Made by a program: the position numbers and the translations under genes. Source: Escherichia phage Greed. Taken from it: a stretch of DNA of 60,042 nucleotides. The first letter of the stretch is position 1. Each line of letters opens with the position of its first letter. The notes beneath the pieces were generated by a model. That model saw only the letters and a list, made by a program, of their open reading frames with translations, was not told where the DNA came from and searched no databases. Of this stretch, positions 1 through 60,042 are shown piece by piece. The DNA is taken from the sequence record KX534337. The stretch is one strand, 5' to 3'.

Positions 1-137
1 AACAGCTTTAAGCTTCGCCCTACTATCTGCCCGTCCGGATTTAAACCGCGTACACCGTCGATTTTAGGCAGTATACAGCACGGAAACTTAATCTTTTCTT
101 CAACCGCGTCAGTCGCTAAATGTGGTTTAAATGCCAT
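1..137 (-). CDS. ATP-dependent DNA ligase, N-terminal segment (gene continues at 59138..60042 across the junction)
   Basis: Minus-strand ATG at 137..135 preceded by GAGG; translation MAFKPHLATDAVEEKIKFPCCILPKIDGVRG carries ligase motif I KxDGxR; frame is continuous with the ORF at the window end because 1..127 repeats 59916..60042. Confidence 0.6.
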   Translation of the reverse strand, partial: MAFKPHLATDAVEEKIKFPCCILPKIDGVRGLNPDGQIVGRSLKL

Positions 138-145
138 TGTTAACC

Positions 146-769
146 TCATTCATAATAATCATGTTGATGAGAACTGCCACGTATACCGCAACGTTCTAAA
201 AGTATTGCAGCTTTTTGAGCTTTCTCTTTCATACGGGTATTACGGCGTAAATGTCCGCTACCCTTTTTAGGTCTATTTTCCTTTTTCTTTGCTTCGGAAA
301 TAAGCTCTTTGCATTCCTGCAAACGGATCTTGCTTCTTTCCAATCGCATAGCAGAACGCGCACGTTCATCGCAAAATCTTTGGGCTTTACTACGCTGGTC
401 CTGATTAGCTGTATGACCTTTAACGTGGCGAAACTCAATAGTAAGATTATATTTACGAAGTTGATCGTTCAACCATTTGAAAGCTACACCTTCCTGTTCA
501 CTTTTCCAGCTTGCCTCTTTATACACTTTAATAGCGGTTGAACAATCTGTTTGCACAATTAAATGATCACCTGGATGGATTAATTTAGCCTTCATTCCCT
601 CCCAAATAACATTACAGATTGCCATTGTTTCAGCTGCATTATTATCAGGAGCTCCACGTAACGGTCCACCGTTAGCGTTATTTCCACGGTTGCACACTAC
701 CCAGCCCCCATATCCCGCGGCTTTTGTATTTGGACAAAAACTTGCATCAGATATAATTGTTACTCTCAT
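146..769 (-). CDS. rnhA: Ribonuclease H (RNase HI-like)
   Basis: 207 aa; RNase H catalytic pattern DASF...ETMAI...QTDC...KGH...CDERAR closely parallels E. coli RNase HI (TDGS, ELMA, STDS, KGH, CDELAR); basic C-terminal tail. Confidence 0.7.
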   Translation of the reverse strand: MRVTIISDASFCPNTKAAGYGGWVVCNRGNNANGGPLRGAPDNNAAETMAICNVIWEGMKAKLIHPGDHLIVQTDCSTAIKVYKEASWKSEQEGVAFKWLNDQLRKYNLTIEFRHVKGHTANQDQRSKAQRFCDERARSAMRLERSKIRLQECKELISEAKKKENRPKKGSGHLRRNTRMKEKAQKAAILLERCGIRGSSHQHDYYE

Positions 770-780
770 TGTTTATCCTT

Positions 781-806
781 AATAAAAAGGGGTCTGTTGA
801 CCCCTT
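781..806 (-). terminator. Putative rho-independent terminator (minus strand)
   Basis: 8-bp GC-rich stem AAGGGGTC/GACCCCTT with 4-nt loop, followed on the minus strand by TTTATT, directly after the stop of the 811..1041 gene. Confidence 0.4.
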
Positions 807-810
807 ATAG

Positions 811-1041
811 TTATGCAGGAATGGATTCTTCCGGTGCTTCCGGAATAACAATCTCGATTTCTTCCTCATTCTGGAAGGTTAGTCGAAACCCGTCTCCTGG
901 ACGCCCGAAAGCAAAGGTAAGGGCTATCGTATTATCCTGCTCGTAATGACAGATACTTTCTACTTTCATTTCGTTACCGTAAAAGTCACGGTAAATCATT
1001 CCAGGTAGCGCATCGGTCGCTTTGATCTTTCTTACAGCCAT
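811..1041 (-). CDS. Hypothetical protein (76 aa)
   Basis: ORF in the minus-strand gene array, compact spacing to neighbours; no recognisable motif. Confidence 0.4.
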   Translation of the reverse strand: MAVRKIKATDALPGMIYRDFYGNEMKVESICHYEQDNTIALTFAFGRPGDGFRLTFQNEEEIEIVIPEAPEESIPA

Positions 1042-1052
1042 TATTCCCCCGT

Positions 1053-1844
1053 TTACAGTTTGTCTTTGAACTCTTCGATATATTGCTCGATCGGATACTG
1101 CTTACGCTTGAAACGATCAAACAAGATTTTAGCAGATTCTACGTCTTCGTCGCTCTCTTTACTTGCGCCCGGTGCCATAAAATCACGCCATGTAAAACCG
1201 TTCAGATTATGCATCTTAGCGATGTGCTTGTTGTAACGGCTTTCCCAGTCCACACGCGGACCTTCCATCTTGCGTAAACCGCGCCCAAGCACCTGTACAT
1301 ACAAATCTTTCTGACGTTGTACAGCTTCACCATTATAAGGTCCGGTTTTAAACTCAACAACACTACCGTTAAGATCTGCACCATCCGCAAAGTTGTGTAG
1401 CATAGTTTCAATAACGTCATTCAATGTTGGAACCGTCACTTTGCCCTGGGCAATGCCTGCCAAATAACCGACGTTTTCTTCACCGTACAACTCGATCAGT
1501 TCTTTCTTGGTTGCTTCTGCTTCTTTGTTTGCGGACAAAGCCAACATCTGTTGTTCGAACATGTGTTCCTGTTCCAGGAAGTGAGCATAGCGCTCTTCGT
1601 CTACTTTGCACACAATCCATTTATATTCAACATCCTTGCTGAAGTCCGGATACTGATCTACTTCTACTACTTCCGTAGTAAAGAACTTGCCGTTATATTG
1701 AATAACAACTGTATCGCCCGGCTGCAATTCGTCACTTTCCAGAGCACGGTAGGTATAAAGACGACCACCCGCTTCAAACTTAACTTTGACAGTTACAACG
1801 CCTTTTAACAGAGCATGATAAGCTTTCTGAAATTCTTTACGCAT
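1053..1844 (-). CDS. Hypothetical protein (263 aa)
   Basis: Long ORF, GAGGA-type RBS upstream of ATG at 1844; no recognisable motif. Confidence 0.5.
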   Translation of the reverse strand: MRKEFQKAYHALLKGVVTVKVKFEAGGRLYTYRALESDELQPGDTVVIQYNGKFFTTEVVEVDQYPDFSKDVEYKWIVCKVDEERYAHFLEQEHMFEQQMLALSANKEAEATKKELIELYGEENVGYLAGIAQGKVTVPTLNDVIETMLHNFADGADLNGSVVEFKTGPYNGEAVQRQKDLYVQVLGRGLRKMEGPRVDWESRYNKHIAKMHNLNGFTWRDFMAPGASKESDEDVESAKILFDRFKRKQYPIEQYIEEFKDKL

Positions 1845-1885
1845 TTTAGTTTCCTCTTGGGCGGATTGACCGCCCGTTAATGTGG

Positions 1886-2296
1886 TTAGGCTTTATTCGG
1901 CACAATTTCCAGAGACGCGGAACCAACTTTCGATTCAACGCACTGGTTAAAGACTGCGGCTTGCTCCGCTGTAAGTTTACGCCAAGCCGCAACTTTCAAC
2001 ACAGGTTTATTTTCCACAAGCTGATCAACGTTAACACCAACTTTAATCAGATCGCCCAGGATTCCGTTAAGGCTTGGAAGATCAATCTTGCGATCAATCT
2101 TGTGTGTCATTTTCATAACCCCGCCAGTAATTTCAACTTTATTAGTCCCTTCTGATGGAGCAGGGAAATAGGACTTAATAATCTTTTCGCGTAGTGCTCG
2201 CTCGCGAGCTTGAAGCTTTTGTAATTCTGCTTTGGTTTTATACCACTCAATGACATCTGCTTCGGTTGCTTGTACTGCTTTATCTGCGTCGAACAT
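1886..2296 (-). CDS. Hypothetical protein (136 aa; track ORF extends to 2356)
   Basis: Internal ATG at 2296..2294 (MFDADKAV...) has a GAGGA RBS; the upstream extension has none. Confidence 0.45.
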   Translation of the reverse strand: MFDADKAVQATEADVIEWYKTKAELQKLQARERALREKIIKSYFPAPSEGTNKVEITGGVMKMTHKIDRKIDLPSLNGILGDLIKVGVNVDQLVENKPVLKVAAWRKLTAEQAAVFNQCVESKVGSASLEIVPNKA

Positions 2297-2328
2297 TTTT
2301 CTATCCTCTGTTGTGTTTCGATGTATGT

Positions 2329-2356
2329 ATAATAGCACATCCATGTGACAGGGCAA
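2329..2356 (-). promoter_or_regulatory. Putative sigma70-like promoter (minus strand)
   Basis: Minus-strand TTGCCC, 16-bp spacer, TATTAT located about 35 nt upstream of the 2296 start. Confidence 0.3.
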
Positions 2357-2537
2357 GACTCAATCTGTATCAATTAATCTTTTTAAACGGATTAGTAATC
2401 TAGCAACCTTCCTCCATTCAGCATCCTCCATTAATGGTGAAGGCTTATACGCTTCAGGTATCGGACAAGGTATATATGGCTCCATGTCAGATATTACTTG
2501 CTTTGATAACTTTTTCTTCCGTTTACCCATAAATGGC

Positions 2538-3125
2538 CTATTTCAAATAGCGGGAAGTCATAATTGGATGCAAAGACACTTCTTCCTCAGATGTAACCAC
2601 ATTTGCAGACGATCCAGTGGACCCGAAGCCGTTAGCACCGCGCTCAGTGGTCTTAAGCTCGTCCACTTCTACCAGTTGCACGCTGGGCAGCTTAATAAGC
2701 ATAGCTTGCGCAATGCGATCACCATGATTGACAGTAAAACTACCATCGTTATCAATAGTGATCTTAACCTTAAGTTCCCCAGTGTAGTCGCTATCAATGA
2801 CGCCCACGCAGTTTGCCAGACGCACGTTGTTTTTGAATCCGTGTCCGCTACGGGAATACACCATAAGCGCGTGACCTTCAGGAATATCAAACGCCAATCC
2901 TGTGTGGAATATGTGCTCGTAAGAGAAAATAATTTGCTCACATCCATCTTCACTCTTAAGATCCGCGTGCAGGTCAAAGCAAGCTGCCCCCGCACTGGCA
3001 AACGATGGAAGAATTGCGCTGTCTGTTAAGCGTTTCACCCCGAGAAGAGTTGGCGCAAAGGATGCAGCAGTTACGCTAGAATTAGTTATAGAAATAGTGT
3101 GCATATTATTTAATACGTCCGTCAT
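2538..3125 (-). CDS. dut: dUTP diphosphatase (trimeric dUTPase)
   Basis: All five dUTPase motifs present: AGAACFDL, YSRSGHG, GVIDSDYTGE, GDRIAQ, RGANGFGSTG. Confidence 0.85.
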   Translation of the reverse strand: MTDVLNNMHTISITNSSVTAASFAPTLLGVKRLTDSAILPSFASAGAACFDLHADLKSEDGCEQIIFSYEHIFHTGLAFDIPEGHALMVYSRSGHGFKNNVRLANCVGVIDSDYTGELKVKITIDNDGSFTVNHGDRIAQAMLIKLPSVQLVEVDELKTTERGANGFGSTGSSANVVTSEEEVSLHPIMTSRYLK

Positions 3126-3134
3126 AATTTCACC

Positions 3135-3602
3135 TTATTGGATTGAACCGCGATCAATTAACCATTGTTTCGCGTGCGCCTTAAAGATAATGCGGTAGTC
3201 ATCGAGACTAATTTCCGCGCGGATGGAATCTTTAACTTCATACCACTGCCATTCACCATTACTGAAGACAACCGGATTAAGCGGTAGAACGACCTTCCAT
3301 CCTTTACGTTCTATTTTATACATCAGAACTGGATATCTGCCAAGCTCTTTAGCAGATTGGACAGTCTGCTTCCACCATGTGTTTACTTGTGGCGTAGCAT
3401 GGTTTTTTACTTCAACCGCATGGTGGCATGTATTGCTGATATCACAACCACCGACAGCACTTTGATTCTGGTTTCGCTGAGCAATAGGTTTTTCCGGTAA
3501 CTGCATCCCCAGCTCTGCGTAGATTTCGGCATAAATTGCATTAAAGAAATCACATACTTCCCGCTCACCGCGTTGACCTTTAGCGCGAATATTTACTGCC
3601 AT
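3135..3602 (-). CDS. Putative PD-(D/E)xK nuclease (Holliday-junction-resolvase-like)
   Basis: 155 aa; KGQRGEREV...GGCDIS...VEVKN resembles the Hjc/PD-(D/E)xK core; assignment by motif only. Confidence 0.4.
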   Translation of the reverse strand: MAVNIRAKGQRGEREVCDFFNAIYAEIYAELGMQLPEKPIAQRNQNQSAVGGCDISNTCHHAVEVKNHATPQVNTWWKQTVQSAKELGRYPVLMYKIERKGWKVVLPLNPVVFSNGEWQWYEVKDSIRAEISLDDYRIIFKAHAKQWLIDRGSIQ

Positions 3603-3603
3603 T

Positions 3604-3906
3604 TCAAATCTCCTTCAAAGACTCACCAATAATCCGTTTAATTTTACACAGTCTGCGAACTTGAGTAAAGAACGCTCCGTTTTTCCAAGGTACGCCAAAA
3701 TCTCCGGTTGTGATTGGTTGCATAAAACCGGGAAGAACAATGCTAGCGCTGGCTGTAACTCCATCCGGTTTATCGTTAATAGTGATAATATAGTCTTCGT
3801 CCATTTTACTCATGATGCAACCAGACTCGACATCCGTCCCCATATAACGCACTTGCACAGACCATCCTGATTGTGACAGGTGCTGTTTAAACTCTTCATA
3901 TGTCAT
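3604..3906 (-). CDS. Hypothetical protein (100 aa)
   Basis: ORF tightly packed after 3135..3602; no motif recognised. Confidence 0.45.
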   Translation of the reverse strand: MTYEEFKQHLSQSGWSVQVRYMGTDVESGCIMSKMDEDYIITINDKPDGVTASASIVLPGFMQPITTGDFGVPWKNGAFFTQVRRLCKIKRIIGESLKEI

Positions 3907-3976
3907 ATAATCTCCAAAAGTTGAATATAAAACACTTCATAAAGAATTTTATATTGAAGTTCTGTTGATCTCAAGG

Positions 3977-4008
3977 AACAAAAAAGCCCAGGCATAAGGA
4001 TTCCTGGG
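3977..4008 (-). terminator. Rho-independent terminator (minus strand)
   Basis: Stem GCCCAGG/CCTGGGC with AATCCTTATG loop, followed on the minus strand by a T6 run; sits downstream of 4323..4640. Confidence 0.5.
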
Positions 4009-4015
4009 CTCTCTT

Positions 4016-4322
4016 GATTGTCGGATAGCTTACTTTGACTGCCGTCTTCGTCTATCCTGGCCTACTTGTACAGCCTCGCCAAAGGCCGGTGACGGTTTGG
4101 TACATCTGGCGCCGTCGCGTTAAACATCGTTCACATCGTTCAGTAAGTTGCGGGTTTATCCTGTCCGCTCCAGGAAGCCCAGCGAAAGTAGTTGCTGTAA
4201 GGAGGTACAGCTACCGCTTTCAAGGTCTTGAGTTAAGCATCGTTCACTAAGTTAATGTTGTTAAATTGTTAAACCTCGTTAACTGTGGTTATCTTAAAGG
4301 ATGCAGTCTTGAATGGCAAGCT
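4016..4322. promoter_or_regulatory. Non-coding regulatory island with CATCGTTCAC repeats
   Basis: About 300 bp without a credible ORF; CATCGTTCAC at 4126 and 4248, ATCGTTCAG at 4136, CCTCGTTAAC nearby. Confidence 0.35.
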
Positions 4323-4640
4323 TCAATTTTGCGCGGTTCCCTTTGCCGCTTTTGGTGCTAAAGTACCATCATTTAACATCAACTCAAAACCTGTTACTTG
4401 ATCGGTTGGAACAATAGGGTAATTCATAATAGCCATGTGGATACGATGCCCTCCGTCACATTCATCGATGTATTCATTACCCCAATAGTATAAATGCCCA
4501 TCTCTTCGAATATCCATTGGTGTTGGGAAATCTACAAGTATCCTTTTAATTTCTTTCCGTCCTTCTTTATGCAGATTAGTTTCAATACGGATAAGCTCCG
4601 CATAAATTGCTTCACAGATAGTGTTTACAATTCCCATCAT
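4323..4640 (-). CDS. Hypothetical protein (105 aa)
   Basis: ORF with start overlapping the upstream stop (ATGA coupling). Confidence 0.5.
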   Translation of the reverse strand: MMGIVNTICEAIYAELIRIETNLHKEGRKEIKRILVDFPTPMDIRRDGHLYYWGNEYIDECDGGHRIHMAIMNYPIVPTDQVTGFELMLNDGTLAPKAAKGTAQN

Positions 4641-4846
4641 TTACCCCTTAAGTTTTGAATCATTCTATCGCAGGCAGCTTTTACAGAAGAGTTCTGCCAG
4701 TCTTCTTCAATTTGTGAAGGTTCTTCAGGCGAATAAGCAGCACTAATTAAACACTGATTATAACCTTCAATATAAGCCTGTTTTGCGGTATCTACTATTG
4801 CTTGTAAAGCAATATTGAATAATTGTTCAGACATTTTACACCTCAT
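4637..4846 (-). CDS. Hypothetical protein (69 aa)
   Basis: Small ORF translationally coupled to 4323..4640. Confidence 0.45.
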   Translation of the reverse strand: MRCKMSEQLFNIALQAIVDTAKQAYIEGYNQCLISAAYSPEEPSQIEEDWQNSSVKAACDRMIQNLRGK

Positions 4847-5061
4847 AACAGAATTGTATATACATTTTGAAGATACCCGTAACTATATGTCGAGCGAACG
4901 CGCTTTACTTTAACAATACCGCGGCTTTCCAAAATACGGATACGATTACTCACATAACCTTTACTGCGTTTAATCTTTTTAGCCATATCTTTAATACTGT
5001 AACGGTTGGAGCGTAAAAGGTCTAACAAGTAAGGACCATGATAGGAACCAATAAAGACCAT
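4843..5061 (-). CDS. Small DNA-binding protein (winged-helix/HTH-like), 72 aa
   Basis: ATG at 5061..5059 with GAGG RBS; SIKDMAKKIKRSKGYVSNRIRILESRGIV resembles an HTH; the track ORF start at 5235 lacks an RBS. Confidence 0.4.
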   Translation of the reverse strand: MVFIGSYHGPYLLDLLRSNRYSIKDMAKKIKRSKGYVSNRIRILESRGIVKVKRVRSTYSYGYLQNVYTILL

Positions 5062-5069
5062 TTTATACC

Positions 5070-5144
5070 TCACAGAATGTACATAAACCAGAAATAACCA
5101 GCTACAAAAATAGCACCCGCAAATAATTTTAAAAGCTCGAACAT
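5070..5144 (-). CDS. Possible 24-aa hydrophobic micro-protein
   Basis: ATG at 5144..5142 preceded by GGAGGG; encodes MFELLKLFAGAIFVAGYFWFMYIL, a single predicted transmembrane helix; stop lies 6 nt before the next start. Confidence 0.25.
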   Translation of the reverse strand: MFELLKLFAGAIFVAGYFWFMYIL

Positions 5145-5243
5145 TGTTCCCTCCGTTAACTTTATGCTGTAAGTATAGCAGGACTTGAGATGTATGCAAC
5201 AACTTTAGACTTGAAATGCATCTATAAAATAGCACGATTTGCC

Positions 5244-5272
5244 TTTACATCTGATCAGTCTAACTGTACTAT
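5244..5272 (+). promoter_or_regulatory. Putative promoter (TTTACA, 17 bp, TACTAT) with GATC in spacer
   Basis: -35 TTTACA, 17-bp spacer containing GATCAGTCT, -10 TACTAT, about 30 nt upstream of the 5303 start. Confidence 0.35.
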
Positions 5273-5302
5273 TAACTCATAAGCAAAACGGAGGATTACA
5301 AA

Positions 5303-5527
5303 ATGGTCATGCTGAATAAAGTATATAGCACAATGGGCGCGGATTATAAAGTTGTACGTCACCCGCGTACTGGCAAATTTGAAGCATATATCCGTCCAAT
5401 GGGTGAAGGTTGGATGTATTACGGTACTTATGACGACGCTGAGCAAGCTTATGAAGAAGCGGAAAGTGCAGCGGAAGCATCCGAAATTATGGCAAGGTAC
5501 GACGTCGATGATTACTATCTCAACTAA
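5303..5527 (+). CDS. Hypothetical acidic protein (74 aa), lone plus-strand gene in the minus-strand arm
   Basis: GGAGG RBS 8 nt upstream; acidic C-terminal half (14 Asp/Glu); own promoter-like element. Confidence 0.4.
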   Translation: MVMLNKVYSTMGADYKVVRHPRTGKFEAYIRPMGEGWMYYGTYDDAEQAYEEAESAAEASEIMARYDVDDYYLN

Positions 5528-5553
5528 CAATAAAGAGCCTTTCGGCCCTTTAT

Positions 5554-7890
5554 TTATTTGCTTAAGTCTTTGAAAACACTCTCAATTGACTCGTCTATAT
5601 ACCATCCCAACCCCCTGAAATTACGCTTCAATGCATCCTCACGCGTAACCGGAACAAGCGCGCCCATGTCTACAAGTTGTTTGATAGTGAGGTCTGTTGC
5701 CGTACCTGCTCCCATCCTGTGATTCTTGAATGCTGCTAACCCGTAGGTTCTGCGTGTGATAGTTGCCTTCGGAATAATACCGTCAACTCGCAGCTCCTTA
5801 CGGTCACATGCAATTTTACCGCCAAGATAGTCTTTGCAAACCTGACAGATAGCCTTCACACGCGTTTCATCATCACCACCGATAGTACCTTTTTCCCATG
5901 CGTTGATCATAATGTCCTGTCCATGCGTGACAAAATCTACCGCCCATTGCATGTGATTGGGTTGAACGACAGGATTGATCCAGTTTTCCCCCACTGCTAA
6001 CAGGGATGCAAGACGCAGAGCTTTAAGGTGGGCACGGTTCCACGGCTGACGGATAGCTTCGTCTTTAGTTGCGTTAATGTGTTCATCACATAACAAGTTA
6101 AACTCCCGTTCAATCCTTTCCGCTTCAGGGCTTAACTGGACGGTAACGGTCTGGAACTTCGCCATTGTCACTAACGTGTGGTTAACGAGATGGCACACCA
6201 TGTCCTTTAATTGCTGAGGCATTGTGATTTCAGGATTCTCGTTTGCAGGAACTCGATCCCCTTCATATTGCACAATGTGGAAACGGGACAAGAAACCGTC
6301 TTCCATCATTTCACGTGTTAACGCTTCAAAGAATGTGTCCGGTGTTGTTTCGCCCAAAACGCTGAACGCCACCCCTTCCATTGTCTTGGTATTATTAGCC
6401 TTATCAGAATATCCAATACCGCCAACAACATCCATCGCACCAGATTTTTGATACACATCTGTAATAGTTTGCTTCAAGGTGTAGTTCGCAGTGCCTGGCT
6501 GAGCTGTCGCCATACCTTTAATGGTTTTACCAAACTCACCGTTAATATTCACAAACGAAGTATGATCCGCAAAACTTTTACGCAAGGCAGGACCGGAAGC
6601 ATAGTTAGTCATGTCTACAAATTCATGCACTTGCGGTAATTGCTCGCCTACTTGCTTACAGATATAACTGGGCCCAGCGTGAAGCATTTCTTTACCCACA
6701 CCTGATCGGGCAATAAGGACAAAGTAACCGTTCAGCCCTGTGTTGGTGATAGTATTCCACACCTTGCCACATACGCCGGATAAGAATGCTAAAGATGCAG
6801 TGATTGCAATTTCTTTCACCGGACGCTGCGATGCTTTGTAGATATACTTCGCAAGCTCACCAGCAAGTCCCGGCGGCCATTCAATAGCTGTTGCATCAAT
6901 GGACGTGCTTTCTGCAACTACTATTTCACCGGAAGGGCTGACTGTGGTTACAGGCATTTCCGTTACCTGCTGCATTGCACTGTGTGCGGCTTGCATACGG
7001 GCAGCGTAATCCCGCGCCAGCGCCGCTACGTTTTCCTGGGCAATACGCTCACGCTCCATGCGACCGCGACACATACGCAAACAACGGTCAATATGAACAT
7101 TGTTCTTATTAGCCTTTTCACGTTTGCCCAGTGCACTATAACGGAACAGACGACGACATTGCTCATTACTTTCTGTGTAAAATGCATACATGGAAATAAG
7201 GGCAAGGTCTGCTTCAGACTGGGAAGGGAATCCCATTTCAACCCATTCACCATTGAAGAGGCGTGCATACTTATCGCCGTTGTCCGCTTCAAGTGCACGC
7301 TGGTGAATAGTTGCATCGTCTTCTACCGGATCTTTTTCTACCAGTTCGATCTCATATGTCTTGCGCTGAAGATCAATTTCATTCACAAGCATAGTAAGAT
7401 AATGATCACGTTCTGCAACTGGTTTGTTATAGACAGGATTACCCGTGCAGATAATAAAACGCTCCTGACTATAAACCTCGACACCATCACGTCGGCGACC
7501 TTTACCGATGTTCCCTCTTAACCACAGGTGGACGCCCAAGCCTGAGCGACTTACTTCGGTGTAAGTATCGAACGCGGTCATGATCTGTTCAAAGCGGCGC
7601 AACTGTTCCGGCGTCGTGTGCTTCTTGGGATCAGGTTCATTGGTTGCGTTCTTCACATCCAGGTCGATGCAGGTGAACGGGTCTTGCGCAGTAAGCACGA
7701 AGCCAATATAAGGTTTGTTGAAATGAGCGGCGCAACCTTTAGCAGATTCAAACGTCATAAGCATATCCGGATCGGTAACGTCCGCCGCCATCAAACGCCC
7801 GATATCGTTGTCCCATACAAGAGGCTTTTTATCCGCATCGGCGACCGCCCATTGTGGGAAACCTTTAATTTCAGCGGGAAACAGTTCCAT
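5554..7890 (-). CDS. DNA primase-polymerase/helicase (prim-pol N-terminus, D5/P4-like NTPase C-terminus)
   Basis: 778 aa; N-terminal archaeo-eukaryotic-primase-like motif GLGVHLWLRG; central P-loop-like ARSGVGKE; large size and position typical of phage primase-helicases. Confidence 0.65.
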   Translation of the reverse strand: MELFPAEIKGFPQWAVADADKKPLVWDNDIGRLMAADVTDPDMLMTFESAKGCAAHFNKPYIGFVLTAQDPFTCIDLDVKNATNEPDPKKHTTPEQLRRFEQIMTAFDTYTEVSRSGLGVHLWLRGNIGKGRRRDGVEVYSQERFIICTGNPVYNKPVAERDHYLTMLVNEIDLQRKTYEIELVEKDPVEDDATIHQRALEADNGDKYARLFNGEWVEMGFPSQSEADLALISMYAFYTESNEQCRRLFRYSALGKREKANKNNVHIDRCLRMCRGRMERERIAQENVAALARDYAARMQAAHSAMQQVTEMPVTTVSPSGEIVVAESTSIDATAIEWPPGLAGELAKYIYKASQRPVKEIAITASLAFLSGVCGKVWNTITNTGLNGYFVLIARSGVGKEMLHAGPSYICKQVGEQLPQVHEFVDMTNYASGPALRKSFADHTSFVNINGEFGKTIKGMATAQPGTANYTLKQTITDVYQKSGAMDVVGGIGYSDKANNTKTMEGVAFSVLGETTPDTFFEALTREMMEDGFLSRFHIVQYEGDRVPANENPEITMPQQLKDMVCHLVNHTLVTMAKFQTVTVQLSPEAERIEREFNLLCDEHINATKDEAIRQPWNRAHLKALRLASLLAVGENWINPVVQPNHMQWAVDFVTHGQDIMINAWEKGTIGGDDETRVKAICQVCKDYLGGKIACDRKELRVDGIIPKATITRRTYGLAAFKNHRMGAGTATDLTIKQLVDMGALVPVTREDALKRNFRGLGWYIDESIESVFKDLSK

Positions 7891-7896
7891 ATTTAA

Positions 7897-8100
7897 TTAA
7901 GACCTCCGACGCTTATCGCCTTGCATCTTTTCCAGGACGGGTTCTGCTAATGAACGTTTATAGATGTACACGCTACCGATTTTAATAGCGCCGGGAATGC
8001 ATTCGCGCATTCTGGAGAGCTTAAATTTTGAAATACCGAACTGGTTTTCAATTTCGGTAGTTGTTATATAGTTGTGATTAAATTCTTCGACGTGGGTCAT
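7897..8100 (-). CDS. Small HTH DNA-binding protein (AlpA/excisionase-like)
   Basis: 67 aa; ITTTEIENQFGISKFKLSRM resembles a helix-turn-helix; basic C-terminus. Confidence 0.4.
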   Translation of the reverse strand: MTHVEEFNHNYITTTEIENQFGISKFKLSRMRECIPGAIKIGSVYIYKRSLAEPVLEKMQGDKRRRS

Positions 8101-8161
8101 AGCTCCTCCTTTGTCCGCACACTATACACAGATAAGAGGAGCCATTGCAATGCGTTTTGCG

Positions 8162-8908
8162 TTACAGGATATGGGGGCAATAATATTTATCCTTAACAAA
8201 CTGAAAAACTTCTTCAGGTGTGCGGTCATTACGAAGTTCAATCATATGATTGTCCAGCCATGCTAAACTCTCCTCAGCCTTATCTCTATTATTAAAGTGC
8301 AATAGCTTTGAAGGTGTATCGCCAGGAAGGGTAACTTCAATACAAAATGAACCTGTTTCTAAATGCGTTATGTTGCAAGTCGGCCAAACGCCGCGGTTTT
8401 CCCATACAGAAGGCGCATCCTCAAATCTACATGAGCTATACCATTTATTGCGAAGAGATGTGATCTCCTTACTTGTTAACGGGGCGCCCTTAACCCTTTC
8501 ATGCTCCTCCAGCCAGGCTTTAAATTTTGGGTTAGGTTTGCGCCCCGGCTTCCCTCCTTTCGCCTTTGCGCTTTCTTTAAACGCTTGCTCGTATGGGTCT
8601 GATCCCTTGCCCATGTGGTAATTGAATTTGCCCGTATAGCTGCGAAGCTCTTTGGCGTCCAGTTCATGTCCCAGCTTATCGCTCACCCATGCAAGGAAAG
8701 CTTCCCGCTCTGCATCCAGCTTTCCCGCTTTCGGTCTTACAGATTTTTTAACTGGCTGCTCCACATCCTCGTTGAAGTAATCTTCCACCATAGCAAGCGC
8801 CTGTGATTTGGTTGGTGCACCACGCAACCGTGAGCACGCTTGCACAACCCAAGCCGCGAAGCACATATCCTTAACCACAGTCTTTGAGGTAATAATTTCT
8901 TCACTCAT
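8162..8908 (-). CDS. Hypothetical protein (248 aa)
   Basis: Long ORF with no recognised motif. Confidence 0.5.
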   Translation of the reverse strand: MSEEIITSKTVVKDMCFAAWVVQACSRLRGAPTKSQALAMVEDYFNEDVEQPVKKSVRPKAGKLDAEREAFLAWVSDKLGHELDAKELRSYTGKFNYHMGKGSDPYEQAFKESAKAKGGKPGRKPNPKFKAWLEEHERVKGAPLTSKEITSLRNKWYSSCRFEDAPSVWENRGVWPTCNITHLETGSFCIEVTLPGDTPSKLLHFNNRDKAEESLAWLDNHMIELRNDRTPEEVFQFVKDKYYCPHIL

Positions 8909-8989
8909 AATCCACCTATACGCGTAGAAAGAAAGTTAATCATATAACAAAGTTTTTGTAATCGCAAAACCTTCGCAAAACTTTGTCTT

Positions 8990-9260
8990 TCCTGCATTAT
9001 ATTAAACGATAGTGCTAGTGGCCAGCATAGTGGCATCACCGCTTATAGTGCGCCGTTACTGGCTTTGCTATAGTGAGCCACTATACGCTCACTATACACT
9101 AATAACTAATTTTATTTTATTTAGTGGTAATAAAGTTTTGGGGTTTTGGGGGAGACCCCTATATATCCCGGAAAAAACAAAGAAATAGTAGTAGTAGTGA
9201 AAAACATAGTGAAATGCCACTATCTCACTATCACTACTAATTTAGTGTAAATCATGGGGG
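8990..9260. repeat. Iteron-like cluster of ATAGTG/CACTAT repeats
   Basis: At least 12 copies of (C/T)ATAGTG or its complement CACTAT within about 270 bp of non-coding DNA. Confidence 0.55.
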
Positions 9261-9299
9261 TGTCTATGTACCAAAAACCTAAAACTTTCAGTCAACAGA

Positions 9300-9420
9300 C
9301 TAAAAACGGATAGAAACTAAAAGTTAATAAGTAATACCATAAATATATATAAAATAAGGATTTATTAATAATGTATATAGTACCTATTGGTATTATTTGA
9401 ATGTTTTTGGGTCTGCAACA
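9300..9420. promoter_or_regulatory. AT-rich tract adjacent to the iterons (possible DNA unwinding element)
   Basis: About 120 bp of high A+T content (for example AAATATATATAAAATAAGGATTTATTAATAATGTATATAG) with no ORF. Confidence 0.35.
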
Positions 9421-9612
9421 AAAAGTCGCAAAACTCACAAAACCTGAACGGATGCAGATCAAAAACGAGAAGTCAAGTGCTTTTGAGGGAAATTTATTGA
9501 ACTATTGTGATCGGAAGGTATATCAAGCTATAATGCGCTTAATCGCGGGATATTGGAGGAGGACTTTATTGCGCGGTTGACCGGACCAGTAGGAGGGCTG
9601 GCCCGGAGTAGT

Positions 9613-9945
9613 TTAGAGCTGTACAGGTATGAAGTGGGCTAATGTGTCGTCGGACATGATACCCGACAATTTTTCGCTTACCCATTCGGACCAAATGCTA
9701 TCCGGTTCCTGGCGGTGCACAAACCAGATTTCGGATGTGCCTTCTTTGCGCATCGGCTGCACTTCTACAAGGAACTTGTCCTGCATAAGGCGGGTGAAGC
9801 ATACGCTAGTCATTGGAACTGGCTTTTCGTGTTTATTGTAATAAGGAGTCAGTAATTTATTTCCGAAGTTGGCAACTTCATAAACTGTTCCTTTGCGAAG
9901 ACCTCTGATGTCCGTGTAAGAGCGGATAAATGTTTTCATGTTCAC
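9613..9945 (-). CDS. Hypothetical protein (110 aa)
   Basis: ORF with RBS-like GGAG upstream; no motif. Confidence 0.45.
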   Translation of the reverse strand: MNMKTFIRSYTDIRGLRKGTVYEVANFGNKLLTPYYNKHEKPVPMTSVCFTRLMQDKFLVEVQPMRKEGTSEIWFVHRQEPDSIWSEWVSEKLSGIMSDDTLAHFIPVQL

Positions 9946-9988
9946 TCCTAGGCTCCCGCAGAAGCCCGTTGGTTGATGTGGTTATAGA

Positions 9989-10648
9989 TTATGCGTCCAG
10001 TCCGTTGTATTTGCGCCAAGCGTAGAACTGAATGGCGACCGTTGTCCCGTTGTAAGAAGGCATTGCAGCTTTCATTTCTTTCAGCTCCGGCGTGCGGCCA
10101 AGTTCAGCTAAAAGTTTGTCGCCCATTGCCCACACTTCGGCGGTTTTTCCTTTCAGAGGCTTGCGAGCGCCATTTTTGAAATCACAGCGAGCAGCTTTTG
10201 CATCCTGTTTTGGCGCGGCAGCTTTTGGCTCTTCAATTTTGATTTCAGAAACCTGCGTGGCAGCTTTTGCATGTTTCATATCTTTCTCTTCCTCCTGCTC
10301 CAGAGCTTCGAGGCAGCTTTTGACAATTTCCGGATTTACCATCGGGCGCAGTACCGAGACGCTGGCAGCTGGCGCGGCGGTCGGTGCCGGTACTTTCTGC
10401 TCCGGCTGCTGCGCTTTTTTATGGTCGCGCAGCACCTGAAGCACTTCCTTCTCGACGATGTAAAAACCGATCTCGTCCTGATGGATTAACTGTTCGTGTG
10501 CGTCGCGTGCAACCTGGCCCCAGCGAGTTTTGAGGGCGCGGCGTGCATTGGTCTTCATGGTGTAACGCATTTTGTCCTGTTCGCGGTGAGTTACTTTAGA
10601 CATGGTATAGCTCCTTTCGTTAATATTAGTTTGCTTATTACTGCCCAC
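9989..10648 (-). CDS. Ala/Lys/Glu-rich protein with conserved C-terminal domain (paralog of 53058..53885)
   Basis: 219 aa (alternative start at 10603); central KAAAP-rich low-complexity region; C-terminus VWAMGDKLLAELG...YAWRKYNGL aligns with AWALMDQISATLG...YARWKKFNGV of 53058..53885. Confidence 0.5.
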   Translation of the reverse strand: MGSNKQTNINERSYTMSKVTHREQDKMRYTMKTNARRALKTRWGQVARDAHEQLIHQDEIGFYIVEKEVLQVLRDHKKAQQPEQKVPAPTAAPAASVSVLRPMVNPEIVKSCLEALEQEEEKDMKHAKAATQVSEIKIEEPKAAAPKQDAKAARCDFKNGARKPLKGKTAEVWAMGDKLLAELGRTPELKEMKAAMPSYNGTTVAIQFYAWRKYNGLDA

Positions 10649-10676
10649 CGTAATGATGAGCAGTGTATAAGAAAAC

Positions 10677-10925
10677 TTATTGCACGATTGCTACGAAATC
10701 GGCGGTTGCGATATCCATGCTTGCGAAAGCAACGATGCCATAGTCGGTGTCGTTTTCGGCGTTAAACGCTTTGAGGAACTGCTGTACCGCTGCTTTATGG
10801 TTAAGCGTTACGTCGATAGCATAGTCCCAGCTATAGACTTTGCGCTTGCCAAAACCTTTAACTGCAATGCGTGCGCTTTTGGTGTTAGTTGGTGCCAAAA
10901 ATTTGGTGACGATAGAAGTAGCCAT
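10677..10925 (-). CDS. Hypothetical protein (82 aa), first gene of the leftward arm
   Basis: ORF with GAGGA RBS; immediately downstream of a promoter-like element. Confidence 0.45.
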   Translation of the reverse strand: MATSIVTKFLAPTNTKSARIAVKGFGKRKVYSWDYAIDVTLNHKAAVQQFLKAFNAENDTDYGIVAFASMDIATADFVAIVQ

Positions 10926-10954
10926 GATGTAATCCTCGTTTGTTTAAGTTGACT

Positions 10955-10984
10955 TATTATTGCCCAGTCAGATCAACTAGGCAA
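10955..10984 (-). promoter_or_regulatory. Putative leftward sigma70-like promoter
   Basis: Minus-strand TTGCCT, 17-bp spacer (contains GATCTGACT), AATAAT, about 25 nt upstream of the 10925 start. Confidence 0.35.
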
Positions 10985-11349
10985 GATATAAATCACTTAA
11001 TTTGTACTAAATCGTATTCCTTGTAAATGTCGCTAATGTACATATCGAACTGACCCATTAAGAAGATTTCGGCCTCCTCCCAGCTTGGGCAGATACATAA
11101 CCAGCTATTTTACCGGACGCGAGTTCCACTAATTTGAATTCCATGATGCAACCCTTAATGTGGTTAAGCAGTATTGCTTTGTTGAAGTAATAATAGCCTT
11201 GCATCGTGATATTGAATAGGCCAAAAGTGCTCTTTTAGAATTGTTTTGCATCTAGTGAAAAATACGCTTGCCCTGCATGTTTAGCACTAAGGGCCTAACT
11301 AACATCACATTATCTGGAGTATTCGCACGGGCACACACATGCTTATAAG

Positions 11350-11440
11350 GTGTGCCGGATCGACCAGGGGCATCCGGGTCCTGCGTGTGCGGAACCTACC
11401 AGGTGGGAGCAGCTCCCGCGTGTGCCGGAAATACCAGGGG
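11350..11440. repeat. Three imperfect GC-rich direct repeats (about 35-bp period)
   Basis: GTGTGCCGGATCGACCAGGGG (11350), GTGTGCGGAACCTACCAGGTGG (11385), GTGTGCCGGAAATACCAGGGG (11420); an inverted arm GGCACACAC lies just upstream. Confidence 0.6.
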
Positions 11441-11493
11441 CGCGCGAGCCCATGCACTTTACAAAATATTTTTATAAAAAGTGCAAAAAGGTG

Positions 11494-11522
11494 TAGACAC
11501 ATGATCGGTCTAGCACTACTAT
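11494..11522 (+). promoter_or_regulatory. Putative rightward promoter (TAGACA, 17 bp, TACTAT)
   Basis: -35 TAGACA, spacer containing CATGATCGGTCT, -10 TACTAT; a near-identical element recurs at 12337..12365. Confidence 0.4.
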
Positions 11523-11573
11523 ATACACATACCGCAAGGGTACTACAAATCAACTAATTTACGGGGGTACAAA

Positions 11574-11837
11574 ATGGTCCGCATCCTGGAACGTTATAAA
11601 AACGAAGCTACTGGCGCTATTGCATTCAAACGTATGTTAGTAAAACAAATCGACGGTTTATTCCGTGTTGTTAAAGAAGTCGATTACGGCAACGGCGCAG
11701 GGGTAAGCACCACTATCGTCCCGGGCATTAAAGCGTATAAAACTTTAAAAGGCGCCGAGAAAGCCTTAGCCGCCTGGAAACCTGCTCGTTATCAAATGTC
11801 CCGTGTCGAAGGGCTTATGCAGGAAGGTAAGATCTAA
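11574..11837 (+). CDS. Hypothetical protein (87 aa), first gene of the rightward arm
   Basis: ATG preceded by ACGGGGGTACAAA; the same leader/RBS is found upstream of 12399. Confidence 0.5.
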   Translation: MVRILERYKNEATGAIAFKRMLVKQIDGLFRVVKEVDYGNGAGVSTTIVPGIKAYKTLKGAEKALAAWKPARYQMSRVEGLMQEGKI

Positions 11838-11905
11838 GTTTGTTTATACAATGGGCATTAATACAGTGCCCATTAATAAGCTAACTAATCATATCGAGGT
11901 ATATT

Positions 11906-12190
11906 ATGTCCATCGTCACTATGTCGTTCTTCGACCATTGCAATAACGAAAAACAAATTATCGTGAACCTGCAAAAAGGATCTGTTGTCGCACGCAATGC
12001 TAACCGCCAATGCATCGCGCTAACCGATTTTGCTTTCCGCCTTAACGTGGACAACACCACCGCCAAAAATATCGTTCACGATACAGCGTTGGAAGCTGCT
12101 CACGCTGCGAAGGATAAAGGTATCCGCGACGCACGCAAAATCATGCACAAGGCGCTCGGCATCACGTTCTTCGTTGGGATTAAGGGGTAA
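11906..12190 (+). CDS. Hypothetical protein (94 aa)
   Basis: GAGGT RBS 8 nt upstream of ATG. Confidence 0.5.
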   Translation: MSIVTMSFFDHCNNEKQIIVNLQKGSVVARNANRQCIALTDFAFRLNVDNTTAKNIVHDTALEAAHAAKDKGIRDARKIMHKALGITFFVGIKG

Positions 12191-12195
12191 CTACT

Positions 12196-12339
12196 ATGTC
12201 ACGCAAATACACGCTTACACGCGCACAGCACGCGTTATTATTGCAGGTTATGCGCATGGAGTACGAAGAGACTACATGGGCGCAGGCTATGCAGACAGGG
12301 CGCGAGTTCTACGCGCAACTAATAGCACAAAATGCCTAG
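12196..12339 (+). CDS. Possible small protein (47 aa)
   Basis: ATG 5 nt after the upstream stop with AAGGGG RBS; open to TAG at 12337; below the ORF-track length cutoff. Confidence 0.3.
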   Translation: MSRKYTLTRAQHALLLQVMRMEYEETTWAQAMQTGREFYAQLIAQNA

Positions 12340-12365
12340 ACAACATGATCGGTCTGGTGGATACT
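12337..12365 (+). promoter_or_regulatory. Second copy of the TAGACA/CATGATCGGTCT promoter-like element
   Basis: TAGACA, 17-bp spacer with CATGATCGGTCT, GATACT; followed by the conserved ACGGGGGTAAACAAA leader before the 12399 start. Confidence 0.4.
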
Positions 12366-12398
12366 ACACACATCAACCAAACAACGGGGGTAAACAAA

Positions 12399-12626
12399 AT
12401 GCGTAGTTTCAAATGTGTAAGCGTAAATGCTACTGGTAACGGTCTGTTCACGGCAGGTAATGTATATGACTTCAACATGGAAAGTTATAAAGACACAACG
12501 CTTACAGGTGTAATGTTCGGTGGCGCTCGTGTCGTTCGCTGCCATTTAAACAAGAACACGGAAAATAAATATACCCTTATCAGTCGCTACACGGGCGAGC
12601 CGTTAGCTGTGTTCCATGCAGCTTAA
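12399..12626 (+). CDS. Hypothetical protein (75 aa; track ORF starts at 12030)
   Basis: ATG at 12399 has the conserved leader/RBS shared with 11574; the longer upstream extension overlaps other genes and lacks an RBS. Confidence 0.45.
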   Translation: MRSFKCVSVNATGNGLFTAGNVYDFNMESYKDTTLTGVMFGGARVVRCHLNKNTENKYTLISRYTGEPLAVFHAA

Positions 12627-12702
12627 GCTATAACGCACACAGCGCCGCGCTAGTGAGCTAATGTACATAGGTAATGGTAATGCATTAGCTCGGGCGAAAC
12701 AG

Positions 12703-12750
12703 GCGCACAGCGTCGCGCACAGCTCGCACAGCGCACACAGACCCACGCAG
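12703..12750. repeat. Tandem GCGCACAGC-like repeats in a 430-bp non-coding region
   Basis: GCGCACAGC, GCGCACAGC, GCACAGC, GCACACAG in tandem; strongly C+A-rich on the plus strand. Confidence 0.45.
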
Positions 12751-13060
12751 GCCCAGCCGCGCAACCCGACCCATCCTTTTCCAGGTACTTGGATCGCTGG
12801 GGCGTGCCCTGTCTATCCTGATAGTAAGTCCTTGCCTAAATCTCACCTGTCACATCCCTATCCACCTACATCCATGACCCCACCTACCTTCTTTTTGAAT
12901 ATATTGCGCTCATCCTTTCTAAATATATGGATTTTGGTAGTAAATTCTGAGTCGTCAACGTATAATTCGTCTTGTAGCTGCTCCATAGCTACCATCTTTA
13001 AGCGGATGCAACCAATTTCTATCAATTCACACCTGTTTTTAGAGCATCAAGGAGGTATTT

Positions 13061-13312
13061 ATGTGCGACACCAGTGCAAGCGCTACACCCAGCACCTCCA
13101 GCAATGTGGTTACAGAGGTAAATGCAATGCGATTAGGTCCATATCGCGGCTATTATGGTCGTGCTGCATGGAATGACGCTACTCAACGTTTTGAAGGCTG
13201 GATTATCTGCCCGGAACGTGTTAAATTTCACTCCGTAAAAGAGAAAAATATCGTTCTTAATTTTCAAAAATGTGTGACTAAATATGTAGAGGAGCAAGAA
13301 GAATGCGTGTAG
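13061..13312 (+). CDS. Hypothetical protein (83 aa)
   Basis: Strong RBS AAGGAGG 7 nt upstream of ATG. Confidence 0.5.
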   Translation: MCDTSASATPSTSSNVVTEVNAMRLGPYRGYYGRAAWNDATQRFEGWIICPERVKFHSVKEKNIVLNFQKCVTKYVEEQEECV

Positions 13313-13581
13313 AAGAGATTGTTGAAGGTAAAGAGTATCGTTTACTGACCGATATTGGTGGTGTTGGATATACTCCGGGCGATGGTACGGAGTTCCGGGA
13401 ACTGAAAGCTGGTTCTATTGTCACTGTTAATAAGGTGGTGTTTGATTTGCATAGCCTTTTCGGGCAGTGGAACCATACTGTAATTGTTAGCCAGGGTAGC
13501 GATGAATACGATGAAGAAGAGGATGCTTACGAAATCAGTTATACTGGTCTTGTAGGCGCCAATTTCCTGGAGGAAGTGTAA
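13303..13581 (+). CDS. Hypothetical protein (92 aa)
   Basis: Start overlaps the upstream gene; acidic C-terminus. Confidence 0.45.
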   Translation: MRVEEIVEGKEYRLLTDIGGVGYTPGDGTEFRELKAGSIVTVNKVVFDLHSLFGQWNHTVIVSQGSDEYDEEEDAYEISYTGLVGANFLEEV

Positions 13582-13632
13582 TTATCAATCTATAATGGGC
13601 TCTACGGAGCCCTTAATTATCTGGAGGTTGTT

Positions 13633-13935
13633 GTGCTGTATTTAGGAATGGACGAAACTGGACACGCGATTCCTTCTGTTAACAAGGAGACGCAAGTATT
13701 TACCGACTATTACGGGTCTGCTATCCCTGTAGAGCCCTGGGCTAACTTTATCGCTGTAGATGCAGATGGTAAAGTTCATTGTTATGACACCAAACCTTCT
13801 TGCTATGAATCTGGTAAGCAATGGATGCTTGGCGTATACGGATTACATGTCCGCTACTGCGGTGAAGTTGACCTTGAAGGTATGGACTGGCGCGATACGC
13901 TAAGGGAAATCAAAGAATATAGGCTTAACCCATGA
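13633..13935 (+). CDS. Hypothetical protein (100 aa), paralog of 51982..52281
   Basis: GTG start with GGAGG RBS; shares PEW...DxDG...EVDLEGMD...TL motif string with the protein at 51982..52281. Confidence 0.45.
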   Translation: MLYLGMDETGHAIPSVNKETQVFTDYYGSAIPVEPWANFIAVDADGKVHCYDTKPSCYESGKQWMLGVYGLHVRYCGEVDLEGMDWRDTLREIKEYRLNP

Positions 13936-14156
13936 AAATATTCATGATACTAGGCGTTATACTTGCCGCTTTTGTTGTATTTGCAATTGTAGATTCTAAA
14001 GAAATGGAGCGGCAAAACTGCCAACGTACTGGTAACAGCCGGGATGATATCATTTGGCAATATATTTACGATGCAAAAGGTAATGTTATGTCAATGTATC
14101 CTCAGGTTATTACTGAGTATGAATATAAATGTAATGACCGTAACAGGTGGAGATAA
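13932..14156 (+). CDS. Small membrane protein (74 aa)
   Basis: N-terminal hydrophobic helix MKIFMILGVILAAFVVFAIV; start overlaps upstream stop. Confidence 0.45.
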   Translation: MKIFMILGVILAAFVVFAIVDSKEMERQNCQRTGNSRDDIIWQYIYDAKGNVMSMYPQVITEYEYKCNDRNRWR

Positions 14157-14350
14157 TAATGGATAGACTATCCGATGAGCGCGTTGCTAAGCTTGCAGAA
14201 TATGACTGTGCAAGCAATGAGGAGGTTATGTCTTTAGCACAAGAGGTGAAGGAACTTCGAGCTGTAGCAAAGGACTTCCTGCGTCGTAATAAATATGGTC
14301 CTTTGTTCTATCGTGATTTGTATAACCGTTTTAAGGAGATTGTGAAATGA
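14147..14350 (+). CDS. Hypothetical protein (67 aa)
   Basis: Translationally coupled small ORF. Confidence 0.4.
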   Translation: MEIIMDRLSDERVAKLAEYDCASNEEVMSLAQEVKELRAVAKDFLRRNKYGPLFYRDLYNRFKEIVK

Positions 14351-14616
14351 TTACCGCTCAAGAAGCTCGTGAATTAAGCGATAAGCTGGATATTAGCGAA
14401 GATATTGAATTTATCAGTAACAGCATTCGCGTAGCTGCTACAAAGGGATACAATAAAGTATCACTGGTAACAAAATACGGATCTGTTGGCAATCCCGACA
14501 CTCAAGACCCAACCACTATGAAGATTGCTAAATGGTTAGCTGATTCTGGTTTTAAGGTGTTATATTATCCTTCAATGGACCAACGTGATAACGAGCGTAC
14601 TGAGGTAGCATGGTGA
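14347..14616 (+). CDS. Hypothetical protein (89 aa)
   Basis: ATGA overlap with the upstream gene. Confidence 0.45.
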   Translation: MITAQEARELSDKLDISEDIEFISNSIRVAATKGYNKVSLVTKYGSVGNPDTQDPTTMKIAKWLADSGFKVLYYPSMDQRDNERTEVAW

Positions 14617-14683
14617 TTGAAGAAAATATCAAATATTGGAAAGGCTTTATTGACGAAATGTTGAAACCATTGGAGAAGAAATA

Positions 14684-15076
14684 ATGCTATTAGTCGTCAC
14701 CGGAGGTCGAGATTTTAAGCATGTGGAGTATATTTATGCTCAATTGGATAAGCTGCATATGCAAAGAAGGATAACCACACTACGCCACGGTGACGCTGAC
14801 GGTGTTGACCGCATTTGCGCACAGTGGGCAGAGCGCAACGGTATTAAGACAGAAGCGTTCCCTGCCCCGTGGGACAATCTTTCCTTACCAAATACCAAGA
14901 TACGGTATAATGCCAAAGGTGCTTATAATGCACAAGCAGGCGCTTACCGCAATCAATTAATGCTGGATACCGATCCTAAACCGGATCACGCTATTGTGTT
15001 TCCTGGCGGAGCTGGTACTATGGATATGTACAGACGGATTAAAGCATCCGGTATTCCTTACACTTTAGCGGAGTAA
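14684..15076 (+). CDS. SLOG/DprA-like Rossmann-fold protein (DUF2493-like)
   Basis: 130 aa; VVTGGRDF...HGDADGVDRICAQWA...FPGGAGTMD matches the glycine-rich nucleotide-binding pattern of SLOG-type proteins; motif-level call only. Confidence 0.4.
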   Translation: MLLVVTGGRDFKHVEYIYAQLDKLHMQRRITTLRHGDADGVDRICAQWAERNGIKTEAFPAPWDNLSLPNTKIRYNAKGAYNAQAGAYRNQLMLDTDPKPDHAIVFPGGAGTMDMYRRIKASGIPYTLAE

Positions 15077-15079
15077 ATA

Positions 15080-15550
15080 ATGGCTGACGTTAAAACTATT
15101 GTTGATGCAATGGACGAGTCCAAAGACTGCCAACTGAAGAAGTCGTTTGAAGTAAAACAGGTTACAGAGACTCAGTTGGTCTGTAATTTTGCGCGTTATT
15201 GTGGACTGGGGCGCGGGAAAGACTGGAACGGGCTTATTGTTATGCCCACATCGCAGATTCTCGTTTACGTCCGCAATATTGTAGAAGATCTTTTGCGTCT
15301 TCAAATAGATATTGGTGACGTAGAAATCAACATGACCGCGAGCTCTACCATTGTGGTTAAATGGCAGTCGGGCGAGACACTGCGTTTGGAAGCGTGTTAT
15401 TGTGCTAAGAGCTTGCACCACCTGCGCGGCTGTCATTACCAGTTCGTTGGGTTTGTACATCCGCAAGGGTTAAGCGAGCGTACGGCGCTTGTAGCTCGTT
15501 TGCTGCTGCGTCCTTATAATAACGAGCCGGAAGTCATATACGAGGCATAA
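15080..15550 (+). CDS. Hypothetical protein (156 aa)
   Basis: ORF 4 nt after the upstream stop; no motif. Confidence 0.45.
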   Translation: MADVKTIVDAMDESKDCQLKKSFEVKQVTETQLVCNFARYCGLGRGKDWNGLIVMPTSQILVYVRNIVEDLLRLQIDIGDVEINMTASSTIVVKWQSGETLRLEACYCAKSLHHLRGCHYQFVGFVHPQGLSERTALVARLLLRPYNNEPEVIYEA

Positions 15551-15551
15551 G

Positions 15552-15758
15552 ATGGAAACTCCATTAGCTAAACAAATGATAGAGCGTGCGGATCGGGACG
15601 GTTTACCGGAAGACCATGCTATGCGTCGAACTGCCCAAGTATTTGACGAAATTAGCGTTAAATATGCGATGGGTAAGAGCACGCCTAAAGGTTTATTGGG
15701 CGCCTGGGCTCGCGCTTGGCGCTGCTGGTGCAACTACACCGGAGAACCACTTGTATGA
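15552..15758 (+). CDS. Hypothetical protein (68 aa)
   Basis: Small ORF, coupled to neighbours. Confidence 0.4.
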   Translation: METPLAKQMIERADRDGLPEDHAMRRTAQVFDEISVKYAMGKSTPKGLLGAWARAWRCWCNYTGEPLV

Positions 15759-16177
15759 TTAAACACGTTAAACAGCCAACGTTGAATACATGCGTTTCTG
15801 CGTGTTTGGCAATGATCCTTAATAAACCTGTCGAAAAGGTCATTAAGGAATTTCACAGTCGTTATTATAACAACTGGGAAATCACTATCAGCGAATATTT
15901 GACTAAAAACGGCGTCCCGCATCATTGTTCAGAAGGTGGTGGGCGTGAAACTTTGCATATGGGAGGTTTGTTCCTATGCACGGTGCCAAGTCTTAATATT
16001 CCTGGCGCATTGCACCAGATTGTGATTGATATGACGGATCACAAGTTTATTGTGCATGATCCAATTAAAGGATGGGAAGGTAAAAAGTTCTATGTTGGTC
16101 CGGATCAAGATCCTGAAGAGCCTGGAGCTTTTATCATTCATACTTGGGTCAAAGACGTTGAAATCCTGCCTTATTAA
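15755..16177 (+). CDS. Putative C39-like (papain-fold) cysteine peptidase
   Basis: ATG at 15755 overlapping the upstream stop; QPTLNTCVSACLAMIL resembles the C39 catalytic-Cys region and HKFIVHDP a candidate catalytic His; motif-level only. Confidence 0.4.
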   Translation: MIKHVKQPTLNTCVSACLAMILNKPVEKVIKEFHSRYYNNWEITISEYLTKNGVPHHCSEGGGRETLHMGGLFLCTVPSLNIPGALHQIVIDMTDHKFIVHDPIKGWEGKKFYVGPDQDPEEPGAFIIHTWVKDVEILPY

Positions 16178-16239
16178 TTTTCTTGCTATCACATAACCCT
16201 TCATTGTATTGTGTACCCATCGAATAAGAGGGGTACACA

Positions 16240-16425
16240 ATGACCAAACTATACGCCGGATTGTTTTTATTTGCGACGTTGATGTTCGCTGGGCTTTATA
16301 CCTATACAGTAGTCGAACAACCTTCCACGGTTATCCGAATCTTTGCAAGTACAGGGCTTTGCATCTGTCTTATTCTATTTGTTTTATGCATTGTTATTAT
16401 CCAAGACCAAAGGAAAGTTAAATGA
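16240..16425 (+). CDS. Small membrane protein (61 aa)
   Basis: Two hydrophobic helices; RBS AGAGGGG embedded in an inverted repeat. Confidence 0.4.
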   Translation: MTKLYAGLFLFATLMFAGLYTYTVVEQPSTVIRIFASTGLCICLILFVLCIVIIQDQRKVK

Positions 16426-16886
16426 CCACAATTGCGTTTGATGGAAAAGTATTAGCTGCGGACCGTGGCGTTATGCGCGGGGAAGCTGTGACTGCTTATA
16501 AGAAAGTTCATAGCGTGAATGGACATCGTGGACGGTTTTTACTGGGCTTGTGCGGTTTGACAGCATTTACCGATCAGGTGTTGCGTTATTTTAATAGCGC
16601 GGAACCTGTTAAGTTCCCTGATATTAAACTTTACAGCAAAGATGATGATTACGGGCAAACTTGCGGTCTTGCTGTCACTCCGGAAGGTACTTGCCATTTT
16701 ATTTATAATGATGGTACTTTGAGCGAACCCATGCTGGATGGATGGGGATCTGAGGGTAGCGGTTGTGTGTTTGCTGCTGGCGCGTTAGCTGCTGGTGCAA
16801 GTGCGAGCGAAGCTATTGAGTTGGCAATTAAACACACCACATGCGCATTCCTGGGAGTTGATACAATATCATTTGAGGGTTTTTAA
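16422..16886 (+). CDS. HslV/proteasome-beta-like Ntn-hydrolase peptidase (putative)
   Basis: Begins MTTIAFDGK (Thr exposed after Met removal, as in HslV MTTIVSV); KKV, GLCGLTA and GSEGSGCVFAAGALAAG parallel HslV GFAGGTA and IGSGGPYAQAAARAL. Confidence 0.45.
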   Translation: MTTIAFDGKVLAADRGVMRGEAVTAYKKVHSVNGHRGRFLLGLCGLTAFTDQVLRYFNSAEPVKFPDIKLYSKDDDYGQTCGLAVTPEGTCHFIYNDGTLSEPMLDGWGSEGSGCVFAAGALAAGASASEAIELAIKHTTCAFLGVDTISFEGF

Positions 16887-17147
16887 ATGACTACATTCAG
16901 TCACCTGATCCCACCTGCTTATCATAGTAAGGTAGTTGACCACGGGACGCATGTTGTAATTGGTGGCGAAATCTTTATCACAGATAACGAGGAAATCGCC
17001 ATTGCAATTATTGACAGCACTCAGCATGACTTTATGGTTATCCTGCAACACGAACCAGATAACTTCACTTTTTACTCCAGCTACGGGGTCGATAAAGGTG
17101 GAAAAAGCCTTGTTAGCTGGTACATTAGTGAGTGGTTTGACGGGTAA
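16887..17147 (+). CDS. Hypothetical protein (86 aa)
   Basis: ORF starting 1 nt after the upstream stop. Confidence 0.4.
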   Translation: MTTFSHLIPPAYHSKVVDHGTHVVIGGEIFITDNEEIAIAIIDSTQHDFMVILQHEPDNFTFYSSYGVDKGGKSLVSWYISEWFDG

Positions 17148-17229
17148 TCTCCTTAGATCAATTCTCCTTGCGCCGTATCAAGTTTCTCTGTTACCCTTGA
17201 GTGGTTCATGTCAAGCGGAGGAACTCGAT

Positions 17230-17667
17230 ATGGCACTTCAACCTCGTGGTATTCGTAATAACAATCCAGGCAATATTCGCTGGGGTGATAATTGGCAGGG
17301 CTTAGTTCCTGCTGATAAGCGAACCGATAAATCTTTTGCTCAATTCACGCAACCGATTTACGGCATTCGTGCGCTAGCGAAAATCCTGACAAACTACACC
17401 AAACGTGAAGGCTTGCCCAATGTAGGTAAGAAAAACATCGACACTGTACGTGAAATTATCGCTCGCTGGGCACCGCCTAACGAAAACGATACGGAAGCGT
17501 ATATTCGCTCTGTTGCTAAAGCAATTGGTGTTCAACCTAACGATCCAATTAATGTCTTCGACAAGGCAATTATGTCAGGATTGGTGAAAGCAATCATTCG
17601 TCATGAAAATGGCATGATGCCCTATACCGACGACGTAATTAACCGCGCTATTGCAATGGTACTTTAA
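17230..17667 (+). CDS. Hypothetical protein with NNPGNIR motif (candidate endolysin by position; track ORF starts at 16960)
   Basis: ATG at 17230 has a GGAGG RBS; lies immediately upstream of the holin; function not recognisable from sequence. Confidence 0.45.
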   Translation: MALQPRGIRNNNPGNIRWGDNWQGLVPADKRTDKSFAQFTQPIYGIRALAKILTNYTKREGLPNVGKKNIDTVREIIARWAPPNENDTEAYIRSVAKAIGVQPNDPINVFDKAIMSGLVKAIIRHENGMMPYTDDVINRAIAMVL

Positions 17668-17672
17668 CTGAC

Positions 17673-17693
17673 GGGGCGTTAGCCCCTTTTATT
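17673..17693 (+). terminator. Putative rho-independent terminator
   Basis: GGGGC/GCCCC stem with GTTA loop followed by TTTTATTT. Confidence 0.45.
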
Positions 17694-17703
17694 TGGAGGG
17701 AAC

Positions 17704-18048
17704 ATGTTCAATTCACCCAACGAACATTGGGCAGTTCTAGCGGGGTTTGCGTTTATCTCCCTCATTGGGGGAGCTCTCGGTTATGTCATGCGTACAATAG
17801 ACGCTGGTAAGAAAGTACGGGCAAGCATTGCGTTTCTTGAAGGCTTATCCGCCGCTTTCTTTGGCGTTATAATGTATGCGATCTACAGGGAGTTTAACAT
17901 CAGCCTTTGGTTCGCTTTTGGCCTTGCTGGCCTATTTGCTTGGGCAGGTTCACGTGCTACGCTAAAAGCCCTAACGTCGCTTATAGCTTCACGGACAGGG
18001 ATCAAACTCGATTCAGGGGACTGCAAACATGAAAACGATTCTAAATAA
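17704..18048 (+). CDS. Holin
   Basis: 114 aa with three hydrophobic helices and a charged C-terminus, directly upstream of the spanin pair. Confidence 0.6.
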   Translation: MFNSPNEHWAVLAGFAFISLIGGALGYVMRTIDAGKKVRASIAFLEGLSAAFFGVIMYAIYREFNISLWFAFGLAGLFAWAGSRATLKALTSLIASRTGIKLDSGDCKHENDSK

Positions 18049-18505
18049 CTTCTTCAGTTTTATAAAAACTAAACCGCGTCTGTTTATCGAGTATTTGATG
18101 ATCGGCGCGGTTGTGTTTTTATGCGGGGTGGCTGCATACTTGTGGTCACAGAACGAGCTTAGCAAAACTAATTTAAATCATGCTGAGCAAAGACTAACCG
18201 TTGTAGAACGGGACAATGCAAAGCTGGGCGAAGCTGTTGTATTTCTTGCATCCCAACGGGAGAAGGATACTGAATCCTATCGAAAATTGGCTTCAGCAAT
18301 TGAAAGTGAGCAACATAACCACAGGTTGCTTCAGGACAAATTAAAAGCACTGGAGAAAAGCAATGCCGACGTCAAAGCTTATCTTAATGAGCGTGTTCCT
18401 GATGATTTGCGCAGGCTGCTCGACGGAGATACAACCTCCACCACCGCCGCAGATAGTGAAGATAAAACTTCCGGCCCATCTGTTGGTAGAATGTCGGGAA
18501 GTTGA
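18029..18505 (+). CDS. Inner-membrane spanin (Rz-like)
   Basis: N-terminal transmembrane helix followed by a long charged, coiled-coil-like periplasmic region; the o-spanin overlaps in another frame. Confidence 0.6.
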   Translation: MKTILNNFFSFIKTKPRLFIEYLMIGAVVFLCGVAAYLWSQNELSKTNLNHAEQRLTVVERDNAKLGEAVVFLASQREKDTESYRKLASAIESEQHNHRLLQDKLKALEKSNADVKAYLNERVPDDLRRLLDGDTTSTTAADSEDKTSGPSVGRMSGS

Positions 18506-18668
18506 TAAATATCCTTTGGTTTATACAAGGGACATTATCCAACGTTTGCAGGATACAGAAACAGCTCTGACTGAATGTAAACTGAGGGTTAAGGAAATCA
18601 TACGCTATGAAGCTGAAAATGTTTCGCTTGATTTTGTAGGATCAAGCAATTATATTCAGCCTAAATAG
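18363..18668 (+). CDS. Outer-membrane lipoprotein spanin (Rz1-like), overlapping the i-spanin in another frame
   Basis: Signal peptide with lipobox-like ICAGCS followed by a PPPPP run, as in lambda Rz1; overlapped arrangement with the Rz-like gene. Confidence 0.55.
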   Translation: MPTSKLILMSVFLMICAGCSTEIQPPPPPQIVKIKLPAHLLVECREVDKYPLVYTRDIIQRLQDTETALTECKLRVKEIIRYEAENVSLDFVGSSNYIQPK

Positions 18669-18688
18669 CAATAAGAAAGGGGGCTTCC

Positions 18689-19246
18689 ATGAACGGGGCA
18701 AGTCAAGAGCAATATGATCCTGACTGGACGAATTACATCCAGTATGCAAATAGCTTGTCCGCTGAAGAGATGGCAATACGTGACAAAGTTGTTGCTGAGT
18801 ACATGTTCGACTACAATTGGACTAACGCTTGCATGAGATGCGGGTTCAATGCTATGTTTGCACAGGAGCTTGGCCAACGCTTTGCCACGGACTGTTATGT
18901 TCGATGGAAGCTCAAGGAGATTGAAAGATCCCGTGTTCAACGTACTTCTGAGCAAGCTAACATTGAAGCAGACCTTGAGCGTCAGCATATCATTGAAGCA
19001 TTAAAACGTGAAGCTCATTATACAGGACCGGGATCTTCTCAAGCTGCTAGAGTCGCCGCATTGGGCAAGCTTGCACAAATTTATGATTTGGATGCTCCCA
19101 AGAAGGCTAAGATTGATGTTACTAACAGAGGCGGCGTAATGATAGTCCCTGCTGTAGCAAATATTGACGAATGGGAAAAAACTGCATCCGAGTCTCAACA
19201 ACGACTAGTTAAAGAGACTGAAGATGGAGCTAAACCGACAATCTGA
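18689..19246 (+). CDS. terS: Putative terminase small subunit
   Basis: 185 aa ORF immediately upstream of and overlapping the large terminase; assignment by position. Confidence 0.45.
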   Translation: MNGASQEQYDPDWTNYIQYANSLSAEEMAIRDKVVAEYMFDYNWTNACMRCGFNAMFAQELGQRFATDCYVRWKLKEIERSRVQRTSEQANIEADLERQHIIEALKREAHYTGPGSSQAARVAALGKLAQIYDLDAPKKAKIDVTNRGGVMIVPAVANIDEWEKTASESQQRLVKETEDGAKPTI

Positions 19247-20783
19247 TAACATGCCGCGAGTCGTCTGGAAACCACATCCAGGTTCACAGACACTCGCTCT
19301 ATCCTGCCCCGCTGATATTATCCTATACCACGGAACTCGCGGTCCTGGAAAAACGGACTGCCAGCTTATGCGTTTCCGTAAGAACGTTGGCGTAGGGTAC
19401 GGTAAATTTTGGAAGGGTATTATATTCGACCGTGAATATAAAAACCTTGATGACCTTGTAACTAAATCCCAGCGTTGGTTTCCTGAATTTAAAGACGGGG
19501 CTAAATTCCTTAGCTCTAAGTCTGATTATAAATGGGTTTGGCCTACAGGTGAAGAGCTATTGTTCCGCGTTGCTTGTAAAGAAAAGGATTACTGGTCTTA
19601 TCACGGTCACGAATACCCATTTATCGGATGGAACGAATTAACAAAATATCCGGACGGGCGTTTGTTTGAAGCTATGATGTCCTGTAACCGTTCATCTTTC
19701 TTACCAGAAGATAACCCAATTATCAATCCAGATGGTACGGTCACATATTTACCGGATATCCCTCTGGAAGTGTTTGCCACCAGTAACCCGTTTGGTGCGG
19801 GGCATAACTGGGTTAAGAAACGCTTCATTGACGCTGCACCGATGGGTAAAATACTCAGGAAGACTACGCGAGTGTTTAACCCGAGGACGCAGAAAGACGA
19901 AGATGTGGTTACGACGCAATGCCATATCTTTGGTTCGTACCGTGAAAACAAAAACCTAAGTCCAAAATATATTGCAGAACTTATGTCTATCACAGACCCG
20001 AACAAGCGTGCTGCATGGTTGGGCGGGAGCTGGGATATTACATCCGGTGGTATGTTCGATGATCTGTGGCGTAGCACTGTTCACAAAGTACGACCATTCC
20101 CGATTCCAGCGAGTTGGAAGATTACACGTTCTTTCGACTGGGGTTCTTCAAAACCATTCTCTGTTGGTTGGTGGGCTATTAGTGATGGCTCTGATGTTGT
20201 GCGTGAAGATGGCACTACATTCTCCACGGTCCGCGGTGACCTGTTTAGGATTAACGAATGGTATGGGACCAACGGTAAAACAAATGAAGGTCTACATTTG
20301 CTGGACTCAGAAATTGCAAGCGGTATACTGGAGCGGGAATTGGCCTGGGGTATACACGATCGTGTAGTTCCTGGTCCTGCGGATAACTCCATTTGGGATC
20401 TGGAGAACAATAACTCCACCGCTGCAACAATGGCGAAGAAAATTCGTCTTAACGGGAAGTTATACAACGGTATACATTGGAAGCGCAGTGATAAGTCTGC
20501 TGGGTCACGTAAACGGGGCTGGCAGAAAATGCGTGAGTTTCTTAAAGCTGCACTGCGGGAAGATGCGAACGGTAAACCTTTGCCCGGTCCGCGCGAGAAT
20601 CCAGCAATGTACATTTTTGATAACTGCAACTATTTCTTTGAGCTGGTTCCAAGTCTACCTCGCGATGAAGTAGATCAGGACGACGTTGATACGGAATGTG
20701 AAGACCATATGGGTGATGAAGTTCGTTATATGGTTCTGGATCAAGCTGTTTATACAGGTGTTGGCAAAACTATCGGTATTTAA
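19224..20783 (+). CDS. terL: Terminase large subunit
   Basis: 519 aa; N-terminal Walker A YHGTRGPGKTD; size and position before the portal gene. Confidence 0.8.
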   Translation: MELNRQSDNMPRVVWKPHPGSQTLALSCPADIILYHGTRGPGKTDCQLMRFRKNVGVGYGKFWKGIIFDREYKNLDDLVTKSQRWFPEFKDGAKFLSSKSDYKWVWPTGEELLFRVACKEKDYWSYHGHEYPFIGWNELTKYPDGRLFEAMMSCNRSSFLPEDNPIINPDGTVTYLPDIPLEVFATSNPFGAGHNWVKKRFIDAAPMGKILRKTTRVFNPRTQKDEDVVTTQCHIFGSYRENKNLSPKYIAELMSITDPNKRAAWLGGSWDITSGGMFDDLWRSTVHKVRPFPIPASWKITRSFDWGSSKPFSVGWWAISDGSDVVREDGTTFSTVRGDLFRINEWYGTNGKTNEGLHLLDSEIASGILERELAWGIHDRVVPGPADNSIWDLENNNSTAATMAKKIRLNGKLYNGIHWKRSDKSAGSRKRGWQKMREFLKAALREDANGKPLPGPRENPAMYIFDNCNYFFELVPSLPRDEVDQDDVDTECEDHMGDEVRYMVLDQAVYTGVGKTIGI

Positions 20784-20794
20784 CTGGAGGGTAT

Positions 20795-22291
20795 ATGGGT
20801 ATTGATGCAACTCACCCGCTATATGACAAGTGGAAGGACGCATGGGTTAAGTGCAACGACTGCTATGAGGGTGAAGATAAAATTAAGGAAGAAGGTGTTA
20901 AATATCTACCACCTTTAGCTTCCATGATTATTGATGGGATGAATAATCCTAATGATTTGGGCTTTCAACGTTGGCTCGCTTATCGTCTGCGTGCTAACTT
21001 CCCTGACGATTATTCAAGTGCGGTTACAAACAATTTAGGTCTGCTACACCAGAAGCCTCCTACAATCCAGCTCCCACCTGAAATGGAATACATGCGGGAG
21101 CTGTGTACTGCGGACGGTGAAGACATTATTGCTCTGCTACGTCGCATCAATGAAATGCAGTTAAAAAATGGACGTTTGGGCCTGCTGCTGGACTTGCCGA
21201 AAGGTGAGGATGTAAATAACAGACCTTATATTAGCGTTTATGATGCTTTATCCATTATCAACTGGGATGATGGTAAAGATGAATTGGGCAATATCAACTT
21301 GAACATGGTTGTTCTGGATGAAAGCGGTCCTGTACGTGTCAATCAGTTTGACTGGAAAGAAGAGAAGCGTTATCGCGTTCTACAATTAGGTCCAATGGAC
21401 ACAGATGAAGTAGCAGGTGGAGCGGTCTACTCCCAACATCTGTTTATTAACAATACCAATTATGATGAAGGGCAAATGATTGCTCCTTATTATAAAGGTA
21501 ATACGCTGGATGAAATTCCTTTCCAGTTTGTCAATACAACAGATATTACCCCAGCACCGGAAGCGCCGCCATTGTTGGGTCTTGCTAACATTTGTCTAAG
21601 CATGTACCGAAGTGACGCGGATTACCGCCAATGCTTGCATATGCAGGGTCAGGATACTTTAGTTGTTGTTGGTGGCTCTGGCGAGAATGGGGATAAAGCC
21701 CCTCAACGTATTGGTCCTGGTGCGGTGATTAACGTTGCTCTTGGGGGTGACGCTAAATATGTAGGCGTTAGCGGCGATGGTTTGTCCGAGCAACGCCTTG
21801 CATTGGCGGCGGATAAGCAGGAAGCTCAGATTAAAGCTGGGCAGATGGTAAACAACACCAAGAGCACGCAGGAATCAGGCGAAGCTATGAAAACGCGTAT
21901 TGCTGCGCGTACCGCTAGCCTGATTCGAATTGCGTATACTGGTGCGGCAGGTTTGGAAAACTTGCTGAAGGTCTGCGCTAAATGGATGGGTGCTGATCCA
22001 GAGAAAGTTGTGGTTAAGCCTAATCTTGAATTTACCAAGAGCATGTTTAACGGTCAGGACTTTGTTCAAATTATTACTGCACGCAACCTTAAGGCTCCGA
22101 TCAGTTTGCAGTCTATTCATGGCTGGCTTGTTGATCAGGGCTTAACCACACTAAGCTTTGAAGAAGAAATGGCAATTCTTGAAGAAGAGCTTAAGAAGTG
22201 GCCTCTGCCCGATGATGCTAAAGCTGATTTAAACGCAGAGCAGCAAGTAAACAAAGATCCTAAGGAAGACGACGCTTCCGATAAAGAATAG
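20795..22291 (+). CDS. Portal protein
   Basis: 498 aa ORF directly after terL with an acidic C-terminus; standard gene order. Confidence 0.6.
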   Translation: MGIDATHPLYDKWKDAWVKCNDCYEGEDKIKEEGVKYLPPLASMIIDGMNNPNDLGFQRWLAYRLRANFPDDYSSAVTNNLGLLHQKPPTIQLPPEMEYMRELCTADGEDIIALLRRINEMQLKNGRLGLLLDLPKGEDVNNRPYISVYDALSIINWDDGKDELGNINLNMVVLDESGPVRVNQFDWKEEKRYRVLQLGPMDTDEVAGGAVYSQHLFINNTNYDEGQMIAPYYKGNTLDEIPFQFVNTTDITPAPEAPPLLGLANICLSMYRSDADYRQCLHMQGQDTLVVVGGSGENGDKAPQRIGPGAVINVALGGDAKYVGVSGDGLSEQRLALAADKQEAQIKAGQMVNNTKSTQESGEAMKTRIAARTASLIRIAYTGAAGLENLLKVCAKWMGADPEKVVVKPNLEFTKSMFNGQDFVQIITARNLKAPISLQSIHGWLVDQGLTTLSFEEEMAILEEELKKWPLPDDAKADLNAEQQVNKDPKEDDASDKE

Positions 22292-22386
22292 TTGCAACTT
22301 GCAAGTTGATCGGTTTATATTAACGAACACGGGGCTGGGACGGCTCAGCCCCAAAAACGTCACACGGGTGACAACGGAGATAAGAA

Positions 22387-23259
22387 ATGAAAAAGAGTTC
22401 TGTAGCTATTAGTGTTGGTATGGCTTTGATTAATCCACGCGCTCGCGGTGAAGGTGATGTGGAACTGGAATATGAATATGCATCTGCGGAAGAAATCCCG
22501 GCAGAGTTTGCTGCTCTTTACGCAGAGCAGGGCGGTAAATACGTTCTTGCAAAAGTTAAAGGTGTAGCCCCTGCTGATAGCGTTCGTCGTCTGGAAAGTG
22601 CGTTAGCTAAAGAACGTAACGACCATCGTCAGGTGAAGCAACAGATTAGCGCGCTTGGGCGTCCGGTTGAAGAAGTTCTTGCGGACCTTGATCGTATCCC
22701 TCAACTGGAAGCTGCCGCTAACGGTAAAGGTACTCCGGAAGACATCGAAAAGATGGTTAAAGCCCGTCTTGCTCCGCTCGAGCGTCAATTACAAACTGTA
22801 GCAGCTGAACGCGATTCCGTTAAGCAGGAAATTGAAGGCTACCGCACTCGCGAAACTAAAGCGAAGATTAAAGACGCAGTTATTGCTGCTGCATCCGGTG
22901 CTAAGCTGCGTCCGTCTGCTATCGAAGATGCGGTGACTTATGCACAGTTGCAAATGACCGTCGACGAGAACGGCAATGTGGTTACGAAAGATGGGGCTGG
23001 TGTAACTCCATACCTGACTCCGGCTGATTGGCTGAACGAAATCCTTCCGAAACGTCCGCACTGGGCTGAAGGATCTGCTGGTGGTGGTGCATCTGGTCCG
23101 GGCGCTGGCGGACATCACGGCGAAGACCCTTACAGTCACGACGGTTGGAACATCTCTAAACAGATGAATCTCTGGAAAACTAATCAATCTTTAGCTAAAC
23201 GCTTAGCTGAAAAGAATGGCGTAGACCCGCTGAAGCCTGTACGTCCTGCTAAGAAATAA
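22387..23259 (+). CDS. Putative scaffolding/head morphogenesis protein
   Basis: 290 aa, charged coiled-coil-like protein between portal and major capsid genes. Confidence 0.4.
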   Translation: MKKSSVAISVGMALINPRARGEGDVELEYEYASAEEIPAEFAALYAEQGGKYVLAKVKGVAPADSVRRLESALAKERNDHRQVKQQISALGRPVEEVLADLDRIPQLEAAANGKGTPEDIEKMVKARLAPLERQLQTVAAERDSVKQEIEGYRTRETKAKIKDAVIAAASGAKLRPSAIEDAVTYAQLQMTVDENGNVVTKDGAGVTPYLTPADWLNEILPKRPHWAEGSAGGGASGPGAGGHHGEDPYSHDGWNISKQMNLWKTNQSLAKRLAEKNGVDPLKPVRPAKK

Positions 23260-23273
23260 GTTGACATCCCGAC

Positions 23274-23305
23274 GTCCCTGATGTTAAGTTTCAACACATC
23301 AGGGA
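23274..23305 (+). promoter_or_regulatory. Stem-loop in the leader of the major capsid gene
   Basis: Inverted repeat GTCCCTGATGTT/AACACATCAGGGAC with 8-nt loop and no T-tract; lies in a 122-nt leader. Confidence 0.35.
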
Positions 23306-23381
23306 CACGGGTTCCTAAACAGCCTTCCACGGGGAAAGGCTACCAACAGTAAACAAATCAATCCTTTTCCTGGAGACAAGT

Positions 23382-24443
23382 ATGTCTAAATCTAAAATTA
23401 TTCTACCATTTGGTCGTGGTGAAACTGACCTGACTCGTTTGAAGGATGTCATTGTCCCTGAGATCTTCACTGGTTATGTGCAGACGCAGACCGCTGAACT
23501 TTCTGCTCTGATTCAATCCGGTGCGGTTGTAATGGACGAGCGTTTATCTGCTAACCTTGCTGGTGCAGGTCTGACTTTTAACGAGCCGTTCTATAACGAC
23601 CTGAAAGATGAAGACGAAGATATCGCTGTTGATAAAGGCGATCCGTCCAAACCGTCTAACATCACTACCGGATCTGAAGTTCAGGTTCGTATGAGTCGTT
23701 CAAAATCCTGGGGTTCTGCGGATCTGGTATCAGCTTTGATTGGTAACGACCCAATGACCGCTATCGGTAACCGCGTGTCTGCGTGGTGGGTCCGCCGTCT
23801 GCAAGCTGCATACATCGCAACCTGGAAAGGTGTATTTGCTAATGCGAAGAAATCTCATAACGACGATTTGACTTTCGACATCTCTGGTTCTTCTTTTGTA
23901 AATAACCAGACCAACTTTACCGCGTCTAACTTCATCAACGCAACTGCAACGATGGGTGATGCTGCCCGCGGTCTGACTATGATTATGGTACACTCTACCG
24001 TTCGTAACCGTATGCGTCAGTTGAACCTGATCGACTTCATTCCAGATGCTCGCGGTGAAACTCAGTTTGAGTATTATCAGGGTCTGCGTATTATTGAAGA
24101 CGACTCCATGCCACACGATCCGTCTGCTGGTGTGTTTGAAAGCTGGCTGTTCGGCCCGGGCGCAACTGCAATGGGTGCTGGATCACCGAAAGTTCCGACC
24201 GCTGTGGTGCGTGACGAAGCCGCTAACCAAGGCGCTGGTGAAGAAGTTCTTCACAACCGTGTTGAATGGATTCTGCATCCGGTTGGCCATGCTTGGGCTG
24301 CTGCTCAAACTGCTAAAGGTGGTCCGTCTAACGCTGCTACCACTAACAACCTGGCCCATGAAGATTCCTGGCGTCGTGCGTTCCCTGAGCGCAAGCAGCT
24401 TAAAGTTGCACGCCTGATCACTCGTGAGTATCAGGGTTCCTAA
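23382..24443 (+). CDS. Major capsid protein
   Basis: 353 aa; position after the scaffold-like gene, long leader, terminator immediately downstream. Confidence 0.6.
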   Translation: MSKSKIILPFGRGETDLTRLKDVIVPEIFTGYVQTQTAELSALIQSGAVVMDERLSANLAGAGLTFNEPFYNDLKDEDEDIAVDKGDPSKPSNITTGSEVQVRMSRSKSWGSADLVSALIGNDPMTAIGNRVSAWWVRRLQAAYIATWKGVFANAKKSHNDDLTFDISGSSFVNNQTNFTASNFINATATMGDAARGLTMIMVHSTVRNRMRQLNLIDFIPDARGETQFEYYQGLRIIEDDSMPHDPSAGVFESWLFGPGATAMGAGSPKVPTAVVRDEAANQGAGEEVLHNRVEWILHPVGHAWAAAQTAKGGPSNAATTNNLAHEDSWRRAFPERKQLKVARLITREYQGS

Positions 24444-24474
24444 GGCTTCACTCAACGCCGCGCTGTAGTATTTT

Positions 24475-24501
24475 GGGGACATCTTATGTCCCCTCTTTTT
24501 T
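24475..24501 (+). terminator. Rho-independent terminator after the major capsid gene
   Basis: GGGGACAT/ATGTCCCC stem with CTT loop followed by TCTTTTTT. Confidence 0.55.
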
Positions 24502-24513
24502 AGGAGAACAACC

Positions 24514-24837
24514 ATGCGTTATCAACGTTATGAACGACATGACTTGATGGAAAAATCGTTGCAGGTGGAGCCAATTTCAATTACTCTCGATCCTGCTACG
24601 ATTGACACCACAACTTCAGAAGTAAAAACGGTTACTGTTAAAATAAACTTTGTCCCAGGCGGAACTACAAACAAAGCGTATAGCGCGTCAGTTGACGGTT
24701 CCTCTGCTACAATTAAAGACAACGGGGACGGTACAATTACCGTGACCACAACCGAAAGCAGCGGTACTTCAAACTTGACAGTAACGTCCAAGGCAAAGGA
24801 TAGTGTTACTGGTACATGTGTTATTAATGTGACCTAA
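24514..24837 (+). CDS. Ig-like (Big_2-type) domain protein, possible capsid decoration
   Basis: 107 aa; Thr/Ser/Val-rich beta-strand pattern TVKINFVPGG...GTITVTTTESSG...TCVINVT typical of bacterial Ig-like domains. Confidence 0.45.
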   Translation: MRYQRYERHDLMEKSLQVEPISITLDPATIDTTTSEVKTVTVKINFVPGGTTNKAYSASVDGSSATIKDNGDGTITVTTTESSGTSNLTVTSKAKDSVTGTCVINVT

Positions 24838-24853
24838 AAATAAGGATTAAACA

Positions 24854-25507
24854 ATGAAGACATTAATTGAAGCATTGTTAGAACTTGATCCGGAAAACCC
24901 GAATCATTGGACCAGCGATGGCTTACCTAAAGTAGACGCTCTGCGTTTCGCTACCGCTAACCCGTCTTTAACCCGCGACGATATTACGACTGCTGCCCCT
25001 CTATTCACCCGCGATAACCGCGTGCTGGAAGAGCCCGAGCCAGTGGAACCTGTTAAATCTGCTGATCCAGTTTTACATGAAGCTGTCAAACAGGAGAAAG
25101 CTCATGAAGAACAAAAGAAAGTCGCGGTTGCAACGATGCAAATCGAAGTTAAGATTAGCGAAGCACTGCGTGCTCTTCTGGAGCCGGAAAAAATCGGTGA
25201 CGCTTCCAGCTTAACCGATGAAGAAATGAAAGCGAAGCGCGAAAAGCTTAGCAATGTGGTTAAAGAGATTGCCCACACTAAGCACGCGTTAGAGATCGCT
25301 ATCGCAGACGTTCAAGCGGATCTGGATAAGATTATCGTTGAGCAGGAGCGTCGTCGTCCTAAGTCCGGTCTTACTGCAACTCAGATGTATCTTGAAGCGC
25401 AGAAAAAACGTAAACCGGAAGACATGCTTTCTGACCATCGCTTCCAGAACCCTATTGACGATCCGGTCGCCCGTATGGTTGCACGTAATATGATGCGTCG
25501 AGGTTAA
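24854..25507 (+). CDS. Hypothetical structural-module protein (217 aa)
   Basis: Charged, helical-looking ORF between capsid and connector genes. Confidence 0.45.
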   Translation: MKTLIEALLELDPENPNHWTSDGLPKVDALRFATANPSLTRDDITTAAPLFTRDNRVLEEPEPVEPVKSADPVLHEAVKQEKAHEEQKKVAVATMQIEVKISEALRALLEPEKIGDASSLTDEEMKAKREKLSNVVKEIAHTKHALEIAIADVQADLDKIIVEQERRRPKSGLTATQMYLEAQKKRKPEDMLSDHRFQNPIDDPVARMVARNMMRRG

Positions 25508-25645
25508 CCATGGAAATGAGCCATAGACAATATGTGTTGTGGCTCCTCCGACGTAATAGAAAACGGCGTCAAGAAGACGCCGTTTCTGTTCCTGAAGAAG
25601 AGCTCCCGCCGCTTATCCCTACAACCATCGCAATGAGGAAGAAAG

Positions 25646-26152
25646 ATGGAGATTCCACTGATAGTTGAAGATGGTACTGGTGTACCGGACGCCAACAGTT
25701 ATGTTACCATTGAACAAGTCCGCATGTATGCAGCAATGCGAGGTATTGTACTTCCAAGTGAAGACGAAGATCTAAAGACAAAGATCTTTGACGCTATGGA
25801 TTTTGTGGAAGGGTACAGCCAACGCTTTAAAGGTTATAAAATTAACCCACAGCAACCGCTAAATTGGCCACGCTACGGGGTGTTTGTGGACGGGTTCGAG
25901 CTACCCCAAAGCCCCTTACCAAAGGCGCTTATAAACGCTGTTTGCCAGCTTACAGCGGACTCAGCTACTGGCGGTCCTCTTAATGGGAAAACTACTGCAT
26001 ATGCAGTCAAAAGAACTAAAGTAGAAGGTCTTGAGATTGAATACGCAACTGGTAGCACAGCACAGTCAGGTCCAGCAAAAACATATGATAAAGCTATGAC
26101 GTTTTTATCACCTTTGCTGGGTTATCAAATGGGTAATAGACTGATACGGTGA
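25646..26152 (+). CDS. Putative head-tail connector/adaptor protein
   Basis: 168 aa ORF in the canonical position after capsid genes; assignment by synteny. Confidence 0.4.
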   Translation: MEIPLIVEDGTGVPDANSYVTIEQVRMYAAMRGIVLPSEDEDLKTKIFDAMDFVEGYSQRFKGYKINPQQPLNWPRYGVFVDGFELPQSPLPKALINAVCQLTADSATGGPLNGKTTAYAVKRTKVEGLEIEYATGSTAQSGPAKTYDKAMTFLSPLLGYQMGNRLIR

Positions 26153-26155
26153 TTT

Positions 26156-26536
26156 ATGAGCTTTCCTTACGAGCAGCTAGTTGAAGCTGCAAAGCAAATG
26201 ATCAACGATGCAGGTGTTAACTGTACCCTTGTGGTTATGGAGCAAGGGGAAGGTCAAGATGAATGGGACGATCCAAGCGTTGAAAAACGATACCCATTCA
26301 TCGGAGCTTTCCTTTCACCGAAGGAAAAGATGATTGGTGGCAGTCTTGTTTCTGCTGGTGAACTGAAAGTGTTGACTTACCCAATGACACCTCCATTGAC
26401 TCGCGATAAAGCAATGACTGCACGCATTGAGCGTGTGTCACCGGATGGGGAACTGGAAGTGTGGACAATAAATGAGTTTGTTGATACACGACCAGCTAAC
26501 GTTTCTGTTTTTTACACTTTTAAGGTCACGCGATAA
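26156..26536 (+). CDS. Putative head closure protein
   Basis: 126 aa, tightly coupled; synteny-based. Confidence 0.35.
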   Translation: MSFPYEQLVEAAKQMINDAGVNCTLVVMEQGEGQDEWDDPSVEKRYPFIGAFLSPKEKMIGGSLVSAGELKVLTYPMTPPLTRDKAMTARIERVSPDGELEVWTINEFVDTRPANVSVFYTFKVTR

Positions 26537-26943
26537 TGGGATTCGGGGCGGATATTCGACGTGCAAGTCAGAAGGTACTTGTTCAGACAAGCGAGCAGGC
26601 CAAAAAAGTCGTTGTCAAGTTCACAGAGAACGTGATACAGGATACTCCTGTTAAGACCGGACGCACAAAAGGTGGTTGGCGGTCATCCATTGGTGCGCCG
26701 TATGCAACGGAAACTATCCGCCTCGATCCTACTGGAGAGATGGCTAAAGCTGAAGCCCGAGTTGTTGCACGCCAACTACCTAATGATAAAGACTGGACTT
26801 TCTATTTTAGCAACCTGACACCATATGCTGGCAAACTGGAGTTCTTAGGTTGGTCACAGCAAGCCCCGAACGGTATGGTTCGTATTAACGTAGCGAAGCT
26901 TCCAATGTTGATACGTCAAGCTATAGCAGAAGGAAAACTATAA
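26536..26943 (+). CDS. Putative neck/tail completion protein
   Basis: 135 aa; ATGA-type overlap with the upstream gene; synteny-based. Confidence 0.35.
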   Translation: MGFGADIRRASQKVLVQTSEQAKKVVVKFTENVIQDTPVKTGRTKGGWRSSIGAPYATETIRLDPTGEMAKAEARVVARQLPNDKDWTFYFSNLTPYAGKLEFLGWSQQAPNGMVRINVAKLPMLIRQAIAEGKL

Positions 26944-27392
26944 TGCTTGGATACGATTTCATTAATGATGCATTTAATAAGATGCTACGCGAAGCAGTTG
27001 GACCGGATATTGGTATAGCGTGGAAGAATAAGAAGTTCACACCTAAAGCCAACCAGATGTGGTTAAAGGCAATCAATGCTCCCGCTTCCACTTACGCTGC
27101 AACGCTAGGTGATAACGGTCTGAATGAAATTCCAGGCTTCTACCAAATCACAGTATATAGTCCTTTAAACACTGGAACGTCTAAGCAGAATCAAATCTTG
27201 GATTCTATTCGGAAAAAGTTTAAACTGGGCTTGCGTATCCCGTGCCCGGATGACCACACGTTACGGATTGTCAGTTTAGACTTTTCGCAAGGTGGACAAA
27301 CTTCGCTGAACGATTTTACCAAAGGCGGGGTTGAAGATAACTGGGACGTTAACTTTATCACAATCTATTGGTCGGCTCGTGAGCCGAGGTAA
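26943..27392 (+). CDS. Putative tail terminator protein
   Basis: 149 aa immediately upstream of the major tail protein; synteny-based. Confidence 0.35.
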   Translation: MLGYDFINDAFNKMLREAVGPDIGIAWKNKKFTPKANQMWLKAINAPASTYAATLGDNGLNEIPGFYQITVYSPLNTGTSKQNQILDSIRKKFKLGLRIPCPDDHTLRIVSLDFSQGGQTSLNDFTKGGVEDNWDVNFITIYWSAREPR

Positions 27393-27406
27393 GAGAGGAT
27401 CTAAAT

Positions 27407-28330
27407 ATGGCTACAGGTTCACGTTATTCGTGTTACTACGTCAAAGAAGATGTAAGCAACACTACGCCAGCGAGTGCGAAGTTTACTCCGTTCCGTGTGA
27501 CCAGCTCCGGTCTGGACATTAATATTGCAACGCTGGAATCTGAAGAACTGCGCGATGACGCTGAAACTGCGGACTTCCGCCTCGGTGCTCGCAGTGTTGA
27601 AGGTACAGTAACGGGCGAAATGTCCTTCGGCACCTTCGATGATCTTATTGCTGCTGCACTTCGTGGGGAGTGGCAAGACAACGTCCTTAAAGGCGGTATT
27701 ATCCGTCAGTCATTTACTTTCGTAGACTATAACGCAGATCTACCGTCAGGTAAATATACAATTTATCGCGGTTGTGAAGTTAACAGCATGACTTTCTCAT
27801 TGTCTGCTGAAAACATGACCACAGTAGAGTTCGGTATTGTTGGTCGTTCTATGGAGATTGCGGAATCCTTACCTGCTGGATCTTCTATCAAAGCGCGTAC
27901 AACTACTTCTCCGATGGACGGCTTCTCTGGTCGCTTGCTGGAAAACGACGAAGAGATTAGCGTTATTACGGAAATCGGTCTTACTGTTGAAAACGATATT
28001 GCACCGCGCTTTGTTGTTGGTTCTAAGTTCTCCATTGAACCGTCCGCTGGTCGCCGTGCGGTAACTGGTACAGCTAACGTTTACTTCCTGGATAACAAGC
28101 TGCGTATGAAGTATCTGGATGAAGTGGAAACTTCAATCAAGTTTGATCTGATTGACCCAAGCAATCCGGAACAAAAATACACTGTGGAAATTCCTCGCGT
28201 GAAATTCACTGAAGCTCCGCGTCCTATTGACGGTGAAGGGGATATCATGCTTAATATGGGCTACCGCGGATTGCTGGACCCAGCAACCGCAAGTTCCATC
28301 AAAATTACCCGCGTTGTAGCGGGAGGCTAA
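27407..28330 (+). CDS. Major tail protein
   Basis: 307 aa, strong RBS, located before the chaperone/tape-measure genes. Confidence 0.55.
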   Translation: MATGSRYSCYYVKEDVSNTTPASAKFTPFRVTSSGLDINIATLESEELRDDAETADFRLGARSVEGTVTGEMSFGTFDDLIAAALRGEWQDNVLKGGIIRQSFTFVDYNADLPSGKYTIYRGCEVNSMTFSLSAENMTTVEFGIVGRSMEIAESLPAGSSIKARTTTSPMDGFSGRLLENDEEISVITEIGLTVENDIAPRFVVGSKFSIEPSAGRRAVTGTANVYFLDNKLRMKYLDEVETSIKFDLIDPSNPEQKYTVEIPRVKFTEAPRPIDGEGDIMLNMGYRGLLDPATASSIKITRVVAGG

Positions 28331-28339
28331 GGATAAGAA

Positions 28340-28747
28340 ATGACCGACACCAAAAAAGCCAAAGTTGTAGTAGCTAAAAGCTTCCGTGATTTTAAAACTG
28401 TGAGCCGGGCTAACGACCCGGCAAACACTAAGCCAATGAATGTGGTTATTCCTGGTGTAGGCGACACTGGCGAAAAACTCTACATTCGTAGCCGCTACTG
28501 CACAGAGTACCGTGATGCCGAACTGAAAGCACAGCGTCAACTGTTGGCGCTTATGCAGGGTAAAGACGGTGAAGTAACGGATGCTATGAAGGAAGATATC
28601 CTTACCCGTTCACTGTGTAACCTTGTAGCAGGTTGGACTTTTGACGAGCCACCGACTGTTGACAACGTGTTTGAGTTCTTAACGGAGAACCCAACTGTCC
28701 GAGAAGATCTTAACGTATTTGCCGCTAAAGATAGTAATTTTTTCTAA
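28340..28747 (+). CDS. Tail assembly chaperone (gpG-like)
   Basis: 135 aa ORF directly upstream of the tape measure gene, ending in a slippery heptamer. Confidence 0.55.
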   Translation: MTDTKKAKVVVAKSFRDFKTVSRANDPANTKPMNVVIPGVGDTGEKLYIRSRYCTEYRDAELKAQRQLLALMQGKDGEVTDAMKEDILTRSLCNLVAGWTFDEPPTVDNVFEFLTENPTVREDLNVFAAKDSNFF

Positions 28748-29145
28748 AAGCGCGCAGACAGTTAATTGATAAGAAGATCCTCCAATGGGAACTAAATAGC
28801 AAAGTCCCCGGCGGGGGATCTTCTTTATTATCGCAACTGCAAAAGGTTGAGGAACAGTCTGGTAAGACGCCACCTAAGCTTAAAGAATATCGGGAAAAGG
28901 AAATACCGGTTTGCTTTGAATACCTGTCTACTTTATTTGATGACATTTACACTGGAGGGGATTTTAGTTATACAGAATTGCACAGCTATCAGGTAACAAT
29001 GGGCTTACATCTTCAACCGTACGAATGCGAAATACTGCGACAGCTATGGCTTGAAAAGCGCGTGTCTGAAGCTGAACAAAATGCTAAACTCATGGAAAGT
29101 CAAATGCAAAATCAGAATAAAGGTAGAAGGAAAAGGAGAAGGTAA
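28340..29145 (+). CDS. Tail assembly chaperone frameshift product (gpGT-like; -1 shift at 28738..28744)
   Basis: Slippery heptamer T_TTT_TTC at the last codons of the 28340 ORF; the -1 frame has no start codon but stays open for 134 codons to TAA at 29143, overlapping the tape-measure ATG. Confidence 0.55.
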
Positions 29146-32100
29146 TGGCCGAAACTGCTTCGCTAGTAATCAGAGTTGACGCGAAAGGGATTAGCACAGC
29201 GGACTCCATGCTGCGCAACCTTGCGCGTACAGGTGACACAGCGGAGCGTTCCGCTCAACGTGTCACATCCAGCTATAAAACATTGTCTAACACATCTAAC
29301 GAACTTGCAACTGTCACAAGTCGTTTAGATGCTGCAATTGTAGGAATGATCAGCGTTGACACCATTAACCGTGTTATTTCGCTATCGGACTCCTGGACTA
29401 TCCTCACCAACAAACTTGAACTGGCTCGTACGGGTAATGAAACCGTTGCGGATGCACAGCAACGCGTGTTTGATATTGCCCAGCGGTCACGTACAAGCTT
29501 GGAAGCAACTGCAACTCTATATTCCCGTCTCCAGCGTGCAATGAAGAATACTGGTATGACGGGTATGGAGCTTGGACGTATCACTGAAACAATTAACAAA
29601 GCGATGATTGTTTCCGGTGCAACGTCACATGAAGCAAGCGCTGCTCTTATTCAGTTTTCGCAAGCAATGGCATCCGGTGTTTTGCGCGGGGATGAATTCC
29701 GTTCTGTTGCAGAACAAGCCCCGCGCTTAACTCAAATCATGTCCGATGCATTAGGTGTTACCATTGGACAATTGCGTGAAATGGCTTACAGCGGCAAGTT
29801 GAGCGCCGATGTGGTTATCAAATCGTTGTCTGGTGCTGCGGATACAATTGATAAAGAATTTAGCCGCACTATGCCAACGTTTAACCAGCAATGGACGGTT
29901 GCAACAAACAACTTGACTAAGTTCATGGGCGAATCCCAAAAGACTCAAGGTGCGGTTGCTGCATTGGGACAGACGTTTGTTGCGTTATCCAAAAACTTAG
30001 GAACGGTTGTAACAGTTGGTTCAGCTTTAGCCACAGTAATTACCGCCCGTATCATTACGGCAATGCTTGCTAAGACTAAAGCGTCTATAGCTGCTGCAAA
30101 AGCATCGCAGATGGAAGCTGCACAAACGGCGGCAACTACTGCGGTGATGCAAAGCTCTATTGGCGTTACCGCGCAGAAAGCGGCTGCGGATCGTGCTGCT
30201 TCTCTTGCAGCGTTACAGGTTGCTCGCGGGTCATTAGCGGTTGCTAAAGGTACGGCAGCGGAAGCAGGCGCACGTCTTGCGCTTATTAACGCTACCCGTG
30301 CGCATTCTGCGGCAATTATGGCGGACGTACAAGCGCGGCAAGCGCTCAATGCTGCACTTAATGCAACTGTACCAGCCGCAAGCCGGGCAGCTACAGCAAT
30401 GAGCGTGCTGCGCGGTGCTATGGGGTTAATTGGCGGTCCTGTTGGTGTAGCAATGCTGGCAGCGGGTGCAATTTACTCTTATAAAGCATCGCTGGAAGCT
30501 GGTCGTGCGGAAAACAATCAGTTTGCGGATAGTGTTGATTCTGTACGCGAGAAACTGATGCAGATGACAGAAGCTCAGTTGGCAGCTAACGCAGTTAAAG
30601 CTCGCGCAATCCTCCCCGAACTTGAAGAGCAAATGAAGCGGGAGCAAACTGCTCTTAAATCTGCAACGGAAACGCAGAAGTTCTATGAAGCACAATTAAA
30701 ACGTCGTGCTGCGTCCGGTCGTGATACAGCTAGTGCTGAGAAAAATTTACAGATTGCTACGGATAACGTCAAGCTTGCTGCTGAACGTGCTGAAGAAGCT
30801 CAACGCCGTTACAACAATGTCTTAGAAATGACAAGCCCTGCTATCGAGAAGATAATTCCGTTAGCTCGTCAGCTTGCAGCGGATATGAAAGCAGTGCTTA
30901 ATATCAAATCCGGTCCGCTTATTGACGAGAAAGTGCTTGATCGTTTTAAAGGTCAGTTAGGTGACGTTAACCGTGAGATTGACGTTAACACGGTCAAAGG
31001 TGCTGGTAACGCTCGCCAGGCTGCAATCCTTAGTGGGCTGTATCAAACTCTGGGCAAAGATGCAGACACCTACGGAAGTCTAATTCGCAAAGTAGCTATG
31101 GGGCAGGATGTTAGCTCTGAAGCAACAAGCGAGTCCGCAAAAGAACTTGTTAAATATGCTCAAGAGCTAGCGGAAGCTTACGGCAAGAATTATGATCTCG
31201 AGGAAGCGGAGAGGAACCGAACTAAAGCGACAAAAGACGGTATTAAAGCAGAACAACAGAACGCCAAAGTTATTGACGATTTACGCAACAAGCTTAACGA
31301 AGTAACCACAGGGGTTAAGGAAAACGCTAAAGCTAAAGCGCAAGCTGTAGCACTCAATAAGTTAAATGCGTCCGCAACGGCTGCGGAAAAAGCAGAAGTT
31401 GTTAGTCTTGCTGCTGCAATTTACGATGCAGAAGAAGCTCAAAAGAAACTGGACGATCGTAAGAAGAATCGTAAGTTTGCTCAGGGTCTGTTAGATGAAG
31501 GTATGACAGACTACGCGCAAATTGAATACGAGATGCAAGAAAAGATTATGAAGCTTCACAGGGATCAACAAGCGGATGATCTTGAGCATTATAAGCTCTA
31601 CGAAGATGCAAAGACGCAAGTCCTGAAGAAAGCAAGTATGGAAAGAGAAAATCTGGATAAAGTTCTTATGAACCGAATGATATCCTTTTCTCAGGAATCC
31701 TTAGGCATTATAATGGATGGCCTGTCACAGGCTGTAAGCCAGCAGAACTTCTTTTATAAAGCTATGTTTGCAGCACAGAAAGCAATGCAAATCCCATCAA
31801 TCCTTGCCAACACGGAAACGGCAGCATCTGCGGCGCTTGCATGGGGTACACAGCAAGGAGGTGCTACGATGGGTGCAACAATGGCAGCTATAGTGAAAAC
31901 TATGGGTTATGCGTCCGCTGCTACTGTGGGTGGCTTAGCGATCGCTGGTATGGCTCACGACGGTATTGATAACGTTCCGCGTGAAGGTACATGGCTGCTG
32001 GATAAGGGTGAACGTGTACTTAATGCTCCGTCTAATGACAAGTTAAATCGCTTCCTGGATAGCCAAGCTTCACAACAAGGTGGCGTGAATATGTCCGGTG

Positions 32101-32261
32101 GTGTTAGCATTGTTCAGTATATCACGGTGCAAGGGAATGGCGATGCAGCACTCACACAAGCCATGCAAAAAGCGGCCCGTGATGGCGCTGAGCAGGGATA
32201 TAATAAAGTTCTTAATGACTTTGCATCCCGAGGAACAATTCGTAGAACTGCAATGGGGTAA
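29145..32261 (+). CDS. Tape measure protein
   Basis: 1038 aa, Ala/Gln-rich helical protein with hydrophobic segments, directly after the chaperone pair. Confidence 0.8.
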   Translation: MAETASLVIRVDAKGISTADSMLRNLARTGDTAERSAQRVTSSYKTLSNTSNELATVTSRLDAAIVGMISVDTINRVISLSDSWTILTNKLELARTGNETVADAQQRVFDIAQRSRTSLEATATLYSRLQRAMKNTGMTGMELGRITETINKAMIVSGATSHEASAALIQFSQAMASGVLRGDEFRSVAEQAPRLTQIMSDALGVTIGQLREMAYSGKLSADVVIKSLSGAADTIDKEFSRTMPTFNQQWTVATNNLTKFMGESQKTQGAVAALGQTFVALSKNLGTVVTVGSALATVITARIITAMLAKTKASIAAAKASQMEAAQTAATTAVMQSSIGVTAQKAAADRAASLAALQVARGSLAVAKGTAAEAGARLALINATRAHSAAIMADVQARQALNAALNATVPAASRAATAMSVLRGAMGLIGGPVGVAMLAAGAIYSYKASLEAGRAENNQFADSVDSVREKLMQMTEAQLAANAVKARAILPELEEQMKREQTALKSATETQKFYEAQLKRRAASGRDTASAEKNLQIATDNVKLAAERAEEAQRRYNNVLEMTSPAIEKIIPLARQLAADMKAVLNIKSGPLIDEKVLDRFKGQLGDVNREIDVNTVKGAGNARQAAILSGLYQTLGKDADTYGSLIRKVAMGQDVSSEATSESAKELVKYAQELAEAYGKNYDLEEAERNRTKATKDGIKAEQQNAKVIDDLRNKLNEVTTGVKENAKAKAQAVALNKLNASATAAEKAEVVSLAAAIYDAEEAQKKLDDRKKNRKFAQGLLDEGMTDYAQIEYEMQEKIMKLHRDQQADDLEHYKLYEDAKTQVLKKASMERENLDKVLMNRMISFSQESLGIIMDGLSQAVSQQNFFYKAMFAAQKAMQIPSILANTETAASAALAWGTQQGGATMGATMAAIVKTMGYASAATVGGLAIAGMAHDGIDNVPREGTWLLDKGERVLNAPSNDKLNRFLDSQASQQGGVNMSGGVSIVQYITVQGNGDAALTQAMQKAARDGAEQGYNKVLNDFASRGTIRRTAMG

Positions 32262-32264
32262 TAT

Positions 32265-32849
32265 ATGCTCACTTGGCCCGAAGAAATTAGACCGTCTGAG
32301 ATGGAATGGTATCTAGTTTCAAACTCTGTAGAATTTACAAGCCCCTTCAATGGGGCTTCCCAAACTGTGTCCTATCCTGGATCACGATGGGAAGCAACGT
32401 TGACATTTAGTAATTTAAATGACTGGCAATCCAGAAAGCTCGAATCAACATTAGCTAAGCTTGATGGTAAAGCTGGTCGAATTATGCTTCAAGATTTTGG
32501 TCGTTGGGGACGCGCACCGATTGGATCACCTGTGGTTAACGGTGCAAACAATACAGGGACAACTTTATCAACTAAAGGTTGGACACCTAATAGAAAGGTT
32601 TTATGGGAAGGGGATTACATCGCAGTAAACGATGAATTAAAATTAATAACCGAGGATGCTTGGAGCGATTCTTCTGGCAACGTGATATTAAATATCGCCC
32701 CGATGCTAAGGACTATTCCACCGAATGGGGCTAAAATCGAGACTCAAAAGCCACAAGGGGCTTTCCGGTTAGCGGAAAATACTAACGGGGTTAAGCGTCA
32801 GCCCGCTTTTAATAATTCATTCACTCTAAAATTCTCGGAGGCGTTCTAA
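32265..32849 (+). CDS. Minor tail protein (distal tail, gpM-like position)
   Basis: 194 aa immediately after the tape measure gene; synteny-based. Confidence 0.45.
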   Translation: MLTWPEEIRPSEMEWYLVSNSVEFTSPFNGASQTVSYPGSRWEATLTFSNLNDWQSRKLESTLAKLDGKAGRIMLQDFGRWGRAPIGSPVVNGANNTGTTLSTKGWTPNRKVLWEGDYIAVNDELKLITEDAWSDSSGNVILNIAPMLRTIPPNGAKIETQKPQGAFRLAENTNGVKRQPAFNNSFTLKFSEAF

Positions 32850-33433
32850 TGCTATTCAGTCCTTTCAGCGATACGCTTCTCAACGCAATGGAGCAGTCGA
32901 ACGTTAGTCTGGTACTTGCTGCGGAAATTGACTTTCCTTCTGGTGTAACGCGTGTGCATACTGGGACAGGGCTTGTTGTTATTAATGGTCAAACTTTCCT
33001 TGGCGTTGGTACTCTTGGGGACGTTGGGTCAGTGACTGAGGAAAACAGCACTAGCTCCAGCACAATGTCCATGGCGCTTAGCGGTCTGGACATGAGTCTT
33101 GTTGGGGAGACATTAAACGAAGAAGTTATCGGGCGTAATGTTGTTTGCTATATTGCAGTAATGAACGAGCAAGGAAATGTCATTGCTGCTAATGTTTTAT
33201 TTGAAGGTTTTATTACCGACACGGCATTAAAAGCTGGTCAACAGAATGCATTGAGTTATGTTATTTCCAACGTTTTTGAGCGTTGGTCACAAGGTTTACC
33301 GGATCGCTATACAGATGAAAGTCAACAGCGTTTATATCCGGGCGACCGTTTCTTTAGATACATTGCACAAATGGCTGAACGTTCAATCTTTTGGGGGAGT
33401 AAGAAAGATGCGCCAGGGTTCTCCTATGAGTAA
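32849..33433 (+). CDS. Minor tail protein (gpL-like position)
   Basis: 194 aa, ATGC overlap with the upstream gene; synteny-based. Confidence 0.45.
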   Translation: MLFSPFSDTLLNAMEQSNVSLVLAAEIDFPSGVTRVHTGTGLVVINGQTFLGVGTLGDVGSVTEENSTSSSTMSMALSGLDMSLVGETLNEEVIGRNVVCYIAVMNEQGNVIAANVLFEGFITDTALKAGQQNALSYVISNVFERWSQGLPDRYTDESQQRLYPGDRFFRYIAQMAERSIFWGSKKDAPGFSYE

Positions 33434-33842
33434 GTTACCGGGCTGGCAGACACGTTTATTAACCACAGTAAAGGAGTTGTCATCGACTCCTTTTTCTTGG
33501 GGTGAAAATGATTGCTGCACCTTCGCGGCTAAATGTGTTGATGCGCAATACGGCACAAATATCTACGAACAAGTCGCTGGAAAATATAGTACAGAGCTTG
33601 GAAGTAAAAAGTTCACTATTGAAAGAGTTGGAACCGCTTACCTTCCATTGTTATTGGATACCTACCTCAGCGAACGAGTTGACAAGAACTATGCGCAAAG
33701 AGGTGATGTGGTTACATTTGAGGGAGCATTGGGCTTAACTGCTGGCATATTATGGACTGGATATGTATGGGCTATGGGTCCGAACGGTGTGGAAACATTC
33801 CCGCTTAATAAGATCAAAATTACGGATATTTGGAGGGTCTAA
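33426..33842 (+). CDS. Tail assembly protein with NlpC/P60-like motif (gpK-like C-terminal half)
   Basis: ATG at 33426; GENDCCTFAAKC and QRGDVVTFEG resemble the NlpC/P60 Cys region of lambda gpK. Confidence 0.45.
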   Translation: MSKLPGWQTRLLTTVKELSSTPFSWGENDCCTFAAKCVDAQYGTNIYEQVAGKYSTELGSKKFTIERVGTAYLPLLLDTYLSERVDKNYAQRGDVVTFEGALGLTAGILWTGYVWAMGPNGVETFPLNKIKITDIWRV

Positions 33843-36800
33843 TGCCACCAGCAATAATTGGAGCAGCAATAGCTTTAGGTGCGTCGGCTGCTGCTGCGGC
33901 TAGTATTATTTCGGCCACTACCGCTCTCGTTATCGGTATTGCTGCAACCGCGGCAGGTGCTCTTTTAACTAAGACACCAAATATGAACTTTGATGCTTAC
34001 AAGGGGCAGCAAGAGCGTAAACAGGTTCTGCGTGCAGCTACAGCGTCACGTTCTGTTGTATATGGCACGACCGTAGCGTCCGGACTATTAGCATTTGCGG
34101 AGGAAGAAGCTGGAGATCAAGATGAAGGTGAATGGATGCATCTTGTTGTCGTTCTTGCTAGTCATAAATTGGAAGGTATTGAAACGATTTGGTTGGGTGA
34201 TGACGGAATTGATTGGTTTGGTGAAAACGCTACTTGGGAGTTCCATAACGACCGTCAGACTGTTGACCCATTCATGTTAAAACATTGTCCTTCCTGGAAG
34301 GAGGATATGATTGGCAAGGGTATTGCATGGCTACGTTTAAGCTTAAAGTTTGATGCTGAAAAATTCCCATCCGGTTTGCCAAACGTCAAGGTGTTGAAAA
34401 AGGGACGTAGAGTTTATGACCCACGTTCCGGTCAAACTGTCTTTAGCGATAACGCTGCTCTTGTTATTCTTGATTATTTCCGCACGTATTTAAAGCGAAA
34501 GGACGAGAATATTAACTGGGACCAATTCAAGGAAGCTGCTAACATCTGCGATGAGTTTGTTACTAACGCAGATAACACTACGGAAAGACGCTATCGCATT
34601 AACGGTGAGTTTGAAGTGGACGAAGCACCTGCCAAGATCCTTGATGCTATGCTTGAAGCTTGCGGTGGGGAACTAACCTATATTGGCGGTAAGCATGGTC
34701 TGTTAGTTGGTGCTTATTACGGCCCGGCCACCATGACTTTGGATGAAAGCTGCATTGCTGGGGATATCAAAATAATCCCTGAGACGTCTTATAAAGAGCG
34801 TACCAATACCATTACAGGTACATTCGTCGACCCGAAGCAAACATACGCTGAAGCAGATTTCCCTCCAGTTGTGGTTAAGGAATGGGTGGAAAAAGATGGC
34901 GGTGAAATAACGCAAGACATGGATTTCCGCTTTGTTACAAGCGAATATCAAGCTCAACGTCTTGCTAATATTATTTTACGTCGTAAGCGTGTTGGTCGAA
35001 CAATTGAAGTGCCGTGTAACATGAAGGGGTATAAATTCCGCCCGGGCATGTATGTCAACGTAACCATTTCAAATATCGGAATGAAAAACGTTGAGATGCG
35101 CGTTACTAAATGGTCATTCGATCCTAAAGGTGGGATTAATCTTGTCCTTCGTCAAGATTTCCTGGAAATGTGGGACGACGCTATTGGTAAACCAATGGAG
35201 CGCCCGGATCTGGTAGACCTTCCGTCTGGTGCTATTGCTCAACCGCAAAACCTTCAGTATCAGGTATTGCAAATTAGCGATGTTGTGCAGGGTGTTTTAA
35301 CGTGGAGCAATATTGGACAGGTGGCATATAACCGCGTAGCCGTGCGACAGGGAGGTACAACGGTTTGGACCGCACAAGTCCCTGGCCAAAACGTTCGCGT
35401 TACTGGGTTGCTGCGGGGCGCGTATACAGCGCATGTTCAAGCGGTAGCTTATAGCGGGGCAATATCGCCTGAAGCATATCTGGAATTTAATATTCAGGCT
35501 CCGCCGCCACCAACATCTATTGAAGTACAACAGGGTTACTTTGCTATAAGCCTGATCCCTAAATCTGCGGACCTTGCAAACGTTAGCACGCAGTATGATT
35601 TTTGGACTTCCGGTGAAACAAGATTGTCATCTGTGTCTACAGAGGTTGTTGAGCGTGAAGCAACTCGTAAAGGTATGGGCACAACCTGGACTTCGGAAGG
35701 TTTGAAGAATGACCACACTTATTACTGGTATGTCCGCACCATTAACGCTTTCGGATCATCTGCATTTGTAGAAGTAGCTGCATTGTGCTTTACAACAGCT
35801 ACAGATTTGATGCCACAAATTGATTCTGAATTTAAGAAGACGGAGACTTATAAAGAGCTCACTACTGAAATCACAGGTGTTAAAGATGGAGTTACTCAGC
35901 TTAGCCAAACTGTAGTAGAAACTGAACAGCGTTTAAGTCAAAGCGTTAGCAATGTTCAACAAAGCGTTATTACTTTGGATGGTGTTGTTCAGGATCAGGG
36001 CGTTACCATTAACGAACAAGGACAGCTCATCGATGCACAGGGTAAGTTGATTGACACTCAAGGTAAGACTATTGAAACGGTTAGCGCGACCGTGCAGGAG
36101 ACAAGTAAAGCAGTTGTAGATCTGGAAGGTAATGTTAACGCTCAATGGGGTGCTAAGGTACAAGTTGACAGCAAAGGGCAAAAATACGTTGCTGGTATCC
36201 AGCTAGGTATGGAGGGTTCCGGTGGGGCTGTTCAGTCTTACTTCATGGTAAGCGCTAACAACTTTGCTATCTATAACCCGACAAATAGCGTAGCAGAACT
36301 AGCATTTGCTGTTAAGAACGGTCAAGTGTTCATGAAGGCTGCGTTTATTGAAAATGGTACTATTGACAGCGCTAAAATTTCAAATCAAATTCAGTCAACA
36401 AACTACGCAAACAATAGCGCGGGTTGGATGATTAACAAGAATGGTAGCGCTCAGTTTAACAACGTAACGATAAGAGGTACTGTATACGCTAGCAACGGAT
36501 CTTTCACAGGCACAGTGAACGCAACAAGCGGTAAATTCAAGGGTACTGTGGAAGCTACCAGTTTTGTGGGTGATGTTGCGAATATGTGTGTCATTGCTGA
36601 GTCTGCAATACCAAACACACAAACTACAAGTTCAAGAACCTGGACAAAAACTTTCAAAGACTCATCTGGTTCAACATTATCTAAAGACTTTGTGTTGCTA
36701 TTAAGTTATAGTTTAACCGCATATACATCAAATCAGGCAAGTCGTATAATTGTGACTGCTAACATAGGGGGGACATCAATCACAAGGAGGATTGAGCGAG

Positions 36801-36964
36801 CTGCTAATGGTCCTGCCATGGATGTAACCATACCTTTAGCAGTGAAAGGAAAGACAGCGTCGAGCGTAACAATAAGCGTTAAGGAGGAGTATACGAACGT
36901 CTATGGGAGCTACTTGCGCCCGTCTGTAATATTAATGACTCGCGGAACTGGTAGTTGGTCGTAA
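33830..36964 (+). CDS. Central tail fibre/host-specificity protein (gpJ-like) with N-terminal gpI-like hydrophobic segment
   Basis: 1044 aa; segments align with lambda gpJ (VAGIQLGMEGSGG vs VAGIGLSMEDTEEG; fibronectin-like region YYWYVRTINAFGSSAFVE vs YYFYIRSVNTVGKSAFVE); the first 45 residues are an Ala/Gly-rich hydrophobic stretch like the gpI C-terminus. Confidence 0.75.
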   Translation: MEGLMPPAIIGAAIALGASAAAAASIISATTALVIGIAATAAGALLTKTPNMNFDAYKGQQERKQVLRAATASRSVVYGTTVASGLLAFAEEEAGDQDEGEWMHLVVVLASHKLEGIETIWLGDDGIDWFGENATWEFHNDRQTVDPFMLKHCPSWKEDMIGKGIAWLRLSLKFDAEKFPSGLPNVKVLKKGRRVYDPRSGQTVFSDNAALVILDYFRTYLKRKDENINWDQFKEAANICDEFVTNADNTTERRYRINGEFEVDEAPAKILDAMLEACGGELTYIGGKHGLLVGAYYGPATMTLDESCIAGDIKIIPETSYKERTNTITGTFVDPKQTYAEADFPPVVVKEWVEKDGGEITQDMDFRFVTSEYQAQRLANIILRRKRVGRTIEVPCNMKGYKFRPGMYVNVTISNIGMKNVEMRVTKWSFDPKGGINLVLRQDFLEMWDDAIGKPMERPDLVDLPSGAIAQPQNLQYQVLQISDVVQGVLTWSNIGQVAYNRVAVRQGGTTVWTAQVPGQNVRVTGLLRGAYTAHVQAVAYSGAISPEAYLEFNIQAPPPPTSIEVQQGYFAISLIPKSADLANVSTQYDFWTSGETRLSSVSTEVVEREATRKGMGTTWTSEGLKNDHTYYWYVRTINAFGSSAFVEVAALCFTTATDLMPQIDSEFKKTETYKELTTEITGVKDGVTQLSQTVVETEQRLSQSVSNVQQSVITLDGVVQDQGVTINEQGQLIDAQGKLIDTQGKTIETVSATVQETSKAVVDLEGNVNAQWGAKVQVDSKGQKYVAGIQLGMEGSGGAVQSYFMVSANNFAIYNPTNSVAELAFAVKNGQVFMKAAFIENGTIDSAKISNQIQSTNYANNSAGWMINKNGSAQFNNVTIRGTVYASNGSFTGTVNATSGKFKGTVEATSFVGDVANMCVIAESAIPNTQTTSSRTWTKTFKDSSGSTLSKDFVLLLSYSLTAYTSNQASRIIVTANIGGTSITRRIERAANGPAMDVTIPLAVKGKTASSVTISVKEEYTNVYGSYLRPSVILMTRGTGSWS

Positions 36965-36971
36965 TAAATAA

Positions 36972-36995
36972 TTAACCCCTCAAACGAGGGGTTAA
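36972..36995. terminator. Bidirectional rho-independent terminator
   Basis: TTAACCCCTC/GAGGGGTTAA stem with AAAC loop, flanked by A/T runs on both sides; lies between the convergent gpJ-like and lipoprotein genes. Confidence 0.55.
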
Positions 36996-36998
36996 TTT

Positions 36999-37232
36999 TC
37001 AATAATCGATCACACAGTTTGAAGGTGAGCCAATTCGTCGGTATTCGTGATCAATTTCATGGCACCATTGCCCAGTCATTGGAAGCTTTTCGGTATCATA
37101 AATTAAAGAACCGTTACCATCGCGATCCAAAGGTTTTGGAACGACACCGGAATTAGGTTTACCAGTATTTAAACCATTACCACATGCAGTAAGGGACAAA
37201 CATAATACCAGCATAATTAGAGCGTGTTTCAT
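36999..37232 (-). CDS. Small lipoprotein, candidate superinfection-exclusion protein (Cor/Llp-like by context)
   Basis: 77 aa; signal peptide MKHALIMLVLCLSLTACG with lipobox LTAC; encoded antisense inside the tail module next to receptor-binding genes. Confidence 0.5.
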   Translation of the reverse strand: MKHALIMLVLCLSLTACGNGLNTGKPNSGVVPKPLDRDGNGSLIYDTEKLPMTGQWCHEIDHEYRRIGSPSNCVIDY

Positions 37233-37247
37233 CGGGACTCCTTTGTG

Positions 37248-37276
37248 TTGTTGTCAAGGTTCAATTTTAATATACT
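37248..37276 (+). promoter_or_regulatory. Putative promoter for the tail fibre gene
   Basis: TTGTTG, 17-bp spacer, TATACT in the 70-bp divergent intergenic region. Confidence 0.3.
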
Positions 37277-37287
37277 TGTTGTGTTGA

Positions 37288-49208: not shown

Positions 49209-49769
49209 TTACAGGCTATAGTTCACGTGGCATTTCGAAGTTTCTTCGATGGTGCATTCTACAAGTTGAACACCATGTTCGTCAAGCAGTTGCGGACCAA
49301 TTACGTTTACCATGTATGCAGCCAGGTTTTCCGCGGTTGGGTTAAACGGTAAAGATACCAGTGAATCGTTAAAGGCTTTAAGATCTTCATCCCCTTCACC
49401 GAAAGTAGGCCAACCGCGTTCAGTTTGACTATCTGTGCGAATACAACATTGCAGCCCATTAATCAGCATATCCTGATCCCAATGCAGGAACTTATGATCC
49501 CAGTTGTCTTCCAACCATTGACAGAGCGTAGTTTTAACCACACTAAAGTCGATAACTCGCCCAACACTGTCCAGCTTAGCGCGCTCTTTTACTTCGACGT
49601 TAACAAGACCTCTGCCCATTTCAATTGGTACTTCTTTAACTGTTTCTTTCGGCGCAACTTTAAAGTGAAACTTATAGTTGTGACCGTGAAGGTGTCGACA
49701 CTTGCTTTCATGACCAACGACACGGTGACCTGCACAAATTTCATGTGAACGAATTACTGTATAACTCAT
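49209..49769 (-). CDS. queD: 6-carboxy-5,6,7,8-tetrahydropterin synthase (QueD-like)
   Basis: N-terminal CAGHRVVGHESKCRHLHGHNYKF matches the QueD/PTPS CxxxHGH zinc site; 186 aa with a C-terminal extension. Confidence 0.7.
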   Translation of the reverse strand: MSYTVIRSHEICAGHRVVGHESKCRHLHGHNYKFHFKVAPKETVKEVPIEMGRGLVNVEVKERAKLDSVGRVIDFSVVKTTLCQWLEDNWDHKFLHWDQDMLINGLQCCIRTDSQTERGWPTFGEGDEDLKAFNDSLVSLPFNPTAENLAAYMVNVIGPQLLDEHGVQLVECTIEETSKCHVNYSL

Positions 49770-50323
49770 TTTAATACCTCTTTAGACTGTTCAATTTCTA
49801 ACGCACGTTGCGCCGACGCAATAATGTCTTTCAAATCTTCTACCAGATTCTTATGACCGCGTTCGCCCGGCTGCAACGCCTTTTTAATCAAATGTTGTAA
49901 AGCTGGGTTAGTTGTCTTCCAAGCTTCCAAGACATCATAGACGTCCACGATGCATTTTACAACATTCCCGTTTTGATCTTTACCATAAATAACTTTCTGA
50001 TATTTATTCATGGGAATTTTAGATGGTTCGTATTTCGTAAAAATTGCGGTTTTATCAATTCTCCAGTCGGGCAAATTTGCTTCAATAGATTGTTTGACGT
50101 AATCATCCGCAACAATATATCTCCAGGCTATGATATCTTGAACTTTATAAGGGCTATTCTCATCCATAGCCGAACGCCCTTCTATAGCCCAATCCCATCC
50201 ATGTAATAGATTCTTAACGTGTGTGCCGTTGCGCAAACGAACTTCAAACTTCTCATTACGAAGAAAAATAGGCATTCCTTTACCGTCGTGTTGGTGCCAA
50301 ATTTTATTCAAATTATCTTTCAT
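49766..50323 (-). CDS. Hypothetical protein (185 aa) inside the deazaguanine cluster
   Basis: ATG at 50323 directly follows the upstream stop; no motif recognised. Confidence 0.45.
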   Translation of the reverse strand: MKDNLNKIWHQHDGKGMPIFLRNEKFEVRLRNGTHVKNLLHGWDWAIEGRSAMDENSPYKVQDIIAWRYIVADDYVKQSIEANLPDWRIDKTAIFTKYEPSKIPMNKYQKVIYGKDQNGNVVKCIVDVYDVLEAWKTTNPALQHLIKKALQPGERGHKNLVEDLKDIIASAQRALEIEQSKEVLK

Positions 50324-50325
50324 TT

Positions 50326-50832
50326 TTACGCTCTCGCTGTACGTGAATGAACTTCGTAAACAATCCAAAGGATAGCGGACGCTGTGAACTTACTTAAGCT
50401 CATTGCTACCATAGATCCTGGATTAACAATACCTATAATACTTAAGAACACAATGGAGTCAATCGGTACAGCTACCAAAGAGCTAATAAATACACGTTGA
50501 TGAAACGGCTTCTTAGTAATCGTGTATACCGCATAGTCCGCAAACTCGCTAAGAGCAAAGGATGCAACGGATGCAACTACAACAGCAGGATCCCCAAATA
50601 CCCAGCTAAGGATGCAACCCACAATCATTGCAGGGATGACGCCTTTGCCAGCGTTACGCTGTGCGTAATCACGCAGAACAAAGATAATACCTACAAAGAA
50701 AGCCATCATGGGGACTACGCCAAGTGGCGTATTAAGCATTGGAAGGTAGGAAAAGCCCAGGTTTACGAATGTAATTGCAGCCAGATAAGCAACGATAAAT
50801 TTCATACTTTTGTTCTCCAGTTTTAACAGCAC
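50326..50832 (-). CDS. Integral membrane protein, possible queuosine-precursor (YhhQ-type) transporter
   Basis: 168 aa with about five hydrophobic helices; FVLRDYAQRNAG loop; located between queC and queD. Confidence 0.4.
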   Translation of the reverse strand: MLLKLENKSMKFIVAYLAAITFVNLGFSYLPMLNTPLGVVPMMAFFVGIIFVLRDYAQRNAGKGVIPAMIVGCILSWVFGDPAVVVASVASFALSEFADYAVYTITKKPFHQRVFISSLVAVPIDSIVFLSIIGIVNPGSMVAMSLSKFTASAILWIVYEVHSRTARA

Positions 50833-50925
50833 TATTCGCTGGTTGTTGGGTTTAAAAGCTTTAGTAGTATAGTTGGGTTACCGCACCCTAAACAATGCGC
50901 TAGCGGTGCGGTTTTCGCGGTAAGA

Positions 50926-51633
50926 TCAAGCTTTGCTAATAAATTCGCTGTACCCTTTAGCACGCAGTTTGCACGCTGGACATTCCCCGCAACCGTATCC
51001 CCAGTCATGCAGAGTACGACGGACACCATTATAGCACGTATGGGACTGCTCAATTACTGTGGTTAAGAAACCAACCTTATCCGCCAGCTCAAACGTTTCT
51101 GCTTTATTTAAACGCATAAGCGGAGTAACAAAATGGATATCTGTTTCATATCCAACGTTTAAGGTAGCTTCAAGCAAATCTACAAACTGCTGGCGGCAAT
51201 CCGGATAACCGCTATAGTCCGTTTCACAAACGCCTGTAACCACATAGCGAGCTCCAACCTTCTGCGCGTAGGCGTGCGCGGTAGTCAGGAAAAGAGCATT
51301 ACGGTTTGGCACAAAGCTTGCCGGAAGGTTGTTGTGCTGTTCGTGATGTTCGTTAACATCACCTTCGTTCCCGATTAAAGCACTATTGCCGATCTGTTTC
51401 AAAGCAGGTAATTCAAAGACAACAAACGGGACATTGTGCTCTTTACAAATTTGATTAGCACAAGCCAGCTCAATGTTATGACGTTGACCGTATGCAAAAC
51501 CGATAGCGTAAACTTTGTCATAGTTATTAAGTGCAAGACCCAAACAGGTCACGCTGTCCTGGCCGCCAGACAGGACGACAACGGCGGAGTTATGATTTTT
51601 TACAGGGAATACCAGTTTATCTAATTTATTCAT
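50926..51633 (-). CDS. queC: 7-cyano-7-deazaguanine synthase
   Basis: 235 aa; PP-loop VVLSGGQDS; VTGVCETDYSGYPDC; C-terminal zinc cluster CYNG...CGECPACKLR; close parallel to E. coli QueC throughout. Confidence 0.9.
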   Translation of the reverse strand: MNKLDKLVFPVKNHNSAVVVLSGGQDSVTCLGLALNNYDKVYAIGFAYGQRHNIELACANQICKEHNVPFVVFELPALKQIGNSALIGNEGDVNEHHEQHNNLPASFVPNRNALFLTTAHAYAQKVGARYVVTGVCETDYSGYPDCRQQFVDLLEATLNVGYETDIHFVTPLMRLNKAETFELADKVGFLTTVIEQSHTCYNGVRRTLHDWGYGCGECPACKLRAKGYSEFISKA

Positions 51634-51634
51634 T

Positions 51635-51823
51635 TTAGAAACCTTTAAGGCTAATATTAAGGTTAATGACTACTTGTTCAACTACAGCTTCAGAGGTTAC
51701 CTGACGCTGGTGTATCTCAAGCTCCGTATGTATTTTCTTGGATGCAGCACGACAAATAGCGTCATTCAACTCGTCTTGTAAACGTTGAATTTTCTGCATA
51801 AGGATTACAGTTTCTTCATTCAT
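51635..51823 (-). CDS. Hypothetical protein (62 aa), tandem paralog of 51816..52028
   Basis: Shares the pattern EL-E/D...HxEL-E/D-I...VxIN...I-K/S-G with the adjacent upstream gene. Confidence 0.4.
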   Translation of the reverse strand: MNEETVILMQKIQRLQDELNDAICRAASKKIHTELEIHQRQVTSEAVVEQVVINLNISLKGF

Positions 51824-52028
51824 TTACTTCACCTTTAATATTACAAGGGTTAATTGTTACGTTAGACATTACAATTGGATGATTGCGTGCTCCAATTGTA
51901 CTAACGTGATTAATATCTAATTCTACATGCACGCCCTGCATAGTAGCGTGAGCAATTGAAGAATTAAGTTTTTCTACCAGCTCAGTGATCATTTCCTGAT
52001 GCTGTTTCGCTTCTTCCAAAGTGATCAT
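51816..52028 (-). CDS. Hypothetical protein (70 aa), tandem paralog of 51635..51823
   Basis: See 51635..51823; the two genes overlap by 8 nt. Confidence 0.4.
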   Translation of the reverse strand: MITLEEAKQHQEMITELVEKLNSSIAHATMQGVHVELDINHVSTIGARNHPIVMSNVTINPCNIKGEVNE

Positions 52029-52281
52029 TTCTTTTCACCTTCACTAATGTTTGTTTATAATCCATACCTTCAAGGTCAACTTCTGCCATTTCACAAAAGT
52101 TATCATCTTCCCAGTATGATGTCCATTTAGTTTCACTGTCCATCAACGTTGGCTCATACTCGAATCCGTAAACTGTACCGTCTTGATCCGTAGCCAGCCA
52201 CCGTACCCATTCAGGGACATCAAGCTTATTACCAAAGTATTCAACTTCTTTAGTATGCACAACCTGACTTAACACACGCAT
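51982..52281 (-). CDS. Hypothetical protein (99 aa), paralog of 13633..13935
   Basis: Shares PEW...DxDG...EVDLEGMD...TL with the plus-strand gene at 13633. Confidence 0.45.
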   Translation of the reverse strand: MRVLSQVVHTKEVEYFGNKLDVPEWVRWLATDQDGTVYGFEYEPTLMDSETKWTSYWEDDNFCEMAEVDLEGMDYKQTLVKVKRNDHFGRSETASGNDH

Positions 52282-52988
52282 TATTCCACCCCGATATATT
52301 TGTGAACCTGAAGCTGCAACGTGTAACCGTGTTTCATACAGCTTTGGACAACGGCTTGGATATTGCTGTGGTTAAGGTCTTCATCCTGCTCGTCCATTGG
52401 CTGTAAATATATCTTACCCTTGAAACCCTTCGGAGGTCTAGCGATAAATGGCGTAGCCTGATGATCTAATGCTTGAAGAGGTAAACCATCTTCCACGTTT
52501 ACACAGCACGCTTTAAGTACATATTTAAATGCATTAGCGCGGTGCAGCACAGAAGGATGAATCTTTGAGGTCTTGGGACTACATACAATTACAGGTAACT
52601 GGGAAAAGTTCTTAGGTAAAGGCATAGACCCATTAGTTTCAATTTGCACCAAATAGCCGCGCGATAACAGTTGTTCAATAAACGGGTTAATTTGCTGACG
52701 GAACGGTTCACCCCCAGTGATAACCACAAGTGAGGTGCTATTGCCTGATTCCAGCTTACGGCTTTCGATTAAACGCATAATATCGACAATATGATAAAGA
52801 CTACGACCAACAGTATAATCGGTATCACAGCCAGGGCATTGCAGATTACACCCAGCAAGACGCACAAATACAGCAGGTTGGCCGCAGAATGGACCTTCAC
52901 CCTGAATGGTAGAGAATACCGAATGCACGTCTAAATACATATCGTTTTCTTTAGAACGGGACTCGGGAGCTTGTTGATTAATATTCAT
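52281..52988 (-). CDS. queE: 7-carboxy-7-deazaguanine synthase (radical SAM)
   Basis: 235 aa; TIQGEGPFCGQPAVFVRLAGCNLQCPGCDTDY contains the radical-SAM Cx3Cx2C-type cluster and QueE-like N-terminus. Confidence 0.8.
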   Translation of the reverse strand: MNINQQAPESRSKENDMYLDVHSVFSTIQGEGPFCGQPAVFVRLAGCNLQCPGCDTDYTVGRSLYHIVDIMRLIESRKLESGNSTSLVVITGGEPFRQQINPFIEQLLSRGYLVQIETNGSMPLPKNFSQLPVIVCSPKTSKIHPSVLHRANAFKYVLKACCVNVEDGLPLQALDHQATPFIARPPKGFKGKIYLQPMDEQDEDLNHSNIQAVVQSCMKHGYTLQLQVHKYIGVE

Positions 52989-53057
52989 CTTAAATCCTCT
53001 AGTGAAAAAGAAAGCGCCTCATTGGGCGCTTTCATTATAACGTGATATGTTTTGATA

Positions 53058-53885
53058 TTACAAGCCGTTCAGGGCTTCCGGTACTGGCATAGGTACGCGA
53101 CCAGTTACACCATTAAACTTCTTCCAACGTGCATACTGAGTTTTAACGGTATCTTCGTTCAGACCGTGACGACCTGCTAGATTCAGAACATAAGAGATTG
53201 GAGCAGGCTGACCCAGCGTAGCGCTAATCTGATCCATCAGGGCCCAGGCACGACCGCAGGAAGTTTCAGGTTGCGGACGACGAACACCATTCTGTTCAGG
53301 CATACGGTTCGCTTCTTTCGCTTTTTCACGTTCAGCTTTTTCGCGGGCTTTTTCAGCAGCCTTTTCAGCCTGTTTAGCAGCGCGGATCTTGTCTTTGAAG
53401 CCTTTGATAGACGAATCCAGTTCGTCAACCATGCTCTGAGCAGCAGTTACTGCACCGGACAGATCTTCACCTTTGGATTTTTTAACAACTGCTTTCAGCT
53501 CTTTCAGAGCATTCTTTAAATGCTTCAGCTGTTCAGAACCCTTAGATTCTGCTTCCGTGATCTGATCAACAGTGCTTTCATCGGTAATACCGGATAAAGC
53601 AAACTTCACGGTTTCAACTACCTGGGAAAGAGCGGTAAATTTATTTTCAGCTTCAGTACGAATTTCAGCTTGTTTCTTTTCAGCGGCAGCTTTTTTCTCT
53701 GCTTCTTTTTTCTCTTTTGCTACGCGTGCAGCTTCAGCGGCAGCGGCTTTTTTAGCTTCTGCGTCGTTAGCAGTAGCTTCTTTCTTTGCAGGCTTAGCAG
53801 ATTTTGCAGCGGCAGCAGCGGCTGCGGCAGCAGCGGCTGCGGCAGCAGCGGCTTTCTTATCTTCAATATTACTCATTTTCTTCAC
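53058..53885 (-). CDS. Ala/Lys/Glu-rich histone-like protein with poly-Ala tract and conserved C-terminal domain (paralog of 9989..10648)
   Basis: 275 aa; 19-residue poly-Ala run, KAAAE-type repeats, C-terminal domain aligning with 9989..10648. Confidence 0.5.
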   Translation of the reverse strand: MKKMSNIEDKKAAAAAAAAAAAAAAAAKSAKPAKKEATANDAEAKKAAAAEAARVAKEKKEAEKKAAAEKKQAEIRTEAENKFTALSQVVETVKFALSGITDESTVDQITEAESKGSEQLKHLKNALKELKAVVKKSKGEDLSGAVTAAQSMVDELDSSIKGFKDKIRAAKQAEKAAEKAREKAEREKAKEANRMPEQNGVRRPQPETSCGRAWALMDQISATLGQPAPISYVLNLAGRHGLNEDTVKTQYARWKKFNGVTGRVPMPVPEALNGL

Positions 53886-53924
53886 TCCGAATTATTATGG
53901 GTTCGTTTGTTACCAACGGGGTTA

Positions 53925-53953
53925 AATGTACCAAAGGATTTTGTGACACGCAA
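53925..53953 (-). promoter_or_regulatory. Putative sigma70-like promoter (minus strand)
   Basis: Minus-strand TTGCGT, 17-bp spacer, TACATT about 40 nt upstream of the 53885 start. Confidence 0.3.
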
Positions 53954-54003
53954 CCCCTTACATAAACATTTTTAAAAATATTTTTGATCAGGGTTAGAAC
54001 TTA

Positions 54004-54498
54004 TTAGCTCTTCGCACCTCTGCCCGGTGTCCATGCTGCTTGCAATGCGGGTTGCTCACAAATGACCCTGGCACCGGAAATAATACCACCCTCCCGTTCA
54101 GCATCGTATTTGACACGGGCAGGTTTCCAAAGTCCTTCATCCATTGACGGTACATATTGCCCAAGTTGAGGCGAGCAAAAGCCCTGGATATCATATTCCA
54201 CACAGAATTCGGCTTGTGCGCTAATTTGGGCGTGATCCAGGAGTGTTTCTGGAAGTTGCGTAAAGTAATCAGACAAAATGCGCTCAACGATTTCCCGTTC
54301 ATAAGGTGCAGCTCCTAAATTTTCTGTCAAGTTAATATAAAGCATTTGAAGATCAACATCTTCAAGATCGTGTAAATCGTCTACTGGTGTTACCAGTGTT
54401 GACTCCGGACAACAAATAATTCCAAGTTGGTGTAGTGTCAGCCAATTGGGATGCTTTGCCAAGAGTTCAAATTTATCTGTATCAATTAGGACGTACAT
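54004..54498 (-). CDS. Hypothetical protein (164 aa)
   Basis: Acidic ORF; no motif. Confidence 0.45.
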   Translation of the reverse strand: MYVLIDTDKFELLAKHPNWLTLHQLGIICCPESTLVTPVDDLHDLEDVDLQMLYINLTENLGAAPYEREIVERILSDYFTQLPETLLDHAQISAQAEFCVEYDIQGFCSPQLGQYVPSMDEGLWKPARVKYDAEREGGIISGARVICEQPALQAAWTPGRGAKS

Positions 54499-54557
54499 TG
54501 CAATCCCCTATAAATAAGTAATGCCCCAATAGTAGGGGCATTAGATGTTGAAGTCAA

Positions 54558-56540
54558 TTAAAAAGGAACGTAATCCGGATCGTCTACTTGCACAGGGTTA
54601 ACCACATTGTTCACTGTTATACCTTGCGTATTCTGCGAAACAATATCGTCCCAGCTCACATCATCGTTATAGCTTGGCCCTTCGGTTGTTCCATCCTGCC
54701 CGTATACTTTAACCTGAATAGCTTCGTCGTCCTGCGGTGCTTCAAACTTACCGAAACAAGTACCATCATAATCATAGTTCAATATCTCAGGCCATTTCTT
54801 ATTGGTATGAACTTTGATGTATTTTGGTGTTTTAAGCATTGCAGCAACATCAAGAGCTTCTTCAATAGTTTGTGGTAAAGGTAAATGTGTCCTTTTCTTC
54901 CACCATGCGACAGCTTTACGACCTGCCCAGTCCCCGTGAAGCAGAGCTACCCATTCACTGAATATTTTACTACCGCAATAATAAGTCACCTTCATTGTTG
55001 GAGGTTTAGAGCTGTCATTGCGTTTAGTATGCTTTGCATAAGTCACATGCGTAACTTTAAAGTCTTCAACTACTGGAATATCCTGCTTGATCAGGGCTTC
55101 CGTACTTGCTGCTTTCTTGAGTTTGGTCTGGAACTTAAACTCATGACCGCAAAAGCCTTCTTTAACGTAATCCGTCCCGCGTAGCCTAAATCCTTTCAGA
55201 TATAATTGTTGAACTTGTTCCTGTGTGACGCTGTTCATTGGGATTGGTGCGAAGCCACCACAATAGCGAGCGGATGCATGATTATACGACCCACATACAT
55301 CGCATTCTTTAACCGGAGCAGTACCAGCACCTTTTTCGCCCGGGCGCTTGGGTTTAACAGGGTCGTTAATAGGGCCCAAACGGCGCGTATTACCGCTGAA
55401 ATCCAGTACAAGGCAGTTCTGCTTGGGGCTTGCCGCAATAGCTTGTAAGCGCCCCTCCTGCGTGGAAAGATCAAAGCCCTCCGCGTACACCGGACGCGTA
55501 CCGCGACCCAGCATCTGGACCCATAGCACCGCCGACGCAGTTGGGCGGAGCATGATAATTAAGTCTAGCATTGGATGATCAAAACCTGTGGTTAAGACGT
55601 TGTTGTTCGTTAATGCTCGAAATTCACCGCGCTTGAATTTTTCAATAATCTCGTCACGTTCTTTTGCATCAAGCTTAGAGTGAATACATCCACAGCTAAT
55701 ACCCATATCGTTCAGCATATCGCAGGCGTCTTTAGCGTGTTCAATACCAGAACAAAATATAAGCCAGCTTTGACGGTCTTCACCACATTCAATTGCTTCC
55801 TCAAGTGCGCGGAGTGTTGCGTCATCGCGGTTTACCGCACTTTGCAGCTCACTCTGGATAAACTCACCGCCGCGTTTACCTACCCCGTTGAGGTCCAGTT
55901 CCATCTTAGTACGCTTTGGCACAACCGGAAGAAGATAACCTTGCTCCAGGAACCAGTTGAAGGCTTCCGGAGTAGTTGCATCGAACGTTACCTTATCAAA
56001 TAACGCATCATCGTCTTCGTTTTCCTTAACAATTGAACCATACCCCAGTCGATAAGGTGTAGCGGTAAGACCGATGATTTTTAAATACGGGTTAACTTCA
56101 CGCAACGCTGCAAAGAACTTCTTATACATTGTTGCATCACGCGGACTAATAAGATGTGCTTCATCCACAAAAATAAGATCAACTTTGCCGAACTTTTTCG
56201 GATGCTTAGCAACGGACGCAATCCCTGCAAAGGTAATAAGATTGTAGACTTCTTTACGCTTCAAACCCGCGCTGTAAATACCTGCTGGCGCTTCGGGCCA
56301 AACTTTCATTAATTTATCATAGTTTTGTGCAATTAACTCTTTGACGTGAGTTAACATCATTACGCGCTGGTTTGGATACCATTTATAAAGCAGATCGAGG
56401 AACCCCGCGATAACGAGCGATTTTCCTGTCCCTGTTGGTAACAGGATCAAAGGGTTCCCCGCGTTACCCTTTTCAGCATCAAAATAGCGGAATACGCTAT
56501 AAACTGCTTCCTGTTGATAATCGCGGAGCCTCATAATCAA
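54558..56540 (-). CDS. Superfamily-2 DNA helicase (DEAH-type) with C-terminal zinc-finger-like region
   Basis: 660 aa; Walker A LPTGTGKS, Walker B/motif II FVDEAHLISP, motif VI QMLGRGTR; Cys cluster CDVCGSYNHASARYCGG. Confidence 0.75.
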   Translation of the reverse strand: MIMRLRDYQQEAVYSVFRYFDAEKGNAGNPLILLPTGTGKSLVIAGFLDLLYKWYPNQRVMMLTHVKELIAQNYDKLMKVWPEAPAGIYSAGLKRKEVYNLITFAGIASVAKHPKKFGKVDLIFVDEAHLISPRDATMYKKFFAALREVNPYLKIIGLTATPYRLGYGSIVKENEDDDALFDKVTFDATTPEAFNWFLEQGYLLPVVPKRTKMELDLNGVGKRGGEFIQSELQSAVNRDDATLRALEEAIECGEDRQSWLIFCSGIEHAKDACDMLNDMGISCGCIHSKLDAKERDEIIEKFKRGEFRALTNNNVLTTGFDHPMLDLIIMLRPTASAVLWVQMLGRGTRPVYAEGFDLSTQEGRLQAIAASPKQNCLVLDFSGNTRRLGPINDPVKPKRPGEKGAGTAPVKECDVCGSYNHASARYCGGFAPIPMNSVTQEQVQQLYLKGFRLRGTDYVKEGFCGHEFKFQTKLKKAASTEALIKQDIPVVEDFKVTHVTYAKHTKRNDSSKPPTMKVTYYCGSKIFSEWVALLHGDWAGRKAVAWWKKRTHLPLPQTIEEALDVAAMLKTPKYIKVHTNKKWPEILNYDYDGTCFGKFEAPQDDEAIQVKVYGQDGTTEGPSYNDDVSWDDIVSQNTQGITVNNVVNPVQVDDPDYVPF

Positions 56541-57445
56541 TCTTTCCCGTAATAATTAGCTACTTGATAGTTTTGACAACCAACTTTCTGTCCTTGCGTA
56601 TCCACTGCGACGGAATGGAAATTGCAATACCATGTTCCATCTTCTTTAGGTTCAAGGAATTGGCATGTGCGGCAGTTTACTTCCGGCATAGTTTTACGCC
56701 AGCATAGTGAGGAGTGATCGCACCATTTACATTCGAAGAAAGTGGAATCTTTAAATGCGCGGTCCGGAATATTTGTAGCAATAGCAATCTGCACACCACG
56801 ATCAATATACATGTCCGCGGTAACAGGATCAAACGGAATAATTTCTGCGTAAACTTCATCGTCATTCTTGTTTACAGCAAGATATAACGCTGCGCCAAGA
56901 CCTAGTTTTCGCATGTACACGTTCATCTGTACATAGTGCTCAGGTTTAGCTTCTTTGACACCTTTAGCTTTCAGCTTTTTAAAAGACTTATCGTTATGAG
57001 TCTTCATTTCGGTAAGCACAGGCATCCCAGGCTGCACGTCCGGACAACCTATAACCACACCATCGCAGGAACCGCCAAAGTGTCCGCCAGCTTCGCTGAT
57101 ACGGAACTGGTGTCCATTTTCGTCCTGCTGGTAAACCTGCATACCTGCCGCAAGCAGCATAGCAATGAAACGGGCTTCTTCCAGATGTCCGCGGTTAAAC
57201 AGTCGAAGCTGGCGCCCGTCAAACTCTTTGCGTGTAGCCCAGCGATATCCATAGAAAAGCTTGCGTGCGCATTGCTGCCCAATAAGGGAAGCGCCTAAGT
57301 GACTGCGGTTACCGCTTTCAGGGCGATAAGCGTCTTCAATTGTGGGAATGACTACGCCAAGATACTTACGGTAAGTCCCACCCTGATCTTTTTGCACACC
57401 GTCATTGATCGCTTGAAGTGTTTTTTCTGCAATATAAATAGCCAT
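56537..57445 (-). CDS. PD-(D/E)xK exonuclease (RecB/Cas4-like) with C-terminal Cys cluster
   Basis: 302 aa; GGSCDGVVIG...LTEMKTH (D/E-x-K core), EHYVQMNVYM (QhxxY-like), C-terminal Cys-rich region. Confidence 0.5.
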   Translation of the reverse strand: MAIYIAEKTLQAINDGVQKDQGGTYRKYLGVVIPTIEDAYRPESGNRSHLGASLIGQQCARKLFYGYRWATRKEFDGRQLRLFNRGHLEEARFIAMLLAAGMQVYQQDENGHQFRISEAGGHFGGSCDGVVIGCPDVQPGMPVLTEMKTHNDKSFKKLKAKGVKEAKPEHYVQMNVYMRKLGLGAALYLAVNKNDDEVYAEIIPFDPVTADMYIDRGVQIAIATNIPDRAFKDSTFFECKWCDHSSLCWRKTMPEVNCRTCQFLEPKEDGTWYCNFHSVAVDTQGQKVGCQNYQVANYYGKD

Positions 57446-57510
57446 TGGAATACCTTAGAAAAATAAGCCGTCTTTCGACGGCTTATGGACACTACAGAGG
57501 GAGGGTTATT

Positions 57511-58344
57511 TTACTGCTGCCACGGCGGGACTGCTGCTTGTGCCGGATGCGGTTCAGCTTGCTGCTGCGGCTGAGCTTGCTGCTGAGGTGCTGCTGCCTG
57601 GCCCGGCTGTGCTACCTGCTGCGCCCACGGCTGCTGTGGTGCTGCGTTTTGAGCAGGATTATCCCACGGTTGCGGTGCGGCATTCTGCCACGGTTGTGCT
57701 GCTGCGCCCTGCTGTGGTGCTGGTTGCTGCTGCACAGGCTGCTGAACTGGCTGCTGTTGCTGCACCGGAGCTTGCTGCTGTACAGGCGCTTGCTGTTGCT
57801 GAGCAAACGGGTTAGCTGCTGGTTGCTGTGGTGCTGCGCCCGGGAAAGCTGGCTGCTGAGCTGGCGCACCTGCACCGAACGGGTTAGCTACTGCCGCTTG
57901 AGCACCCATTGCTGGAGCACCTGCTTCTTTTTCTGCATACTTAACCGGATCGTTGATGTTAGCATAACCGTTAGGCTCGTTGCTGTCTTCATAACCTTCC
58001 TGAGAACGAACTTTCAGACGCAGGTTCAGCGGAATGTTATGCAGTTGAGCAGGAGTATCCCAGCGGATTACGCCAACCGCATGGGAAAGCGCGCCCAGTT
58101 GTTCGTATGCGATACGCACAGTATCTTCGTTGTCGTTGATAACGTTGTAACGAGCAAAGATTTTACGACCTTTAGCAAAACCATCAATGATGCTAAACGT
58201 TACCTGGATCGCCATACCGCCATTTTTGGTCGGTTTAAATTCAGATGCTTCAATTACTGCTTTATACCAACCTTTCGGCAATGCGCCGTAAGAAGGTGCT
58301 TGATAGCTGCTCGCGTCAAAGTGGAAATTAGTTGGCATAGTCAT
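57511..58344 (-). CDS. Putative single-stranded DNA-binding protein with Gln/Pro/Ala-rich C-terminal tail
   Basis: 277 aa; N-terminal 130 aa globular; C-terminal about 140 aa low-complexity Q/P/A repeats; sits in the recombination module. Confidence 0.45.
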   Translation of the reverse strand: MTMPTNFHFDASSYQAPSYGALPKGWYKAVIEASEFKPTKNGGMAIQVTFSIIDGFAKGRKIFARYNVINDNEDTVRIAYEQLGALSHAVGVIRWDTPAQLHNIPLNLRLKVRSQEGYEDSNEPNGYANINDPVKYAEKEAGAPAMGAQAAVANPFGAGAPAQQPAFPGAAPQQPAANPFAQQQQAPVQQQAPVQQQQPVQQPVQQQPAPQQGAAAQPWQNAAPQPWDNPAQNAAPQQPWAQQVAQPGQAAAPQQQAQPQQQAEPHPAQAAVPPWQQ

Positions 58345-59072
58345 TAGTTAATACCTTTCATTTTGTTGATAACAGAACCTAAGTGTGGGACTTCAACCGC
58401 ATCTAAACGTCCCGAACGATCCTTAGCGATTGTATTAAAGTCCGGTTGAGTTTGCAAGTAACGATATGAGTTACCTTGCTGATCCTTATTTACATTCAGA
58501 CGAAATACTTCGTCGAAGAAATAAGGGAGCATTTGTCCCAATTTGGACCCAGGCATAGATGGAGCATACGCGGTAACACCGGAGACTTCATCTTTGTCTT
58601 TGCCCATTTTAGCAGACATATAAACATGTTTGCCAGGAATATCGCGAAATTTACGGATCAGATCTTGCATCTTTTCAAGCAAAGTACCATAAGCTTGACG
58701 AGGATCTTTCGTTCCCTTTTTCGCGTTGTTTAAACATTGTTCAGCAATTTCGCTCAAGCTGTCAAGCGCAATAGAATCGAAATACTGCTGGTTAGCTGGA
58801 GTTACGCACCACTGATAAGCCGCTTCAACGTCTTCCAGACATTTCACTTCAATTACCGGAATATCGTAAACGATGGGCAAACCCATGTTACCATAAACAC
58901 GGTTAAGGTTTTCCGCTGCAATAGACAACAGACCGGATTCTGCGCTGATTAAAATTGGTTTAGGTAGTGTGGCTACAAGGCTGGTTTTACCCATACCTGC
59001 TTCACCGTAAACCAGAATTTTAACACCTGTGTCCTGCACAACTTGTGAAGACATTTTAATTTCAATGGCCAT
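58344..59072 (-). CDS. RecA-fold ATPase (Sak4-like recombination/annealing protein)
   Basis: 242 aa; Walker A VYGEAGMGKTSL; size and neighbourhood (SSB-like, nuclease) typical of phage Sak4-type ATPases. Confidence 0.5.
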   Translation of the reverse strand: MAIEIKMSSQVVQDTGVKILVYGEAGMGKTSLVATLPKPILISAESGLLSIAAENLNRVYGNMGLPIVYDIPVIEVKCLEDVEAAYQWCVTPANQQYFDSIALDSLSEIAEQCLNNAKKGTKDPRQAYGTLLEKMQDLIRKFRDIPGKHVYMSAKMGKDKDEVSGVTAYAPSMPGSKLGQMLPYFFDEVFRLNVNKDQQGNSYRYLQTQPDFNTIAKDRSGRLDAVEVPHLGSVINKMKGIN

Positions 59073-59137
59073 TTAACGCCTCTCTTTTAAGTTCGCACTC
59101 ATTGTAACGTAATATACTTTGAACCCTCAATTACTTT

Positions 59138-60042
59138 TTAATCTAAAGCCTGATCACTTTCATCGCGGAAATGCATAAAGTTTGCAAAACGCGGTTTATC
59201 TTTCACGCCATGAGGGAAGTGTTTATATGAAATAGTCCGACCTTTAATTTTGTCAGGGTTATTCCAATAATAAATCTTATCCTCTTGCGTTAGTTTACCA
59301 GGACTAACGTTGATTGTATTGCCCGTCTTAACGTCTTTACAAACCAACGTCCCGATCATACCGTTAGGAACTTTATTTTCCTGATGTGAAGATCGTGTAG
59401 TCCTTCCCAGCTCGTTAACAGTAGCTTCATTAAGATTAGTTTCACCCTCAATAATATCAAGGACAATAGCATCTTCCTGAATAAAGCGTTTAATACGAAG
59501 ATATCCACCTTCACGAACTGTGCCGCGCCCATGTTTATAAGGCTTGTCAGGATCACGGATAATAATACCTTCATAACCCATATCAAGCCAGATGTTTTCC
59601 CAGTAGAGCAACTCTTCTAAAGACTTAACCACATACATTGGCACAACTTGCAGGTCGAGCAATTCACCTTTCGCGTGCTGTGTGGTTATAAAATCTTTCA
59701 TCATGTTGTAGCGGGCTTCATAGCCCAGCTCTGCAACGCTCTCAGCGCACAGATCAAAGATGTGCCATTTCAGGAACGGTTCACCTTCAATTGTGTTTAC
59801 CGCACTGGTTGTTTTACGACACAGGTCTGGATCTGTTTCCACCCCTGCCGCAAGCTCACCGTCATAGCCCATGTATTGAGAACCGCTGAAAATTGCGCTG
59901 GTATGGCGGTTTTTAAACAGCTTTAAGCTTCGCCCTACTATCTGCCCGTCCGGATTTAAACCGCGTACACCGTCGATTTTAGGCAGTATACAGCACGGAA
60001 ACTTAATCTTTTCTTCAACCGCGTCAGTCGCTAAATGTGGTT
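59138..60042 (-). CDS. ATP-dependent DNA ligase, C-terminal part (5' end is at 1..137)
   Basis: Frame open from 59138 to the window end; YEGIIIRDPDKPYKHGR and GYLRIKRF resemble ligase motifs IV and V; the N-terminus with KIDGVRG is in the duplicated segment. Confidence 0.65.
   Translation of the reverse strand, partial: PHLATDAVEEKIKFPCCILPKIDGVRGLNPDGQIVGRSLKLFKNRHTSAIFSGSQYMGYDGELAAGVETDPDLCRKTTSAVNTIEGEPFLKWHIFDLCAESVAELGYEARYNMMKDFITTQHAKGELLDLQVVPMYVVKSLEELLYWENIWLDMGYEGIIIRDPDKPYKHGRGTVREGGYLRIKRFIQEDAIVLDIIEGETNLNEATVNELGRTTRSSHQENKVPNGMIGTLVCKDVKTGNTINVSPGKLTQEDKIYYWNNPDKIKGRTISYKHFPHGVKDKPRFANFMHFRDESDQALD
59916..60042. repeat. 127-bp terminal redundancy (identical to 1..127)
   Basis: Exact sequence identity between 1..127 and 59916..60042, read by eye. 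Confidence 0.9.

Follow-up and report, generated by a model that had tools for sequence, protein, structure and literature searches.

A stand-alone Enc34-type catalytic domain is very probably the endolysin of Escherichia phage Greed

Introduction

The characterised relatives of the protein studied here are two phage endolysins, ORF39 of Hafnia phage Enc34 (PDB 7Q47) and M4Lys of Salmonella phage BSPM4. The catalytic domain of Enc34 ORF39 (NCBI CDD PHA02564) lyses outer-membrane-permeabilised cells of E. coli, P. aeruginosa and Hafnia, and this lytic activity was shown with the protein lacking its C-terminus (PMC8943055). The fold of the domain, which has GH73 and GH23 as relatives, is a diverged, permuted lysozyme alpha-lobe, and its conserved catalytic signature consists of Glu131, Tyr95 and Trp79 (Cernooka et al. 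2022, PMC8943055). In general, domains of the PHA02564/Enc34 type are all-helical and represent highly diverged, GH73/GH23-like relatives of the lysozyme alpha-lobe. M4Lys degrades purified peptidoglycan when its transmembrane domain (TMD) is removed (Bai et al. 2020, PMC7143992). The M4Lys data hinted at both glucosaminidase and endopeptidase products (PMC8943055), and bond specificity is unsettled even among the characterised members.

The authors who in 2014 described phage 9g, the founding phage of the subfamily Queuovirinae, were unable to find all of its lysis module, and their suspicion was "an unusual lysis mechanism". Pantoea phage Vid5 carries a 7-deazaguanine gene cluster and produces derivatives of 7-deazaguanine; in its gene list, the Phage_holin_3_3 holin (ORF98) is immediately preceded by a DUF3380 endolysin (ORF97). 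This DUF3380 endolysin looks like a non-orthologous replacement, which supports the slot before the holin gene as that of the endolysin.

An earlier note on the DNA analyzed here, a stretch of 60,042 nucleotides from Escherichia phage Greed (hereafter the window), stated that the lysis cassette lacks a recognisable endolysin. This is the same puzzle that the 9g authors had met, and it is resolved by later work. In this study, we carried out a computational analysis of the gene immediately upstream of the holin gene, together with its neighbourhood and the rest of the genome.

Results

The window and its lysis genes

Bases 1-127 of the window are 100% identical to bases 59916-60042, an overlap left by the assembler when a contig closes into a circle; the window is therefore a complete circular genome of about 59,915 bp. 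It represents a Seuratvirus genome, whose relatives, such as GottfriedDienst, are placed in the genus Seuratvirus of the subfamily Queuovirinae, and the 2.9-kb lysis region is 99.4% identical to Escherichia phage vB_Eco_SLUR25. The features discussed below are collected in Table 1.

The holin shows three hydrophobic stretches in its hydropathy profile (about residues 9-27, 41-59 and 65-83) and has a charged C-terminus. The i-spanin, annotated as such in GottfriedDienst, contains a transmembrane helix at the N-terminus followed by a coiled-coil region; it also matches TIGR03495 LysB at 1.4e-8, which lies under the curated cut-off of that model. Additional matches of the o-spanin are phrog_456 (3.5e-14) and NF038368 P2_Rz1 (7.9e-6). 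Read in a different frame, the o-spanin gene opens inside the i-spanin gene and ends beyond the i-spanin stop, corresponding to the P2-type "overlapped" arrangement. These Pfam, PHROG and NCBIfam matches, which span 17704..18668, bear out the earlier statement that a holin and an overlapping spanin pair are clear. The small and large terminase genes come after the spanin genes, and the structural modules start downstream of terminase. The 145-aa gene in question is located between small non-structural genes and the holin gene.

Several side observations were made in this neighbourhood. The o-spanin ORF encodes 101 aa, with a lipobox region near residue 19. In GottfriedDienst, the o-spanin (5084-5269 of the locus examined) is annotated from an internal position equivalent to 18483 of the window and comprises only 61 aa; such a product would be devoid of the lipoprotein signal, and the public record is probably mis-annotated. 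Just upstream of the lysis genes, also on the plus strand, are an HslV-family peptidase homologue (16422-16886; phrog_1040, 5e-32) and a YspA/SLOG-domain protein (14684-15076; Pfam YAcAr, 2e-18).

Table 1. Features of the lysis region and of the 7-deazaguanine gene cluster in the window
Feature	Position	Strand	Basis or remark
Shine-Dalgarno GGAGGA of the endolysin gene	17217..17222	+	7 nt before ATG; sequence reading
Endolysin gene (very probable)	17230..17667	+	ATG 17230, stop ends 17667; 145 aa
Trp80 codon (Enc34 Trp79, substrate-positioning aromatic)	17467..17469	+	7q47 alignment; role per PMC8943055
Tyr91 codon (Enc34 Tyr95)	17500..17502	+	alignments; role per PMC8943055
Glu126 codon (Enc34 catalytic Glu131)	17605..17607	+	7q47 alignment; role per PMC8943055
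Terminator-like hairpin GGGGC-GTTA-GCCCC + TTTTATTT	17673..17694	+	pattern scan; stem-loop 17673-17686
Shine-Dalgarno GGAGGG of the holin gene	17695..17700	+	sequence reading
Holin, 114 aa	17704..18048	+	Pfam PF16083 Phage_holin_3_3 4.8e-10; phrog_785 8e-25
i-spanin (Rz/LysB-like)	18029..18505	+	phrog_5975 2.9e-61; phrog_89 Rz-like spanin 7.4e-11
o-spanin (Rz1/LysC-like lipoprotein)	18363..18668	+	Pfam PF23793 LysC 4.7e-12, residues 14-85
GTP cyclohydrolase I	48566..49207	-	7-deazaguanine cluster
PTPS/QueD	49209..49769	-	7-deazaguanine cluster
Vut_1-like putative preQ transporter	50326..50832	-	7-deazaguanine cluster
QueC	50926..51633	-	7-deazaguanine cluster
Radical-SAM QueE-like gene	52281..52988	-	7-deazaguanine cluster

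The gene preceding the holin gene and its product

The range 17230-17703 comprises one gene and a 36-nt spacer, 17703 being the base directly before the holin ATG. The gene with the NNPGNIR motif that had been pointed out in this place is a real ORF with its own ATG and Shine-Dalgarno sequence (Table 1). Its product is a soluble, basic protein (16.3 kDa, pI 9.8) that starts with MALQPRGIRNNNPGNIRWGDNW and carries RGIRNNNPGNIRWGDNW; the motif RNNNPGNIRWGDNW corresponds to residues 9-22. A longer ORF of 235 aa, which opens at TTG 16960, was considered a mechanical artefact, because nearly all homologues are 135-150 aa long and share the MxxQPRG start. A comparable extension is found in the public record of Dru_SM1, whose "endolysin" (214 aa) consists of the identical protein plus approximately 69 spurious N-terminal residues derived from an upstream start; these extra residues overlap the preceding gene.

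The 145-aa protein represents the catalytic domain alone (PHA02564/Enc34-type) and has neither a transmembrane nor a signal segment. Its N-terminus, MALQPRGIRNNN, is hydrophilic with no hydrophobic stretch, and the highest Kyte-Doolittle mean over 19 residues is 0.92. The protein stops 19 residues past the HENG motif, with no C-terminal extension. Two membrane-associated architectures were examined and rejected: a SAR or signal-anchored endolysin, since the hydrophobic segment is absent, and a C-terminal TMD in the style of Enc34 and M4Lys, which is rejected by alignment with the wider family, where M4Lys runs about 90 residues further.

Family membership and active site

No family was found for the 145-aa protein in Pfam-A at E<=0.1 or in NCBIfam at E<=0.01, and among the classical Pfam endolysins (GH24/GH19/GH25/GH108, SLT, Amidase_2/3, Peptidase_M15/M23, CHAP/NlpC and DUF3380) there was no match. 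By contrast, the PHROG profile phrog_873 "endolysin" matches the protein at 4.7e-63, and a phmmer search against PDB sequences aligns its residues 5-130 with the Enc34 endolysin's catalytic domain (7q47_A, E=7.1e-34); the N-terminus of the 1295-aa, virion-size 9vvp Gp29 was also matched (1.3e-22). The protein looked unrecognisable because Pfam and NCBIfam have no model for its family, and their silence is a gap in both libraries rather than evidence against an enzymatic function. The all-helical fold of 7Q47, which resembles the lysozyme alpha-lobe and has no beta-lobe, is predicted for the 145-aa protein.

Two alignments were used to examine conservation, one of 44 close homologues (A1) and one of the wider family including M4Lys, JBD69 gp25, CR8 gp16, NO16 GP11, Enc34 and 9vvp Gp29 (A3). 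Glu126 falls in the sequence IIRHENG, which is aligned with the IIRHENG motif of 7q47. Both Glu126 and Tyr91 are invariant in A1 and A3. Trp80 is conserved in at least 90% of the sequences in A1; in A3, its position is always occupied by an aromatic residue, with a single change (Trp to Phe) in NO16 GP11, and the Glu/Tyr/Trp triad is complete in M4Lys, JBD69 gp25, CR8 gp16 and 9vvp Gp29. The protein also contains the N-terminal motif RGIRNNNPGNI, in which none of the 44 close homologues departs from R6, G7, R9, N10, N12, P13, G14, N15 and I16. In A3, R6-N12, N15 and I16 are invariant, and P13 and G14 each vary once.

Judged by its sequence, the 145-aa protein is a clear member of the PHA02564 / Enc34-ORF39 / M4Lys endolysin family, and we are highly confident that 17230..17667 encodes the endolysin of this phage, in the form of a stand-alone catalytic domain of that family. 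The gene is a new copy of a known family, characterised both experimentally and structurally, in a simple stand-alone architecture, and the lysis cassette is complete and ordinary. With regard to the earlier note, the suggestion that the positional candidate may be an unusual muralytic enzyme agrees well with the assignment to a putative lysozyme-like enzyme of a non-classical, PHA02564/Enc34-type family. Its remark that the protein matches no endolysin family holds for Pfam-A and NCBIfam and fails for PHROGs (phrog_873) and the PDB (7q47). Accordingly, the cassette does contain a recognisable endolysin of the Enc34 type once profile and structure searches, the check that the note had proposed, are applied; both of them identify a lysozyme-like family. 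A search of the accessible literature yielded no experiment with this protein or with a stand-alone homologue from Queuovirinae, the endolysins of Seuratvirus and Nonagvirus included.

Proposed role in lysis

Based on these comparisons, we infer the muralytic activity of the 145-aa protein, its holin dependence and bond specificity, and the co-transcription of its gene with the other lysis genes, as follows. The gene and those of the holin and spanins, which lie just upstream of the terminase genes, would be transcribed jointly at a late stage, and the 16-kDa basic protein, having no signal, SAR or TMD segment, would build up in folded form in the cytoplasm. As the C-terminal TMD is absent, it is expected to behave like a classical cytoplasmic endolysin that depends on a holin: the holin with its three TMDs would trigger and perforate the inner membrane, whereby the endolysin would gain access to the murein. 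Glu126 would then serve as the general acid in cutting the glycan backbone, with Tyr91 and Trp80 positioning the substrate, and the i-/o-spanin pair would finally break the outer membrane.

By analogy with M4Lys and GH73, the enzyme would most likely be an endo-beta-N-acetylglucosaminidase. An endolysin with another chemistry, either a GH23-like lytic transglycosylase or muramidase, or a dual glycosidase/endopeptidase, is the most probable of the alternatives; we regard such a different chemistry as possible but rather unlikely.

The hairpin between the endolysin and holin genes

The terminator by which the gene had been said to be separated from the holin gene exists as a hairpin; a functional separation is not supported. 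The hairpin is located between the endolysin stop codon and the holin ribosome-binding site, and its stem of 5 bp is made up of G and C only. If it were an efficient intrinsic terminator (17673-17694), one transcription unit would end with the endolysin gene, and the holin and spanin genes would form a separate, independently regulated unit, which we consider improbable. The terminator pattern is indeed fitted by this stem and the T-rich tail behind it, and the stem is kept among Seuratvirus relatives: the hairpin is identical in GottfriedDienst, and Cronobacter phage CSP1 retains the stem even with a changed loop. However, with so short a stem the fold does not stand out, the 56-nt hairpin context having a predicted RNA folding energy of -16.3 kcal/mol with a z of -1.8 versus shuffles. 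Terminator-like sites are not enriched in the region either (5 in 2.5 kb versus 2.2 +/- 1.4 in shuffles). The distance from the endolysin stop to the holin ATG is just 36 nt, holin ribosome-binding site included, and the scan listed no promoter-like site from the hairpin to the holin ATG, the nearest ones on the plus strand being at 17011-17038 and 18628-18656.

Comparison with relatives points in the same direction. The hairpin is absent from Nonagvirus HdSG1 and Klebsiella phage vB_Kpn2-P2 and is conserved only within the genus; the Nonagvirus relatives have the same gene order, and in HdSG1 and vB_Kpn2-P2 the spacer between the endolysin and holin genes measures 13 nt, compared with 36 nt and a hairpin in the window. 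Moreover, the annotated holin ORF of CSP1 passes through the hairpin. Considering the short stem, the unexceptional fold, the lack of a promoter-like site and the hairpin-less Nonagvirus, the hairpin was judged unlikely to be a true operon boundary. It is no argument against the membership of the endolysin gene in the cassette, and it is probably a leaky terminator, or else an element that stabilises the mRNA 3' end or causes attenuation.

In CSP1 (1772-2149 of the locus examined), an in-frame ATG has arisen by a C-to-T substitution immediately 5' of the hairpin, and the holin has been annotated from this codon; the corresponding frame is closed by a TAG at 17680 in the window. From the sequence of CSP1, an N-terminally extended holin, possibly a dual-start or antiholin form, is conceivable in that phage.

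Distribution of the domain and its use in virions

Of 50,697 phage records, 791 contain the domain, as do 4,568 clusters in a large protein database, and it occurs in several architectures. Stand-alone forms of 138-145 aa adjoin holin and/or spanin genes, just before terminase; this stand-alone form near lysis genes was observed in four lineages, namely Seuratvirus, Nonagvirus (HdSG1), Klebsiella vB_Kpn2-P2 and Pseudomonas Casadabanvirus (JBD69). Chivirus and Enc34 combine the domain with a C-terminal transmembrane domain, and the internal virion protein gp16 of some T7-like phages has it as its N-terminal part. It is also present within PHROGs of tail-injection, tape-measure and head proteins.

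This distribution bears on the possibility that the 145-aa protein is a packaged, virion-associated peptidoglycan hydrolase that opens the wall locally while DNA is injected, rather than the enzyme of lysis, which we regard as very improbable. The gp16 protein of the T7-like phage CR8 has been detected by mass spectrometry, GP11 of the tailless phage NO16, which the structural atlas of that phage treats along with its virion proteins, contains the domain, and the 1295-aa 9vvp Gp29 has it as well. In addition, homologues go under legacy labels, among them "capsid protein", "putative virion protein" and "structural protein P5". Nevertheless, the window protein is a free protein of 145 aa with no attachment domain and no fusion to a large structural protein, and its gene is not part of the head and tail modules but directly precedes the genes for holin and spanins. 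The same stand-alone form adjoins holin or spanin genes in all four lineages. If it were a virion enzyme, the genome would be left with no endolysin, given that the Pfam scan described below detected no other muralytic domain. The "virion protein" label itself comes from the provisional CDD name of PHA02564 and not from an experiment. Virion proteomics of a Seuratvirus was not found in the literature, and the 9g paper does not mention mass spectrometry. Thus, the proposal of the earlier note that the gene might encode a virion protein finds nothing in its favour for this stand-alone gene; it echoes the legacy label ("V virion protein" / "structural protein P5") and the virion use of the domain in other phages.

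Search for another endolysin in the genome

To cover the remainder of the genome, the translations of 98 ORFs that do not overlap and have 45 aa or more were concatenated into 20 pseudo-proteins and searched against Pfam at E<=1e-3, with E-values being slightly inflated for such concatenated queries. Domains of head and tail, replication and 7-deazaguanine synthesis were found, as expected. No further muralytic domain (lysozyme, transglycosylase/SLT, amidase or peptidase) was detected among these 98 ORFs, a set that omits ORFs below 45 aa, overlap-filtered ORFs (e.g. 16887..17147) and one possible short ORF spanning the junction. A tblastn search of the window with the 145-aa protein returned the protein itself only, with no second copy, for instance in tail proteins. 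A canonical endolysin elsewhere, the finding that the note had named as speaking against its candidate, did not appear in these searches.

That the true endolysin is some other gene of the genome and the 145-aa protein an accessory or non-lytic factor, in favour of which one can cite just the non-recognition by Pfam/NCBIfam and the presence of several other ORFs that also have no annotation, is extremely improbable in view of the scan of this complete circular genome and of the match to a crystallised, active endolysin (E=7e-34) with intact active-site residues.

The scan also provided several observations outside the lysis region. A 7-deazaguanine (queuosine/archaeosine-type) DNA-modification gene cluster, the hallmark of Queuovirinae, occupies approximately 47300-53000 on the minus strand (Table 1). 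A 679-aa ORF at 44206-46245 on the minus strand, located amid the minus-strand replication and DNA-modification genes, has no Pfam match at E<=1e-3 and may encode a divergent DNA polymerase. A 300-aa ORF at 57445-58347 on the plus strand, opposite to its neighbours, is of low complexity and rich in Leu, Cys and Arg; it is probably spurious, resulting from greedy ORF picking, and the real gene may be on the minus strand.

Discussion

The practical value of this assignment lies in annotation. There is no Pfam or NCBIfam model for the family, and many homologue records are misleadingly named. The identical protein is labelled "(putative) endolysin" in VogelGryff, SHIN8 and Dru_SM1, and the names of identical or nearly identical proteins are inconsistent, some records (the RefSeq record of slur01 among them) giving "endolysin" and others "capsid protein", "virion protein" or "V: structural protein P5". 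For discovery, the value is small: the family has been known to be muralytic since 2020 (M4Lys), its structure since 2022 (Enc34), and identical proteins are already called "endolysin" in GenBank. As a small, soluble, naturally TMD-free Enc34-type domain, the protein may be a scaffold for enzybiotic engineering, as already done with the truncated Enc34 domain.

There is a slim chance that the TMD-less Queuovirinae form differs from this ordinary picture, by an unexpected bond specificity, by being packaged into the virion and used in both entry and exit, or by the hairpin acting as an attenuator. An unexpected specificity might be, for example, a dual glycosidase/endopeptidase activity as hinted at for M4Lys, and an attenuating hairpin would result in a high ratio of endolysin to holin, helping to time lysis.

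Compared with the described systems, the endolysin of the window resembles the membrane-tethered enzymes in its catalytic part and differs from them in architecture. Enc34 ORF39 has a C-terminal TMD, whereas the window protein ends right after the catalytic domain, and the gene order is endolysin-holin-spanins in the window versus holin-endolysin-spanins in Enc34. The catalytic domain of M4Lys (Chivirus) shows 51% identity to the window protein in A3; M4Lys, however, is a protein of 237 aa with a C-terminal TMD and, when over-expressed, lyses E. coli without holin or Sec (PMC7143992). As the window protein has no TMD of the M4Lys type, holin-independent lysis is not expected for it, and the C-terminal one- or two-helix TMD that defines the tethered architecture of Enc34 and M4Lys is not found in it.

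The stand-alone homologues of Nonagvirus (9g, HdSG1), Kpn2-P2 and JBD69 (gp25) are of the same kind, with 138-145 aa and 56-67% identity in A3. Differences among them concern the surroundings: in addition to the spacers described above, the endolysin and holin genes abut in JBD69, and the position of the spanin gene varies among the stand-alone relatives. The gp16 of some T7-like phages (CR8, Kayfunavirus), NO16 GP11 and 9vvp Gp29 share this catalytic domain, and its Glu/Tyr/aromatic signature is conserved in them (A3); there, the domain is fused to, or serves as, a particle component at entry, whereas in the window it is a free protein of the lysis cassette. The GH73 enzymes (T. maritima TM0633/FlgJ, 4QDN; C. 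difficile Ecd09610, 8YXK) have no detectable sequence similarity to the window protein. Relative to GH73, the helix order is permuted and the beta-lobe is absent, and the protein is no GH73 member by any sequence criterion. In its lysis logic, finally, the cassette would correspond to the lambda R type: the protein has no signal peptide, SAR or transmembrane segment, and a multi-TMD holin and a spanin pair are encoded next to it.

Follow-up and report, generated by a model that had tools for sequence, protein, structure and literature searches.

A putative LamB-directed exclusion lipoprotein encoded antisense to the tail genes of Escherichia phage Greed

Organization of the locus

We analysed a 60,042-nucleotide stretch of DNA from Escherichia phage Greed (sequence record KX534337), referred to here as the window; the features discussed below are collected in Table 1. 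With GottfriedDienst (Bas21) and CAjan the region shares 97.4% identity, with Seurat and many 'slur' phages 90–95%, and these values place the phage in Seuratvirus, Queuovirinae.

Table 1. Coordinates of features in the window
Feature	Position	Strand	Basis or remark
Holin	17704..18048		lysis cassette, with endolysin
Rz-like i-spanin	18029..18505	+	PHROG 89, E 7e-11
o-spanin with poly-proline stretch, overlaps i-spanin	18363..18668	+	PHROG 456, E 3.5e-14
gpJ-like central tail fibre	33830..36964	+	PHROG 31 'central tail fiber J', E 2e-184
Exchangeable cassette (J tip, terminator, lipoprotein gene, promoter)	36380..37314	.	DNA comparison with VogelGryff
J distal tip, residues ~889–1044	36494..36961	+	presumed LamB-binding domain
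Hairpin, 12 bp, common to the convergent J and lipoprotein genes (intrinsic terminator)	36970..36997	.	folding energy, terminator scan
Lipoprotein gene, 77 codons plus stop	36999..37232	-	PHROG 12984 'lipoprotein', E 3.6e-56 over residues 1–77 of 77
Mature lipoprotein, 61 aa	37002..37184	-	invariant motifs PNSGV and TEKLPxTGQWC
Cys73	37014..37016	-	invariant, alignment of 25 homologs
Cys57	37062..37064	-	invariant, alignment of 25 homologs
Cys17, predicted acylation site	37182..37184	-	invariant in 25 homologs
Lipobox LTAC (L14-T15-A16-C17)	37182..37193	-	PROSITE PS00013-type rule satisfied
Signal peptide, residues 1–16, MKHALIMLVLCLSLTA	37185..37232	-	K2, hydrophobic stretch, lipobox
Shine-Dalgarno AAGGAG	37238..37243	-	strong site, 5 nt before ATG; kept in Seuratvirus, 9g and E. 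coli prophage copies
Sigma-70-like promoter TTGACT-16-TATATT	37269..37296	-	10/12 matches; divergent from tail-fibre gene
Lateral tail-fibre gene	37303/37315..40236	+	ORF; likely start ATG 37315 (MATRLYG...)

A first-pass annotation made from the letters alone had described a 77-residue protein with a signal peptide and an LTAC lipobox, encoded in antisense orientation between a gpJ-like gene and a tail-fibre gene, and both the protein and its position were confirmed. The minus-strand ORF starts with ATG and translates as MKHALIMLVLCLSLTACGNGLNTGKPNSGVVPKPLDRDGNGSLIYDTEKLPMTGQWCHEIDHEYRRIGSPSNCVIDY; its N-terminus reads MKHALIMLVLCLSLTAC, then GNG after the cleavage point. The gpJ-like protein on its 3′ side comprises 1044 residues when read from a TTG at 33830, and annotated homologs begin at an ATG at 33842. 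In the GenBank record of Seurat the orthologous gene is a 'putative lipoprotein', and its RefSeq name is 'lipoprotein'.

The signal peptide, with Lys at position 2 followed by an unbroken hydrophobic stretch and the lipobox, fits the PROSITE PS00013-type rule. By itself this rule is a weak criterion that does not set the gene apart from chance: the window has 7 ORFs that satisfy it, where dinucleotide shuffles give 2.1 +/- 1.4. When a canonical lipobox ([LVI][ASTVI][GAS]C) was required together with a charge-free h-region, the lipoprotein ORF was the only one in all six frames of the whole window to have both.

The J and lipoprotein genes converge on a hairpin with a folding free energy of -17.6 kcal/mol on the plus strand and -18.2 kcal/mol on the minus strand (z about -6 on both). 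The corresponding terminator is annotated as T18 in mEp010, and the Seurat record describes a 'bidirectional terminator between end of gene and end of apparent moron'. A terminator scan scored the hairpin on the minus strand only, the U-tract of the plus strand being weaker (UUUUCAAUAA). The gene is therefore isolated by a terminator on the J side only; what lies on the other side is a promoter of the gene's own. This promoter falls in the 70-bp spacer between the lipoprotein and tail-fibre genes and is identical in Bas21, Seurat and KurtStettler, even though synonymous sites in the coding sequence are near saturation in the comparison with KurtStettler. We infer that it serves the lipoprotein gene.

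On the far side of the spacer, the starts of annotated homologs and a conserved GCCAT make the second of the two start codons in Table 1 the likely one for the tail-fibre gene. The lateral tail fibre is a single 977-aa ORF in the window, where the annotation of GottfriedDienst has three short genes (194, 36 and 113 aa; locus extract 5316..6477). It resembles its relatives over approximately the first 180 codons only, the remainder being the known hypervariable, glycan-binding part. Downstream of it lies a 278-aa ORF (40279..41115, plus strand) with a Gly/Trp-rich N-terminal half and a C-terminal PTPPTPPTGCC tail, which matches PHROG 9288 (E 2e-129), a family without known function.

Conservation of the lipoprotein and its relation to known exclusion factors

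A tblastn search placed the lipoprotein in 43 phage records, which include members of Seuratvirus, the Nonagvirus 9g, Dhillonvirus (EP23, PNS1, Maverick, CS16, HH3), phages of Enterobacter, Salmonella and Cronobacter, and the temperate phages mEp010, mEp013, mEp044 and mEp554. The gene is also found in 34 of 5,426 complete E. coli genomes. At every locus examined (Bas21, Seurat, KurtStettler, 9g, EP23, mEp010, E. coli prophages and a Salmonella prophage) it is convergent with J and lies directly 3′ of it. In Shigella phage EP23 (JN984867; locus extract 3980..4222) and in PNS1, a clear 80-aa homolog between the J-like and tail-fibre genes is unannotated. Several other E. coli prophages carry a homolog that is frameshifted after residue 54 (…TGSGVTRLITNTDESVALLTVL; locus extract 7001..7225) and has lost the conserved WC…NC core, which by its sequence looks like a decaying copy.

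In an alignment of 25 homologs, 19 columns are invariant. Cys17, Cys57 and Cys73 never change, and PNSGV and TEKLPxTGQWC hardly or not at all; the signal peptide is free to vary except for the lipobox Cys. The paired distal cysteines are likely to form a disulfide. Residue +2 is Gly in the window protein and is G, A, S or T, never Asp, in a 14-sequence alignment displayed in full, and by the Lol rule this predicts sorting to the outer membrane. Proline makes up 5 of the 61 mature residues (8%). In the comparison with KurtStettler, dN/dS is 0.036 for the mature part at a dS of about 1.0, with synonymous sites near saturation, and 0.39 for the signal peptide; full-length values are 0.09–0.21 in comparisons with estimable dS, and the protein of Bas23 is 94.8% identical to that of the window. 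The gene is under strong purifying selection.

The family is very narrow. A search of 1.84 billion representatives returned three 50%-identity clusters, and beyond these it added no remote relatives. The sole match outside the family was to nine repeats of a 4467-aa CshA/SdrD_B adhesin (E 5e-7), confined to residues 31–57 of the lipoprotein (DRDGNGSLIYDTE, 37062..37142), a segment that recalls an EF-hand/SdrD-like calcium-binding loop. We judged the adhesin spurious as a relative, and the resemblance, which is at motif level only, may be a coincidence.

The most informative homolog is gp116 of mEp010 (mEp010_116), to which BLASTP aligned residues 5–77 at 53% identity (E 7e-31). The substitutions listed by the authors of the mEp study for 'type-C' lipoproteins map exactly onto mEp010_116, so by sequence this is their gp116/Lpp010, one of the 'type-C' Lpp exclusion lipoproteins of mEpimmI phages, whose activity was read out as spots (PMC11893012). 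Expressed from a plasmid, Lpp010 excludes mEp010, mEp044, mEp554 and, unexpectedly, lambda, all of which depend on LamB (PMC11893012). Exclusion is not absolute, given that LamB-dependent mEp013 escapes it, which the authors attribute to variation in J (PMC11893012). Lpp010 shares with the window protein the invariant lipobox Cys, the two further cysteines, PNSGV and TEKLPxTGQWC, and its gene sits in the same layout: J, terminator, convergent lipoprotein gene, tail fibre. The tip of mEp010 J is homologous to that of the window (36–38% identity), and the receptor of mEp010 is LamB (PMC11893012). Unlike the window phage, mEp010 is temperate and falls outside the Queuovirinae, and the two lipoproteins differ in their first 10 mature residues and in the promoter region upstream. 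Exclusion by Lpp010 was shown by experiment, whereas the activity of the window protein is predicted from homology. Full-length homology, a lipobox with a non-Asp residue at +2 and two further cysteines, and a convergent position directly 3′ of a J gene with a LamB-type distal domain are all found in the window, and they support membership of its protein in the Lpp010-type (PHROG 12984) LamB-associated exclusion lipoproteins.

The first-pass annotation had called the gene a candidate superinfection exclusion factor and had offered T5 Llp and the Cor proteins as established examples. The likeness to Llp is a functional analogy. Llp (PDB 8A60, 7QJF) is likewise a small lipoprotein with a 77-aa precursor, made from its own promoter beside a receptor-binding gene; it has an internal disulfide, as the window protein is likely to have, and it inactivates the phage's own receptor, which is the role proposed for the window protein. 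Its target, however, is the TonB-dependent transporter FhuA, which it inactivates by jamming the plug, and LamB has no plug (PMC9586334); moreover, llp diverges from oad, whereas the window gene converges with J. Cor of T1, phi80, N15 and HK022 is a 75-aa lipoprotein encoded in antisense at the end of the J/RBP locus, sharing a common terminator, an arrangement identical to that in the window. It excludes phages that use the same receptor, again FhuA where LamB is the proposed target of the window gene.

Neither example shares a homologous mature domain with the window protein. The family profile found no Llp chain at E <= 10, though 8a60_B and 7qjf_A were in the PDB copy searched, and BLASTP gave no alignment to T1 Cor at E <= 100. 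In hhalign comparisons 20 columns aligned with Llp and 21 with Cor, in each case the signal peptide only. The window protein is therefore an analogue of Llp and Cor, not a relative. Scans against Pfam, NCBIfam and PADLOC returned only signal-peptide look-alikes such as LptM, and among all PDB sequences the family profile hit only PsaN (E 0.6), by chance. AlphaFold2 models of the full-length and mature-only protein, built with 25–26 homologs, had low confidence (pLDDT 56 and 61), and a Foldseek search of the PDB with the better of these low-confidence models found no match with E < 4.

A third system, Rtp45 of Rtp / the Oekolampad SE lipoprotein (PDB 9RPS), is likewise a small lipoprotein encoded in antisense, within the receptor cassette that follows gpJ in small siphophages. 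Its target is LptDE, which does not depend on TonB and which Rtp45 blocks from the periplasm through induced loop changes; by analogy, Rtp45 offers the best mechanistic precedent for the window protein. One difference is that Rtp45 is co-transcribed with a separate RBP gene, while in the window phage the RBP function is a domain of J. A sequence relation between the two is unconvincing. The hhalign comparison gave a probability of 71%; its 65 columns (26% identity) owe their alignment to the signal peptide, and an 11-residue gap deletes the TEKLPxTGQWC core and leaves the cysteines misaligned. With the family profile, hmmsearch did not find 9rps_D.

LamB use and the exchangeable cassette

Among the 43 carrier records, a receptor has been reported for eight phages (Bas21–24 and mEp010, mEp013, mEp044 and mEp554), and all eight use LamB. 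The LptD-using Queuovirinae Bas19, Bas20 and Bas25 are absent from the list, so that within the BASEL Queuovirinae carriage of the gene tracks LamB use, with four LamB-dependent Seuratviruses as carriers and three LptD-dependent non-carriers. The J tip of the window phage is 99% identical to that of LamB-dependent Bas21. From this identity, and from LamB use by every carrier of known receptor, we infer that LamB is also the terminal receptor of the window phage. Carriage of the gene is also a cheap genomic marker for LamB use.

A comparison with VogelGryff (Bas25), an LptD-using sister phage in Seuratvirus, defines the unit that is exchanged. The two sequences cease to match at the DNA level exactly over ~36380–37314 and match again from the tail-fibre start codon. 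VogelGryff J is an 883-aa protein, shorter by about 155 residues, which has no counterpart of the window J tip, and in place of the lipoprotein gene there is an antisense 333-aa RBP-like ORF (locus extract 3794..4918). Unlike in Rtp, where rtp44 and rtp45 occur together, no lipoprotein ORF was found beside this RBP-like ORF; VogelGryff may lack an exclusion factor or may encode one elsewhere. The swap fits the assignment of LamB specificity to the distal domains of GpJ (bioRxiv 10.64898/2026.04.02.716166), as well as the published view that receptor-binding and exclusion genes occupy the gpJ-downstream locus (PMC11990801 among other sources).

We compared J tips from the window, Bas21, KurtStettler, 9g, EP23, mEp010 and one E. 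coli prophage. The seven are mutually homologous (34–99% identity) and fall into two homologous classes that are 37–41% identical to each other: class A comprises the window, Bas21 and EP23, and class B comprises KurtStettler, 9g, mEp010 and the E. coli prophage. In the mature lipoprotein, 58 of 61 residues (95%) are the same in the window and in KurtStettler, one from each class, although the J tips of the two share only 37% identity. Thus it is the host receptor that constrains the lipoprotein, rather than the J tip of the phage itself, and the lipoprotein should cross-exclude unrelated LamB phages, lambda included. Exclusion of lambda by Lpp010 agrees with this, the lambda J tip being unrelated.

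Taken together, these observations bear out the exclusion-factor idea of the first-pass annotation, through homology to Lpp010 (53% identity), the layout of the locus and the tracking of LamB use, with the amendment that the receptor concerned is LamB and not FhuA. The hypothesis is correct, but it had been published before. In 2022 Van den Berg et al. stated that phages directed at LamB, Bas23 for example, 'likely do have SE lipoproteins' 3′ of gpJ, and asked how such lipoproteins could act on a receptor without allostery (PMC9586334). Exclusion lipoproteins for the LamB-targeting Bas phages were also predicted in PMC11990801, and the first functional test of the family was the 2025 mEp paper (PMC11893012). 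The result for this phage is therefore a confident annotation, not a discovery. Exclusion lipoproteins set which phages can succeed one another on one cell, which makes them relevant to phage competition and to the design of phage cocktails, and a near-identical LamB-directed factor in unrelated phages predicts broad cross-exclusion of LamB-dependent phages, lambda among them.

Proposed action on LamB and alternative readings

Because the Lpp010 homolog excludes LamB phages and the nearest relatives of the window phage depend on LamB, we consider it likely that the gene encodes a receptor-directed exclusion factor for this maltoporin. In the sequence of events that we propose, host RNA polymerase would transcribe the gene from its own sigma-70-type promoter, apart from the late tail operon, and the independent, host-type character of this promoter suggests that expression is early. 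Judging from sequence rules, the precursor would be exported by Sec, lipidated at Cys17 and cleaved by signal peptidase II; with Gly at +2, the Lol pathway would carry the lipoprotein to the outer membrane, and the Cys57–Cys73 pair would probably be oxidised to a disulfide. The 61-residue mature protein would then act on LamB in such a way that LamB-using phages, including the window phage through the distal domain of its J, cannot infect the cell. By analogy with Llp-FhuA and Rtp45-LptDE, it may bind LamB directly from the periplasmic side, and a resulting change at the LamB surface may prevent J binding, rather than a later step being blocked. For a virulent phage the likely gains would be that no secondary infections are wasted and that no progeny are lost on LamB-bearing debris and vesicles. 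The escape of mEp013, which the authors of the mEp study attribute to variation in J, favours an altered J–LamB interface over removal of the receptor.

LamB is a passive trimeric porin that lacks a lateral gate. It also has no plug and no known allostery (PMC9586334), and a mechanism acting from the periplasm is consequently not obvious. One possibility is that the lipoprotein blocks or deforms the LamB channel from the periplasmic side, in which case maltodextrin uptake would be shut off as well. Others are that it is flipped to the surface of the cell, or that it permits adsorption but blocks triggering of the tail tip. That the family disables LamB by a mechanism without precedent among the solved exclusion lipoproteins strikes us as a minority prospect, rather unlikely on balance. 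On this reading, the near-invariance of the mature protein in virulent and temperate phages whose J tips differ widely would make it a factor against LamB phages in general. How a lipoprotein of 61 residues can inactivate a plug-less porin was asked in 2022 (PMC9586334); so far only LptD has an answer, given by Rtp45 in 2025, and the present family is obvious material for finding one for LamB.

The alternative that deserves most attention is that exclusion acts after adsorption, LamB still being bound and either tail-tip triggering or passage of DNA through the envelope being blocked. Exclusion by Lpp010 was measured as plaque or spot formation only (PMC11893012), a read-out that suits this alternative, as does the lack of a known allosteric route in LamB from the periplasm to the surface (PMC9586334). 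The strain Nissle 1917 bears on the same question. It carries an intact 77-aa homolog (WP_021567253.1, 'hypothetical protein'; NZ_CP171242.1 2210840..2211073) whose gene converges on that of a J of 1308 aa; the lambdoid prophage that contains both (locus extract about 3338..47250) lies between yecE and yecD. Nissle is completely lambda-resistant, yet its LamB binds and inactivates lambda; a 'pr' repressor accounts for the resistance in part, and a further factor preventing DNA entry has been postulated (PMC5987069). The lipoprotein could be the missing factor in this complete resistance. An intact homolog in a strain whose LamB reportedly still binds lambda would, if it is expressed there, count against a block of J binding, and the Nissle copy bears on which step the lipoprotein blocks. 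On the other side, the partly protective pr gene sits in a different prophage from the lipoprotein, and the pr primers of Bury et al. gave no match in the lipoprotein-bearing prophage. All structurally solved analogues, Llp-FhuA and Rtp45-LptDE, prevent RBP binding (PMC9586334 for Llp), and mEp013 escape through J variation fits an effect on the J–LamB interface. Weighing these points, we regard a block after adsorption as improbable and favour the reading in which the lipoprotein alters LamB so that J no longer binds.

Two further functions would take the gene out of phage exclusion altogether. As a moron benefiting the host, for example through Bor-like serum resistance or modulation of maltodextrin uptake, it would match both the term 'apparent moron' used by the Seurat annotators and its presence in E. 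coli and Salmonella prophages. It is nevertheless kept under strong purifying selection in the strictly virulent Seuratvirus, Nonagvirus and Dhillonvirus, where a role in lysogen fitness is meaningless; it matches neither Bor nor any other Pfam or NCBIfam family, and its homolog Lpp010 excludes phages. We rejected the Bor-like moron on these grounds and consider a host-benefit role of any kind very unlikely. That the ORF is a chance or annotation artefact, which its shortness (77 aa) and the 7 window ORFs matching the lipobox rule alone might suggest, is refuted by the conservation data (dN/dS 0.036 at dS about 1, 19 invariant columns in 25 homologs, a conserved Shine-Dalgarno sequence and promoter, a dedicated PHROG family) and by a homolog that is active in experiment, and its probability is negligible.

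An equally negligible chance attaches to the other function, that of an Rz1-like outer-membrane spanin subunit for lysis. In its favour, the window protein is a small, predicted outer-membrane lipoprotein with conserved cysteines, and there is a weak PHROG match to 'Rz-like spanin' (E 0.15), but this covers residues 2–27 only, essentially the signal-peptide end. The lipoprotein gene lies in the tail module without an adjacent i-spanin, its product is only 8% proline, and its homolog Lpp010 excludes phages. A dedicated, overlapping spanin pair is already present in the lysis cassette, after the endolysin and holin genes (located from the CAjan RefSeq annotation and the ORF listing; Table 1), which effectively refutes a spanin role. 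The o-spanin of that pair (MPTSKLILMSVFLMICAGC, then STEIQPPPPPQ…) has an atypical lipobox, I-C-A-G-C, that fails the PROSITE rule, and at its position the CAjan RefSeq entry has a shorter, 61-aa 'hypothetical protein'.

Follow-up and report, generated by a model that had tools for sequence, protein, structure and literature searches.

Escherichia phage Greed is a Seuratvirus (Queuovirinae) and shares approximately 97% identity with SLUR25 and CAjan. The window analyzed here is the whole 60,042-nucleotide stretch of its sequence record, KX534337. A sequence-only reading of this window had drawn attention to two open reading frames, 53058..53885 and 9989..10648 (here A and B, respectively). Both were found at these positions on the minus strand, and the surrounding sequence is 92 to 98% identical to that of the Seuratvirus phages SLUR25, Seurat, CAjan, and slur01. 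The GTG starts of these frames are mechanical. In A, a Shine-Dalgarno sequence (GGAG, 53888-53885) overlaps the GTG at 53885 and lies 8 nt before an ATG that matches the start annotated in CAjan, where the protein begins MSNIEDKK. In B, the ribosome-binding site (RBS) AAGGAG (10616-10611) precedes an ATG, and the alignment to phrog_22313 begins at residue 16 of the mechanical ORF. From these positions, the real products are 272 and 204 amino acids long (Table 1).

PHROG profile searches matched A to phrog_11298 (E = 1.4e-120) and B to phrog_22313 (E = 1.7e-143), and phrog_21588 was matched by both A (E = 8.6e-8) and B (E = 7.4e-7). All three profiles are annotated as "unknown function." The CAjan ortholog of A is labeled "transcriptional activator FtrA domain-containing protein," and some GenBank records carry the label "outer capsid protein"; no profile supports either label, and both were rejected. 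The CAjan counterpart of B is annotated as hypothetical. B consists of an N-terminal "NARRA" module, a P/A/E/K linker, and a C-terminal domain that it shares with A. ORF164 covers only positions 1 to 163 of the 242 in the phrog_7864 profile and carries no copy of this domain.

Table 1. Features of the A and B loci (positions in the window)
Feature	Position	Strand	Description
Gene A	53058..53876	-	272 aa from ATG 53876; stop 53058-53060; phrog_11298; ortholog of CAjan AJT60531
N-terminal Ala/Lys/Glu-rich low-complexity segment of A	53661..53876	-	Residues 1-72; 81% A+K+E; includes poly-Ala16
Perfect 15-nt tandem repeat, three copies	53809..53853	.	Encodes the poly-Ala tract; TRF score 90, 100% matches
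Central region of A	53307..53660	-	Residues 73-160 of ordinary composition; 161-190 a second A/K/E-rich stretch, 77%
A C-terminal domain	53088..53306	-	~Residues 191-263; beta-hairpin QNGVRRP and three helices (predicted); invariant N, P, W, W
Intrinsic terminator	53010..53033	-	Directly 3' of A; 9-bp stem with 6 GC pairs, then TTTTT
queE	52281-52988		Beyond the terminator from A
ORF164	54004..54498	-	phrog_7864; conserved upstream neighbor of A
Gene B	9989..10603	-	204 aa from ATG 10603; phrog_22313; early-region paralog; CAjan counterpart AJT60553
B C-terminal domain	9992..10189	-	~Residues 139-204; "EFY/QFY-x-W-R-K-[FY]-N-G" subtype

The shared C-terminal domain and its family

Comparison of the C termini of A and B by BLASTP gave 30% identity over 69 amino acids (E = 2e-6). 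When the 664 six-frame ORFs of the window were searched with phmmer, the two C termini were each other's unique best match (E ~ 3e-6; next match, E > 0.6). An HMM whose only input was 76 A-type domains taken from other phages, with this window, Seuratvirus, and 9g left out so that the search was not circular, detected B at an E value of 1e-12, with the next ORF of the window at 2.5. The family HMM matched the A domain at 4.8e-37. No third copy of the domain was found in the window by phmmer, the family HMM, or the noncircular HMM. The claim of the sequence-only reading that both genes end in a conserved segment is borne out by BLASTP, phmmer, HMM, and AlphaFold alike, and every motif that it listed occurs in both A and B. 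By these sequence comparisons, A and B are paralogs related through their C-terminal domain.

The low-complexity content of A, and nothing beyond it, would favor the view that this similarity arose by chance or that the ORFs are noncoding. The homology is significant, reciprocal, and recovered without circularity, and it is conserved across genera in at least 2,595 cluster representatives. Coding is further indicated by the strong RBSs at A and B, by the PHROG matches (1e-120 and 1e-143), by high codon adaptation index (CAI) values, and by the poly-Ala repeat, whose length varies between isolates (16, 11, 10, or 8 Ala; CAjan and L010 to L012 were compared) and stays in frame. These observations refute the chance or noncoding view as far as sequence analysis can, and we consider its probability negligible.

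AlphaFold2 models made with family alignments predict the same topology for both domains, namely, a short beta-hairpin (N-G-x-R-R/K-P) followed by three helices, with pLDDT values of ~90 for the core of the A domain and 94 to 98 for the B domain. The shared domain is ~70 residues long. Invariant or nearly invariant positions are the N, G, R, and P of the hairpin, the W and D of helix 1, a G-x-N before helix 3, and the pattern Y-x-x-W-R/K-K-F-x-G in helix 3. The subtype represented by B is common to 9g gp37, PaMx25 gp45, and P0084. The mean net charge of the domain envelope is +5, and 94% of 237 copies are positive, with the conserved basic residues located in the hairpin and helix 3. Conservation across all paralogs is highest in helix 3, a pattern that fits a common invariant partner and nonspecific DNA binding equally well. 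The models suggest that the fold is helix-turn-helix (HTH)-like. The model of the N terminus of B, a long helix, came from a shallow alignment and is not trustworthy, since all matches in a search with the NARRA module came from close relatives of a single Zoogloea-type element.

Scans of A and B against Pfam, NCBIfam, and PADLOC gave nothing above threshold, and when ORF164 and 70 relatives were included, the matches were compositional or subthreshold only, with the single exception described below for one relative and the HNH_repeat profile. A family-profile search of PDB sequences retrieved only a nonsignificant N-terminal motif of eL29 ("RNGIKKPK"; E = 0.86). Earlier homolog searches had returned three matches (word-indexed search) or only proteins of no more than 146 amino acids without Pfam domains (alignment search). 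An exhaustive HMM search retrieved at least 2,595 cluster representatives (50% identity) at E values of 1e-3 or lower, including 1,330 at 1e-10 or lower. By tblastn, the domain was present in 151 phage records, mostly of phages of Proteobacteria and many with two or three copies; among the organisms named in the matches listed, the hosts are Gram negative (proteobacterial), and 15 further genera are represented. By these searches, the domain has no relative in Pfam, NCBIfam, or PDB and defines a large, unnamed, phage-specific family.

Low-complexity regions and domain architectures

The earlier reading had described a long K/A/E-rich region, reminiscent of histone H1, in both proteins. Such a region is present in A, where it accounts for the N-terminal segment and the second stretch before the domain; in B, there is a distinct N-terminal module, and the linker is only 47% A+K+E with a pI of 5.8. 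Residues 1 to 72 of A contain 16 K+R versus 11 D+E (pI 9.56) and no K/A/P repeats. With this many Glu and Asp residues, the segment is nearly charge balanced and probably forms a stable helix. Residues 73 to 160 are conserved in enterobacterial relatives, and the matches of the central region to Pfam and PADLOC profiles were no more than weak ones of coiled-coil type. H1-like nucleoid proteins with AlgP/Hc1/Hlp-type K/A/P tails resemble A in that Ala/Lys-rich low-complexity sequence is attached to a putative DNA binder, and three relatives, P0077 ("KKAAVKKAPAKKAAAKKA"), P0002, and P0093, truly carry such tails. In contrast, Glu and Asp are abundant in the region of A, and such a region is all but missing from B; neither protein has strongly basic repeats that are rich in K/A/P and poor in acidic residues. 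Pfam and NCBIfam scans of A and B matched no histone-like or nucleoid-associated protein family, the only matches being compositional (Mitofilin and Baculo_PEP_C). The H1-like label therefore does not hold, and by composition the A/K/E region of A is closer to KfrA tails, TolA domain II, or single alpha-helices than to histone H1.

Among the relatives, a low-complexity region is found on either side of the domain, and a phage often has two or three domain-bearing genes with shuffled N-terminal modules. Upstream of queE, PaMx25, pVco-14, and many relatives from IMG/VR have a row of two or three genes whose products all terminate in the domain: B-subtype genes with a SAP/Rho_N-like N terminus (subthreshold) or a NARRA module, with or without a Cys4 zinc ribbon; ORF164-type genes (phrog_7864) with a divergent domain copy; and then the A-type gene. 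ORF164-like and A-like proteins are merged in P0112 and P0169, and two or three domains occur in tandem in P0095 and P0098. In Seuratvirus and 9g, the B-type gene instead lies in the early region near divergent promoters. The earlier placement of B next to the divergent control region was thus correct as to vicinity and not as to adjacency, with ~600 nt and two small genes in between.

Two long proteins of the MuF/SPP1-gp7 minor-head type contain the domain together with a zincin-like HExxH region, and one of these also carries an ADP-ribosyltransferase toxin. The relatives fused to MuF/SPP1 gp7 domains presumably are packaged in virions, and from their domain content the MuF/zincin fusions would be "polyvalent" injected proteins, of which DNA-binding domains are a recognized component (PMC5512222).

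The recurrence of one domain behind unrelated N termini in two or three consecutive genes per phage raises the question of whether it is a common docking module that brings varied N-terminal modules (the A/K/E helix, NARRA, SAP-like, zinc ribbon, ORF164-type, and MuF effectors) to one invariant protein partner. Candidate partners are a replisome or recombination component of the neighboring helicase/exonuclease module or a conserved host protein. The near invariance of helix 3 across paralogs and the tight synteny with helicase and recombination genes are consistent with docking, as are several of the best structural matches of the domain, which include RPA32C, MCM-C WH, cullin WHB, and Nse1, all protein-binding winged helices. 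Because family members are found, however, in an integrative element of 9 kb and in phages that lack the helicase/que module, a single partner would need to be conserved very widely. Nucleic acid is a better fit to the positive charge, which is strong and uniform, and to the H1-like, SAP-like, and zinc-ribbon fusion partners. We regard docking as unlikely, while giving it real weight.

Neighborhood and codon adaptation of A-type genes and predicted export of some products

The earlier reading placed A at the head of the DNA modification cluster. The terminator between A and queE contradicts this and indicates that A closes the upstream replication/recombination unit. A simple search for a hairpin with a T-tail found a terminator-like structure in the A-queE spacer of 38 of the 75 related loci (0.4 expected from shuffles), with stem sequences that differ between loci, and a terminator is annotated at the same place, between the A-type gene and queE, in PaMx25. 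In IMG/VR, 71 of the 73 informative loci have the A-type gene within 1 kb upstream of queE on the same strand, an ORF164-like gene just upstream of it, and a helicase gene 1 to 2.5 kb upstream; QueE identity across these loci falls to ~45%. The order helicase, ORF164-like gene, A-like gene, queE also is found in 9g, PaMx25, and pVco-14 and approximately in RHEph05, and the same synteny recurs in phages of unrelated size (PSASB_03, 42 kb; ART, 95 kb). The literature on the queE-queC-queD-folE-dpdA cluster gives the gene order without mention of an A-type neighbor, and papers on CAjan, 9g, iggy, Vid5, and MMDA13 are silent on the function of the A-type gene.

This linkage, which persists to ~45% QueE identity and in both the 42-kb and the 95-kb genomes, would be explained if A-type proteins were coupled to 7-deazaguanine modification, either as an abundant reader or coat of modified DNA or as a DpdA cofactor that presents DNA. 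The cluster literature leaves the A-type gene unaccounted for, and in Vid5 the A ortholog, gp42, adjoins the preQ0 transporter gene. If such coupling were true, the domain would be a new module that targets A, B, ORF164-type proteins, and MuF effectors to phage rather than host DNA. Against this, the terminator separates A from queE, and the helicase/ORF164 synteny upstream is equally conserved, so that inheritance as a block explains the A-queE linkage. Moreover, several family members have no que genes nearby: the B-type member P0084 belongs to an integrase/primase element of ~9 kb in a Zoogloea genome, P0092 opens an early cluster in a phage region where no que gene is found within 10 kb, and the A-like gene of locus L088 has a thymidylate synthase gene in its vicinity but neither que genes nor a helicase gene. 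The tblastn matches, which among the organisms named are in phages of Gram-negative hosts, also weigh against it. Given the terminator and these members, neither cotranscription nor obligatory co-occurrence of A with the que and dpdA genes was found. The domain is not strictly tied to deazaguanine modification, and we hold a coupled role to be very doubtful.

The CAI of A is 0.542, which ranks second among the 91 ORFs (major head protein, 0.561; scaffolding protein, 0.476; median, 0.286), and A is the best codon-adapted nonstructural gene of the phage. B ranks 7th, queE 40th, and ORF164 81st. The E. coli weights follow Sharp and Li (1987), and the ranking was sanity checked solely by the head and scaffold genes topping it. 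A CAI this high would be expected of a protein made abundantly, in stoichiometric amounts, and speaks against a rare regulator. The suggestion that A and B may be DNA-packaging-related found no support, nor did a role of A as a virion factor: LC-MS/MS identified 11 virion proteins in Vid5, and gp42, the A ortholog, goes unmentioned in the main text of the paper on that virion proteome.

Approximately 12 of the 232 family representatives (~5%) have a canonical N-terminal Sec signal peptide or lipobox (e.g., MNKSLTLGAALTAIALAMPARA followed by FDGE). RHEph05 gp57 also has a Sec signal/lipobox, with a good RBS at its annotated start, and in 1 of the 80 IMG/VR loci (L064) a signal-bearing A-type gene still lies 121 nt upstream of queE. 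These proteins are otherwise typical, with a domain nearly identical to that of signal-less orthologs, and from their sequences they should be exported to the periplasm in their phages. A itself lacks a signal peptide and has no hydrophobic segment above a KD value of 1.8 (poly-Ala, 1.8); in signal-peptide work from the Kendall lab, all-Ala cores reportedly do not export.

The signal-bearing orthologs are awkward for an intracellular DNA-binding role and keep alive an envelope-directed reading, in which A-type proteins act outside the cytoplasm, for example, in superinfection exclusion or DNA entry, as a TolA-like A/K/E helix whose small basic domain attaches to a polyanion or protein of the envelope; versions that lack a signal would get there in some other way. 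Several relatives are indeed labeled "membrane protein involved in colicin uptake" by JGI pipelines, reflecting TolA-like composition, and the domain occurs in MuF polyvalent proteins ejected through the envelope. However, more than 90% of the orthologs, A included, lack a hydrophobic N terminus, the Cys4 zinc ribbons and SAP-like motifs of B-type relatives are features that cytoplasmic nucleic acid binders typically have, and the A gene is in a replication/modification module rather than a lysis or host interaction module. An envelope role thus appears improbable.

A working model and comparison with known systems

The explanation that we favor, tentatively and with somewhat less than even confidence, is that A and B are nucleic acid-binding proteins built on a novel HTH-like domain, with A an abundant, KfrA-like architectural protein and B an early paralog that has a different effector or targeting module. 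Both would belong to a multigene phage set defined by a small, basic, HTH-like domain of ~70 residues, with an N-terminal beta-hairpin ("NG-x-R-R/K-P") and "Y-A-R-W-R/K-K-F-x-G" in the last of three helices. The domain may bind a polyanion; nucleic acid (DNA), recognized with no strong preference for sequence, is the most probable one. In A, it would be coupled to a long, largely alpha-helical Ala/Lys/Glu-rich region, giving the KfrA-like combination of a globular DNA-binding head and a long helical tail with the order of head and tail reversed. A probably is made in near-structural amounts as the product of the last gene of the replication/recombination unit, before the queE-queC-queD-folE-dpdA genes, and from this pattern of expression and position, A may serve as an architectural protein or scaffold for phage DNA while that DNA is replicated and modified. 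B would place the same domain on a different N-terminal module and be expressed from the early divergent region.

An abundant, nucleic acid-associated role is made most plausible by the HTH-like fold, the +5 charge, the high CAI of A, and the fusion partners found in relatives, i.e., a SAP/Rho_N-like motif (subthreshold), Cys4 zinc ribbons, H1-like tails, tandem arrays, and MuF with zincin and ADP-ribosyltransferase. The earlier description of A and B as nucleoid-associated proteins thus keeps its plausibility in this respect and loses its H1-like label, since the region of A is charge balanced.

Although Pfam, NCBIfam, and PDB do not contain the domain, it forms at least 2,595 clusters, with several genes per genome in Queuovirinae and related phages, and the A-type gene is an unnoticed, almost invariant neighbor of the 7-deazaguanine DNA modification cluster. 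Knowing the ligand of the domain would give a name to a large "dark" family of phage proteins, account for the puzzling exported variants, and perhaps show how these phages organize or mark hypermodified DNA. Should the domain be simply a DNA-binding head of a generic kind attached to a helical tail, the gain in annotation would be modest. We consider the result real and nontrivial but no more than moderately surprising: an unnamed, widespread phage domain that may plausibly have a DNA-binding role. The que cluster neighborhood, the exported variants, and the polyvalent-protein fusions are loose ends.

Among known systems, TolA domain II and ER-K single alpha-helices resemble the N-terminal and predomain segments of A in composition only. 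The signal peptides of a minority of A orthologs also recall TolA (COG3064), but A has neither a membrane anchor nor the TolA C-terminal domain (no TolA Pfam match). phi29 p16.7 and SPO1 TF1 are abundant, early, nonvirion phage DNA-organizing proteins with a small helical DNA-binding domain; p16.7 has a coiled coil, and TF1 prefers modified phage DNA (hmU-DNA). They would be analogs of A in function only, with no sequence or detected fold relationship.

The homing endonuclease-associated HNH_repeat (PF18780) is similar to the domain in that it is a short three-helix unit with the spacing "LGR-x-P-T ... S/T ... W." Against a cutoff of 26 bits, B scored 14.4 bits (E = 0.049) and A gave no match, so that both are below the cutoff; the domain copy of P0156 (27.1 bits) was the sole relative above it, and 1 of the 70 scanned members matched at an E value of <0.1. 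Unlike HNH_repeat, the family described here is not associated with an HNH nuclease, and its hairpin motif and Y-A-R-W-R-K-F helix are family specific.

KfrA proteins have DNA-binding heads with long coiled-coil tails (PMC7821693). The KfrA_N profile (PF11740; gathering score, 26.1 bits) matched neither A nor B and, among the relatives, only PaMx25 gp45 (14.9 bits). Alignment of the family profile to the KfrA head with hhalign gave a probability of 7 to 21% (E = 0.005 to 0.001) over 42 to 44 columns in a consistent register, with a KfrA profile that is shallow (Neff, 2.2), as a contig scan with R751 KfrA as the reference yielded mostly near-identical IncP copies. A search for a solved KfrA-like structure found none. 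Together, the weak HNH_repeat, KfrA_N, and hhalign links all point to HTH-type DNA binders; we take them as leads, not as membership. The likeness of A to KfrA of IncP/IncU plasmids lies in the small helical DNA-binding head and the long, Ala-rich alpha-helical tail (both putative in A) and in a sequence pattern, helix, G-x-x-P-T, helix, S/N-x-x-T, and a helix with W-R/K. The phage domain differs in its extra N-terminal beta-hairpin, NG-x-RRP, and in its lytic phage setting in place of a plasmid partition region. The head is C-terminal in A and N-terminal in KfrA, but some relatives of A carry the tail C-terminal to the domain, as KfrA does.

Modules and signals preceding the shared domain

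Canonical Sec signal peptides or lipoboxes were found on orthologs of A, the Ala/Lys/Glu-rich protein encoded upstream of queE, in RHEph05, at locus L064 and in proteins P0072, P0075, P0101, P0106, P0109, P0128, P0134, P0142, P0162, P0165, P0186, P0187 and P0197. These sequences predict export and imply that an otherwise near-identical copy of the C-terminal domain common to A and B is delivered to the periplasm in these cases. A different N-terminal module, of about 45 aa and with the consensus x-Y-T-x-(K/R)-S/T-N-A-R-R-A-x-K ... h-h-x-x-D/E-G-x-F (NARRA type), recurs repeatedly ahead of the domain in different lineages, B among them, and is sometimes separated from it by a Cys4 zinc ribbon. 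This module had no Pfam match, and the shallow alignment makes its AF2 model unreliable.

Coordinates of features in the window and at related loci
Feature	Location	Strand	Remarks
Promoter-like hexamers	53034-53063	minus	TTGTAA-N18-TATAAT; end 1 nt ahead of terminator after A
Promoter-like hexamers	54519-54557	minus	TTGACT-N17-TACTAT; -10 element within loop of upstream terminator
ORF164 (phrog_7864)	54004-54498	minus	profile positions 1-163 of 242 only
Tandem repeat, 15-nt x3, perfect	53809-53853		GCGGCAGCAGCGGCT on plus strand; codes for poly-Ala tract of A
NARRA-type module, B N-terminus	10409-10603
NARRA-type module, 9g gp37	within L007 2234-2713
NARRA-type module	within L005 1481-2101
NARRA-type module	within L019 6158-6856
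NARRA-type module	P0084, P0099, P0100
A-type ortholog with signal, RHEph05	L006 2905-3507
HNH homing endonuclease gene, CAjan	L002 3716-4198		14-nt overlap with B ortholog
Integrated element, Zoogloea sp.	L090 5900-14900		JAKLLN010000005.1; ~9 kb

Variation in and around A and B

The poly-Ala tract of A comprises 16 residues in the window, 11 in CAjan and slur01, and 10 or 8 in other isolates; on sequence, this variation is an in-frame slippage polymorphism with 5-codon steps. ORF164, the upstream neighbor of A, matches only part of its profile, and a divergent version of the domain is present in its counterparts from PaMx25, pVco-14, ART and many IMG/VR loci; on this comparison, the Seuratvirus gene has apparently lost its copy. 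In P0112 and P0169, an ORF164-like N terminus is merged with an A-like protein. Although it adjoins A, ORF164 has a very low codon adaptation index (0.203; rank 81 of 91 ORFs).

Both terminators bounding the ORF164-A unit are overlapped or abutted by promoter-like hexamers. Given where the hexamers at the terminator after A end, a transcript starting from them would not include the hairpin's 5' arm. Such an overlap may stop read-through while allowing queE and ORF164 transcripts to start.

In CAjan, an HNH homing endonuclease gene is inserted directly downstream of the B ortholog, whereas the window (~9946-9990) lacks this gene; in some Seuratviruses, homing endonucleases thus apparently insert at the 3' end of B.

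The domain in other settings and its likeness to eL29

A B-type member lies within the Zoogloea element alongside genes for an integrase, an AAA_25/primase-polymerase-like protein, an HTH_31 repressor and DUF5681; the element looks like a phage satellite or a small integrative element. P0108 (932 aa) and P0156 (665 aa) both belong to the polyvalent minor head proteins of MuF type; in each, two copies of the domain flank a zincin-like HExxH region, and P0108 additionally carries a C-terminal ADP-ribosyltransferase toxin domain.

In sequence, the hairpin of the domain (QNGIRRPKP) is similar to RNGIKKPK, the N-terminal stretch with which eukaryotic ribosomal protein eL29 contacts rRNA (PDB 9i1w chain Lb). 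With E=0.86 the match falls short of significance, and the likeness probably reflects convergence on a basic nucleic-acid-binding peptide.
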